A stretch of DNA of 64,000 nucleotides. Origin: Azolla caroliniana (Eukaryota > Plantae > Polypodiophyta). This document shows positions 1 through 64,000 of the stretch, in pieces. Position numbers and translations under genes: made by a program. Where the stretch lies: contig JBHGNT010000016.1 of the NCBI GenBank assembly GCA_043228905.1, forward strand, positions 7,564,001 through 7,628,000, in the 5' to 3' direction. Under the pieces are notes generated by a model. That model was not told the origin of the DNA. It did no database searches and was given only the letters and a program-made list of their open reading frames with translations. How positions within the stretch are numbered: position 1 is the stretch's first letter; every line of letters begins with the position of its first letter.

Positions 1-12
1 TCGGAAGTAAAT

Positions 13-2699
13 ATGGCAGCCGACTCGGCAGGTGATATATGGCATAAGAGGCTAGGCCACATGAGTGAGAAGGGAATGCACCTGGTAGCTAACCAAAAAC
101 TTCTACCAGAAGTCAAGGGAGTGCACCTGGAGAAGTGTGTTGACTGCTTAGCCAGAAAGCAGAACAGGGCGGCATTCCACTCAAGACCACCGAGAAGAAG
201 AGAAGTTGCACTGGAACTAGTTCACACGTATGTGTGCTATGTGGATTCTCCATCGCATCAAGGTGGACAGTACTTCGTGACATTCATTGACGACCATAGT
301 CGGAACACATTGGCCTTTGTATTGAAGACAAAGGATCAAGTACTGTCGGTTTCCAAGGAGTTCCAGGCAAGAGTTGAAAGAGAGTCGGGTCGGAAACTGA
401 AGGTTGTCCGAACCGACAACAGTGGCGAGTACAAAGGGAAGTTCGAGGAATACTGCAAGTGCCATGGTATTCGAATCGAATACACAATGCCAAAGACCCT
501 AGAATATAAAGGGCTTGCAGAGAGGATGAATCGTACGATCATGGAGAGAGTAAGGAGCATGCTTTCCCATGCGAAACTGCCGAAATCCTATTGGGCTGAG
601 GCATTGTACACAACTGTTTATCTGATCAACAGGTCTCCCTCAGTACCTCTAAAGGGTGATGTCCCACAGAGGGTGTGGATAGGAAAGGATGTCTCCTATC
701 AACACCTGAGGATGTTTGGCATATATGCATGTACCAAAGGATCAGAGGTCAAAGCTCGATAGCAAGTCGAAAGCATGCATATTCATGGGATACTCGGAAG
801 ATGAATTCGGCTTCAAGTTGTGGGACTTAGTCGACAAGAAGGTAGTGAGAAGTCGGGACGTCGTTTTTCTTGAAGATAAGAAAATTGAACACTGGAAACA
901 ACACAAGTCAGAACTAATTCCCCACTCAACCTCGACTACCATCGACTTAAGGCCAAATGTGTCGTCATCGGCAACTGTAAGGAGACAGTTGGCCGACAGA
1001 GCCGAATCCGAGTCGGTTGACTCCGAAAGATTGACAGACTATGAGTCAGAGTCGGCAGATCTACTGAAATCAATTGAGGAATATGAGTTGGAATTTTCCA
1101 ACCTGAAGATGCCAATTGATGAGCAGAATCCCGAGCCGAGAGAAGAGTTGGCAGAGACATCCGAAAGAGAGCCAACAATGAGTGGAAGAAGATACCCACT
1201 CAGAGAAAGGAAAGCACCGACTACATACGCCAGTCAATACATCCTCTTGACTGATGACGGTGAACCGGAGTGCCATAAAGAAGCCATTGCCGACGAGAGC
1301 AAAGAAAAATGGTTGAACGCGATGCAAGAGGAGATGGAATCCTTGCACACGAATTACACCTACGACCTAATAGAGCTGTCGAAAGGTAAGAGAGCACTTA
1401 GGAACAAATGGGTCTACAAGGTGAAGATTGGAGAAGTCCATAGCGAGCCCAGGTATAAAGCCCGCATAGTGGTAAAGGGTTTCCAACAGAAGAAGGGTGT
1501 CGACTTTGATGAAATTTTCACACCAGTCGTGAAGATGACATCCATTCGAACTATTCTGAGCATAGCGGCTGGCATGGACTTGGAGATCGAACAGTTGGAT
1601 GTCAAAACCGCATTTTTGCACGGGGAGCTAGAGGAAGAAATCTACATGCAGCAACCCGAAGGCTTTAAGGAAAAAGGGAAAGAGAATCTGGTGTGTCAAT
1701 TGAGGAAAAGCTTGTACGGAGTAAAACAAGCTCCACGCCAATGGTACAAGAAATTCGAGTCCTTCATGATGGAACATTGGTTCCAGAAAACACAGACCGA
1801 TCACTGTGTGTTCATCAAAAGGTACGAGGAAGGAGATTTCTTGATTCTCTTGTTATACATTGATGACATGTTGATAGTCGGTCAAGATGCAAGGAAGATT
1901 AGAAGCTTGAAGAAAGCTCTCAGCAAATCATTTTCCATGAAAGACCTCGGACCGACAAAGCAAATCCTAGGAATGCACATAACCCGAGATAGAGCTCGGA
2001 AGGTGGTATGGCTGTCACAACAGAAGTATGTGACGAAGATCCTAGAGAGATTCAACATGTCAGATGCAAAGCCGGTCGGCTCAGTGTTGCCGACGAACTG
2101 CAAATTAAATGCAAAGCAGTGCCCGAGAGGTGAGATGGAGAAGGCTGAGATGAGGAAGGTACCATATGCCTCGGCCGTCGGCAGTCTAATGTATGCTATG
2201 TCTGTACGAGACCGGACATAGCATTTGTTGTAGGAGCAGTAAGCCGATATATGAGTAATCCAGGCAGAGAACACTGGGCAACAGTGAAGTGGATACTCAG
2301 GTACTTGAAAGGCACCTCGGAGGTGTGCCTAAGGTATGGTGTTGGAAAACTTGTGCTGGAAAGTTTTACCGATTCGGACATGTCAGAGATGTCGACTCGA
2401 GCCGATCCACGTTAGGGTACGTGATGACCTATGCAGGGGGAGCAGTGTCGTGGCAGTCACGACTGCAGAAGTCTGTAGCTTTATTGACTACAAAGGCAGA
2501 GTATATGGCAGCGGTAGAAGCCGGAAAAGAGCTGATCTGGATGTCAAGAAATTTTCTCACCGAACTAGGCATGAAGCAAAAGGAGTTCTTGCTTCACTAT
2601 GACAGCCAAAGCGCCATACACCTAGCCAAGAACGGGGCATACCACTCCCGAACCAAGCACATATCAACAGAATACAGAATTTTCCTCCCACAGGAGTGA
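13..2699 (+). pseudogene. pol: Frameshifted copia pol of element A (GAG-pre-integrase, integrase, RT, RNase H)
   Basis: WHKRLGH, FIDDHSR, AERMNRTI, QLDVKTAFLHG, LLYIDDML, HIS RNaseH end, split over three frames. Confidence 0.92.
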
Positions 2700-2709
2700 A
2701 GGGGGATTT

Positions 2710-3293
2710 TGTTGGGAATATGTCCCTCTAGTGGGAGGAAGAGCCAACTGTTCGGAAAGCCAACTATCGAAGGGTCGAAAATAGTGATTTGATTGTTATT
2801 ATTATTATGGTAATAATAATGATGATGTTAGGAAATAGATCACTTCGGATGGGGAGAGAGAGGAACCGAGTTGATGAGGGACTATACTTGTAAATAGTCT
2901 CAATGTGCGCCCCATGAGGTCTAGGTATGTAAATAGCTAGAAAGTTGTGTAAGTATATATGCAACTAGGCCAAACCTTAAGAAAAAAATAATAGAAGAGA
3001 ACATAATTGTGAGTGTGTGAAAAAAAAGTGTGTGCAGAGAGAGCCACGCCATAGCTGTGTGAGCAACAATAGACGCGAAGAGCCCTGTGCAGCTGATCCA
3101 CTCGCAAAGAGTGTTGTAATCCTCTCTGTATTGTATATCCACTGTCTATAGTGAAGTTTTGTTCCCGTGGTTTTCCCCATTTTAGGGTTTCCATGTAAAT
3201 CTCTGTGCATAATTGTCTATCTTGTCTTTTTGTGATTCATATTTCAGGATTGTCTGTTCATTATGATTTAAATTCTGCAACGATATCTCAACA
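2710..3293 (+). repeat. 3' LTR of element A (584 bp)
   Basis: Starts TG right after the PPT and ends CA at the junction with B coding sequence. Confidence 0.85.
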
Positions 3294-3769
3294 GGATGTC
3301 TGACACGTTCCGGAGGTTCAAATGAACCTGATATCATCCGGTCGGCTAAATGATGAAGGCTACATGGGTAGCATCCAGAACAGAGTCACGAAGTTCAGCA
3401 AGGAAAGCTTGATTGTGGCTCGAGCCCGGAAAGTCAACACACTCTACCTGATGCATGTCCGGATATGCCGGGAAGAAGTGAACGTACCATCCGACCCTAC
3501 CGGTGAGTTGTGTCACATGAGTGAGAAGGGGATGAAGAGGCTTGCTGAAGACAACCTCATTCCGGTGAAGGACGTCCAAGTTGAGAAGTACACCGATTGC
3601 TTGGCCGACAAGCAAAACCGATCCTCCTTCTGGTCAAGACCACCGATGAGACAGAATGCTCTACTGGAGCTGGTGCATACCGATGTGTGTCAAGTGGACA
3701 CGAAGTCACATGTCGGATCATAGTACTTAGTGACGTTCATAGACGACCACAACCGAAAGTTGTGGATCT

Positions 3770-4225
3770 TGTTGAGAAGCAAGCTCAACAAAGGTATGTG
3801 ATGCTTATTGAGAAATAAGCTATAGTAGCTATTTATTAGCTAATTAGCTACTAGTGGACATAAAGGTGAAACAACTATTTAGCTATGCACAACTATTTAG
3901 TTATTGATAGTTATTTAGCTACAGACAGTTAATTAGCTATTGGCAACTAATTAGCTGCATATACAAGTCACTTATGTACTTGGGTAAAAAGTAAGTAGTA
4001 AGTAGTAAGTAGAAGAGTGAGAGTAGTGCAGAGAATAAGAAACAAAAAACAAAAAACAGAACGAGAGCGAGTTGAGCTCTGCATGTAATGAAGTAGAAGC
4101 TTTTTGGATTGTGCAGAGGTAAGCCTCCTTCCCCTTCCCCTTCCCCTTTTCTGTCTTGAGCACTCAACGATCCAGCACACCACGATCCGTTGTGCACACA
4201 GAAGAGTTGTAGCGCCTTCGTAACA
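3770..4225 (+). repeat. 5' LTR of element C
   Basis: Direct repeat of 10824-11248 with small indels. Confidence 0.93.
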
Positions 4226-4237
4226 TGGTATTAGAGC
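4226..4237 (+). promoter_or_regulatory. PBS, tRNA-iMet type (element C)
   Basis: TGGTATTAGAGC, one mismatch to TGGTATCAGAGC, directly after the LTR. Confidence 0.88.
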
Positions 4238-4363
4238 AAGGTTGCTCATAAAGAAGAGTATAGCAGTGCACAGATCTGAGAAGGTTATTTCTCTGTTTGT
4301 TTATTTGAATCAGAGAGTTACTTGTTGAAGTAATTGTAGCAAAAGCCCTAATAGAAAGAGAAA

Positions 4364-7021
4364 ATGGCTGCTGAGAATGTAGGCCAAATCGTTACAGAGA
4401 AATTAGATAAAAACAATTTCCCGGCGTGGAAATTCAGAATGAAAAACTTCCTTATGGGGAAAGGATACTGGGATTATATTGAAGGAGACCTAGAAGAGGC
4501 TCCAGAGATCCCTGAAGAAAATGCATCTACTGCACAGATTAAAGCATTTAAAGAATGGAACCAAGGGGCAAGAAAGGTATTGCATTGGTTGTCCTTTAGC
4601 ATCTCAGATTCGATGCTTGGACACATACAGGATGTTATGCTTCCAAAAGAAGCTTGGGAAAGTTTAGTAAAATTGTTTGTAGTGAACACAAAGGCAAGAA
4701 AGCTCCAGTTAAAGACTGAGCTAAATACCTTGGAAAAAGGTAAGATGTTAGTGAATGAGTATGCTTTGAAAATAAAGAGCATATGTGAATCACTTGCTTC
4801 TATCAATGTGAAGATAGAAGATGATGATACAGTGGAAATTTGTTTAAGAGGCTTAGGATCTCAATACAAGAGTTTCAAAACATCTATTCTCACAAGGGAT
4901 AGTATCCCAAGTTTTCTATATCTGGTTTCAATGCTTGTAGTAGAAGAAAGAAATCAAATGGATGATATAAACAATGGAAACTCAAAGAATGAGGCGCAAG
5001 CCCTCTACAATAGTGCTGGAAGAGGCCGAGGAAGAGGCCATGGAAGATTTGGTTCAGCTAGATTCAACAATAATTATCAAGGAAGAGGACAACAAGCCAT
5101 TAGTGGAAGAAACAACATCAGAGGCAAGGGGAGCAATCGAGCAAGAGGTAAGCAAACCTATTTGAATTATGATGGCTATTGGTATTGTGGAAAACTAGGG
5201 CACATACAGGCTGAATGCTATAAAAAGCAAAATGATGAGAAAAGAGGAAAGAGACAACAAAATAATTATGCCTCAACTAGTGAAGACTGTGATGAAGATG
5301 ATGCATTTGTGATGCAACATGAAACAACAGCAGTGGCTGAATGTTCACAGAGATGTAATGAAGAGTTTATGTGGTATGTAGATTCTGGGGCATCTAATCA
5401 TATGATAGGACATAAAAACTGGTTTGAAAGTCTAAGAGAACTAGAGGTTCCTGGTTATGTACATACAGGTGATAATACTACTCACCAAATAGAGCATGTT
5501 GGAGATATCCCATTGTGGGAAGAAAAAGGGAAAACAAAGTATATGTTGAATGTTATGCATGTTCCAAACCTTGCAAAAAATCTGATTTCTGTTGCACAGA
5601 TAGTAGAGCAAGGAATGCAAGTGAAATTTAAGCAAAGTGGATGCTTCATAGAGAAAAATGGAAAGCTCATTGCAAAAGGAAAACGAGAAGGAAGGATGTT
5701 TGTGTTAGATGTGGATATGCCTAGGAAGATTACAGTCATGTTTACAGAAGGTATGAGTGTAATCTCAAAAGTGGAAATGTGGCATAAAAGAATCGGTCAC
5801 ATAAGTATGCAAACATTGAAAAATATGTTGAGGAAAGATCTAGTGGTTGGATTGCCTAAGCTCAAAGATTGTGAGATGGGAAAAATATGTGAAGCATGTC
5901 AATATAGAAAGCAAAACAGGTTGCCTTTCCCTCCTGAAAGAGATGTAAGTAAAAATCTATTGGATTTGGTACATACGGATGTATGGGGACCAGCAAAAAA
6001 TGCATCTATTGGTGGCTGCAGATTTTATGTAACATTTATTGATGATTGCTCAAGGAAAACATGGGTGTACTTTATGAAAGAAAAAAGTGAAGTATTTGTT
6101 TGCTTCCGTAAGTTCAAATGTATGGTAGAAAAAGAAGCCGGAACAAGAATAAAATGTCTTAGATCCGATGGAGGAGGAGAATATTTCTCCAATGAATTTT
6201 CTGATTTTCTATGCAATCAGGGAATAAGAAGACAGTTCACATGTAGATATACTCCACAACAAAATGGAGTTGCTGAGAGAAAAAACAGAACTTTGGTGAA
6301 CATAGCAAGGGCTATGATGACTAAAAAAAATATGACATTGTATTACTGGGCAGAAGCTTTAAACACTGTTAATTATATTCTAAATAGATGTATAACATCT
6401 GGAGTGCATGAGGTAACTCCTGAAGAATGTTTCTATGGAAGGAAACCTAGCTTAGGACACTTGAAAGTGTTTGGATGCCTTGCATATGTTCATGTACCTG
6501 CTAAAGTGAGAAGTAAGCTTGATCCAAAAGCTGGAAAATGTATTTTTGTTGGATATTCAGAGGAGCAAAAAGGGTATAGATGCTATAAACTTTTGACAAA
6601 AAAGATTGTGGTAAGTCGGGATGTAATATTTGATGAGTTGGGCAGTTGGTATAGCCCAAAACAAAATGTAGAAACTGATGAAGATTGTGAAAATGAAGAC
6701 AAGGATAAATCTGAAAATGTAAGAGATAAACACAAAAATGGAAGCAATGTTGGACAACAAAGTTCAACATCAATGGAATGTACTGGACCATCTGGAAGCT
6801 TAGGTAGGAAATCTGAATCAAATGCATGCAGTGGAAAAAGTGCAAGACGCAAAAATTATGATGATAGAAAGGGAAAACAAAAAATGCCAGAGTATGAAAT
6901 GCTTGATGATGTGTCTAGAAACATGGAAGATGTAGATTCAGATAGATCATTGGATGATGAGCTTGGTATAGGATCCCTGAAAATCCCTGGTATGAAAAAA
7001 GCAATGAAGGATGCAAATTAG
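4364..7021 (+). CDS. gag-pol: Copia Gag-protease-integrase ORF of element C (885 aa, ends before RT)
   Basis: EKLDKNNFPAWK gag start, degenerate zinc knuckle, WYVDSGASNH protease, WHKRIGH, VHTDVWGP, PQQNGVAERKNR. Confidence 0.9.
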   Translation: MAAENVGQIVTEKLDKNNFPAWKFRMKNFLMGKGYWDYIEGDLEEAPEIPEENASTAQIKAFKEWNQGARKVLHWLSFSISDSMLGHIQDVMLPKEAWESLVKLFVVNTKARKLQLKTELNTLEKGKMLVNEYALKIKSICESLASINVKIEDDDTVEICLRGLGSQYKSFKTSILTRDSIPSFLYLVSMLVVEERNQMDDINNGNSKNEAQALYNSAGRGRGRGHGRFGSARFNNNYQGRGQQAISGRNNIRGKGSNRARGKQTYLNYDGYWYCGKLGHIQAECYKKQNDEKRGKRQQNNYASTSEDCDEDDAFVMQHETTAVAECSQRCNEEFMWYVDSGASNHMIGHKNWFESLRELEVPGYVHTGDNTTHQIEHVGDIPLWEEKGKTKYMLNVMHVPNLAKNLISVAQIVEQGMQVKFKQSGCFIEKNGKLIAKGKREGRMFVLDVDMPRKITVMFTEGMSVISKVEMWHKRIGHISMQTLKNMLRKDLVVGLPKLKDCEMGKICEACQYRKQNRLPFPPERDVSKNLLDLVHTDVWGPAKNASIGGCRFYVTFIDDCSRKTWVYFMKEKSEVFVCFRKFKCMVEKEAGTRIKCLRSDGGGEYFSNEFSDFLCNQGIRRQFTCRYTPQQNGVAERKNRTLVNIARAMMTKKNMTLYYWAEALNTVNYILNRCITSGVHEVTPEECFYGRKPSLGHLKVFGCLAYVHVPAKVRSKLDPKAGKCIFVGYSEEQKGYRCYKLLTKKIVVSRDVIFDELGSWYSPKQNVETDEDCENEDKDKSENVRDKHKNGSNVGQQSSTSMECTGPSGSLGRKSESNACSGKSARRKNYDDRKGKQKMPEYEMLDDVSRNMEDVDSDRSLDDELGIGSLKIPGMKKAMKDAN

Positions 7022-7263
7022 AAACTGAGAAGATCAGATAGAGAGAAAAAGATTGTTCAAAGATTTGGTTATGACACATATATGGCTATGCATTATGCAT
7101 ACATGTCTAAAGTGGTACAAATGTCTAAAGTATGAAAAAAGCAATGAAGGATGCAAATTAGAAACTGAGAAGATCAGATAGAGAGAAAAAGATTGTTCAA
7201 AGATTTGGTTATGACACATATATGGCTATGCATTATGCATACATGTCTAAAGTGGTACAAATG
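6990..7263 (+). repeat. Exact 134-bp tandem duplication (6990-7123, 7130-7263)
   Basis: GTATGAAAAAAGCAATG...GTGGTACAAATG twice, separated by TCTAAA. Confidence 0.92.
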
Positions 7264-10200
7264 GAAGAAACAACATCAGAGGCAGGGGGAGCAATCGAGT
7301 TAGAGGTAAGAAAACTTATTTGAATGATGATGGTTGTTGGTATTTTGGAAAACCAGGCCATACACAGGCCGAATGCTATAAAAAGCAAAATGATGAAAAA
7401 ACAAGGAAGAGACAGCAAAATAACTATGCTTCAACTAGTGAAAACTTTGATAAAGAAGGTGCATACATGATACAACAACAATGGTTGAATGTTCACAAAG
7501 ATGCAATGAAGATTATATGTGGTATGTAGATTCAGGGGCATCTAATCATATGATTAGACATGCAAAATGGTTTGAAAGTCTAAGAGAACCAAAGATTCCT
7601 AGTTATGTACAAACATGTGATAATACCACTCATACAATTGAGCATATTGGAGATATCCCATTGTTGGAAGAAAAAGGGAAAACAAAGTATATGTTGAATG
7701 TTATGCATGTGCCAAACCTTGCAAAAAAACTGATTTCTGTTGGACAGATAGTAGAGCAAGGAATGCAAGTTAAGTTTAAGCAAAGTGGATGCTTTGTAAA
7801 GAAACATGGAAAGCTTATTACAAAAGGAAAACGACAATGAAGAATGTTTGTGTTAGATGTGGATATGCCTAAAAAGATTACAACCATGTTTGCAGAAGGA
7901 ATGACTGTAATCTCAGATGTGGAGATGTGGCATAAAAGAATCGGTCACATAAGTATGCAAACCTTGAAAAATATGTTGAGGAAAAATGCAGTGGCTGGAC
8001 TGCCTAAGTTGAAAGATTGTGAGATGAGCAAAATATGTGAAGCATGCCAAAATGGAAAGAAAAACAGGTTACCTTTCCCTCATGAAAGAGATGTAAGCAA
8101 AAATTTGTTGGATTTGGTACATGCAGATGTTTGGGGACCAACAAAAAATGTATCAATAGGTTTTATGTAACATTTATCGATGGTTGCTCAAGGAAAACAT
8201 GGGTTTACTTCATGAAAGAGAAAAGTGAAGTATTTGATTGCTTTCGTAAGTTTAAATGCATGGTAGAAACGCAAGCTGGAACTAAAATAAAATGTTTAAG
8301 ATTTGATGGAGGAGAATACTTTTCAAATGAATTTTCTAATTTTCTATGCAATCAAGGAATAAGGAGACAATTCACATGTAGATATACTCCACAGCAAAAT
8401 GGAGTGGCTAAGAGAAAAAACAAAACTTTGGTGAACATAGCAAGAGCCTTGATGACTGAAAAAAATATGTCATTGTATTACTGGGCAGAAGTTGTAAACA
8501 CAACAAACTTTATTCTAAATAGATGTATAACATCTGGAGTACATGAAGTAACTCCTAAAGAATGATTCTATGGAAGGAAACCTAGTTTAGGACAGTTAAA
8601 AGTGTTTAGATGCCTTGCCTATGTCCATGTACCTACTGAAAGCTTGATCCAAAAGCTGAAAAATGTGTTCTTGTTGGATATTCAGAGGAGCAAAAAGGGT
8701 ATAGATGCTATAACCTGTTGACAAAAAAGATTGTAGTGAGCCGTGATGTAATATTTGATGAGTTGGGTAGTTGGTACAACTCAAAAGAAAATGTAGAAAC
8801 TGATGAACACAGGAACAAATTTGAAAATGGAAGTGATAACCATGGAAATGGAAGCAATGTTGGACAACAAAGTTCAACATCAATAGAATGTACTGAACCA
8901 TCTGAAAAATTTGGTAATAAATCTCAATCAAATGCTTGGAGTGGAAAGAATGCAAGACAAAAAAAATATGATGATAAAAAGGGAAAACAGAAGATGCTAG
9001 AATATGAAATGTTTGATAAAGGATCTAGAAACATGGAAGATGTAGATTCAGATACATCATTGGATGATGAGTTGGGTATACGAGCCCTGAAAATCCCTGG
9101 TATTGAGAAAGCAATGAAAGATGTAAATAAAAAACTGAGGATCAGATAGAGAGAAAAAGACTGTTGAAAGATTTGGTTATGATACACACATGGCTATGCA
9201 TTATGCATATATGTCTAAAGTGGTAAAGATTCTTGATCCAAATAGTTTTGATGAAGCAAAATCTGATAAGAAATGCAAGAAGAAATTGATGCATTGGCTG
9301 AACACAGAACATGGGATTTGGTAAAGTTACTGAAAGGAAAAAATGTGGTAGGTTGCAAATGGGTCTACAAGACAAAGCATGATTCCAATGGAAATGTTAG
9401 TAGACATAAAGCAAGACTTGTTGCAAAGGGATATGCCCAAATGCAAGGAATTGATTACGATGAGACATTTGCACCGGTTGCAAAGATGGCAACATTGAGG
9501 ACATTACTTGTTGTAGGTGCAACCAGAAGATGGGTTTTGCATCATATGGATGTAAAAAATGCTTTTTTGCATGGTAACTTAGAAGAAGAAGTGTATATGT
9601 GTCAACCACCAAGTTTTGAAGATAGGAAGCAAACTGAATATGTTTGTAAGCTGAAAAAGGCTCTCTACGGACTGAAACAAGCACCGAGAGCATGGCACAA
9701 GGAACTTTCAGAATCTCTGAAAAAATTTGCTTTCAAAATGTCAAAGGTTGATCCATCATTATATGTAACGAAGATCAATGATTGCATTGTTGTGATCTTG
9801 ATATATGTTGATGATCTAATCATTTGAGGTGATTCTATTTAAGAGATAAGTAAGTTGAAGAAAAATCTGGAAGTGCAATTTCAAATGAAGGATTTGGGAG
9901 AGTTGAGATACTTTCTTGGCATTGAGATGATAAGATCTGAGAGTGGTATACATATGTTGCAAAAACAATATGCAACAACTATGTTGAAGAAGTATGGTAT
10001 GCTTGGATGCAAACCTATTGGTATACCACTAGATAAGAACTGCAAATTGAGGGCTGATTTGGGAGCCAAAATAGAAGATGTAAACATGTACAGGTCTATG
10101 GTGGGTAGCCTCATATATTTGACCATAACAAGACTTGATTTGAGTTATGTTGTTGGATTAGTCAGCCAATTTATGCAACAGCCAACAAAGCCGCATTTGG

Positions 10201-10823
10201 ACTGCATAAGAAGAATTTTGAGGTATGTAAAAGCTACTCAAAATTATGGACTGTTTTACAGGGCTGATTTGGACATAAAGCTGGAAGGATATATAGATGT
10301 TGATTGGGCTGGAAGCTAAATTGACAGAAGATCCACAAGTGGATATATGTTTACATTGGGAAGTGCAACTATTTCATGGAGTAGAAAGAAACAAGCTACT
10401 ATTGCATTGTCAAGTACTGAAGCTAAGTACAGAGGAGCTGCAATAGCTACCTGTGAAGAGGTATGGATCAAAAGATTGCTTTCTGATTTGGGAGAATATA
10501 TAGATGGTGCTGTCACAATTTGGTGTGACAATATGAGCAACATTCAACTGGCAAAAAACCTAGTGTTCCATGCAAGAACAAAGCACATTGAGGTGCATTA
10601 TCACTTTGTTAGAGAAAAAGTGATTGATGGAGAAGTGGATCTGTTGTATGTAAGTACAAATCAGCAAGTGCCTGATATTCTTACGAAGGGATTGAGCATG
10701 GAAAAACATACATAGTTTAGAGACATGATAGGAGTTATAACCATCGGCATGGTAGCTGAAAAGCATGAAGGAAAGAAGACTGAAGATGACCCCAAGAAAG
10801 GATAAGTTGAGCTTGAGGGGGAG
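7262..10823 (+). pseudogene. pol: Second, diverged zinc knuckle-protease-integrase copy followed by RT-RNase H (element C)
   Basis: 7262-9225 repeats 5104-7117; then [31 protein letters not shown] in broken frames. Confidence 0.9.
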
Positions 10824-11248
10824 TGTTGAGAAGTAACAAAGGTATGTGATGCTTATTGAGAAATAAGCTATAGTAGCTATTTATTAGCTAATTAGCAACT
10901 AGTGAACATAAAGGTGAAACAACTATTTAACTATGCACATCTATTTAACTATGCACATCTATTTAGCTACAGATAGCTAATTAGTTGCATATACAAGTCA
11001 CTTATGTACTTAGGTAAAAAGTAAGTAGTAAGTAGTAAGTAGAAGAGTGAGAGTAGTGCAGAGAGTAAGAAACAGAAAACAGAAAACAAACGAGAACGAG
11101 TTGAGCTTTGCGTGTAATGAAGTAGAAGCTTTTTGGACTGTGTAGAGGTAAGCCTCCTTCCCCTTCCCCTTTTCTGTCTTGAGCACTAAACGATCCAGTA
11201 CACCACGATCCGTTGTGCACACAGAAGAGCCGTAGCGTCTTCGTAACA
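10824..11248 (+). repeat. 3' LTR of element C
   Basis: Follows the PPT; matches 3770-4225. Confidence 0.93.
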
Positions 11249-11852
11249 AATCTCACCATTGAAGATGAAGGATTAGGTGTTATCTGTCTTCAAGGAGCTC
11301 CACATGAGAGTCGAAAGAGAAGCCGGTCGGAAGCTGAAGGCGGTTCGAGTAGATAACGGAGGAGAATACCGGGGTCAGTTCGAGGAGTATTGCCGGTCGA
11401 AGGGAATCCAACTCGAATTTACCATCCCGAAGACGACGGAATTGAACGGGCTGGCCGAAAGGATAAACTGGACCATAATGGTGAGAGTCCGGAGCATGCT
11501 CACACACGCCAAGTTACCCAAGATGTTTTGGGCTGAGGCACTGACAGCGGACCTATGTGATAAATAGATCACCCTCAGTACCCTTGGGAGGAGACTCACC
11601 TTAGAAAGTATGGACCGATAAAGATATATCTTACCGGCATGTGAAGGTGTTCAGGTGTCTCGCATACATACATGTGGCGAAGGACAAGAGAGCAAAGCTG
11701 TATCCGAAGTTCCGACCATGCATATTCCTTGGATACGGCGATGATGAGTTCGGTTACCGGGTGTGGGGTTTGGTTGACAAGAAGGTGTTCTGGAGTAGGG
11801 ACATAGTCTTCATGGAAGACATGACCATTACCGAATGGGAGTAGGAGAAGAA

Positions 11853-12285
11853 TGTTACCGGCCGGCAAAGGAGTCCAGAGTGTGAAACGGGGAGTTATTT
11901 AATTAGTAGGAATGGTTGTAAGTAAGCTATGAGTGTGGACGGACGGACCGGAATCGGTATGCCGTTCCGGATCCGGACCGATCCCGAACAGGTGCGGATG
12001 GCATCGTTTTGTAATACAGACCGAAAACCTATTTAAAGGCCCGGATACAATGTAATGAACAATGGTTAATTAATAAAGCTTAGTGTTGTTATCTCTCTGT
12101 GATAATTGCCGTTCTGCATTCATTGTTATATCTTACGCGTGTGATTATTAAAGACGATCATGCTAAGTAACCTAATTAAGTCGGATTAATCATTGAGTCT
12201 AATCCTGTTGCCGTAACACCCCTTTGGTGAAGTGTCTTCCGTAGACACCCTGTGTTAGGCCATTGTCTGGCCCTAAGAGTTAACA
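11853..12285 (+). repeat. 5' LTR of element D
   Basis: TGTTACCGG...GAGTTAACA; about 12 transitions versus the 3' LTR (by eye). Confidence 0.95.
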
Positions 12286-12292
12286 CAGTTTT

Positions 12293-12302
12293 TGGCGACC
12301 AC
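12293..12302 (+). promoter_or_regulatory. PBS, probably tRNA-Arg(UCG) (element D)
   Basis: TGGCGACCAC is complementary to the ...GUGGUCG-CCA 3' end of plant tRNA-Arg(UCG) as I recall it; 7-nt spacer after the LTR. Confidence 0.65.
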
Positions 12303-12307
12303 GAGTC

Positions 12308-14200
12308 TTGTTTTTGCAGCGAACGACGCACGGATGGATGACTAGATCAACGCATGACCTGGTTACAGATCTAACTCGACGCCTTGCCGAAAGGCAAAGG
12401 AGGCGTGAGGCTTTCCAGCAAGCGGCGCAAGAAATTAGAGCGGATCGCTTGTTTTCCAATGTCATCCGGAGAGTAGCGGAGGACTCCCTCTGGTTACAGC
12501 AAACATCGCACCCGGATGACGGCAACAACCTAAGCAGCCTCCTGGAAACCGAATCCCTTCTCCAGGCGTTGGCAAACGGAGAAGGCGAAGTAGAAGCCTT
12601 TTCAGCGTATGAATCAGACTCCGAAGGGGAATACAACGTGCACACGAACTACCGTAGTAGCAACGAAACCCCGGGCGGACCAGAGGACGAAGGATTGGGT
12701 ACCTTACCGACACCGGAACCGGAAGTGCTAACGCTGGAACCCCCGAAACTAGCAGAGGAAGAGCGACCTCCGACACCGGAAGTCGGAGAGGAGAGGCCTC
12801 CGTCACTAAAAGAAGAGGAAAGACCACCGACGCCAGAGAAAATCCCGGAACGAGCACCAACACTGCCAGCCCGCGCACCGATACCGGACGACAACATGCC
12901 GTTCCAGTACTCCAAGTATAGAGATGATCCGGACGCGGAAGCTCATGTGCACGCCTTTGAACAGACATGGGAAGCCAACCATGTGTCCCAGCGATTGACC
13001 CCGGATGAAGAGGAACGCTCTAAGATAGCGGAATTTGGCATCACATTGGAGGGACCGGCAACAAGATGGCGCCGGATGCAGGACCCGTCTACCATCAACA
13101 CCTTTGCAGATTTAAAAGCTAAATTCTTGCATTTTTTCCAAAAGGAGGTGGACCAGACCGTAATGGTAGGCTTATTTTATACCATCCGATAGGAGTCAGG
13201 GGAGAGCATTCCCCAGTTTGTCATCCAGTTTCAACGGATGCATAGTCAGCTTGCCCGCGCACCCCCGGAGGAGGAATTACGGACTATATTCCTAAACGCG
13301 CTCCGGGAACCCCTACGCACGGTTTGCACGGTAATTGACTTCCGCACAAGTACCATCGACCAGGTCATTGACAGGGTGAGAGAGATGGAAAAGACAAGCT
13401 CCTGGCTCACACTAGGAGCACTCCAACGGGCGTTACTGTCCGATGAAGACCTCCGGTTTCGGCAAGCAATACAGTGCACAACCTGCTTGAATTCCGGACA
13501 CTCGGCTCTAGAATGCACTATGAGGATGCAATGTGTAATCTGTCAATCCAAGGGCCATACGACGGATAGGTGCGAGTATAATCTATTGAACCGGCAAGCA
13601 CCGCCCGTCCGACAAATAGAGCCATGCAACAGCCAAGATGAAGAAGAGGAACGCTGGCGGCGAATGGACCGCGACCGACCGGCACAAGATGTCCGGTATG
13701 GCGATCGACGGGAGAATGATGTCTGGTACGGTGATCGGCGGGATAACTATGACCGGCATGATCGGTACCGGGATTACAATAGACGATACGAACATTACGA
13801 CCGGGAGCACTCCCCCGGGTATCGTCAGCAACGGGAGGAATACGACAGATATAACGGGCAACCTCGTCAAGAGTACCGCAATAAGAAGAGCTATAACAAA
13901 AAACGGCATTTCAAAAAAGGCGCCACGGGATCCGGAACAAGGAGCTTCAAGCAGCCAACCGGCCCAAAACCCCGCGCGTACCACAGGACCTACCTCGGGT
14001 ACAACAGACAATGCCGAATCCAGCAATACCCGGAAAGCCTATTGCTACTACTGCCGACAGGAAGGCCATTATAGTAATCAATGCCCGGTGAAGAGCTATG
14101 AAAAACGACCGACAGTAAATATGGTAGTCCCTGAGGTGGCAGATCTGCAGCAGGTGACCACACGGTCGAAGGGCATGGCCAAGGAATGGGAGACGTAGGA
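12308..14200 (+). pseudogene. gag: Gypsy gag of element D (capsid plus three CCHC zinc knuckles), with stop and frameshift
   Basis: Capsid-like DAEAHVHAFE...LEGPATRW...TFADLKAKFL; CTTCLNSGHSALEC, CVICQSKGHTTDRC, CYYCRQEGHYSNQC. Confidence 0.85.
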
Positions 14201-14228
14201 GACCATCCGGAAGCCAGCGACGGAATGG

Positions 14229-17200
14229 GTGAAGAAAGCAAACGAGCAGAATGTCACAGACTTACAGCGGCAAAAGGAGAACACCGTAGGGCTTGCCGTC
14301 GGCAGTCACTCCAAGAACGAGACATGGCAGGCGTTGCAAGAATGCCAGATTACGCTGCCACTAGGAAGACTCCTACAACTCGTGCCAAGATTCACGGAAG
14401 GACTGAAGACAGCCATGACGACAGGAGAATCGTCACCAACACTGGTACTCTTCTCGAATCCGGAGTTGGGACCAACGGTGGTGGACACCAACAGTCCGGT
14501 AATCACTGCCATTGTAAAAGGGAAAGAACTCCCCGGCACAGTTATAGATGAAGGCTCCGGGGTGAATGTAATAAGCCTCCGGATGTGTGAGGCCCTAGGA
14601 ATCCACGAGTGGGAGCCGTGTCCGTTCTGGTTACGGATGGCCGATACAAGCTCAGTTCGGCCGACAAGATTAATATGGAAATTAGAAGTCACTGTGGGCC
14701 GTCATACATTTCACATCTCGGCCGTAGTGCTACAATTACAGGCACAAGGCGCATACCCGCTATTGCTGGGGCGGCCGTGGTTGAAAACGGCACATATCAA
14801 ACAGAATTGGAGGAAAAATATAATTATCTTCTGGTGAGGAAAAGCCAAGGTACGGGTACCAACACAGCCAAGGACGAGCATTGGCAAGGAATGTACACCA
14901 TTGTACGCAGAGTACGTCAACATGCTAGAAGGGTTAGCTGACCAAGAAGAAGCTCAGTACTTGCAGGAAAACCCGAAGATCATACCCCTCTTCGAAATTG
15001 ACATTGCCGAAGCAGTAGCAGCATACTTACCGCAACTGGGAGAGGCTGAAGCAGAACCGGATAAAGACGCAATCCGGGAGTTACGGCAAGCGCAGGAAGC
15101 GTTGGAACGGGAAATGGCCGTTTCACAACGCGTAAAAGCGTCGCAACTGGAAGAGGTGAACCTAGGGACCACGGACGAAGCAAAATCGGTGCACATCGCC
15201 AAGGAGATGAAGTCCGAAGACAAAACGGCGATGATCACACTTCTCACGGAATTTCGCGATGTGTTTGCCTGGTCATACGAAGACATGCGGGGACTCGACC
15301 CTCAGTTATACCAGCATAAGGTTCACTTGAGCAAGGACGCAAAACCAGTGGCACAAAGAAGGTACCAGATGAATCCCAATTATGCTGCCAAAGTCAAGGA
15401 GGAAATCGACAAACTGCTAAGAGTTGGCTTTATCCGTCCGGTAAAGAAAGCGACATGGCTGAGCCCGATCGTAGTCGTACCGAAGAAGAACGGAAAAATT
15501 CGAGTTTGTGTGGACTACCAGAAACTCAATGCAGCTACGGTAACGGATGCGTTCCCACTTCCGTTCATAGATGGAGTGTTGGATGCCGTCGCCGGCCATG
15601 AGGTTTATAGCTTCCTAGACGGATTCAATGGGTATAATCAGATCCGGATGCACCCCAACGACCAAGAGAAAACGGCTTTCGTCACCGAATGGGGGGTGTT
15701 TGTGACCGTGGTGATGATGTTCGGACTCAAAACGGCACCGACAACATTTCAACGAATCATCATGGAAATCTTTGGTGAATATATCCCGGCTTTTATGCAG
15801 GTTTTCCTTGACGATTTCGCCGTCTATAGCCGGGAGGAGGACCATTTTCAGCACCTTCGTCTTTGTCTAGAAAAGTGTAGAGCGTACCGGCTAAGCTTGA
15901 ATCCGGCAAAGTGTGTATTTGGCGTGTCCAGTGGAACTTTATTAGGACATATTATTAGCCAGGAAGGTATTGCATTCGACCCGGACAAAGTGAAAGCCAT
16001 ATTAGAAGCACCAGCGCCAGCAACGGCAAAGGCACTAAGCCGGTTCTTAGGCCAGATCCGGTGGCACAGCCGGATGCTTCGATACTTGGCCGACCTGGCA
16101 ACACCGTTGCATGCCGCCGTACATCGGACACCATTCCAGTGGACCGACACCGAGGATAGGGCGTATAGGGCCCTCAAGGTACTATTGTCGCAAGCACCGG
16201 TAGTTCAGCCTCCGGATTGGAGTAAAGAATTTCATGTGTTCGTGGACGCCTCCGACATCGCGATCGGAAGCGTACTGATGCAGCTTACGGAGCCAAAGTG
16301 GTACCGGCCAGTGTACTATGCCAGTCGAAAGCTATCCCAAGCAGAACGGAACTACTCTACCACGGAATGGGAAGCTCTAGGGATGATCTATAGTGTGACA
16401 AAGTTTTGGCATTATTTATTGGGAAGGAAGTTTTCCTTCCATGTAGATCATTCGGCACTCCTTTACCTGGTGTCCAAAGCGTCACTCACCGGTAAATTGG
16501 CCCGGTGGACCTTACTGTTATAGGAATTCGAGTTTGAAATATTCCACTGACCCGGTATACAGCATGTCGTGGCGGATTACTTAAGCCGATTAGAGTCCGG
16601 AGAGACGGGTGACGGAGTAGCCGATGAGTTTCCGGATGCGGAGCTGTTTTGAGTCACTACGGAAACGACAACAGATGAGATGGTGGCACAGGAAGACAAG
16701 TGGCTCACAAACATGCACCAGTTTCTGAGCACAGGACTGCCTCCGGAAGAGATGAACCGGGACGAACGGAAACGCCTGGCGGTGCAAAGTTGACATTTCT
16801 GCTTACTGCAAGACACACTTTACCACAAGGGCGCGGACGACATATGGAGACGGGTTGTGCGTAGCGATGAAAAGGACCTGATACTGAGGGAAGCCCACTG
16901 CGGATTTGCCGGAGGTCACTATGCCGAAGATGCGACGACCAGGAAAATATGGCAAAGTGGCCTATGGTGGCCAACGACATTAAGAGATGCGGTACGGTAT
17001 GCAAAAGAATATGACCTATGCCAGCGAATGGGCCAGCCAACGGAGCATGCTCGTATGCCAGACCAGCCGGTACTACCACTCGAGCCATTCCAAAAGTGGG
17101 GGCTGGACTTTGTTGGACCGTTCAAACCACCCGCAATGAGAACGGGTAATCGGTACGTCATCGTCGCGACAGATTACTGCACGAAATGGGTGGAGGCCAA

Positions 17201-18089
17201 AGCCTTAAGAGACAACACCGCTGCGTCAATGGCGAAATTTCTATACGAGTACATCTGGTGCCGTTACGGATGCCCAATCGAATTAATAAGCGACCAAGGG
17301 GGGCACTTTCTCGGCCAAGTAGTTGAAAGCCTGACGACATTCTATGTTGTTGTCCATAAACGGAGCACACCATACTATCCGCAAGCAAACGGGTTAGCGG
17401 AATCGACGAACAAAACGCTCCAGAATATCCTCCGGAAGATCGTCAACGAAAACGGAACAGATTGGGATACCAAGCTACATAGCGCGATTTGGGCATATCG
17501 GACGGCATATAAAACGAGCATCCGAACAACACCATTCCGGTTAGCGTTCGGACTAGAGGCGGTAATGCCGGTGGATTTCCCAGTACCCAGCTTACGGATC
17601 CAGCTACGGGAACGGCTGAACGAGAAGGAGTCGGAGGCAATACGGTTAACAACGTTGTGTGAACTCGAGGAACAACGACTGGCAAGCATCCTGCACTTAG
17701 AATTGGAATAACGGCGACGGAAAGCATTTGTCGACCGGCACAGGAAAGGAAACGAAAAAATGTTCACAATCGGCAAACCGGTGTTAGTATTTCAAAGTGG
17801 GATGGGCAAGATGTCGGGTAAACTACGGTTTAGATGGACCGGACCGTATTGGTTGACACGTGAGTATAATGGGTCCTACCAGTTAGGGACACTTGCCGGC
17901 GAAGTGCTAGGAAAATGGGTCAACGGTTTCCGATTGAAGCCATATAGAGGACCGATGACTAAGAACCCATTTGAGCAAAGGACCGACGCCGTTGAGGAAA
18001 ACGGCAACCACCAAGACAGCAGAGACGGCGAGCCGGTAACTGGGAAGAATGAGGCCGGTAAGGGTCCGATAGGACCAACAGACAAGTAA
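14229..18089 (+). pseudogene. pol: Gypsy pol of element D (protease, RT, RNase H, integrase), several in-frame stops
   Basis: VIDEGSGVN, WLSPIVVVPKKNGKIRVCVDY, VFLDDF, VFVDAS, WGLDFVGP, YYPQANGLAE, RWTGPY. Confidence 0.93.
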
Positions 18090-19981
18090 CGTCACACTAA
18101 CAGAAAAAGAAAACCGAAGTAATCATGCAAAAGCGAGGAATGAATGGATGAAAGAGCGAGGAGCGAAAAGGTATGTAGTGGGCATTTAAAGCGCCACCAC
18201 AGGACATAATGCTATTTTAGTACATGACGTGCACACACTCGAAAAAGGCGCCAGAATGCACAGAGAAAAACCACTGCGCGTGGAAACCCTCTACTTTCGA
18301 GAACCCACGAGCACAGAAGCACCAAGGTGGTGCAAGATCATCAGACGAGAACCTACACTCAGAGAACACCCGCCTTCTGAACTCTCTCTCTCTCTCACTC
18401 TCACTCTCATCACCAGCCAACCTCGCCGCCACAAGCCGACCTCGACACAGACATGGACCCGCAAACGCTGTCGGAAGCCGCCAAGACATGGCTAAAGCAA
18501 CACGGGCTCGAGGGCTTCTTGATGATTATGGAGGTACCGCCACACAAAGAAGCCGACAAGGTGATCAAAGAAATCGACACAAAGGTCATAACGGCAGAGG
18601 CAATTCGAGCGTTAACAGGCCTTCCGGAGGGAGGCATACTCACGATTGACAATCCGACCTCGGAGCAACTCATCAGGTATTTTGGTGAGTACTCCCTAGC
18701 CAGCAAGGGCTACCAGACACAGGGCGGCGGAGATATGCTGTTCCGCGAGATTTCTCGTGTGCTCCACAAATACGGCCATGTGTACCCTAGACCCCTGTCA
18801 TGCCACAGAACCGGGCAGGGATGATCATCGCCACCTATGAAGGGATCAAGGTGGATTGGCCGGTATTGATCGCAGACGGGTTGTGTGCGGCGATCGAGAT
18901 CGTCAGAGGCAAAGACAGCAAAGAAGGCCGAGACGGACGGAGGATGTGGCACGCCGTAACGCAGTGGCTCACCTTGCTTGTGCCACCCGTCCAGCCCAAG
19001 AAGCGAGGAAGAGTGGCGGACGGCACCCCAAAGACGGCTTCCAAAAGACAACAGTTGTTGGCCTCTAAGGCCACTAAGGGGAAGGCGGCGGACGCAGAAC
19101 AAGCGGGAAAGGAGAGCGTCAGCCGGAAGCGGCCAACGGATGCGCAGGAGGAACCACCGGCATGGCCCGTAAAGGGTACACTCCGCCAATTGGTGAATAG
19201 AGAAGCGGACCCCTTGGCGGCAAAACTCAATGCCGAGACTCAGGAAGAGGAAATAGAGGAGGAGCCTACGGAGCACCTCCAGCGACGGTCGTCGGCAAGG
19301 ACCGTTGAGGCAACCGGGAAACGTTCGGACCCTCAGATGGAGGGAACACCGGCTCCCCACACTGAGACTCCCATGCCAAGGGAGGAACCGGAACCGGTGC
19401 GCATGGAACCGGAATCAGAAGCCCCGGCACCACCGGCAACACCGGCAAGTCCTGTTGGGAGACAGGTCCCTCCGGATGGGAAGGGAGAAGAACAGCGCCG
19501 ACGAACAAACGATGACGATGAGTTCGGCTACCGAGTGTGGGACCCGGTCGACAAGAAGGTATTCCGGAGTCGAGATATTATCTTCATGGAGGACAAGACG
19601 CTCACCGACTGGGAGTCGGAGAAGAAGATAATGAACTCCGAGTCGACCGGTAAGGATAGACTCTACAATGAGCAGACCCAACCGGCAAGAGACCGGTTAG
19701 CACTCCAGGAACCAGCCGGTTACGGTGAGGATATCGAACCGGCAGAAGAAGAAGTAGAGGAAGCTGAGACCGGAACCGGTCAAGACCCCGAATCGGATTC
19801 GGATGAAGAGCAAATGGAGGAACCGGTTACCGAAGCCCGAAGACGTAGATATCCTCTCAGAGAGAGAAGGGCGCCCCGGAGATTTCCGGATGCAGAGCAT
19901 GTCCTGCTGACCGATGAGGGGGAGCCGGAAAGCTTCGAAGAAGCGAAGGAAGACACCCACAGCTGAAAATGGTTAAGTGCC

Positions 19982-21493
19982 ATGCAGGATGAGATGGATT
20001 CTCTGCATGAGAACCATACGTATGAATTGGTGGAGCTGCCGAAAGGAAAGCGGGCACTTCGAAACAAGTGGGTGTTCAAGTTGAAACCGGGAGATGCCGG
20101 CAACCCCCCGAGATACAAAGCCAGGATCGTGGTGAAGGGGTTCCAGCAGAACAAGGGCGTGGACTTCGACGAAATATTCGCCCCGGTAGTGAAGATGACC
20201 TCCATCCGGACGGTGCTGAGTATAGCAGCAAGCATGGATCTCGAGGTAGAGCAGTTGGACGTGAAGACGACATTCCTTCACGGCGACCTCGAAGAGGAAA
20301 TCTACATGCAGCAACCGGAAGGATTTGTGGAGAAAGGGAAGGAGCACCTGGTATGCCGGTTGAAGAAGAGCCTGTATGGACTGAAGCAGGCTCCCCGGCA
20401 ATGGTACCGGAAGTTCGACTCCTTCATGACCGATCAAGGGTACCATAAGACGCAGGCCGATCACTGCGTGTTCGTGAAGAAGTTCGAAGGAGGGGACTTC
20501 CTGATACTTCTCCTGTACGTAGATGACATGTTGATCGTCGGACGAGACCAAGGCAAAATACGGATGCTAAAGAAGGCTCTCAACCGGACCTTCTCAATGA
20601 AAGACTTGGGTCCGGCAAGACAGATGTTGGGGATGCACATCATTCGGGACCGGTCAATGAAGCAATTATGGCTGTCACAAGAGAAGTATGTGACAAAGGT
20701 GCTTCACCGGTTCAACATGTCAGATGCAAAACCGGTCGGATCGACACTTCTGGCAAACTGCAAGTTGTCCGGCAAGCAAAGCCCGAAGACAAAAGGAGAG
20801 AAGGCAGATATGATGAAGATTCCATATGCCTCTGCCGTCGGGAGCTTGATGTACGCAATGGTTTGTACCCGACCGGACATTGGATACGCAGTCGGAGTGG
20901 TCAGCCGGTTCATGAGTAATCCCGGCAAGGAGCATTGGAACGCGCTCAAATGGATACTCCGGTATTTGAAGGGCACTTCAAATATGTGTCTCCGATTCGG
21001 CTCCGGGAAACCTCAACTGGACGGTTTCACCGATTCGGACATGTCGGCTGATGTGGATACCAGCCAGTCTACATCCGGGTATGTAATGACATATGCAGGG
21101 GGAGCTGTTTCGTGGCAGTCGAGGCTGCAGAAGACGGTTGCATTGTCAACCACAGAGGCGGAGTACATGGCGGCTGTAGAAGCCGGCAAGGAAATATTAT
21201 GGATGAAGGACTTCATCGGAGAGCTCGGTATCCGGCAAGAGGAATACCGACTCTACTGCGACAGTCAAAGTGCCATCCACCTTGCTAAGAATGCGGCCTA
21301 CCATTCCCGGATGAAGCATATCCAGCGGAGGTATCACTGGATCCGGGAAAGGGTAGATGACCAGGAGTTCGCACTGGCGAAGATCCACACGGCCGAGAAC
21401 GGGTCAGCTATGCTGACCAAAGTGCTGGCACCCGACAAGCTGGACGCATGCCGGAAGAGGATCGGGCTGGAAAGACACCCCATGCTGGAGTGA
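19982..21493 (+). CDS. pol: Open copia RT-RNase H ORF of element E (503 aa)
   Basis: QLDVKTTFLHG, LLYVDDML, FTDSDM, STTEAEY, KHIQRRYHW; no stops. Confidence 0.9.
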   Translation: MQDEMDSLHENHTYELVELPKGKRALRNKWVFKLKPGDAGNPPRYKARIVVKGFQQNKGVDFDEIFAPVVKMTSIRTVLSIAASMDLEVEQLDVKTTFLHGDLEEEIYMQQPEGFVEKGKEHLVCRLKKSLYGLKQAPRQWYRKFDSFMTDQGYHKTQADHCVFVKKFEGGDFLILLLYVDDMLIVGRDQGKIRMLKKALNRTFSMKDLGPARQMLGMHIIRDRSMKQLWLSQEKYVTKVLHRFNMSDAKPVGSTLLANCKLSGKQSPKTKGEKADMMKIPYASAVGSLMYAMVCTRPDIGYAVGVVSRFMSNPGKEHWNALKWILRYLKGTSNMCLRFGSGKPQLDGFTDSDMSADVDTSQSTSGYVMTYAGGAVSWQSRLQKTVALSTTEAEYMAAVEAGKEILWMKDFIGELGIRQEEYRLYCDSQSAIHLAKNAAYHSRMKHIQRRYHWIRERVDDQEFALAKIHTAENGSAMLTKVLAPDKLDACRKRIGLERHPMLE

Positions 21494-21503
21494 AGGGGGA
21501 GTT

Positions 21504-22128
21504 TGTTGGGAGACAGGTCCCTCCGGATGGGAAGGGAGAAGAACAGTGCCGATGAACAAACTTGGCCGAGGCCGATAGGCCAAGGCCGAAACGGTATGAA
21601 CCGGATGGGGAGTACCCGACTGCAGAGAGCCGGATGGTGTAGGCCCGGTATGAACCAGAGAAAGAGACATATTCGTAAATATGTTTCTGAGAGCCCATCG
21701 AGGCTACATTTGTAAATAGCCGAAAAGTCATATTAGTATAAATATGACTTAGGGCAAACTTTTAGGTGTGTCGTTTTTTTCTGTTGTTGTCATTCTTCCT
21801 TGTTGGTGCAAGAAGAAGATAGAGCGCGTAATTGTATAGAGAGAGAGAGAGACGAGGTCGTTGCCTCTGTTGTAACCGCCGCCTGTGGCGAAGATCTGAG
21901 AGCACGAGGTCGTTGCCTCAGCGAACTCACTGTTGTATATTCCTACATAGTGACAGTTTGCAGCCTGTGGGCTGCCGTGGTTTTTCCCCTATTTTCGGGT
22001 TTTCCACGTAAACCTCCTGTGTACCATTTCTCCCCTTTGTGTCGCGTTTCATTACCTGTTTTTCTGTGTATGAAAAGAATCTCGGTTGTGGCCGAGCGTC
22101 GGACATAAGGAACGTCGAGTTCTCGACA
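21504..22128 (+). repeat. 3' LTR of element E (625 bp)
   Basis: TGTTGGGAGACAGG...CTCGACA; its first ~58 bp match 19453-19510. Confidence 0.92.
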
Positions 22129-23953
22129 AGTCCCATCCCGTTAGAGCCAGAAAGGTCAATGCAGCCTCCCTCGACCAACCAAGAAGAAGCGCAAGGGGAA
22201 CCAAGACAACAAGGTGGTCCACGGGCTAAAACGGAATTGCAACTTGGCGCAATCAGGCGGGACCACCCATCTATAAGTGAGCCCATCTGTCAAACCTCCG
22301 TGCAAGCACAACAATGCACCGGTAGCCTGTGGCTCTGGTGGATAGGCGAACAGATTGCCGGAGCAGTGGGGTATATTGAGGCGGAAGAAAGAGCGCAAAG
22401 CGAACGGTTGCTCGTCACAACCGAACAACTAGAGACGGCCTGGTCCAGAATTCGGTGCCTTGAAAAAGACTTGGATTAGGTCACGATAGAGATGGCCAAA
22501 ATGGCCTTAACGGCAACACAGATCCAATCACCGGTGACTCCGGTAAGTGTACAGAATAAAGAAACAGATTGACCTGTACATACCAATAAGATCCCGACAA
22601 CGGAAACCGTTCCGGCGAGAGATGCGGCGCAAGCCCAGGAGCTTGCGGAATTGAGAGATGAACTTGCCGCACAAGAAGCGCTAAGGAGCCGTGAACAGGA
22701 ATTGAAGACAGCGGCCGAAGCCAAATTAAAGAAAACTGCTGAGAACCTTCGCCGGGCAGAGGAGAGCCTCCGGAAAGGCCATCAAGCGTACGACCGGCTA
22801 AGGGAGGAAAAAGACAAAGTGCTGCAGGAAAAGGACAAGCTGCGGAAGACGGCGGAAATGGAAATTGAACGGCTAAAGGAAGAGCTCCGTCAGCAGAAGG
22901 ACCGCGAGGACCGGGCCCGTCGAGAGATCAACGCACAGCTCAAGCAAAAGACAGATGATTTTGAGCACCTGCACCGGGACTACAAATGGCTGGAAACGGA
23001 GCATAAGGAACGGATGGCCGAGCTCCAGCAGGAAGTTGATCGGGCCGCGACGGCGATCACTAACAAACGTGCGGAAAATACAAGACGGTTGGACGAGGCG
23101 GAGAAGGTCCGGATGGAGCTCCAGAGGCAGCAGCAGGAAGAAAAGGAGAGAGCATCAACGGTATTGCAGAAATTACAAAGCACATATCAAAGGCAATTGA
23201 CGCATTACAAGGAGCAGGCGAAAGACAACGTCAAAATCATCAAGCAACTGAAGGAGGAACGACAAGCGGCGGAAATCAAATCGCAATTGGGAACGGGCCG
23301 GATTCAGTGCATCCTCCGGGCAATGGCTGAATCAGACAAAACGCTTGATTGACGAAAGCTCCGTAAGATGGTGGACAAAGTGGGCACAAAACGCGACGAA
23401 ACTCCAATTGCTACGGGCAGACGTGGCAAACCGGCGGAAGGAAGGAGATGATTGTTATACGTTGACTTCCGAGGACTTCACCGCCATACGGGACGAGTTG
23501 GCCAACGACTTCCAAGTCCTGGCGGATGAACAGTTGGCGCAGGTCCGACAACTCATAGCTCAGCTAGACGATGATAGGCTGGACGCTCAAATCCAGTTTG
23601 AAAGCTATGAGCAGTCCCGGGTTCGGGAAGAAAAAGCACGGGAAGCGGCAACGGTTAACCTTAGTGATGAGGAACCGTCGCCGGCTGAGGGCCAGCCCGG
23701 AACCAGTCAACCGGAGACCACTACAACAGAGATGCCGGTGTCAGAGCAACAAACGGAGGAGCAGCCGCAGCAGCCACCAACGGACCCGTCACAACAGACA
23801 TCAACAGAGCAGCAACAACAACAACAACAACAACCAATTCCAGATGAACCATTGGAGACTCTCGAAGAAAGCATTCTAGATATTTTGGATGAAGAATAGC
23901 AAGGGTCGGTTGTGGATTCGATGTACAAGGTACTGTGCCACGGGCGTGCCATG

Positions 23954-24386
23954 TGTTACCGGCCGGCAAAGGAGTCCAGAGTGTGAAACAGGGAGTTATT
24001 TAATTAGTAGGAATGGTTGTAAGTAAGCTATGAGTGTGGATGGACGAACCGGAATCAGTATGCCGTTCCAGATCCGGACCGATCCCGAACAGGTGCGGAT
24101 GGCACCGTTTTGTAATACAAACCGGAAACCTATTTAAAGGCCCGGATACAATGTAATGAACAACGGTTAATTAATAAAGCTTAGTGTTGTTATCTCTCTG
24201 TGATAATTGCTGTTCTGCATTCATTGTTATATCTTACGCGTGTGATTATTAAAGACGATCATGCTAAGTAACCTAATTAAGTCGGATTAATCGTTGAGTC
24301 TAATCCTGTTGCCGTAACACCCCTTTGGTGAAGTGTCTTCCGTAGACACCCTGTGTTAGGCCATTGTCCGGCCCTAAGAGTTAACA
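23954..24386 (+). repeat. 3' LTR of element D
   Basis: Direct repeat of 11853-12285. Confidence 0.95.
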
Positions 24387-25924
24387 AAGAAGATTATCAA
24401 CTCTGGATCATCCAATGAAAACCGGCCTGAGGACACAAGGACCTACCCGATTGAAAACCGGGTGTTAGCCGGTAACCGGATGACACTCAAGGAACCGGCC
24501 AGATATGGACAGGAAACCAAACCGACCGAAGAAGAAGAAAAAGAAGAAGAAGACACTGGAATCGGACAAGATCCCGAATTGGATGAGGATGAGGAGCAGA
24601 CGCAAGAACCGGTAGTCAGAAACCAGGGACAAAGATTTCTGGATGCAGAGCATGTGTTGCTAACCGATGAGGGCGAGCCGCAAAGCTTCAAAGAAGAAAA
24701 GAGAGACACCCACAACTGCAAGTGGTTGAGTGCCATTCAGGACGAGATGGATTCCCTGCATGAGAACCACACGTATGAACTGACGGAGTTGCTGAAAGGG
24801 AAGAGAGCACTCTGGAACAAGTGGGTGTATGATCTGAAACCGAGAGACGCCGGAAATTCACCAAGGTACGAAGCCCGGATAAAGGTTTCAAGACTGCATT
24901 CGTACATGGTGAACTCGAAGAAGAGATCTGCATGCATCAACAGGAAGGATTTGAGAAGAAAGGGAAGGAGCACCTAATGTGCCGGCCGAAGAAGAGCTTA
25001 TACGGACTGAAACAAACTCCCCGGAAATGGTACCGGAAGTTCAACTCCTTCATGACCGACCAAGGGTACCACAAAACACAAGCCGATCACTATGTGTTTG
25101 TGAAGAAATTTGACGGAGGAGATTTCCTTATACTCCTCCTGTATGTGGATGATATGTTGATCGTTAGACGAGACCAAGGCAAGATTCGAATGCTAAAGAA
25201 GGCCCTGAACCCGACCTTCTCAATGAAAGACTTGGGACCAGCAAGACGGATATTGGGAATGCACATCATTCGGGACCGGTCGAAGAAGTTGTTGTGGTTG
25301 TCACAGAACAAGTACGTGACAGAGGTGCTTCAACGGTTTAAAATGTTGGAGGCGAAGCCAGTCGGATCAACACTTCCGGCAAACTGCAAGCTATCCGGAA
25401 AACAAAGCCCGAGAAGGAAGGAGGAGAAGATAGATATGATGAAGATTCCATGGAATCGAATATGTCGGTTGATGCGGATACTAGCCGGTCTATATCCGGA
25501 TATGTCATGACTTATGTAGGGGGGATTGTTTCGTGGCAGTCGAGGTTGCAAGAGACGGTTGCGTTGTCAACCACGGAGGCAGAGTACATGGCAGTTGTAG
25601 AAGCCGGTAGGGAGATAATCTGGATGAAGGACTTCATCGGAAAGCTAGGAGTCCAACAAGAGGAATACCAGCTCTAGTGCGATAGTCAAAGTGTCATTCA
25701 CCTTGCAAAGAACGCGGCCTACCATTCCCGGATGAGACATATCCAGCGGAGGTACCACTGGATCCGGGAGAGAGTAGAAGATCAAGAGTTCGTGCTGACG
25801 AAGATCCATCCGGAGGAGAACGGGTCAGATATGCTGACCAAAGTGCTGACAACTGACAAACGGGACGCGTGCCGAAAGCGGATCGGGCTAACAAGACATC
25901 CCATGCCGGAGTGAAGGGAAAGAT

Positions 25925-26429
25925 TGTTGGGAAATAGGTCCCTCCAGATGGGATCCAGTGATGAATAAAGAGGACCCGGTGAGAACCATAAGAGATCCGG
26001 AAACCGGAGGAGACCTAGTGAGAACCGTAAGAGAAGACATATCTGTAAATATGTTTTGAGTAAGCCTATTGAGGCTATATTTGTAAATCGCCCTAAGTTC
26101 ATATAAGTATAAATATGACTTAGGGTAATCACTTTATAGAGTGGCTGTTGTCATATTGTTGTACAAAGAGAGCGATAGAGAGAGTGTGTGTGAGATACAG
26201 AGTGATACTTTGTTGTAACTGCCAGTTGGCGAAGATACAGAGCTCGAGATCGCTGCCTCCGAGCCTCAAATTGTACCTTTCTCCTATAGTGATAGTTGGA
26301 GTCCATGGGCTCCCATGGTTTTTCCCATTTAAGGTTTTTCCATGTAAACATCCTGTGTTTCATTCCGAGTGAAACGATTCAAGATTCGGTTGAGGCCGAA
26401 CAATATTCCTGGTTTTTTTCTCTTCATCA
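25925..26429 (+). repeat. 3' LTR of element B
   Basis: Follows the PPT; similar to the LTRs of E and L; right end uncertain by a few bp. Confidence 0.78.
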
Positions 26430-28885
26430 CGGTTCTGATCGGATGGGAAATGAAGTCGCATGCCGAATTGTTGGCATAGGAGACGTGTGGTTGATGACGT
26501 CGACCGAGTGCAAGTTGCTACTGAAAGATGTACGACACCTTTCGGAGGTTCGCTTGAACTTGATATCAATCGGTCGGGTAGATGATGAAGGCTACACGAG
26601 TAGCATCCGGAGTGGAGTTGTGAACTTTTGCAAAGGAAGCCTGATCGTGGCCCAAGCCTGGAAGATCAACATATTGTACCTTATGCATGCCCGGATATGC
26701 CGGGAGGAAGTGAACGTGACATGCGAAAATGCCGGTGAGTTGTGGCACAAGAGGTTGTGCCACATGAGCCAGAAAGGGATGAGAAGACTTGCCGAAGATA
26801 ACCTCATTCCGGATGTGAAAGACATGCATCTTTAGAAATGCCACAATTGCCTGGCCGGCAAGCAGAACCGAACCTCTTTCCGGTCGAGACCATAGTCGAG
26901 ATGGAATGCACTACTGGAACTTGTGCATACCGATGTATGCCAAGTGGACAAGAAGTCACATGCCGGATTGTAGTACTTCGTGATGTTCATAGACAACCAT
27001 AGCCGAAAGTTGTGGGTCTCACCATATCCGTCTTCAAGGAATTCCACGTGAGGGTGGAACGGGAAACCGGTCGGAAGCTGAAGGTGGTTCGAGCAGACAA
27101 CGAAGGTGAATACCGGGGGTCGTTTGAGGAGTATTGTTGGTCAAAGGGAATCCGGCTTGAATTTACCGTGCCGAAGACGCCGGAACTAAACTGATTGGTC
27201 AAAAGGATGAACCAGACCGTGATGGAGAGAGTCCAGAGCATGTTGGCACATGCTAAGTTGCCCAAGACATTTTGGGCTGAGGTGCTGATGACGGTGACGT
27301 ACGTGATTAACAGATCACCCTCAACACCCTTGGACGGAGACACAGCACAAAGAGTATGGACTGGTAAAGACATATGTTACCGGCATTTGAAAGTGTCTGG
27401 CTGTCTCGCCTACGTACATGTTGCAAAGGACAAGACAACAAAGTTGGATTCGAAGTAAAGCATATTCCTTGAAAATGGCAATGATGAGTTCCGGTACTGA
27501 GTGTGGAACCTAATTGACAAGAAGGTGTTCTGGAGTTGAGACATAATCTTCATGGAAGATAAGATTATTGTTGATTGGGAGTTGGAGAAGAAGACGATGG
27601 ACTCCGGGCCAACCGACAGAGATCAGTTGAAGGATACAAGGGCCCATCCGACCGAAAGCTGGATGACACTCGAAGAATTGGTTGGATTCAGACAAGAAAC
27701 CAAATCAACTGAAGAAGAAGAAGAATCAGACACCGGAACCGGACAAGACCCCGAATCGGATTCGGATGAAGAACAAATGGAGGAACCGGTGGCTGAAGAC
27801 AAAGGAAGAAGATATCCTATCAAGGAGAGAAGAGCCCACTGACGATTTCTGGATGCTGACCGACAAGGGGGAGCCGAAAAGCTTCGAAGAAGCAAAGAGA
27901 GACACTCATAGCCGCAAGTGGTTAAGTGTCATGCAGGACGAGAAGGATTCCTTGCATGAGAACCACACATATGAATTCACGGAGCTACAGAAAGGAAAGA
28001 GAACACTCCAGAACAAGTGAGTGTACAAGTTGAAACCGAGAGACTCTAGAAATCCACCAAGGTATAAGGCCTACATTGTGGTGAAGGGATTCCAGTAGAA
28101 GAAAGGAGTGGACTTCGATGAGATCTTTGCCCCGGTAGTGAAGATGACATCTATCCAGACGGTGTTGAGCATAGTGGCAAGCATGGACCTCGAGGTAGAG
28201 CAACTAGACGTCAAGACAACATTCCTACATGGCGACCTCGAAGAAGAGATCTACATGCAACAGACAAAAGGATTCATCAAGAAAGGGAAGGAGCACCTAG
28301 TATGTCGGTTGAAGAAAAGCTTATACGGATTAAAGCAAGCTCCCCGGCAATGGTACCGGAAGTTCGACTCCTTCATGACCGATCAGGAATACCAAAAGAC
28401 ATAGGCTAATCACTGTGTATTTGTGAAGAATTTCGATGGAGGAGACTTCTTAATACGCCTGCTATATGTGGATGACATGCTAATCGTCGGACCGGACCGA
28501 ACGAAAATTGGGAATGCCTTTGATTGGACTCTCTCAATGAAAGATTTGGGTCTGACGACACCCATTCTGGGGATGCGCATAATCCAGGACCGCTCAAAGA
28601 AGAAGTTGTGACTGTCATAGGAGAAGTATGTGATGAAGGTATTTCAAAGGTTCAACATGTCGGATGCAAAGCCGGTCGAATCGACACTCCCGGCAAACTG
28701 CAAGCTGTCTGGGAAACAATACTCGAAGACCAAGACGAATAAGTCGGAGATGATGACCATACCATATGCCTCTGCCGTCGGAAGCCTGATGTATGCAATG
28801 GTGTGTACTTGGCCGGATATCGAATATGTTGTCAGAGTAGTTAGCCGGTTCATGAGCAATCCGGGAAGAGATCACTGGACCGCGG

Positions 28886-30016
28886 TGTCGTGAAAATCTG
28901 TCACTATGTGCGGATCGTGAGGCGAAACCGCTGGGGTCCTAGACCAGAAGGATTCGAAGTTTGCACTAGCTATAGCAAGAAAGTATTTAAGATAAATTGA
29001 AAGAGAGAGAGATTGAGATAAGATAGAACGCTTGACTTTAAATTGAGAGAGATTGAAATGAAGAGAGAGATTAAGATTGAACCCTTGACTTTAGATTTAA
29101 GGAACAAGATATATCATCAATTGGATAATTAATTTTCTTCTTATTAAATTCTTGATTCATACATTGCCCCCTTTTGATCTTTTTCATCCACTCTTTTATA
29201 GATGTTCACATGCATATGATACATGTGAGGGTACAAGACATGCATACAATGGATGGAATGCATGTGATACATGTTTGCCGTTTGGTGCTCATGCATTACA
29301 TGTGATGCATGACGACCATGTCACTCATTCAACCTCTAATATGAGAATTTACATGAAAAAGTATAATGATAGAAAAAGCATTTTTAGAGAAATGACTTGG
29401 ATTAGTGCTAAGTTTATTGCCTCCTATCTTGGGGGTGCCAGGTTTAAGCCTTGCTTGCATCCCTTTGAATACAAAATTTTACTAGGTTTTTTAGTCTAGA
29501 TGATTTTGTTCGTTTCACACCGAAATCATCGCGATCAACCTATCCGATCGATCTGTCTATCCGGTTCGCATACAACCCGGTGATCCGGTCCATCCGGTTC
29601 TGGTGCCGGTTTGGCCGCCGTCGCCGTCCGGTCCGGTCCTCCAAAACCATTATGAGTAGTTAAGCCACACTTTAGCCCAAGAACATTCTGTGCTCCACAC
29701 ATAGACAAAAAGTAATAAGTTCTAGCTCTACTTATATACTGTGGGATCCTGATTTGTCCTATCTATGTGCGATATCTCATAGTTTTGTTTTTCTCTTCTT
29801 CTTCTTAAACTTCACATTCAGATAACTTGACATTTAGTTGTCCGTTTTCAAATGTAGTAAAGTACATTCGGAAGCTCTTGAAGACATCCATCTTTTCGTA
29901 CCAAGATATTAAAATAATCTAAAATAATATCTTTACTATTATTGTTTCATATCGTGTGTGAAGAACCACACTCGATTTTGTATGTTCCTCGCAATTTTCA
30001 CACCATTTCCGAAGAT
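28886..30016 (-). repeat. 3' LTR of element G (~1.13 kb; inner terminus lost by a ~10-bp deletion)
   Basis: Direct repeat of 32455-33739. Confidence 0.88.
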
Positions 30017-30515
30017 TCACCCCCACCAAACCGCACGTCCTCCGTTACGTGCCAAGAAGAGAGTGTGTGAGATTTCGGCTATGGTGATTAGTACAATTCC
30101 TCCATTTTGAGCATGTCTATTTCTTTCACTCAAATCATTGTCGCCACCCAATCTACCATATCATTCGTTTTTTCTTTGCTTTACGATGACTAGTTTTCAT
30201 TGTCCCTTGTTCTCTTCTTGAGGATAACCGTTTAGGTCTCATGGATGTTCCACCTTTGTCTCGATCATCTCCTTGCTAAAGGCACTTTGACCCATCATGC
30301 ATTTTTTTTTTCTATCTTCCTCCACAAGTCTTTATTTGAATAATGGCAATGAATACCCCATGTAGTACTTTTAAGTGCATGTCTACTTCAAGATTCTTAT
30401 GCAACCATGCTCTATGCTTCTCACTTTGTTCACTTTCATGATACAATCTCATGTTAGAGTTGACAATCTTCACACTAGCATCTTTGCTACATGTTTTGAT
30501 CACATTCTTCGGATC

Positions 30516-32416
30516 CTAATGGCTTGCTTGGCCACCGTCATCCCTTGTCATACTTTGCTCAAACTCTTTGTTGTACGCATCGACTTTTGTCTCTATGCTT
30601 TGCTTGACCTCTTCCTCCCACACATCAGCTTCAACACTTGCTTCTTCGTCGTCATTGTCCTTCTCTTGGGTCTTACATCGATTAATGCCCAAGTCTCCAG
30701 AACGATTGTGGAGAGATTCATATGTATTTGTCGGCCACTCCCCAACATCATTATTTGCAACAACTCGGACCTTTGCTTCCCCGCCATCATCTTCTGTCTC
30801 TTGGGTCTCACGTTGGCTTTGAACCACAACTGCCCAAGTCTCTAGAACATGTGCGAAGGAATCCGTTTGTCTTTGGTCAATTGCCTTCGACACCATTTTC
30901 TTGATGTCATCTTTCACATTAGATTTGAACTCCCCTTGTTGCCACCTTCCGTCTCTTGGGTCTTCTGTTGGTTCTCGAACGCAACTGCCCAAATCGCTGG
31001 AACCAATGTGGGGATAGTTTTGTCACTGCCATCATTCACCATCGACTCGTCCATATCTATCTTCGCCGCAATGTTGTGCACACCATCTTGGTCCCGCCCC
31101 TTACTACCACCTTCCATCTCTTGGGTCTTATGTTGGCTCTCTACAACTGCCCAAGTCTCTGGAACTTCTATGAAGGAATCCTCGACACGGCCATCTGCCA
31201 TTAATTCTTCCATAGCCACCTCTGACTCGATGTCATTTTTCATGGCTATCTCTTCAATCTCCTGGGGCTCGTACCCATTGACCCTCTTGATTGAACAAGC
31301 TTCGATTATGCTTCTCTCTTCGTCGCATGTATTCATTTCGACCTTCGTCTCCTCGCCGACACCTTCCGTCTCTTGGGTCTCACGTTGGTTCTTGGATGCA
31401 ATTGCCCAAGTCTCTGGAACAAGTGCGGAGAAAATGTGACCATGGTCGTTGTCGACGCTTGTTATCTTGTTCATAGTCACCTCCTCGATGTCATCTTTGG
31501 CAGCTAGATCCTCAATTACACTAGCCTAACACTCTTTATCTCCATTGATGCAAGCTTTGATTAGGCTTGTTCCTTCATCATCCGATGTTTTGAACACGAT
31601 GCGTGTTCCGAAACATTCATCCTCCCTCAGAGTGGCCTTCTCCATCCTCGAGTCGTCATCAATCTTCTTTTCATGTAGGTTTCTTTGTTTAGGCGTCTAG
31701 ACTTCTTTAGGTGGTCTTGATTTTTCTACGCTTGACCTTACCAAGTCAATATCATCAAGCAATTGACGACGTCTATCGATCTGGTTGCACGCTCGCTTCA
31801 CTACAGCCCAATCTGTCACAAGCCCATTTTCTTGGGTTTCATCTTAAACAAGAGTCCCCAATTCTCGTTTATGCTTCATGTCCACGACTTTCAAGAAGTA
31901 CAAAGTCTTGTCCTCAAGCAACATTTGGTCCTTGTTCGGAAGATGACTATACATCTGGTCGAATTCGTCGTACACCCTCGAGGCACTCATCTTCTTATTT
32001 TTCTTCTCTATCCACTTCATCAAGGCATGTCGAGTCATTTTCGACAAATCTTCCGTCGCGATCTCCGCTAATATTGCTTTCTCAAACTCAAACCATGTAG
32101 TATTGCCTTCTTGAAGGTCGATGACGCGTCTTTAGATGTTGTTGGCGACTACTCTCTTGAAACTTGTAATTTGATGTGCTTCAGACATGTCCCTTTGATT
32201 CATCTCACTTTTGTATGCATCAAGGAACTTCGTAATGTTCCTTCCATCAAATTTACCCTCAAGCTCCACGACACGGTCGATGACCTTCTCCACGCTCGCA
32301 TCGTTGTCTCGAGATCTCATCATTTGTTCGACAATAGCATCATCCTTTCGAATTCTCCGGCTAGATTGCTTGAGGATGCCATCTCCAAGCATTGGTCGAT
32401 CCTCCACTTGATCCAT
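30516..32416 (-). pseudogene. gag: Broken gag-like ORF of G with repeated ETWAV...QRETQETE motif
   Basis: GKFDGRNITKFLDAYKSEM (homologous to H, I, J), then acidic repeats in ORFs 30914-31480 and 30516-30992. Confidence 0.75.
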
Positions 32417-32429
32417 CCTACCGCCTCTA

Positions 32430-32446
32430 TCACGTCGGGTTCACCA
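32430..32446 (-). promoter_or_regulatory. PBS, tRNA-Trp (element G)
   Basis: Minus strand TGGTGAACCCGACGTGA, complementary to the plant tRNA-Trp 3' end ...UCACGUCGGGUUCA-CCA. Confidence 0.85.
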
Positions 32447-32454
32447 CTTAATTA

Positions 32455-33739
32455 TGTCGTGAAAATCCGTCACTATGTGCGGATTGTGAGGCGAAACCGC
32501 CAGGGTTCTGGACCGGAAGGATTCGAAGTTTGCACTAGCTTTAGCGAGAAAGTATTTAAGAAAGATTGAAAGAGAGCTCGAGAGACTGAGATAAGATAAA
32601 ACGCTTGACTTTAGATTGAGAGATATTGAAATGGAGAGAGAGATTAAGATTAAACCCTTGACTTTAGATTTGAGGAACAAGATATATCATCAATTGGATA
32701 ACGAATTTTCTTCTTATTAAATTCTTGATTCATACATCGCCCCCTTTTTATCTTTTTCATCCAATCTTTTATAGATGCCCCCATGCATATGATACATGTG
32801 AGGGTACAAGACATGCATATAATGCATCGAATGCATGTGATGCATGTTTGCCATTTGGTGCTCATGCATTATACATGTGATGCATGTTAACCATGTCACT
32901 CATTCAAGCTCTAATATGAGAATTTACATGTGAAAGTATAATGATATAAAAAACATTTCTAGAGAAATGACTTGGCTTAATGGTAAGTTTATTGCCTCCT
33001 GTCTTGGAGGTGCAAGGTTCAAGCCTTGCTTGCATCCCTTTGAATACAACTTTTTACTAGCTTTTTTAGTCTTGATGATTTTGTTCGTTTCACACCGAAA
33101 TCATTGCGATCAACCTATCCGATCGATCCGTCTATCCTGTCTGCATCCGACCCGATGATCCGGTCCATCTGATCCAGTTTGGTTCCGGTGTCGGTCCGGT
33201 CGTTGTTCCCGTCCAGTTCCGGTTCCGGTTCCGCACCGTTCGCCAGTCCGGTTTCGGTTCCGTCGTCGTCCGTCCGTTCCAGTTCCGGTTCCGTCTCTGT
33301 CCGGTGTCATCGTCCGTCTATTCCGGTTCTGTCGTCGTTCTTCCGGTCCGGTCCTCCAAAACCAGTACAAGTAGTTAAGTCACAATTTAGCCCAAGCACA
33401 TTCTGTGCTCCACACATAGACAAAAAGTAATAAGTTCTGGCTCTGCTTATATATTGTGGGATCCTGATTTGTCCTATCTATGTGGGATATCTCATAGTTT
33501 TGTTTCTCTTTTCTTCTTCTAAAACTTCACATTCACATAACTTGACATTTAGTTGTTCGTTTCAAATGTAGTAAAGTACATTCGGAAGCTCTTAAAGACA
33601 TCCATCTTTTCTTACCAAGATATTAAACTAATCTAAAATAGTATCTTTACTATTATTGTTTCATATCATGTGTAAAGAACCACACTCCATTTTGTACGTT
33701 CCTCGCAATTTCACACCATTGCCAAAAATCTTCACGACA
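32455..33739 (-). repeat. 5' LTR of element G (1285 bp)
   Basis: Adjacent to the PBS; TG...CA with TGTCGTG/CACGACA inverted ends. Confidence 0.9.
32973..33055 (+). promoter_or_regulatory. tRNA-like Pol III module in G LTR, antisense to the element
   Basis: A box TGGCTTAATGG 32973-32983; B box GGTTCAAGCC 33016-33025 within hairpin GCAAGG-TTCAAG-CCTTGC; TTTTT 33051-33055; decayed copy 29398-29450. Confidence 0.7.
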
Positions 33740-34215
33740 GCGGTCAAGTGGATACTCTGGTACTTGAAAGGCACCTCAAGTATGTGCCTCTGATTCGGCT
33801 CAGGAAAACCCCAACTTGAAGGATTCACGGATTCAGATATGTTAGCTAATGTGGATACCAATCGGTCTACATCCAGATATCTCATGACTTATGCAGCGGG
33901 AGCCGTATTGTGGCAATCGAGGCTGTAGAAGTCTGTTGCACTATCGACAATGGAAATGGAGTACATGGCAGTTGTAGAAGCTCATAAAGAGGTAATCTGG
34001 ATGAAGGACTTCATCGGAGAGCTAGGGATCCAACTATTGTAATAAACTAATTACTTTAGAATACGTAAAAAGAAAAGAAAATATAAAAACAAAAAGCTAC
34101 ACTATATGAAAAGGTGCACCCCAAAAATAGGGTAGCACCTATAATCACCACATTCCCTTTCTGTGTGGTCGGTTGGTTGTAGAGAGAGAGACAAAACATT
34201 CATTTAATAAAGTTT

Positions 34216-34264
<49 letters not shown>

Positions 34265-34348
34265 ATTTCTCAGAACGGTGAAGGAGTTCAACCCCACCAA
34301 GAATTGTGTTGCGGTGTTAATAACGAATGTGTGAATTAAAGAAATGAT

Positions 34349-34915
34349 TTTTGACCATGTCAAACGATGGAGTGATAGTGAATGTGGTGGCAAATGCCAC
34401 CCAGGTATCGTCTCCCACTTATCACATTGAAAAATTGAATGATAAAAACTATCAAGCATGGCGTATGACCATCGAAAATATATTAGAACAACATGACTTG
34501 TTAAATATTGTTGACGGAACCGATGTGTGCCCCGACATTAATGTCCCCACAAATGCACTTGACGTGCAAACATGGAAGCGACGTGATTTAAATGCTCACT
34601 TAGAACTTCTCCTTCATATGGAGGACACACTTTTCGACCATGTCAAATGGTGGAGTGATAGTGAATGTGGTGGCAAATGCCACCCAGGTATCGTCTCCCA
34701 CTTATCACATTGAAAAATTGAATGATAAAAACTATCAAGCATGGCGTATGACCATCGAAAATATATTAGAACAACATGACTTGTTAAATATTGTCGATGG
34801 AACCGACGTGTGCCCCGACATTAATGTCCCCACAAATGCACATTGACGTGCAAACATGGAAGCGGTGTGTTTTAAACGCTCGCTTAGAACTTCTCCTTCA
34901 TATGGAGGACACACT
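34349..34915 (+). repeat. 283-bp tandem duplication of the K gag start
   Basis: ATGs at 34357 and 34640 start near-identical peptides. Confidence 0.9.
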
Positions 34916-35274
34916 TAAGCAAAGTGTGAGAACCTTGACTACCTCCAAACAAATATGGGATAGATTAGAGGTTGATTACCTCCATGCGGACATTACATCC
35001 CAAGTTGCAAATTTAAAAACTTTAATAAATATGAATATGAATTAAAATGATGATGTTGACACATTTGTTCAAAAATGGATGTGATCCTTTAAGGACTTAG
35101 TTTGCCAAATTCCATTCAATCCGCCCTCTTGTTAGCCACCCTACCCCCATCATGACACAACTATCCCTTTGCGAAGGGTGTATATTTGGAAAACTCTCTA
35201 ACTCGCCATTTCCATCCCATCCTACAACGACCACTAAACCCCTCCAACTAGTACATATGGATATATGTGGTCCT

Positions 35275-35575
35275 TGTTGGGAAATCGGTCCCTCCGGATG
35301 GGATCAAGTTATAAATGAAGAGGACCCGATGAGAACCGGAAGAGATCCGGAAACCGGATCAGGTGGACCCAGTGACAACCAGACTACATTCGGAAACCAA
35401 ATAGGATGGACCCGGTGAGAACTGGAAGAGAAGAAATATCTGTAAATATGTTTTGAGTAAAAACCTATTGAGGCTATATTTGTAAATAGCCCTAAGTTCA
35501 TATAAGTATAAATATGAGTTAGGGCAATCACTTTAGGTGTACTTGTCATATTGTTGTAACTATTGTACAGAGAGT

Positions 35576-35612
<37 letters not shown>

Positions 35613-35889
35613 TACAGAGCAATACTCTGTTGTAACCGTCGCTTGGCGAAGAAACAGAGCTCGAGGTCATTGCCTCTGAGTCTCTGATTATACCTTTCTC
35701 ATATAGTGATAGTTTGGAGTTTGTGGGCTCCCGTGGTTTTTCCCTATTAGGGTTTTCCACATAAACATCCTGGGTATTTTCTTTTGGTGTACAAGTATTC
35801 ATCTCTATTCCCATTTTTCTGTTAGATCCTTAAACGAAGATACCTAAGACTCGGTTGTGGCCGAGCAGTATTTCGTGCCATTCTCTACA
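35275..35889 (+). repeat. 5' LTR of element L
   Basis: TGTTGGGAAATCGG...CTACA; matches 51406-52015. Confidence 0.92.
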
Positions 35890-37288
35890 AACTAGTATCA
35901 GAGCGAATAACACAGGAAATGGAAGAATAGTGCAGCGGCATGTTCAAGCTCATCAGCTCCAACTACTTAGTGTGGAAGTCGAAGATGAGGGATATGTTGG
36001 TGGTTAAAGATTTTTTGTTGCCGGTTCAATTCGGGTACAAGAGACCGGATAAGATCGACGGCACAGTGTGGGAAGTGATGCACATGAAGACAACGGCCTA
36101 CGTCCAGTGTTTCATCGACATGAGCCTGTACAACAACTTCAATGAAGAGAGCAAGGCTCATGAACTCTAGGAGAAGATCAACATCATGTTCCAGAACAAG
36201 AATGTCGTTAATCGAGTTTCGGTATTTCAGAAGCTAGTGAGGCTCTAGTACCAAGATGGCTCCAGTATGGCGGAGCACATCAATGCCGTCCAAGGATTGA
36301 TCCACCAGGCAACCTCATTGGAAGTACCTCTCACCGATGAGTTACTCGCATTACTCCTACTCGGTTCTCTCCCGGATAGTTGGGAGACATTAGTTGTCAC
36401 GTTGGGCAACACCGAGCCGGAAGAAAAGCAGTTGTCCCTAGCAAGGGTAAAATCAAGCTTGCTAGATGAAGAAGCTCGCCGGAAGGACCGAGAGTCCAGA
36501 ACCGATCCGAAGGCCTTGGTCACGGAAGATGACAATAATCGTGGAAGACGCCCCAAATTTGGGAAAAATCGAGAACGAGGTCAAAGTCAAGGGGGAGGCC
36601 CACGTGCTTCTATTGTGGGAAGCCGGGACAGTTCTAGAAGAACCGTCGGCATTTCCGGAAAGATTTGTCGAACCCAGACAAGGTTGTCTTCCCTTCTTGA
36701 AGCTTGACAGCGCGCCTTTGGACGTTGTTGGCGACCACTCTCTTGAAACTAGCGATTTGATGTGCTTTAGACATGTCCCTCTGATTCATCTCTATTTTGT
36801 ATGCATCAAGGAACTTTGTAATGTTCCTTCCATCAAATTGACCCTCGAGCTCCACGACAGAGTCAACGGCCTTCTCCAAGCTAACATCGTTCTCTCGAGA
36901 TCTCATCATTTGTTCGACGATTAGCACTATCCTTTCGAATTCTCCCGCTTGATTGCTTGAGGATGCCATCTCCAAGTATTGGTCGATCCTCGACTTGATC
37001 CTTCCTACCGCCTCTTTGACGTCGGGTTCACCACTTAATTATGTCGTGAAAAATCCGTCACTACGTGCAAATCGTGAGGCAAAACCGCCGGAGTTCTAGA
37101 CCAAAAGGATTCGAAGTTTGCACTAGCTTTAGCGAGAAAATATTTAAGAAAGTATTGAAAGAGAGAGAGATTGAGATAAGATAGAACGCTTGACTTTAGA
37201 GTGAGAGAGATTAAAATGGAAAGAGAGGTTAAGATTGAACTCTTGACTTTAGATTTGAAGAACAGAAAATATTATCAATTGGATAACG

Positions 37289-37858
37289 AATTTTCTTCTT
37301 ATTAAATTATTGATTCATACATAGCTCCCCCCCATTTGATCTCTTTCATCCCCTCTTTTATAGATGCCCCCATGCATATGATATATGTGGTGGTACAAGA
37401 CATGCATACAATGCATGGAATGCATGTGATGCATGTTTTCCATTTGGCGCTCATGCATTACATGTGATGCATGACAACCATGTCACTCATTCAAGCTCTA
37501 ATATGAGAATTTACATGTGAAAGTATAATGATATAAAAAATATTTTTAGAGAAATGACTTGGCTTAGTGGTAAAATTTTCTTCTTATTAAATTATTGATT
37601 CATACATAGCTCCCCCCCATTTGATCTCTTTCATCCCCTCTTTTATAGATGCCCCCATGCATATGATATATGTGGTGGTACAAGACATGCATACAATGCA
37701 TGGAATGCATGTGATGCATGTTTTCCATTTGGCGCTCATGCATTACATGTGATGCATGACAACCATGTCACTCATTCAAGCTCTAATATGAGAATTTACA
37801 TGTGAAAGTATAATGATATAAAAAATATTTTTAGAGAAATGACTTGGCTTAGTGGTAA
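37289..37858 (+). repeat. 285-bp tandem duplication inside the I LTR
   Basis: 37289-37573 repeated at 37574-37858, apparently identical. Confidence 0.9.
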
Positions 37859-37983
37859 GTTTATGCCTCCTATCTTCCAAATTTGGTATACAAATTTTCA
37901 CTAGGTTTTTTAGTCTATATGAGTTTGTTCGTTTCACACTGAAATCGTCGCGATCAACCTATTCGATCGATCGATCTATCCGG

Positions 37984-38729
37984 TGTCGTAGTGTATTTTG
38001 TACACTACGTGAAAAACTTATAAAGTACCAATTTAATAAATATGAATAAATAGTAGAAAATATTAAAATTTATATAACATGCATAGGGCAAGATTCGAAC
38101 CTTGCACCTCCATGTTAATAATGTAATGTCTTACCATTACACTAGCATTTCATTAGTGGTCAAAAGTAAATGTTCCACATAGAAAGGTTAGTTCACCTAG
38201 GATAAACTTTAGTTAAAAGAAAACGCATGCTAAAAGAAAAAGCTATGCATGCACATCTAGCGTGCATGAACGCCATAGTTGATAAAAAAACGCACAAGTC
38301 AGAAAAAGCATGGTCACTTTAGATAAAGCATATATTCTATCTATAGGAAAAGCATGGAGTCTATAGTTAGAGAAGAAAAAGCATGGATTGCTAAGACTCT
38401 CTCATCTCTATATAAGGATGAGGAGCACAATGTAAGTGTGTGAAAAATATTTGGAAACTGGATATGTTTCTAAAAAAACACCAATTAATAAACTATACTC
38501 GTGGGATTCACGAGAATTCTATATCATTCTCTTTCAACCGAAGTTTATATTCTTATATTCATATTGATTAATCTAATACAATACACTCGTGGGATTCACG
38601 AGTTTGCTATAACTCTTTCTTACAACATATTTATATTCTTATTAGCCTTATAACTCTCCTCTTCCTAGTCCAAAACCCCAGCGGTTCCCACCCGACTCAC
38701 GCAACGATCTGGCGCCGAAAGGCACGACA
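37984..38729 (+). repeat. 5' LTR of element H
   Basis: TGTCGTAG...GCACGACA; TATA-like CTATATAAG ~38408. Confidence 0.95.
38086..38146 (-). promoter_or_regulatory. tRNA-like Pol III module in H LTR, antisense to the element (second copy 40592-40652)
   Basis: Minus strand: A box TAGTGTAATGG (38144-38134), B box GGTTCGAATC (38101-38092), hairpin GCAAG-GTTCGAAT-CTTGC, TTTT about 20 nt downstream. Confidence 0.72.
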
Positions 38730-38733
38730 CAGT

Positions 38734-38750
38734 TGGTGAACCCGACGTGA
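38734..38750 (+). promoter_or_regulatory. PBS, tRNA-Trp (element H)
   Basis: TGGTGAACCCGACGTGA, after a 4-nt spacer from the LTR. Confidence 0.88.
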
Positions 38751-38767
38751 AGGCGGGTGGCAAGGAG

Positions 38768-40555
38768 ATGGAGAATCAACAAGAGGCGATGAACATGATG
38801 ATGATGATGTTCGAGAGAATGCTACAAGAACAACGCGAGATGTCGGAGATCACGACAGTAGTACAACGGCTCGTGCAACAGAACGGGCAATTCGATGGAA
38901 AGGACGTGTCACGCTATCTACGTGACTACAAAATGGAGATGTTGCGATATGGTATCTCAGAAAGATTGCAAGTGTTATCTTTCAACCGGGTGGCTACGGA
39001 TGAGCTTCAAGAGAGAATCCACGAGATACGGCAACGAAGCCCGATGTGGGAGTCCTTTGAAGAAGCTATACGAGACACATATGACTATCTAAGACCGAAG
39101 CGGACGAGGACATGGTCCACGAACGGCGGTCAACAGTGGGTGAAAAGCGGCCACCGACTACCACCGAAGGAGAGCTTGATGCGGAAGGGTTCGGAGATGC
39201 ATGAAAAGTCGCAAGTCGACATTGAAGGGGAGCTTAAAACCGAACCAAAGTCGAGGCCAACAAAGGAAGAGGAGGAGGAAGATCGAGGACGAAAGGGTAT
39301 CCCCACACCGGTTCCAGAGACTTCGGCGGTTGTGCCCGTGCACCAACGTGAGACCGGAGAGACGGAATGTGTCGGCGGAAAAGTGGAGGACCGGAAGGGC
39401 AACGAGGAAGACAAAGTAAATGAGCACGAACGAAGGGATTCCTTCACCATTGTTTCGGAGACTTCGGTACTCGAGCCCGGGTGTCGACATAACACCGAAG
39501 ATAAGGAAAGTGGCGGCAACGAAACGAAGGTCGAAGCCGATGCATACAAAGGAGAGATAGCCAAGGAGAACATGGCTATGGGTGAAACAACGGAAGATGA
39601 TAATACCGAGGATTCCTACCCACTAATTCTAGAGACTTCGGCGGTTGTGTCCGAGAACCAACGTGAGACCGGAGAGACGGGAGGTGGCAGCAAGGAAGGT
39701 AAAGTCGGAAGCCGGTTCGGATGGAAGATGATCCATCTGAAATTCCGATGTAAACAAAAGCATGACAACGCGAAGGTCGGGTCTACGATGGGAGAAGCAT
39801 GTAATACGGAGCACGCACTACGGCACCAAAAGAAGCACGTGCTACGGCGTAAAAAGAAGCACGCGCTACGGTGCAAAAAGAAGCATGCACTACGGGGTAA
39901 TACGACGCATGCACTACGATGGAATACGAAGCATGCGCTACGGCCTAATACGACGCATGCGCAACATCGAGAAATAAAGCATGCATTAAAGCCGCACAAG
40001 GACCTAACAGCGAGCGCGTATTCGGAGGTCGACATCGACGCGTGGGTAGAACCTACGGAAGACAAGTGCGGAGTGGAGAGAGACAACACACCGAGATGCT
40101 CAAGAGTACCACAAGGGACCATGACAACCACTCATGGCAATGCAAAGAATGAACGAAGATTATGGTGGATCGGATGGCGACAATGGTTCGGGTGGAAAGA
40201 TTGGATGTGCTCAAAATGGAGAGACAAAGCCGACATAGCAAGAGAAACGGAGGGTACTACAAGTAAAGATGAATTACGAGGGCCGGTAATTGGAGACTGG
40301 ATAGAGCCTGCAACCGAACAAAACTGGAAACCGGGTGAAGTCGACAACCAAAAACGGGAGACCGAATGGGGCCGACAACCAAAAATGACCAGCGACGAAA
40401 CCAACCATGCGGAGAATGGACGGACGAGACTAACAATCACCGACAACTTCGGCACATACCGGAGGATGTGCGGGTTCGGAGGGGGCGAGTGTCGTAGTGT
40501 ATTTTGTACACTACGTGAAAAACTTATAAAGTACCAATTTAATAAATATGAATAA
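38768..40555 (+). CDS. Intact Gag-like protein with acidic and basic repeat regions (frame open from 38747; stop lies inside the 3' LTR)
   Basis: GQFDGKDVSRYLRDYKMEM...WESFEEAI capsid-like N-terminus; 3x ETSAV...RETGET motif; 8x xHALRxxx; Trp-rich patch. Confidence 0.8.
   Translation: MENQQEAMNMMMMMFERMLQEQREMSEITTVVQRLVQQNGQFDGKDVSRYLRDYKMEMLRYGISERLQVLSFNRVATDELQERIHEIRQRSPMWESFEEAIRDTYDYLRPKRTRTWSTNGGQQWVKSGHRLPPKESLMRKGSEMHEKSQVDIEGELKTEPKSRPTKEEEEEDRGRKGIPTPVPETSAVVPVHQRETGETECVGGKVEDRKGNEEDKVNEHERRDSFTIVSETSVLEPGCRHNTEDKESGGNETKVEADAYKGEIAKENMAMGETTEDDNTEDSYPLILETSAVVSENQRETGETGGGSKEGKVGSRFGWKMIHLKFRCKQKHDNAKVGSTMGEACNTEHALRHQKKHVLRRKKKHALRCKKKHALRGNTTHALRWNTKHALRPNTTHAQHREIKHALKPHKDLTASAYSEVDIDAWVEPTEDKCGVERDNTPRCSRVPQGTMTTTHGNAKNERRLWWIGWRQWFGWKDWMCSKWRDKADIARETEGTTSKDELRGPVIGDWIEPATEQNWKPGEVDNQKRETEWGRQPKMTSDETNHAENGRTRLTITDNFGTYRRMCGFGGGECRSVFCTLREKLIKYQFNKYE
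39806..40000 (+). repeat. 24-nt coding tandem repeat (~8 units)
   Basis: GCA(C/T)GC(A/G)CTACG core every 24 nt, encoding (E/K/T)HALRxxx. Confidence 0.85.
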
Positions 40556-41235
40556 ATAGTAGAAAATATTAAAATTTATATAACATGCATAGGGCAAGAT
40601 TCGAACCTTGCACCTCCATGTTAATAATGTAATGTCTTACCATTACACTAGCATTTCATTAGTGGTCAAAAGTAAATGTTCCACATAGAAAGGTTAGTTC
40701 ACCTAGGATAAACTTTAGTTAAAAGAAAACGCATGCTAAAAGAAAAAGCTATGCATGCACATCTAGCGTGCATGAACGCCATAGTTGATAAAAAAACGCA
40801 CAAGTCAGAAAAAGCATGGTCACTTTAGATAAAGCATATATTCTATCTATAGGAAAAGCATGGAGTCTATAGTTAGAGAAGAAAAAGCATGGATTGCTAA
40901 GACTCTCTCATCTCTATATAAGGATGAGGAGCACAATGTAAGTGTGTGAAAAATATTTGGAAACTGGATATGTTTCTAAAAAAACACCAATTAATAAACT
41001 ATACTCGTGGGATTCACGAGAATTCTATATCATTCTCTTTCAACCGAAGTTTATATTCTTATATTCATATTGATTAATCTAATACAATACACTCGTGGGA
41101 TTCACGAGTTTGCTATAACTCTTTCTTACAACATATTTATATTCTTATTAGCCTTATAACTCTCCTCTTCCTAGTCCAAAACCCCAGCGGTTCCCACCCG
41201 ACTCACGCAACGATCTGGCGCCGAAAGGCACGACA
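40490..41235 (+). repeat. 3' LTR of element H
   Basis: Same length and sequence as the 5' LTR. Confidence 0.95.
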
Positions 41236-42454
41236 CCGGTTCATCCAGTCCGCATCCAACCCGGTGATCCGGTCTGATCTGGTTGTGGTGTTGGTGCCGG
41301 TCCCCATCCTGTTCTAGTTCGGCGCCGTCCATCTGTTCCAGTTCCGGTTCCGTCACCGTCCGTCCGGTTTGGTCCTACAAAACCATTATGAGTAATTAAG
41401 CCACAATTTAGACCAAGAACATTCTGTGCTTCACACATAGACAAAAAGTAATAAGTTCTAACTCTGCTTATATACTGTGGGATCCCGATTTATCCTATCT
41501 ATGTGGGATATCTCATAGTTTTATGTTTCTCTTCTTCTTCTCAAACTTCACATTCACATAACTGGACATTTAGTAGTCTATTTCAAATATAGTAAAGTAT
41601 ATTCAGAAGGTCTTGAAGACCTCTATTTTCCCGTATCAAGATATTAAGCTAATCTAAAATAATATCTTCACTATTATTGTTTTTTGTCTTGTGAGAAGAA
41701 CTACACTCGATTTCATACATTCCATGTAATTTTCACACCATTGCCAAAATCTTCACGAAAACGTTCATAGATGACCACAATCGGAAGCTGTGGGTCTCAC
41801 CATTGAAGACGAAGGATCAAGTGTTATCCGTCTTCAAGGAGCTCCACGATAGAGTGGAAAGATAAACCGGACGAACAGTTGAAGGCGGTTTGAGTAGATA
41901 ACTGAGTAGAATACCGGGGGCAGCTCGAGGAGGACTACCGGTCGAAGGGAATCCGGCTGGAGTTTATTGTGCCGAAGATGGCGAAACTAAAGGCGTTGGT
42001 CGAAAGGATGAACCAAACCATGATGGAGACAGTCCGGAGCATGCTTGCACATGCCAAGTTACCCAAGAGGTTTTAGGCCAAGGTATTGACGACGACCTAT
42101 ATGATAAACAGATCACCCTCAGTAGCCTTAGACGGAGACACACCGCAAAGAGTATGGACCGGTAAGGATGTATCCTACCGGCATCTGAAGGTGTTCGGGT
42201 GTCTTGCATACGTGCATGTAGCGAAGGACAAGAGAGAAAAGCTGGATCCAAAGTCCCAGCCATGCATATTCCTTGGATACGGGGATGATGAGTTCGTTTA
42301 CCGTGTGTGGGATCTGGTCGGCAAGAAGGTGTTCCGAAGTCGGGACATAGTCTTCATGAAAGACAGGACCATTTCCGACTGGGATTCGGAGAAGAAGGTG
42401 ATGAACTCTGCATCATCCAATGAAAACCAGCTTGAGGACACAAGGATATACCCG

Positions 42455-42966
42455 TGTTATGTACACATAACGTTGGTGAGGGTAGGTCATTAATATGTTA
42501 TGTACACATAACGTTGGTGAGGGTATGTCACTAATATTTACATTAGTGAAGGGTATGTTCACTATTATTAAAAAGGGGACTAATGATTGGATAGAATGAA
42601 TGATATGTGCATGCACTATCATGATTTAGACAACCAATGAATAGAGAGCCTTTTAGAAAGGCACATCTATTCAAGGGGCCTAGGAAAAGGTATAAATATG
42701 AGGCTTAGCTACCCTCATAGGGATCACGTCGGAAGGCTGCTGTCGTAGACACCGGTGGTGCGGGCTAGGCTTTCGTCTCGACGATCGTGTTTATCTCTTC
42801 CAAGGTATTAGTCATCCTAATATCCGGCGGTATGGGACGTCGGTGGTAGGTTGGCTATGTCTAGATCATAGCTCGGGGGTGGTCGGGTGGAACGGGTTCT
42901 TCTATCCAATCTATTTTCTTCCTTTTTACTTGATTTGGTCTATTGATTAGTGATAGACTCTTAACA
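42455..42966 (+). repeat. 5' LTR of element M (512 bp, includes a 41-bp terminal duplication)
   Basis: Matches 49125-49595 apart from a few substitutions and the extra unit. Confidence 0.94.
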
Positions 42967-43214
42967 GTGGTATCAGAGCTTTTACTAACAATTTTTTTGT
43001 TGTTTTGATGTTTTTTGCGTGTGAGCGAGGGGGATCTAACAAGGCTCGTCATGCTCTTCTCAGGATCAAAACAACACTCTAAACCCGGTATTCTTCTTTT
43101 TTGATCTCTTCTCTTTTTCTATTATGCGTTCTTTATGGTCGAATCAAATTGGTATTACGTTTTATTCTCTTTCTTTCTACCTCCTACTACGCTACGATTT
43201 TACTTATTATTATG

Positions 43215-43735
43215 CATCGGGCCGAGCGTTTTTGCACTAATCGCACACGCTCAACTCATGGCCTTTTGCATATTGCGATATATATCCCACTCTCTCCTCT
43301 CTTGAACTCTTACGATAATAATTATTCTTGTGCATTGGGTCGAGCGTGTTTGCTCTAATCGCACACGCTTATCTCATGGCCGTTTTGCATATGATGTTGA
43401 GTATACCACTCTTCCCCTCTATTGAGCCATCACTTGGCCGATTCTAAGGGATGATGTGGCCTTGACGAGGTGTATGTTGCCTACCTATGCCACTCTACTC
43501 TCTATTAAGCCATCAATTGGCCGATTCTATGGGATGTTGTGGCCTTGACAAGGTATATGTAGCTTACATATGCCACTTTCCTTTTTAATTAGCCATCAAT
43601 TGGCCGATTCTAAGGGATGATGTGGCCTTGACGAGGTATATGTCACTTACCTATGCCACTTTCCTCTTTAATTAGCCATTACTTGGCCGATTCTAGGGAT
43701 ATGTGGTGGTCTTGAGGAGGTGCATGTCAACTACC
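43215..43735 (+). repeat. Tandem repeats in the M leader (2x ~117 bp, then 4x ~84 bp)
   Basis: AGCCATCAATTGGCCGATTCTA-GGGATG-TGTGGCCTTGAC units at ~43424, 43508, 43591, 43674. Confidence 0.85.
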
Positions 43736-44717
43736 CTAGGGTTTCGTATCTTAGGGCATGTTTGATTCCATACACCTAATTGTTGATTATTCTAATTAAA
43801 TTTTAATTTCATAAGTATTGTTTCACTTATATGATTTTCTAGTAATTATTATTTACCCGCCCACAATTAACTCTCCTTTTTCCACTTCCTTTTCATGTAT
43901 AAAGTATTTACATCGTTTATTTTAATGTAACCTTTACGTGTAGACTATTTTTTTCGTATGGAGTGGCTTGTTGAACGATTTTTTTTCAACGGGTCATCTA
44001 GGTTTAACTCTTATCATCAAGCCTTAGAAAACGAGTAAAACCATATGAGTTCCCTTATTGATGTTTTACTCATGGATTTGAGTATTACATCTTTGCGCAC
44101 AACACCGTCATCACTTGTATCAATTTGTGGCTTATGTCACAATTGTGCAAGTTATAACAATCATATTGGGATGTATATGTGCATACCTTGCACTTCCCAT
44201 TTATTTGTGACATTGTTTTTTTCGTAGGTAATACATCGGTTCTTTTTTTTACCCTTGTTTTCGTCACTACTTAACTCTTATGAGTAGTGCCTTATTTTAT
44301 CATTTTATCATCACGTTTGCTTATTGCTCGCAAGACTAGAATATTACTTGTGAGTGCACTTGTTTTTTCACGTAATACACTTTCTCGACCATATAATACA
44401 TGATGGGTTGGCATTAATATAAGGCTATCTAGGAAATTTCATTGATGTAAGAACCATGGTTGAGCCTCGGGGAGCCGCCATGATTACTCAAGATAGAGAT
44501 CCGAGAAATACATCTTAGCTATGTTTTCCCCCATGGTTTTTAAAACACCATAGTGTTACCATAGTTATCGGATCTCGAATCACATCTCATATGTCTAGAG
44601 GGTAAAGACATGAGATACTTTCTTGGATAAAGTTCTTTCAATCAAAATTTCAAGCATTCATTTTGCTTGTGTATTTTCTGAACCTCCTTATTTTATTGCA
44701 TACCCACAGCGTGCATC

Positions 44718-45420
44718 ATGGAACAAGTTTTGAACGCAGTTGGAACGATCTCTCCAAATGAGACCTCTCAACCCCAATCCGCATCTCGCACACAAGCTGA
44801 GATCACTATTGAGCAATTGCTCACTACTACCTTGAATCAATTGGCCGAAATGAGACAGGCCAATATGGCATTGGAAAAGAAATTCCAAGAATTAACTATT
44901 GAGTCCAAGAAAGAAGGTGAACCTTCCTTCGTAGTCACGCCTTTCAAGGGAGATAAGAAAGAAAGAACCGAGGAGGCCATTAGCACTTGGCTTGGTCGTT
45001 GGGAGTCTCACTTTGAGCTTCATCCCAAGCCCGATGCAGTAAAAATTGGTTATGTCGGTCGTGAGTTAGGTGGCCGAGCTGCTGCTTGGTGGCGTGGCCT
45101 AAGGACCGCAAAAAACTTACCCACAACTTGGGAAGGTTTCGTTGATGTTTTTAAGAAACAATTCTTGCAACCACCTTCTCAAACCGAACAAGTGCAACAC
45201 TTGCTCACATTGTCTAGTAAGCCATTTACCTCTCTCGAGGATTATGTGCATCACGCTCGGACCCAGATCCAAAAATCGGGACTTACGGGTGAGAAATGGT
45301 TTGTCGCTTGTTTTTTGAATGGTATTCCCAATGGGGATTATCATTGGATTGTCCATGACAAGGACCCCACAACTTTCGAGGAAGCCGTATTGTGCTGCGA
45401 TACCATAGGACTTCCAAGAA
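44718..45420 (+). CDS. gag: Gag capsid region of element M (frame changes before the zinc knuckle)
   Basis: PFKGD...ISTWL...LGGRAAAWW...[15 protein letters not shown]...FLNGI...PTTFEEAV. Confidence 0.85.
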
Positions 45421-48400
45421 AGACCACAATAAACCTGAGTTCGCCAAAACTCCGAATGTCAAGTTCATTGGGAAACGTAAGCAATCCAGTGACACTCTTG
45501 ACCGCGACTCAAAGAAACCGAACCTCTTCTGTGCATATTGCAAGAAGCGGGGCCACACAAAGGATACCTGTCGTCGTCTTGAGAGGAAGTCAATGAACAC
45601 CCCTCCTCAAGACAAATCTACGAGTCACACAGGTGAGTCTTTTGATATTGTTGAAGTTCATACCAATCACTTAAGTTTATGTGAATGCACTTTTCCTTCA
45701 CATTTACTTGGACCTAATGATTTACTCCGAGCAGTCGGATATATCAATGGAACACAAGCACATTTCTTGTTTGATTCCGGTAGTTCTCACAATTTTCTTA
45801 ATGATCACTTTGTGCAGCAAATGGAGCTCCACATAAACGCAAGTGATCATATCTATCAAGTTCACATGGCAAATGGAAACGTTCAATACATCAGTGGCAT
45901 TGTTTGTCAACTGCCAATTCAAATAGATACTTATTTGGAGAAGCTTGACTTTCATGTTATGAAATTACAATCCGCAGATGTCATTTTAGGATATCCTTGG
46001 TTTTTTAATAAAAACCCTTCTTTGTCCATTGATTGGGTTAATCACTCAATCACATTTGAACTTAATAATTGTAAACATTTTATTCAATGTTCCAAACTTC
46101 CTTCTCATTCACTTGTGTCTTCTAAATCTTTAAGTGAGTATTCTAGTTCATTAATTTATTCGTGTGTAATTGATCTTGCGGTTCAATTTTATTATTTTAA
46201 TATTGACGCCACACAATTACCACATTTTGAGCAACGATTACTCGACTCTATTTTAGAGGATTTTCAAGATGTGTTTCCTACTGAATTACCGCTTACTTTA
46301 CCACCTAAACGTAATGTGGACCATCAAATTGAACTCATCCCTGGGGCTGCTCCTGTGAGCATTCCACCTTACCGACTTAGTCGATTAGAAGAGGATGAGA
46401 TCGCTAAACAACTTAAGGAATACTTGAGTATGGGCCACATTAGGTATAGTAAATCACCTTGGGGTGCGCCAGTTCTATTAGTCAAGAAGAAGGAAGGATC
46501 GTGGCGAATGTGTATCAATTATCGCCGTTTGAATAAAATGACAATTAAGAATGCATATCCATTACCTCGTGCCGATGATTTGATTGATCGTTTGCACGGG
46601 GCTCGATATTTTACGAAAATTGACTTACGAACTGGTTATCATCAGATTCGCATCGCCGAGGATGATATTCCTAAAACCGCTTTTCGTACGCGCTATGGCC
46701 ATTATGAGTTTTTAGTCATGCCGTTTGGGTTGACTAATGCTCCAGCCACATTCCAACAAGCGATGAATGATGTTTTCCGAGATCAACTCGGTGATTTTGT
46801 TGTCGTCTTCTTGGATGATATTTTGATATATAGCCGTACCTTGCAAGATCATGTTCAACATGTTCGATTTGTTTTGCGAAAGTTGCGTGACAACTCTTTC
46901 TATGCAAAACATTCAAAATGTGACTTCTTCCAAAAATCTATTGTGTACCTAGGTCATTTAATTACAGAAAAGGGCGTTGAAATTGAACCTTCTCGTATTG
47001 AAAAGGTTAAACTTTGGCCCATTCCTCGTAATATTCGTGAACTTAGATCATTCTTAGGGTTTGTTGGATTTTTACGAAAATCAATTGGTAACTATTCCAA
47101 ATTGACTACGCCATTAACTGACCTTTTAAAAGGTCATCCACGTAAGTCTGTCAAACCAATTTCATGGAATGAACAACTTGACAAATCATTTGAGACACTC
47201 AAGGAGCATGTGTGTCAGGCTCCCACTCTTCTATTACCAGACCCTTCTAAGCCTTTCTCAATTGAAACCGATGCTAGCGATTATGCTATTGGTGTCGTTC
47301 TTTATCAAGGTGGTCACCCTATTGCTTTTGAAAGTAAGAAGCTTGATGCTGCTCAATCTCGGTATTCGGTTCAAGAGAAAGAGTTGTTTGCGGTGATACA
47401 CGCACTTAAAACATGGAGGCACTATCTCTATGGAAATAAATTTGTGGTTACAACAGACCATCAATCATTAAAGTATTTTTGTGACCAGCCCGATCTTGTT
47501 GGTCGTAAAGGCCGTTGGGCTGACCTTATGCAAGATTTTGATTTTTCCATACGATATCGCAAGGGTTCTATGAACACCGTTGCTGATGCTCTTAGTCGCA
47601 TTAAAGAAGTTAACATGCTTAGCTTCACGGAAATAAAATCTGATCTTTTAGATCACCTTCGAGGGAAATACCTTGATGACAGTTATTTCTCAAAATACTG
47701 GACGAAAGCCGAATCTGGTTTAGATGCCGATACTAGCACCCTACCCTCGAAGGCGACCTTTCACATTACAAACGGTTTGCTCTACCGTAGTGGAAAGGTC
47801 TGTGTTCCAGATTTACCAAATGTTAAACAGAAAATTTTTCATGAATGTCATGATGCACCATCTGCTGGTCATCTTGGAATACAACGCACACTCGTTCTCA
47901 TCTCGTGTACTTTTTTCTGGCCTAAGATCCGCTCTGACGTGCATAAATACGTAACTCAATGCTTACAATGTCAGATTAATAAGTCGGAACGACTTAAAGC
48001 TGCTGGTCTTTTACATCCCTTAGATATTCCCAACAATAAATGGGAAAGTATCTCGATGGATTTTATTGTTAGTTTACCTCGTACACAGAGGGGTCATGAT
48101 GCCATATGGGTTGTCGTTGACAGGCTAACAAAATTAGCTAGATTTATTCCTACAAAAACCACGGTAACCGCTCAACAGTTGGCTTATCAATTTGTTGATG
48201 AGTTATTTCGTTTTTATGGATTACCGATGGATATTGTTAGTGATCGAGATTCCAAGTTTACTAGTGACTTTTGGACTCAGGTCTTTAAGAAACTAGAAAC
48301 TACGTTGAGCATGAGTTCCGCAGATCATCCTCAGTCTGATGGACAAACTGAACGAGTTAATCAAATTATTGAGGACATGCTTCGAGCTTATGTAGCAAAA

Positions 48401-49117
48401 ACCCCTTCTAAGTGGGAGCAATACCTTCCTATCTTAGAATTTGCCTATAATAGCTCTAAACATACATCCACTGGATATAGTCCTTTTATGTTGATGTATG
48501 GTTTTCAGCCACGTGCCCCAGTTGATGTCACGATTCATCGTGATACATTAGACAGTACACGCAATTTTTTGCAAGACATGAACCAAATGTTGCATATTGC
48601 CAAAGAAAATGTCAAGACAGCTCAAGATCGTGCTCGATTTTATGCTGATGAGGATAGACGTCCTCGTGCATTTACTATTGGTCAAAAAGTTTTTTTGCGT
48701 GTCCCGACTGATTCTACGTCATTATCTACGGGCAAGTGCGCTAAGTTAGCCCCACGATATTGTGGCCCATTTGAAATCCTTAAGCGAGTTGGGTCATCTG
48801 CTTATCACCTTGCCTTACCTCGTAACGTGGGTATTCATCCTGTTTTTCACGTCAGTCGTCTAAAACCATTTTTAGGCTCTGGTGATAACACCATCACAAT
48901 CCAAGATCTTGTAACATTAGAGGATTTTTCTTACAAACCTCATGTTCCTGAACGAATTCTTGATTCTCGTACTAAACGTTTACGTTCTAAAGAGATTCGG
49001 CTATTCAAGATCAAATGGATGGATAAACCTATTGATGATGCCACATGGGAACGCGAGCATTCGCTTAAGGCACAATTTCCTCACTTTATATTGCAAGAGT
49101 GCAATCTTTTGAAGTAG
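45392..49117 (+). CDS. pol: Zinc knuckle-protease-RT-RNase H-integrase-chromodomain ORF of element M (1241 aa)
   Basis: [65 protein letters not shown]...KIKW...DATWE. Confidence 0.96.
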
Positions 49118-49124
49118 GGGAGTA

Positions 49125-49595
49125 TGTTATGTACACATAACGTTGGTGAGGGTAGGTCACTAATATTTACATTAGTGAAGGGTATGTTCACTATTATTAA
49201 AAAGGGGACTAATGATTGGATAGAATGAATGATATGTGCATGCACTATCATCATTTAGACAACCAATGAATAGAGAGCCTTTTAGAAAGGCACATCTATT
49301 CAAGGGGCCTAGGAAAAGGTATAAATATGAGGCTTAGCTACCCTCATAGGGATCATGTCGGAAGGCTGCTGTCGTAGACACCGGTGGTGCGGGCTAGGCT
49401 TTCGTCTCGACGATCGTGTTTATCTCTTCCAAGGTATTAGTCATCCTAATATCCGGCGGTATGGGACGTCGGTGGTAGGTTGGCTATGTCTAGATCATAG
49501 CTCGGGGGTGGTCGGGTGGAACGGGTTCTTCTATCCAATCTATTTTCTTCCTTTTTACTTGATTTGGTCTATTGATTAGTAATAGACTCTTAACA
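49125..49595 (+). repeat. 3' LTR of element M (471 bp)
   Basis: TGTTATG...TTAACA followed by the TSD. Confidence 0.95.
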
Positions 49596-51405
49596 ACCCG
49601 GTTGAAAATTGGATGTTAGTCGATAACTGGATGACTCTCGACGAATTGGCCGAATATAGACAAGAAACCGAACTGACCAAAGAAGAAGAAGACACTAGAA
49701 TCGCACAAAATCCCTAATCGGATGAGGATGAGGAACAAACAGAGGAACTAGTAGTCAGAAGCCAAGGACGAAGATATCCTCTCCGAGAGTGATGATCCCC
49801 CTAGAGATTTTCGGATGCAGAGCATGTGTTGCTAACTAATGAGGGGGAGCCAAAAAGCTTCGAAGAAGCAAAGAGAGACACCCATAGTCGCAAGTGGTTG
49901 AGTGCCATTCAGGACAAGATGGATTCCCTGCATGAGAACCACACGTATGAATTGATGGAGTTACCTAAAGGGAAGAGAGCACTCCGGAACAAGTGGGTGT
50001 ACAAGCTGCAACCGAGAGACACGGAAATCCACCAAGGTATAAAGCGTGGATCATGGTGAAGGGCTTCCAGCAGAAGAAAGGAGTGGACTGTGATGAGATC
50101 TTTGCCCCGGTAATCAAGATAACATCCATCCGGACGGTATTGAGCATAGTGGCAAGCATGAACCACGACGTACAACAACTGGACATCAAGAAGGAATTCC
50201 TACATGGCGACCTCGAAGACGAGATCTACATGCATCAACCGGAAGGATTTGAGAAGAAAGGGAAGGAGCACCTGGTGTGTCGGCTAAAGAAGACCTTATA
50301 CGAACTAAAGCAACCTCCCCGGCAATGGTACCGGATGTTCGACTCCTTCATGACCGACCAAGGGTACCACTAGACGCAGGCCGATCACTGTGGTTTGTGA
50401 AGAAATTTGACAGAGGAGATTTCCTGATACTCCTCCTATATGTGGATGATATGTTGATCGTTGGATGAGACCAAGGCAAGATCTTAATACTGAAGAAGGC
50501 ACTGAACCGGACCTTCTCAATGAAAGACTTGGGTCTGGCAAGATAGATATTGGGAATGCACATCATCCGGGACCTGTCGAAGAAGTTGTTGTGGTTGTCA
50601 CATGAGAAGTACGTGACAAAGGTGCTTCAACGGTTCAACATGTCGACACTTCCGGCAAACTGCCAGCTATCAGGGAAACAAAGCCCGAGGACAAAGGTGG
50701 AGAAGACAGATATGATGATGATTCCATATGCCTCTGTTGTTGAAAGCTTGATGTACATGATGGTATGTACCCGGCCGGATATCGAATATGCAGTCGGAGT
50801 GGTGAGCCGGTTCATGAGCAATCTCGGAAGAGAGCATTGGAATGCGGTCAAGTGGATACTCTGGCATTTGAAAGGCACCTCGAGTATGTGCCTCCGGTTC
50901 AGCTCCGGTAATCCCCAACTTCATGGATTCACCGACTCAGATATGTTGGTTGATGTAGATACCAACCGGTCTACATCCGGATATGTCATGACTTATGCAG
51001 GGGAAGTTGTTTCATGGCAGTCGAGACTGTAGAGGACGGTTATGTTGTCAACCACGGAGGCGGAGTACATGGTAGTTGTGGAAGTCGGCAAGGAGATAAT
51101 CTGGATGAAAGACTTCATCAGAGAGCTAGGAATCCAGTAGGAGGAATACCAGCTCTACTGCGACAATCAAAGTGTCATCCACCTTGCAAAGAACGCGGCC
51201 TACCTTTCCCGGACGAAACATATCAAGTGGAGGTACCACTAGATCTGGGAGAGAGTAGAATATTAAGAGTTTGTGCTAACAAAGATCCATATGGAGGAGT
51301 ACGGGTCGAACATGTTGACCAAGGTGTTGACAACTGACAAGCTAGATGCGTGCCGAAAGTGGATTGGGCTGACGAGACATCCCATGCCGGAGTGAAGGGG
51401 GAGAT

Positions 51406-51703
51406 TGTTGGGAAATCGGTCCCTCCGGATGGGATCCAATTATAAATGAAGAGGACCCGGTGAGACCCAGAAGAGATCTGGAAACCGGATCGGGTGGATC
51501 CGGTGAGAACCGGAAGAGAGGCGGAAACCGGATCGGCTAGACCCGGTGAGAATCGGAAGAGAAGACATATCTATAAATATGTTCTGATAAGCCTATTGAG
51601 GCTATATTTGTAAATAGCCCTCAGTTCATATAAGTATAAATATGACTTAGGGCAATCCCTTTAGGTGTAGTTTTCATATTGTTGTAACTGTTGTACAGAG
51701 AGT

Positions 51704-51738
<35 letters not shown>

Positions 51739-52015
51739 TACAGAGCGATACTCTGTTGTAACCGCCGCTTGGCAAAGAAATAGAGCTCGAGGTCGTTGCT
51801 TCCGAGTCTCTGATTGTACCTTTCTCATATAGTGATAGTTTGGAGTCTGTGGGCTCCCGTTGTTTTTCCCTATTAGGGTTTTCCACGTAAACATCCTGTG
51901 TATTTTCTTTTGGTGTCCAAGTATTCATCTCTATTCCCATTTCTGTGTTTGATCCTTAAACGAAGAGATCTAAGACTCGGTTGTGGCCGAGCAGTATTCC
52001 GCGCTATTTTCTACA
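51406..52015 (+). repeat. 3' LTR of element L
   Basis: After PPT GAGTGAAGGGGGAGA; matches 35275-35889. Confidence 0.92.
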
Positions 52016-53852
52016 GTTCTTTGTCTACCCCATCCCTATTTGGAAATGTATATTTCCTAACATTTATCAATGACTTTACTCGTTTCACGATGGTCACGTT
52101 TCTCAAGACAAAATCTAGTGATCAAGTCCTTGAGAAATTTAAATCCTATCATAAACTTGTAACAAATCAATAAGATTTACCCCTTAAAGTACTCCAATCA
52201 AATAATGGTGGAGAATTCAAGTCCCAAAACTTCCAAACTTATTGCCAAAACCATGGATTTCAACAACGGTTTACCATCCCATATACACCCCAACACAATT
52301 CAAGGGTTGAACGATGAAACCGGTTGTATATGAATGCCACTCATTGCATGCTTGCCGTTGCAAACCTTCCCCGAACATATTGGGAAGATGCTATTTCAAC
52401 CGCTTGTTATATATTCAATAGAACATATAGTCGATCAATTAGGACAACTCCATTTTCCTCTTGGTTTGGAAAAAATCCAAATTATAAAAATCTAAGAATC
52501 TTTGGATGTCCATCATATGCACTCATACCCTTAGAAACTCGATCAAAATTAGATAATCACGCAGTTCGTACAATATTTGTGGGGTATGGCGAACCTTATG
52601 GCTATAAGGGTTATCGATTATACGACCCAAATTCCAAAAGTTTTATATTTAGTCGACGAGTGATATTTGATGAAGGTAAACTGATATCTAATCCTCACCC
52701 ACATCATGGCTATGAAAAGATACAAGACGCGGCTACCATGTCTAACACTAAATCCACTAAAGTAATATCATCACCTACTAATTCTTGGTGGGCTCCACAA
52801 ATGTCCTCAGAAATCCAACAAGTCACACTTGACCATATGCCAATTAACCCTCCTCCACTAATGCCCTCATCTCTAGAGGTCCGCCCACAAGTCCCAGGTT
52901 CAACCAATGACTCCAACTTATTGCCTCTAATAACCAAAAAATCACAACAAAGTGATGTACATGCTCCAATTTTAAACACTAACCCTACCCAAACTAAAAA
53001 GAGCCTTAATAATCACCTTAGCAATCATAAAGAAAAACCTTTAGATGGAACACAACTAACTCACATTGATTATTCATGTTCCCATCCTATTAACATAGAT
53101 CCTCACGCCTTAATTGTAAGGGGAAAACCATTGGTCACAACGATGCAAAACTAATTAAAATAGGATGTGCAAATACTTCATATTCCACTAATAATCAACA
53201 TGTAGAACATACAAATAGTTCTAACATTGCGAAATCACCTAGTTCACTTAGCCCTACATCCACTCCAAAGAAGGTTTGTACTATTCAAGATCTTGATGAT
53301 CACACAAAAAAAATAGATGCCCTTGTTGTGGACAATAAATTTGAACCGGAGTTTTGCATTTTCGGCTCTTGGTTCCTCCTCAACACATCAGACGTTTCAG
53401 ATGATCCCTTAACTATCAATGAGGCATGCAAAGTTTAGATCGTGTTGAATGGCAAGCTGCCATGGCAAAAGAACTTGAATCTCTTGAGGCCAACAAAGCA
53501 TGGATTGTAGTACCACTCCCAATGGGACGCTCACCTATTTCACGCAAATGGGTGTTGAAGAAAAAACTAAACCCTGATGGTATTGTCGCATGTTACAAAG
53601 CTCGACTTGTAGAACGTGGTTTTTCTCAAGTTGAAGGACTTGACTATTTTGAGACATTTTCACCCATTATCCGCATGGCATCTTTTTGTCTCCTACTCTG
53701 GCCACCATTCTTGACCTCAAGGTACATCATTTGGATGTACAAACAACATTTCTACATGGTGATTTACCCCAAAGAAATCTACATGTCACAACCTCCTGGG
53801 TTTGAGTCACACTCTCAACCAAACTATGTGTATCGGTTACATCAATCACTAT

Positions 53853-54771
53853 CAGGAGCAGTACTATGACAAAGAAGTATTTTCAGGAACAGTACTAAGA
53901 CAAAGAAGGAATTAGTACTAAAAGATGAGGATTAGTACTAAGGAAGGTGTAGAACTCTCAAGGGAAGGAAAGAGTGAGTGCGAGACAGAGAGAGAGAATG
54001 ATGATAACAAAAGATATATATTATGTTAAGAGAATATACAATAGTAGCTAGGAGGCTTAAGACTGGCGTTGAACTGATTTGGTTCGAAATAATGCCTTGT
54101 GCCTCCTTTTATAGTGTTCTCATGAGTACTCCTGAAGTTTCTAGAATGTTCCAGAGAAATCTGGAATATACATCAATTCTCTATAGTAAAACTTAAATGA
54201 AAATAATATCTTTCATATTACAACATATAGTCTAATGGTCAAGAGCTCAACCAATGTAACATAAGGTCATGGGTTCGAGTCTTTCCATATCATGACACTA
54301 TCCCCCCTTTAAAACGACGAGTGTCACAAGTCGTTTTGGATTGAGGACCCTGTTTCTCTAGATATTGACGATAGAGGTCTTCAAGAAGAGCACGAGCATT
54401 GGTCACATTCTCTATTGGTTCCCAAGTACGCTCGCTAGGACTATATCCTAGCCAATCGAGTAAATAGTAGAGCTTGTTGCGAACAATCTTGGAATCGAGG
54501 ATGGCGGCAACCTCGTACTCAGGTCCATCTTCAAGTTTGATTAGGGTTGGAGTTTGTTTAATATGATGTGGGATGGTGCTGTCTTGATAGGGTTCGAGGA
54601 GAGAACTATGAAACACCGGAAGTATCCAAAGTTGTGGAGGTAGATCAAGACAAAAAGCGACATCATTAATTTTTCTGATAATACATAAAGGACCTAATCG
54701 CTGATAATCCAACTTCTCACATGGGCGAGTAGTCTTGATGTGTCGTCGAAGTAGCCATACCCAACCTCCAA
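53853..54771 (-). mobile_element. Chromovirus fragment N (integrase C-terminus, chromodomain, PPT, truncated 3' LTR ~53853-54297)
   Basis: KLDYQRLGP...PVFHSSLLEPY...EYEVAAILDSKIVRNKLYYLLDWLGYSPSERTWEP; minus-strand PPT AAAGGGGGGATAG then TGTCATG. Confidence 0.88.
54228..54290 (+). promoter_or_regulatory. tRNA-like Pol III module at the U3 edge of the N LTR, antisense to the element
   Basis: A box TAGTCTAATGG 54228-54238; B box GGTTCGAGTC 54272-54281; spacing 44 nt. Confidence 0.65.
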
Positions 54772-55069
54772 TGTTAAAACTAACGCGAAATATGTAGAAT
54801 ATTACTCGGCCACAACCGAGTCTCAAATTGTGTCGTTTCTAATCGATCACCGAGAATTGGAATAGTGGTGAATACACGTACACACAGATAGTATGAGAGA
54901 GGGTACACAGTATGTTTATGTGGAAAACCCTAAATGGGAAAAACCACGGGAGTCCACAAACCCCAACTATCACTATGTCGAGAGGAATACAACAAGTGAA
55001 CACCAGAGGCAACAACCTCTTGCTCACAATCTTTGCCTGGCGGTGGTTACAACAGAGATTCACTCTGTA

Positions 55070-55107
<38 letters not shown>

Positions 55108-57231
55108 ACTCTACATAGCAGTTACTCTCAATAACTCTATAACTCTATACAACAAAATAATGACAACACAATAAACCTGTTTGCCTAAGTCATATTTATA
55201 CTAATATGACTTTCGGGCTATTTACAAATATAGCCACAATGGGCTAACAGAAATATATTTACATATATGTCCCTTCATCCGGTGAGAGGTTCTCACCAGG
55301 CCTGCATCATCCGACTCTTGTCGGGTCTTCACCATCTGGTTCTCACCGGACCTTCCTTACCGGGTACTCGTCATCCGGTTCTCACCGGGCCTTCATCATC
55401 CCATCCGGAGGGACTGAAATCCTAACAAACTCCCCCTTCACTCCGGCATGGGATGCCTCGTCAATCCGATCCGCGTCCGACATGCGTCCAGCTTGTCAAG
55501 TGTCAGCACTTTGGTCAACATGTCTGACCCGTTCTCCTGCGTGTGGATCTTCGTCAACACGAACTCTTGATCTTCAACTTGCTCCCGGATCCAGTGATAC
55601 CTACGTTGAATGTGCTTCATCCTGGAATGATACGCCACATTCTTTGGAAGGTGGATGGCACTTTGACTGTCGCAATATTGCCGGTATTCCTCTTGTCATA
55701 TCCCTAGCTCTCCGATGAAGTCCTTCATCCATAGTATTTCCTTGCCGGCTTCCACAACTGCCATGTACCCCGCTTCCGTGGTTGACAGCGCAACCGTCTT
55801 TTGCAGCCTCGACTGCCATGAAGCAGCTCCCCCCGCATATGTCATGACATATCCGGATGTTGACCGACTGGTGTCCGCATCAGCCGACATGTCTGAATTC
55901 ATGAATCCGTCGAGTTGGGGTTTACCTGAGCCGAATTGAAGGCACATACTCGAAGTGCCCTTCAAATACTGGAGTATCCATTTTACCGCATTCCAGTGCT
56001 CCTTGCCGGGATTGCTCATAAACCGGCTCACCACTCCAACTGCGTATCCGATATCTGGTCGGGTACACACCATTGCGTACATTAAGCTCCCAACGGCAGA
56101 TGCATATAGTATCTTCATCATATCCGCCTTCTTTGCCTTCGTCTTTAGGCTTTGCTTACCGGATAACCTGCAGCTTGGCGGGAGTGTCGATCCGACCAGT
56201 TTGCATCTGACATGTTGAACCGTTGAAGCACCTTTGTCACATACTTGTCCTGTGACAGCCACAATTGCTTCTTTGACTAGTCCCGGATGATATGCATCCC
56301 TAGTATATGTCTTGCCCGACCCAAGTCATTCATTGAGAAAGTATGGTTAAAGGCTTCTTCAGCATCCGAATCTTCGCTTGGTCCTGTCGTCGCTTGGTCC
56401 TGTCCGACGATCAACATGTCATCCACGTACAGGAGGAGTATCAGGAAGTCTCCACCTTCAAACTTCTTCACAAACACGTAGTGGTCAGCCTATGTCTTGT
56501 GGTATCCTTGATTCGTCATGAAGGAGTCGAACTTCCGGTACCATTCTCGGGGAGCCTGCTTCAAACCGTAGAGGCTCTTCTTCAACCGGCAAACCAAGTG
56601 CTCCTTCCCTTTCTTCACAAATCCCTCCTATTGTTGCATGTAAATATCCAGGGGGGCCTTCTCTCTCTATGAGGATATCTGCGTCCTTGGCTTTCGGCAA
56701 TCGGTTCCTCTATTTGTTCTTCATCCGAATCCGATTCGGGATCTTGGCCAATTCCAGTTTCTTCGTCTTCTTCTGCCGGTTCGGTATCCTGACCGTAACC
56801 AGCCGGTTCTTGGAGTGTCAACCGGCTCTTAGCCGGGCAGGTTCGAATCTCATCGAACTGATCCTTACCGGTCGACTTGGAGTTCATTATCTTCTTCTCC
56901 GACTCCCAGTCGGCAAGGTTCTTGTCCTCCATGAAGATAATATCTCAACTCCGGAAAAACTTATTGTTGACTTGTCGACCTGATCGCACACTCGGTAACC
57001 GAACTCATCATCGTTGTATCCGAGGAATATGCAAGGCCGGGACTTTGGATCCAACTTTGCTCTCCAGTCCTTTGCAACCTGCATGTAAGTGAGACACCCA
57101 AACACCTTCAGATGCCGGTAAGACACTTACCGGTCCCGCCACACTCTCTGCGGCGTGTCTCCATCCAAGGGTACTGAGGGTGATCTGTTTATCACATACG
57201 TCGTTGTCGCTAGTGCCTCAGCCCAAAACGT
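54772..57231 (-). mobile_element. Ty1/copia element O, 3' part (B/E/L family), interrupted by J
   Basis: 3' LTR 54772-55427, PPT ~55430-55444, RT/RH and integrase remnants on the minus strand. Confidence 0.88.
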
Positions 57232-57881
57232 TGTCGTGAAGAAAACCGGCCAAAAGCGGAATCAGCGAAGAAGGGCGCATGAACCCGGCCCTACACGTCC
57301 CCACACTAATTACTACCTTGTACATAACTAGGAGTAGGACGGTGAGTGTAAATAGACTAGATGTGACGGATTGAATGTCTAGGAAATCGAGGAGTATCTC
57401 TGCCCGAAAGGATAGAGAATAAATTGATGGGAACGAGGGTGCAATGGCTAGCCTCGACGGCCTATAAAAGGGAGGGAAGAAGGAAGATGAAGGTATCGCG
57501 TTTTGCGGAGCGAGGACGAAGTGTTGTCGGACTGGGACCGAGCTCCCTCCTCCATCGTTCACTGGATTTCGGACTGAGTGGTCTACTTCGTGGAAAGCCC
57601 ATGTGCTTCCGGCAAAAGCTCCACTACGCAATCGGGGCTGTGTGCGGGCGTGAGCATTGTGTGTGTGTGTGTTTGCCTAAGTTGGGCCCGTTACCGGCTT
57701 GCTGGTTGTAATCGTTACTGATTTGTTATTAAGTCTTTGCTCTCTCTCTCTCTCTTCGTCCCTTTGTGTTCCTGCAAGCTGTGCTCTCTCTCTCTCTCTC
57801 TCTCTTCTTTCTCACGCTCCTTGGTTCAAGGCCCCCGCGGTCCCGCCTCTTTCCACACGCAAAGAGCGTAACAACACGACA
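57232..57881 (+). repeat. 5' LTR of element J (650 bp)
   Basis: Inverted termini, TATA-like CTATAAAAG ~57462, followed by the PBS. Confidence 0.85.
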
Positions 57882-58281
57882 TATTTGGTGAACTCGACGT
57901 GAAACAGGCGGCAAAGAAGTGAAGGATGAGGGAATCCGAGCTTGTTGAAGCTATGGTCGTAGCCGTCGACCGGCTAGTGAGCGCTCACGAGGGAACGGGT
58001 GCCCTCGACAGGGCCATTGAGTCGATCGTCGGCACCATAGGTCGATTCACTGGGAAGAATGCCATGAGATACTTGGAGGCCTATCGGGCCGAAATGATCA
58101 TGAGGGATATCTCGGTGGACATGTGGCTGTCCGGATTCCCTCGGGTGGGGACGTCGCGCATCCATGCAAAGGTGCTCGAGGTGTTGGCTGGATGCCAGAC
58201 TTGGGAGGAGTTCGAGCTATGGCTCCTCGAGATGTATGGGTTCGATGACTCGCTTCAACTGTCGAAGCGAGACTTCATGGC

Positions 58282-58826
58282 TATTGAGCGGCAAGCTCAA
58301 CTGGAGCCTGATCGGCTGAATAAGCCTGAGCCAGTAAGCAAGATGGATCGGTATGATGGTGAGCAACCGAGCCGGCAAGCAATAGAGCCGGTGAGCTGGG
58401 GAGCCAGTTAGCCGGATCCAATCAGTAACCGGCAGCCTAGTGTTAAGTTTAGACTACTAGGCAAGTATAGTCTCGTAGTAAGTGTCAGATGCTCGTGTGA
58501 GCATTGAAGTACACGGTACTTCTATCAGTCCCATGAGGACTTGTATAAATAGTGACAGGAACTACACCCTCCCGATGAACAACGCTCCGCCACAACTGAG
58601 CTTAGAATCAAAACACAAAAAATGGGGATTGAATGCACAACACAATGGAGAGAAGCGTACACAGGATGTTTACGTGGGAAACCCAAACACAGGAAAAACC
58701 ACGGCAGTCCACTGACTGCTAACTATCACTATGTAACAATATACAATCGATGAACACAGAGGCAACGACCTCTTGTTCACTGTCTTCGCCACAGGCGGCG
58801 GTTACAACAGAGATACGAACTCTTCG

Positions 58827-58867
<41 letters not shown>

Positions 58868-61800
58868 ACACTGTTGCGCTCTAATCTTACGCCAACAAGA
58901 ATGACAACTACTACACACTGAGTTTTCCCTAAGTCATATTTATACTAATATAACTTTTCGGCTATTTACAAATATAGCCCCAATGGCCTCTCAAAAAAAC
59001 ATATTTACAAATATGTCCCTTCATCCGGTGAGCACTTCTCACCGGGCCTTCACCATCCGACTCTTGCCGGGTACTCCTCATCCGGTTCTCACCGGGTCTT
59101 CCGTAGCCGGGTACTCGACATCCGGCTCATCAGTATTGTTCTTCTCACTTCCCATACGAAGGGACCTATTTCCTAACAAATAGCGTTGGTAAGCGCATTG
59201 TAGATACAGAGAAAATTTCATATAATTTTGAATTAACGTTCTGCTCTCTCTGTCTGTCTCTCCCGCGTACTCTCTCTCTCTCTCTCTCTCACTTTGTGTT
59301 TCCTGTGTTTCTATTTTAACGCTTCCGCAAACATATACGTTTTCATGGTATCAGAGCGCGAGGGTTGAGAACCTCTGTTGCAAACATTCGCCTTGAAAAG
59401 CTAACCCTTACAGGTCGCAAGAATAGACACAGAAGCAGTTATGGACATAGGTATGGCAAGTTCACTTCCCATAGAGAAACTCGACCAGAGCAATTACGCA
59501 TCCTGGTCATACAAAATGCATCAGTACCTACTGGGCATGGGTATTGGAATTTCGTGGAACGAACGAACAAAACAACACCTGATGCGGCACATAAGGATTT
59601 CCTAGTGTGGGAACAATCGGCAAGCAGAGTGATGTACTGCTTCACGTCCAGTGTCAGAGACCACTTGCTGAGCCACATCCGAGACGCCAAGACGCCAAAG
59701 GAGGCTTGGGGAAACCTGAAGAAGGTTTTCGCCGAGAGCACTACAGCCCGGAAGCTGCAACTCCGACAGGAGTTGAGCAATGTCCGAAAAAAGGACATGC
59801 TGGTGGCGGTTTATACGGCCCGGATCAAAGAGATCTGTGACTAGCTTGCCTCTATTAACATCACCGTACGGGAAGATGAGATGGTACAGGTCTGTCTTGG
59901 GGGCCTGGCGTCTAAGTATAAAGCCTTTCGGAAGGCGGTTTGTACAAGAGAGAATATGCCGTCATTTTTTGACTTACATTCGATGCTCCTTGTAGACGAG
60001 AACCACATCGGTGCGTCAACTAGTGCACCCACTGACAACCGGATGTTGTACACGGAGGCGGATCGGTCCCGTGGGCGTGGTGGACGAGGCGGGTCGGCAC
60101 GCAATGGAGGCGGCCGGCAAGAGCAAGAACGACAGCACAGAGATCGTGCCGACAGCAATTCCGGACCCTCCGGGAGCAGGGGGAGTCAATGCGGTAACGG
60201 AGGGTGGCAAAACAAATACGCAACGGAATGCTAGTATTGTGGCAAGAAGGGCCACAGAAAAAGCGAGTGCTGGAGAAAGCACACCGACTCGGACAAATCC
60301 GGATCCAGCAAGGCCGGCACGGATGGCCGGCATAGCTCACACTACACAAACGGATCGGGAGGATCCAAGAACGGTAAGGGACCAGCCTTGGTGATGAAGC
60401 ACAAGGCGAACTCAATGAAGAAGACCACTTCCAAATCAGAGGAAGTGTGGTACGTTGATTCCGGCGCGTCAAACCACATGACGAGCCACAAGGAGTGGTT
60501 CTCTTTGTTGGAGAAACCGGATCAACCAGGAGTAGTCGAAACCGGAGATGACACTCCTCACCCAATCGTGCATGTCGAAGACGTCCCTTTGAGCCATGTC
60601 AGACAGAAGGGGAAGCTGATGAACGTATTACACGTTCCGACAATCACGAAGAACCTGGTGTCGGTCGGACAAATCGTTGACCAAGGGATGCAGGTGCTTC
60701 ATTGAGGATGACAATGAAGTTATTGTGCAAGGGCCCAGAGACGGGAGGATGTTTATCCTCGACACCAATGACGTCGGCACCGCCCTATTCACAAAAGGAC
60801 AGAATGTCGAGTCGGACATCGACTTGTGGCACAAGCAGATAGGCCACGTCAATTACCGGAGGCTTCAAGACCTGCAAACGAAACAAGTTGTTTTCGGTTT
60901 GCCGAAGTTTCGCGGCCGGAGAGCCCAAGTAAGTGGAGCCTGCCAACTCGGGAAGCAACACCGGCTTCCATTCCCCACCGAATGAAACCGGAGTCGTAAC
61001 AAGCTCGACCTAATCCATTCGGATGTGTGGGGACCGCCACAGAATGTTAGTCTTGGCAGGAGTCAATATTTCGTCTCCTTCATCGACGACTATACGCGGC
61101 ACACATGGATCTACCTCATCGAGCGGAAGAGTGAAGTCTTTGAGTGTTTCCGGAGTCTCCAAAGCATGGTGGAACGGGAATCGGAGAGGAAGATCAAATG
61201 CCTGCGGTCGGATGGCGGGAAAGAATACTTTTCCGGCCAATTCAACAGTTATCTGCAGCAAACGGGAATTCGGCGAGAGTTCACCTGCAAATACACACTG
61301 CAACAGAATGGTGTTGCCAAAAGGAAGAACCGGTCGCTTATTGATGCGGCAAGGGCTATACTGGGAGGAGAAGAGCATGCCCAAATTCTACTGGGCGGAG
61401 GCAGTCCGAACGGTTGTCTACATCCAGAACCGGATCGGTGATAAGGTGTCAGCTCACGAGCTGTATTTCGGGCGCAAGCCAAATCTAAGACACCTTAGGA
61501 TATTCGGTAGCGTTGTGTATGTGCATGTACCGGATGAGAAGCAGAGGAAGCTGGATGCAAAATCGGAAAAATGCATCCTAGTCGGCTATGCTCAAGAGCA
61601 AAAGGGTTATAAATGTTATAGCCCCCGGGCAAAGCAGGTCTGAGTTAGTCAAGATGTTGAGGTTGATGAATCAGCATCGTGGTATTTCTTACCGACTCCG
61701 ACTTCAGAATCTGACCCGATGCCAGTGGATGAGGCTAGTGAGCCTGAACCGGCCCAGGTAGAGGATGATGAAGCGTGGACTCAGGATGAGAGTCCGGAAT

Positions 61801-62100
61801 CGTTCCAGTTAAGTGGGCCGAACGAGAGACTGAGTCAATCCGAGTAGTCCGATGAGGAACTAGCGAGTATTAGAGACTCTGTCGTGCACTCCCCGCGCAA
61901 GGAACCAAGGATGTGGTTCACGCGCAAAGAGAAGGGGAAGAAAAAGATGCGGGAATTCGAAACTGGCATCGATGAGTCGGATCGGTGTATGTCCAATTCC
62001 GGCAAGGAGAAAGGCGGATCTTCAGCAATGAAGACTGGACCAGCCAAGAAGGGCCTCAATACGGGCAACGGTGAATTACGCCGGTCCAACCGCTAGAAGC
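58282..62100 (+). mobile_element. 3'-truncated Ty1/copia element P (Bryco-like); its LTR hosts solo LTR Q
   Basis: LTR 58282-59345 begins TATTGAGCGGCAAGCTCAAC (compare C); PBS TGGTATCAGAGC 59346-59357; broken gag-PR-INT (WYVDSGASNHM, SDVWGP); no RT or 3' LTR. Confidence 0.85.
58553..59178 (-). mobile_element. Solo LTR Q of the B/E/L copia family (626 bp)
   Basis: TG...CA ends, perfect TSD AATAG, similar to the E and O LTRs, no internal sequence. Confidence 0.9.
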
Positions 62101-64000
62101 TCCGTCCCAACTCCGGACCAGAAGGTCCCTCCGGGGGCACAACTCAAGAAGAGCTGTCGCAAAATGGTGCGAGATCTCCAAATCGCACAGGCCCAGAGGG
62201 ATAGCGGCGAACAGTTTCGTGACCGAAGGCCGCCAGCGAGGCATGTGGTGCGACGCGGTCGGCCACATCCGGAAAGAATGCGCGGATTTCGCCGAGGCAC
62301 TCATGACCAATGTGGTGTACCTCTGGAATGGGCGGGTGCACGCGAGCAAGACCCGGAAAGCCCTAGAGTTGAATACGAGGCGCGGCGGAATGAAGTGGTT
62401 AAGGGAAGAGGCTACGGCACGACATATAGCGGCCGTTAACTACTCGGCGTCGACGGGAATCGAGGTCGAGGGTGATGAGGTCCGGAAGGCGAAGGACTCC
62501 GGATTCTGGCCGCTGGTGCTAGAGGGTCTCTCCAGAGTACGACTGAAGAAGGAAGAGGTAGACCGCGCAGAACGGCGGATCCGGGAGGTCACCGGATGGG
62601 ACGACCCAGTGGAAGAAAAGACCGGCATCGTGGCAGCCGCATGCCAGAACTACGAGGTTTTGGTAGAAGACAAGCGCGCGGGAAAGGCCGGAGGGAGGGG
62701 GTGGCCCATCGCAGTGGTACAAGACCCGGTTCGGACCGAAGCCGAATGAGGACGCCCACGCCGGCGCACCGGAGAAGAAGAAGCAGGCCGGTTTCCGGCT
62801 AAGCACCAAAATCGAACGAACAACGGACCTACGGAAGGTCCTAGAAGAGAGAATTCTCGTCAGCAAGGTTGAGTTGTCGTTACGGGAGCTGCTAGGAATC
62901 GCCAAGAAGGAGTTCCATGACTCCATCGTGGACTTGGTGAAGCGGAAGAGGCTATCGACGGAGCCGGAACCGGAGAGGCCGGTGGAAGTGCGGATGACGC
63001 ACTTAGAAGACACGGCCCTAGAGGATGAGTTGGCGGAAAGCCACTACGCGAAGCCGCATTGGGCTAGGGCCACTATGGAAACCCCTGTTCGGATCGACGA
63101 CATCCAGGAGCCGGTGGTGGCATTGGTAGATCACGGTTCGGAGATCAACCTGATGTCCATGGACTTCTATAAAAAAGGGGAAATGGCCGATCAACACCAA
63201 CCACGGGTGGAAGATACGCGCGGCGACGTGCGCTATAGAGGAGCTCCATGGTGCATGCCCGAACGTACGCGTGAAGATCGTCGATGTCGAGATAGATCAG
63301 CATTTCTTCGTACAAGAGACTTCCTCGCACTCGGTAATTCTCGGCGAACCATACATTACGGCAACACGCATGGAGACGAAAGTACTGGACAACGGTTCGG
63401 CGTATGCGTGCGTCAAGAGCCAAGACGGTCGGCATTCCGTCCAATTCATGACAGTGCAACCCAATCACGAGCGAAACTGCGAGACCCTCAGTGGCGACAG
63501 CCGAGGGGATTTTTAGAGAGGGCTATCAAAGGCGTGGGGTCGCGATAGTTCGGACACCCCGGAAGAACCCCACACATGTATTATAGGTAGGAAATTTTTG
63601 CTCTCCGAAAACAGAGGTTGTACGTTAACGGGCATTAGTAGCCAGGAGAGGAAGCGGGCGGAGAGACGACTTATGGTGTGTGGAGTCCTCTCACACGACG
63701 AAGAAATTAGCGGTGCCATGGAGGCGATCTCTTTTGACGACACCTTGGGCGAATTACGAAAAGTGGTCGGTGAAGGCCTTAGCGAAGACCGGACCATTCT
63801 GGTTAGCTCGATGGGAATGTATGAAGTCATCGCGGACTTTGGGGGTCGGATCGGGTCGGATCGAACGGCCCACGTGGATACGAAGTATAAGATTGTGGAC
63901 CGGAAGGTGAGGCCAGTTGCGGCACCCTTGCCGGAGGGCAACCGAGAGCGGATAAAAGGGGTCGCGTCGGACCCAAGTTTACGGAAACCAGTCGGCATAG
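62100..64000 (+). pseudogene. gag-pol: Frameshifted gag C-terminus, protease and pre-RT linker of element J
   Basis: Zinc knuckle remnant, HWARATMET, ALVDHGSEINLM, VILGEPY, YKIVDRKVRPVA. Confidence 0.78.

What the first reader, a model, noticed from the sequence alone, without database searches (positions are those of the whole stretch)
32973..40652. LTRs carry an antisense tRNA-like Pol III module conserved between diverged elements G and H
Seen: G reads TGGCTTAATGG-TAAG-[variable]-TGGAGGTGCAA-GGTTCAAGCC-TTGC and H (minus strand) TAGTGTAATGG-TAAG-[variable]-TGGAGGTGCAA-GGTTCGAATC-TTGC. A-to-B spacing is 43 nt in both, a T-arm-like hairpin is kept, a T-run follows within ~25 nt, and the anticodon-arm region and most of the LTR have diverged. 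The module is in both LTRs of each element, in U3, 200-270 bp upstream of the TATA box and pointing away from it. Established: Cassandra TRIMs carry 5S-type Pol III promoters in LTRs, and tDNA/TFIIIC sites act as chromatin barriers in yeast and mammals. Inference: a tRNA-type analogue, either a portable insulator protecting the LTR promoter in heterochromatin or a source of a ~90-nt RNA. I know no description of this in plant LTRs, but could not search.
Basis: partly seen in the sequence, partly recalled or inferred. Interest (0 to 1): 0.85.

Follow-up and report, generated by a model that had tools for sequence, protein, structure and literature searches.

The report
Gypsy LTRs carry backward tRNA promoter
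Two lineages of plant jumping genes, including copies that encode their own enzymes, carry the control boxes of a tRNA gene in their end repeats, nearly always facing away from their own promoter; this likely works as a portable RNA polymerase III site that would shield the element's promoter from silencing, which is untested.

Summary
The motif is real and more widespread than reported. G and H are non-autonomous, Phygy-like gypsy elements with a tRNA-primer site and 4-bp TSDs. Their LTRs carry an antisense A/B-box pair 43 nt apart, 199-264 bp upstream of TATA. Two corrections: G's 3' LTR copy has both boxes mutated, and no tRNA cloverleaf is kept.

Of 20 distinct relatives picked by gag alone and with U3 visible, 15 carry the antisense module, 3 a remnant, 1 a sense version and 1 none. 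Four of the five scoreable autonomous elements have it. An unrelated chromovirus LTR in the window (54228-54281) has it too.

Across families the tRNA promoter positions persist while the anticodon region scrambles. In older copies the boxes decay as fast as their flanks or faster. Orientation, a T-run terminator and a retained TATA box argue against it driving the element's own RNA, unlike Helenus or Cassandra TRIMs.

Best reading (0.45, untested): a selected TFIIIC/Pol III site acting as a tDNA-type barrier. The scan earlier found Helenus-type TRIMs in other genomes; my look-ups returned no antisense U3 module. Verdict: new variant of a known kind.

The parts
28886..33739 (-). Element G: non-autonomous Phygy-like gypsy element, TSD GCGG (28882-28885 / 33740-33743), broken gag-like internal region, inserted in a copia RT/RNaseH region
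   Evidence: LTRs 91% identical
32455..33739 (-). G 5' LTR (TATA near 32770)
32430..32446 (-). G primer-binding site, same sequence as in H (its naming as tRNA-Trp is recalled, not from a call)
32973..33055 (+). Intact tRNA-type module of the G 5' LTR: A box 32973-32983, AGGT 33008-33011, B box 33016-33025, T5 at 33051; antisense to G
29398..29450 (+). Mutated module of the G 3' LTR (G19 and C56 lost)
37042..41760 (-). G2: G-family 5' LTR interrupted by H; A box at 37845-37855 (duplicate at 37560-37570), B box deleted
37984..41235 (+). Element H: young non-autonomous Phygy-like element, identical 746-bp LTRs (37984-38729, 40490-41235), PBS 38734-38750, gag-like ORF from 38768, PPT before 40490, TSD CCGG
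38066..38151 (-). Module of the H 5' LTR: A box 38144-38134, AGGT 38109-38106, B box 38101-38092, T4 24 nt downstream; antisense to H
40572..40657 (-). Identical module in the H 3' LTR
54228..54281 (+). Third module (A box 54228-54238, B box 54272-54281) at the 5' tip of the 3' LTR of a chromodomain gypsy element on the minus strand (LTR tip 54297); antisense to that element
54314..54799 (-). SH3 + chromodomain end of that element's integrase, followed by the PPT
57232..57882 (+). Control: LTR T of the same Phygy-like lineage (near-identical PBS, gag groups with G), with no detectable module

Best explanation
The module is a tRNA-derived A-box/B-box pair kept in U3 of gypsy LTRs, and it likely acts as a TFIIIC/Pol III docking site that would hold chromatin open between the host flank and the LTR's own Pol II promoter, like a yeast tDNA barrier. 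SHOWN: the boxes, their spacing, U3 position upstream of TATA and orientation; presence in autonomous and non-autonomous Phygy-like elements and in a chromovirus LTR family; loss of the cloverleaf; family-level conservation of the tRNA-invariant positions. INFERRED: that it derives from a tRNA or tRNA-SINE head; that TFIIIC, TFIIIB and Pol III bind it; that any transcript is a ~80-100-nt by-product ending at the T-run inside U3; that the element gains because its Pol II promoter resists spreading silencing; and that antisense is favoured because Pol III then moves away from the TATA box.
For: (1) Census on loci chosen by gag only: 24 of 46 show U3, or 20 distinct elements. Of these, 15 have an antisense module, 3 a remnant, 1 a sense module and 1 none. 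(2) Autonomous elements with long gag and pol ORFs carry it: L012, L018, L026/027 and L015/016, with pol only 71-78% identical between most pairs. (3) In 12 aligned modules the invariant or nearly invariant columns are the tRNA promoter positions T8, A14, G18-G19, A21, AGGT, G53, T55, C56, A58 and C61 (tRNA numbering recalled). Mean identity across 8 Phygy-like families is 0.78 for the B box, 0.72 for the pre-B block and 0.71 just after the A box, against 0.42 in the anticodon region and 0.33-0.41 upstream. (4) With each group left out of the profile, the three TGTCA-tipped LTRs, L015, L027, L029 and G5 still score above 100 of 100 shuffles. (5) Contigs from 4 organism labels pile up on the B-box bin: about 10-58 times the flank bins for H, and about 12 to over 100 times for G. 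(6) A T4 or longer run lies within 35 nt of the B box in 10 of 11 LTRs. (7) Keeping both boxes without the RNA fold, in either orientation, matches the fission-yeast tDNA barrier, which needs the A box and Pol III and is orientation-independent (PMC2040200, passages). (8) C56 is intact in the young or high-coverage elements but lost in 9 of 10 older copies, which would fit selection during replication.
Against: There are no binding, chromatin or transcript data. In 11 older H-like LTRs, substitution rates are 20% (B box) and 16% (A box), against 11.5% elsewhere and 6.6% in U5. The C56-lost state needs only 3 changes on the LTR tree, so some subfamilies may replicate without C56. An autonomous family (L013/014), LTR T and 6 other gypsy/copia LTRs of the window have no module, so it is dispensable. 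Two of three G-family LTRs in the window have lost it. A-box identity across families is only 0.52, and B-box identity is inflated because rows were anchored on it. A CAA triplet, reported as important for plant Pol III initiation (PMC7544208, passages), is not seen upstream in G or H. Other U3 blocks are conserved as well or better: a CATGCA-rich block at 0.86-0.92 and TATA at 0.76, against 0.67-0.80 for the module. Contig depth is not copy number, and other repeats sharing the motif could add to the peaks.
Confidence: 0.45

Rival explanations
1. The block is an old tRNA/SINE capture that is now kept, where it is kept at all, for a non-Pol III reason such as a Pol II factor site around GAGGT. 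The A and B boxes are relics that ride along.
For: AGGT shows 0 substitutions in 40 site-copies while the A and B boxes vary more than the flanks in older copies. The B-box CpG is lost in 10 of 10 such copies. Module-free relatives exist. Kojima notes that 'not a few' Repbase LTRs hold tRNA-like pieces.
Against: A box, spacing, B box and T-run co-occur in elements with 31% identical gag, in a chromovirus LTR family and in the opposite orientation, while the sequence between the boxes is scrambled. All 30 profile hits scoring 15 or more but one (L023, 17.1) lie in LTR-type sequence, and none is a free-standing SINE.
Confidence: 0.2
2. The selected product is a short antisense Pol III RNA, complementary to U3 at the 3' end of the element's RNA, that regulates or chaperones it.
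For: H and L011 fold strongly (z -4.55 and -2.88). In 13 H-like copies a long hairpin pairs in 84.5% of cells. The RNAalifold energy is -7.0 on the module strand and -3.6 on the other. A T-run terminator is present.
Against: Covariation does not exceed shuffles (113 of 500 reach the observed score). L012, L018, L027 and L015 do not fold better than shuffles. The chromovirus family pairs the B box with a different partner. The sense module of L015 could not make an antisense RNA.
Confidence: 0.15
3. The Pol III site dampens the adjacent LTR promoter (tRNA-gene position effect), giving the element self-restraint.
For: tDNAs are reported to inhibit neighbouring Pol II reporters 2- to 60-fold in budding yeast (PMC2040200, passage). 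The module lies 115-267 bp from TATA.
Against: Same anatomy as the barrier model, with no data to separate them. Intact boxes are seen in the youngest and highest-coverage elements.
Confidence: 0.1
4. The module is a landing pad or decoy for integrases that target Pol III sites, promoting nesting.
For: H sits about 130 bp from the G2 A box. Four of 46 loci have a TGTCA-tipped LTR inserted in or beside Phygy gag/LTR.
Against: G2's B box is deleted. The insertions lie at no fixed distance from a module. Loci were chosen by gag, which biases what is seen. The G and H TSDs fit the NCGN preference reported for Phygy.
Confidence: 0.07
5. Helenus/Cassandra mode: Pol III transcribes the element's genomic RNA from this promoter.
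For: Same kind of promoter remnant in an LTR (PMC10886601). One family (L015/016) has it in sense.
Against: The module is antisense in G, H and all other scoreable Phygy-like cases. The sense module is followed by T6 at +16 and eight more T4+ runs within the LTR. L012 and L018 have 11-12 T4+ runs in their internal regions. TATA is retained downstream.
Confidence: 0.03

Closest known systems
Helenus (TRIMp3; Kojima 2024, PMC10886601; text parts 1-5 of 6 read, supplement passages seen)
   Same: [quoted passage not shown]
   Different: Helenus are gene-less TRIMs of 311-1263 bp with short LTRs. Their box is sense: three sense B-box 8-mers occur 99 times in the supplement, and the 4 reverse-form hits shown are not antisense boxes. 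It is proposed to drive the template RNA. Here the LTRs are 480-1280 bp with TATA, the module is upstream of TATA and antisense, and it occurs in 2.5-5-kb non-autonomous and over 6-kb autonomous elements. Kojima argues that autonomous partners must use Pol II and analysed only TRIMs, though he notes other Repbase LTRs with tRNA-like parts.
Cassandra and Ajax TRIMs (as described in PMC10886601; the original Cassandra paper was not read)
   Same: Pol III promoter captured in a plant LTR (Cassandra).
   Different: They are 5S-type, and Cassandra's transcript starts in the 5S part and is the element RNA. Here the promoter is tRNA-type and points away from the element's transcript.
Phygy clade of non-chromovirus Ty3/gypsy (Neumann 2019, PMC6317226, passages)
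   Same: TSDs GCGG and CCGG fit the NCGN preference. Gag relatives carry DUF4100. Pol relatives are in Riccia and Adiantum, and the pol has no chromodomain.
   Different: No tree with REXdb Phygy references was run. The passages seen mention no tRNA-like module in the LTRs.
tDNA heterochromatin barrier at fission-yeast centromere 1 (PMC2040200, passages)
   Same: Needs the A box, TFIIIC and Pol III and is orientation-independent. This matches retention of both boxes in either orientation.
   Different: That is a real host tRNA gene, shown experimentally. Here it is a cloverleaf-less remnant carried by a mobile element, with function untested.

Membership tests
Helenus / TRIMp3 | tRNA-derived A/B boxes inside the LTR | tested here: met
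   (motif, spacing and invariant positions; ARAGORN and Rfam give no tRNA call)
Helenus / TRIMp3 | TRIM size (about 1.3 kb or less) and no coding capacity | tested here: not met
   H 3252 bp with a gag-like ORF, G 4854 bp; autonomous relatives with gag and pol carry the module
Helenus / TRIMp3 | Promoter oriented to make the element's template RNA | tested here: not met
   antisense in G and H; the sense case is followed by T6 at +16
Helenus / TRIMp3 | Two LTRs, PBS, PPT, TSD | tested here: met
Cassandra / Ajax | 5S rRNA-derived sequence in the LTR | tested here: not met
   no 5S or other Rfam match
Functional tRNA gene | Cloverleaf with anticodon arm | tested here: not met
   49% of cells paired, shuffle level; ARAGORN 0
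tRNA-derived SINE insertion | Free-standing copies with tail and own TSD | tested here: inconclusive
   none among 30 profile hits in about 0.2 Mb; no whole genome held
Phygy clade | NCGN 4-bp target site | tested here: met
   GCGG and CCGG; rule
Phygy clade | RT/RH/INT phylogeny with reference Phygy elements | not tested
   no reference sequences on hand; only homolog names and Pfam
tDNA-type chromatin barrier | TFIIIC and Pol III occupancy; blocks heterochromatin spread | not testable with these tools
   needs ChIP and reporter assays
tDNA-type chromatin barrier | Intact A and B boxes at tRNA spacing | tested here: met
   met in G 5' LTR, H, L011, L012, L015, C3; not met in G 3' LTR, G2 and most older copies

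The most novel reading that the evidence does not exclude
Autonomous Pol II-driven gypsy retrotransposons of at least two lineages in non-seed plants have domesticated a tRNA promoter as a portable, orientation-tolerant chromatin barrier in U3. Each new insertion brings its own TFIIIC/Pol III site, which protects its promoter and seeds thousands of TFIIIC sites across the host genome. The host counters by methylation-driven loss of B-box C56.
Probability: 0.35. Interest if true: 0.85.

Novelty: new variant of a known kind. Interest (0 to 1): 0.62.

Why it matters
Pol III promoters in LTRs were known as the promoter of tiny gene-less elements. Here the same boxes sit in full-length Pol II elements in a position and direction where they cannot make the element's RNA, so if selected they must do another job. 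That would be a new anti-silencing (or self-regulating) device of plant retrotransposons. It would also be a high-copy source of TFIIIC sites in plant genomes and a natural test set for whether tDNA-type barriers work in plants: intact, C56-lost, deleted, sense and module-free LTRs exist side by side.

Tried and rejected
No whole genome is held, so there is no genome-wide census. ARAGORN (window; 25 of the 46 loci) and Rfam (5 scans) found no tRNA. The cloverleaf was rejected on two alignments. Hairpin covariation is not above shuffles. Viral-contig scans: the G/H pattern gave 0, gag gave 0 confirmed of 86 candidates, and the chromovirus-type pattern gave 1 hit (L047) with no A box or tRNA, taken as chance. 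Expression: no RNA holder listed. One run guessed to be RNA (X23) has a 955-nt contig spanning the G stretch, which says nothing about a short transcript. 22 of 46 loci were dropped from the census because U3 was missing or interrupted. A loose A/B regex gave 19 hits against 3.4 in shuffles, and 6 of them lay outside LTR modules, so I replaced it with a box profile. Origin by read-through of the primer tRNA was considered: the module's 3' part does not resemble the PBS complement (direct reading), and I had no host tRNA set to test it. The gag tree has long branches for G and T and cannot decide between ancestral presence and lateral exchange. L041's LTR is only weakly similar to the chromovirus LTR, so its lineage is unassigned. 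Literature searches found no description of antisense tRNA-type modules in autonomous plant LTRs. The library lacks most subscription papers, Repbase entries were not searchable, and the REXdb supplements were not read.
Full report
ANATOMY. The window is a nest of copia and gypsy elements. G lies on the minus strand at 28886-33739, with LTRs 91% identical and TSD GCGG. H lies on the plus strand at 37984-41235, with identical 746-bp LTRs and TSD CCGG, and is inserted in the LTR of a second G-family copy, G2. Both have the same PBS (its naming as tRNA-Trp is recalled), a gag-like N-terminus and no pol. Their gags are 31% identical over 67 aa. The TSDs fit the NCGN preference of the Phygy clade (PMC6317226, passages). 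Gag relatives carry DUF4100 and pol relatives are named from Riccia and Adiantum, so these are Phygy-like elements of a non-seed plant. The clade was not tested by a tree.

OBSERVATION. The motifs, the 43-nt spacing, the antisense orientation and the 199/264-bp distance to TATA hold. The block is the only BLAST hit between the G 5' and H LTRs. The claim for both LTRs fails in G: its 3' LTR differs at 6 of 29 box positions against 59 of 708 overall (p 0.03). G2 has lost the B box. No cloverleaf is kept (49% paired, shuffle level), and neither ARAGORN nor Rfam calls a tRNA.

HOW WIDESPREAD. I fetched 46 metagenome loci by gag alone. 24 show U3 and collapse to 20 distinct elements; 22 were dropped as truncated or interrupted. 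Fifteen carry the antisense module (L002, 003, 009, 011, 012, 017/018, 023, 024, 026/027, 029, 030, 035, 036, 043, 044). Three carry a remnant (L021 marginal, L032, L042), one a different-looking module in sense (L015/016), and one none (L013/014). Among elements with long gag and pol ORFs, 4 of 5 scoreable have it; L022 lacks U3. These contigs may be collapsed assemblies of many copies.

A SECOND LINEAGE. A third module in the window (54228-54281) sits 16 nt from the tip of the 3' LTR of a chromodomain gypsy element, again antisense. Three more LTRs of that family (L008, L020, L024) and one unassigned LTR (L041) have it. With their own group left out of the profile, the three TGTCA-tipped LTRs tested (window, L024, L041), L015, L027, L029 and G5 beat 100 of 100 shuffles. 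LTR T of G's lineage and six other window LTRs score at shuffle level.

WHAT IS CONSERVED. In 12 family-level modules the fixed columns are those of a tRNA promoter (numbering recalled). Across 8 Phygy-like families, identity is 0.78 in the B box (anchored, so inflated), 0.72 in the pre-B block, 0.52 in the A box, 0.42 in the anticodon region and 0.33-0.41 upstream. Contigs of four runs under four organism labels pile up on the B-box bin of H: 531k, 207k, 265k and 111k, against 50k/57k, 14k/11k, 12k/5k and 6k/3k in flank bins. They do the same on G: 176k, 43k and 37k, against 15k/10k, 0.5k/0.1k and 0.6k/0.1k. None of the 40 variant rows shown falls in 38077-38144 (103 rows hidden) or in 33002-33042 (63 hidden). 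Loose ends upstream of G's B box in two other organism labels carry their own A-box-like motif. Depth is not copy number, and the TATA and U5 regions peak as high or higher. A T4+ run follows within 35 nt in 10 of 11 LTRs; the window chromovirus LTR is the miss. Backgrounds are 0.18-0.68, and their product for seven less related LTRs is about 3e-4 (hand arithmetic).

RESULTS AGAINST. Among 12 H-like LTRs the module (0.67-0.80) is no better kept than TATA (0.76) or a CATGCA-rich block (0.86-0.92). In 11 older copies, substitutions against positions shared by H, L011 and L017 are 20% in the B box, 16% in the A box, 11.5% elsewhere, 6.6% in U5 and 0 of 40 in AGGT. The B-box CpG is lost in 10 of 10 scoreable copies against 21 of 87 for other shared CpGs (Fisher 3.5e-6); C56 itself is lost in 9 of the 10. 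This fits a hypermutable site kept only in replicating lineages. A C-to-T excess on the non-template strand is described for transcribed genes (10.1101/229906, passages). But the tree needs only 3 changes, so inheritance of a C56-less state by active subfamilies is not excluded. No CAA triplet precedes G or H, although it is reported as important in plants (PMC7544208, passages). H-like modules form a long hairpin without significant covariation.

MECHANISM. The module cannot plausibly make the element's RNA: it points away from gag-pol, or in L015 runs into T6 at +16, and TATA is kept downstream. Retaining both boxes, their spacing and a terminator while discarding the fold, in either orientation, between the LTR's outer edge and the Pol II promoter, resembles the fission-yeast tDNA barrier. 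That barrier needs the A box and Pol III and ignores orientation (PMC2040200, passages). I therefore favour a TFIIIC/Pol III site protecting the LTR promoter (0.45). The rivals are a relic kept for another reason (0.2), a functional antisense RNA (0.15), self-restraint (0.1), a landing pad (0.07) and a Helenus-type promoter (0.03). Binding, transcription and benefit are all inferred.

KNOWN SYSTEMS. Helenus (PMC10886601; parts 1-5 of 6 and supplement passages) already establishes tRNA-derived boxes in LTRs, including a Selaginella family. These are short gene-less TRIMs with sense boxes. The paper notes that other Repbase LTRs hold tRNA-like parts but did not analyse them, so some prior sighting is possible. 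PMC13570524 (passages) only cites Helenus. G and H fail two Helenus criteria (size/coding and orientation). Ten literature searches found no report of antisense modules in autonomous plant LTRs. Earlier scan notes hold Helenus-type TRIMs in other genomes and tRNA-end cassettes replacing the PPT in this genome, but nothing like this module.

VERDICT. A real and widespread feature, and a new variant of a known kind. Selection on the boxes is likely at family level, and the function is open. Interest 0.62.

Noticed in passing
window 54228-54297; L024 1100-1172; L020 914-990; L008 1200-1270: In the chromovirus LTR family the anticodon-arm region is an inverted copy of the B-box segment. It forms a hairpin (L024 z -3.73) and gives a second B-like box on the opposite strand.
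   Followed up: partly
H LTR 38096-38097 and homologous sites in 10 loci: The B-box CpG is lost in 10 of 10 older copies, mostly by C-to-T on the module strand (7 TG, 2 TA, 1 CA), far more than other CpGs.
   Followed up: partly
L008, L020, L024, L041: Four of 46 loci have a TGTCA-tipped, module-bearing LTR inserted in or beside Phygy gag or LTR; possibly only an effect of abundance.
   Followed up: no
window 38240-38270 and 32780-32890: CATGCA-rich (RY-like, name recalled) repeats between the module and TATA are the best conserved U3 block in H-like LTRs and are also present in G.
   Followed up: no
window 37289-37858: Exact 285-bp tandem duplication inside the G2 LTR that duplicates the TATA region and the A box.
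   Followed up: no
window 22573-23899: Extra ORFs (coiled-coil, Q/E-rich, no Pfam hit) before the 3' LTR of a gypsy element with LTRs at 11853-12288 and 23954-24389.
   Followed up: no
window 42494-49595: Young chromovirus (LTRs 99% identical, 1252-aa pol frame with chromodomain) without the module.
   Followed up: partly
window 38768-40555 and 30020-32400: The internal regions of H and G continue from gag into degenerate 60-120-bp coding repeats shared between the two elements (72-80% identity) although their LTRs are unrelated; H keeps a 628-codon open frame.
   Followed up: no
L042 300-1360: Two Phygy-like LTRs back to back with outward-facing PBS and gag, each with a decayed module.
   Followed up: no
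L006 3000-6431 (-) and 6345-8367 (+): A 1137-aa uncharacterised ORF and a LINE ORF1-like frame next to a Phygy-like element.
   Followed up: no
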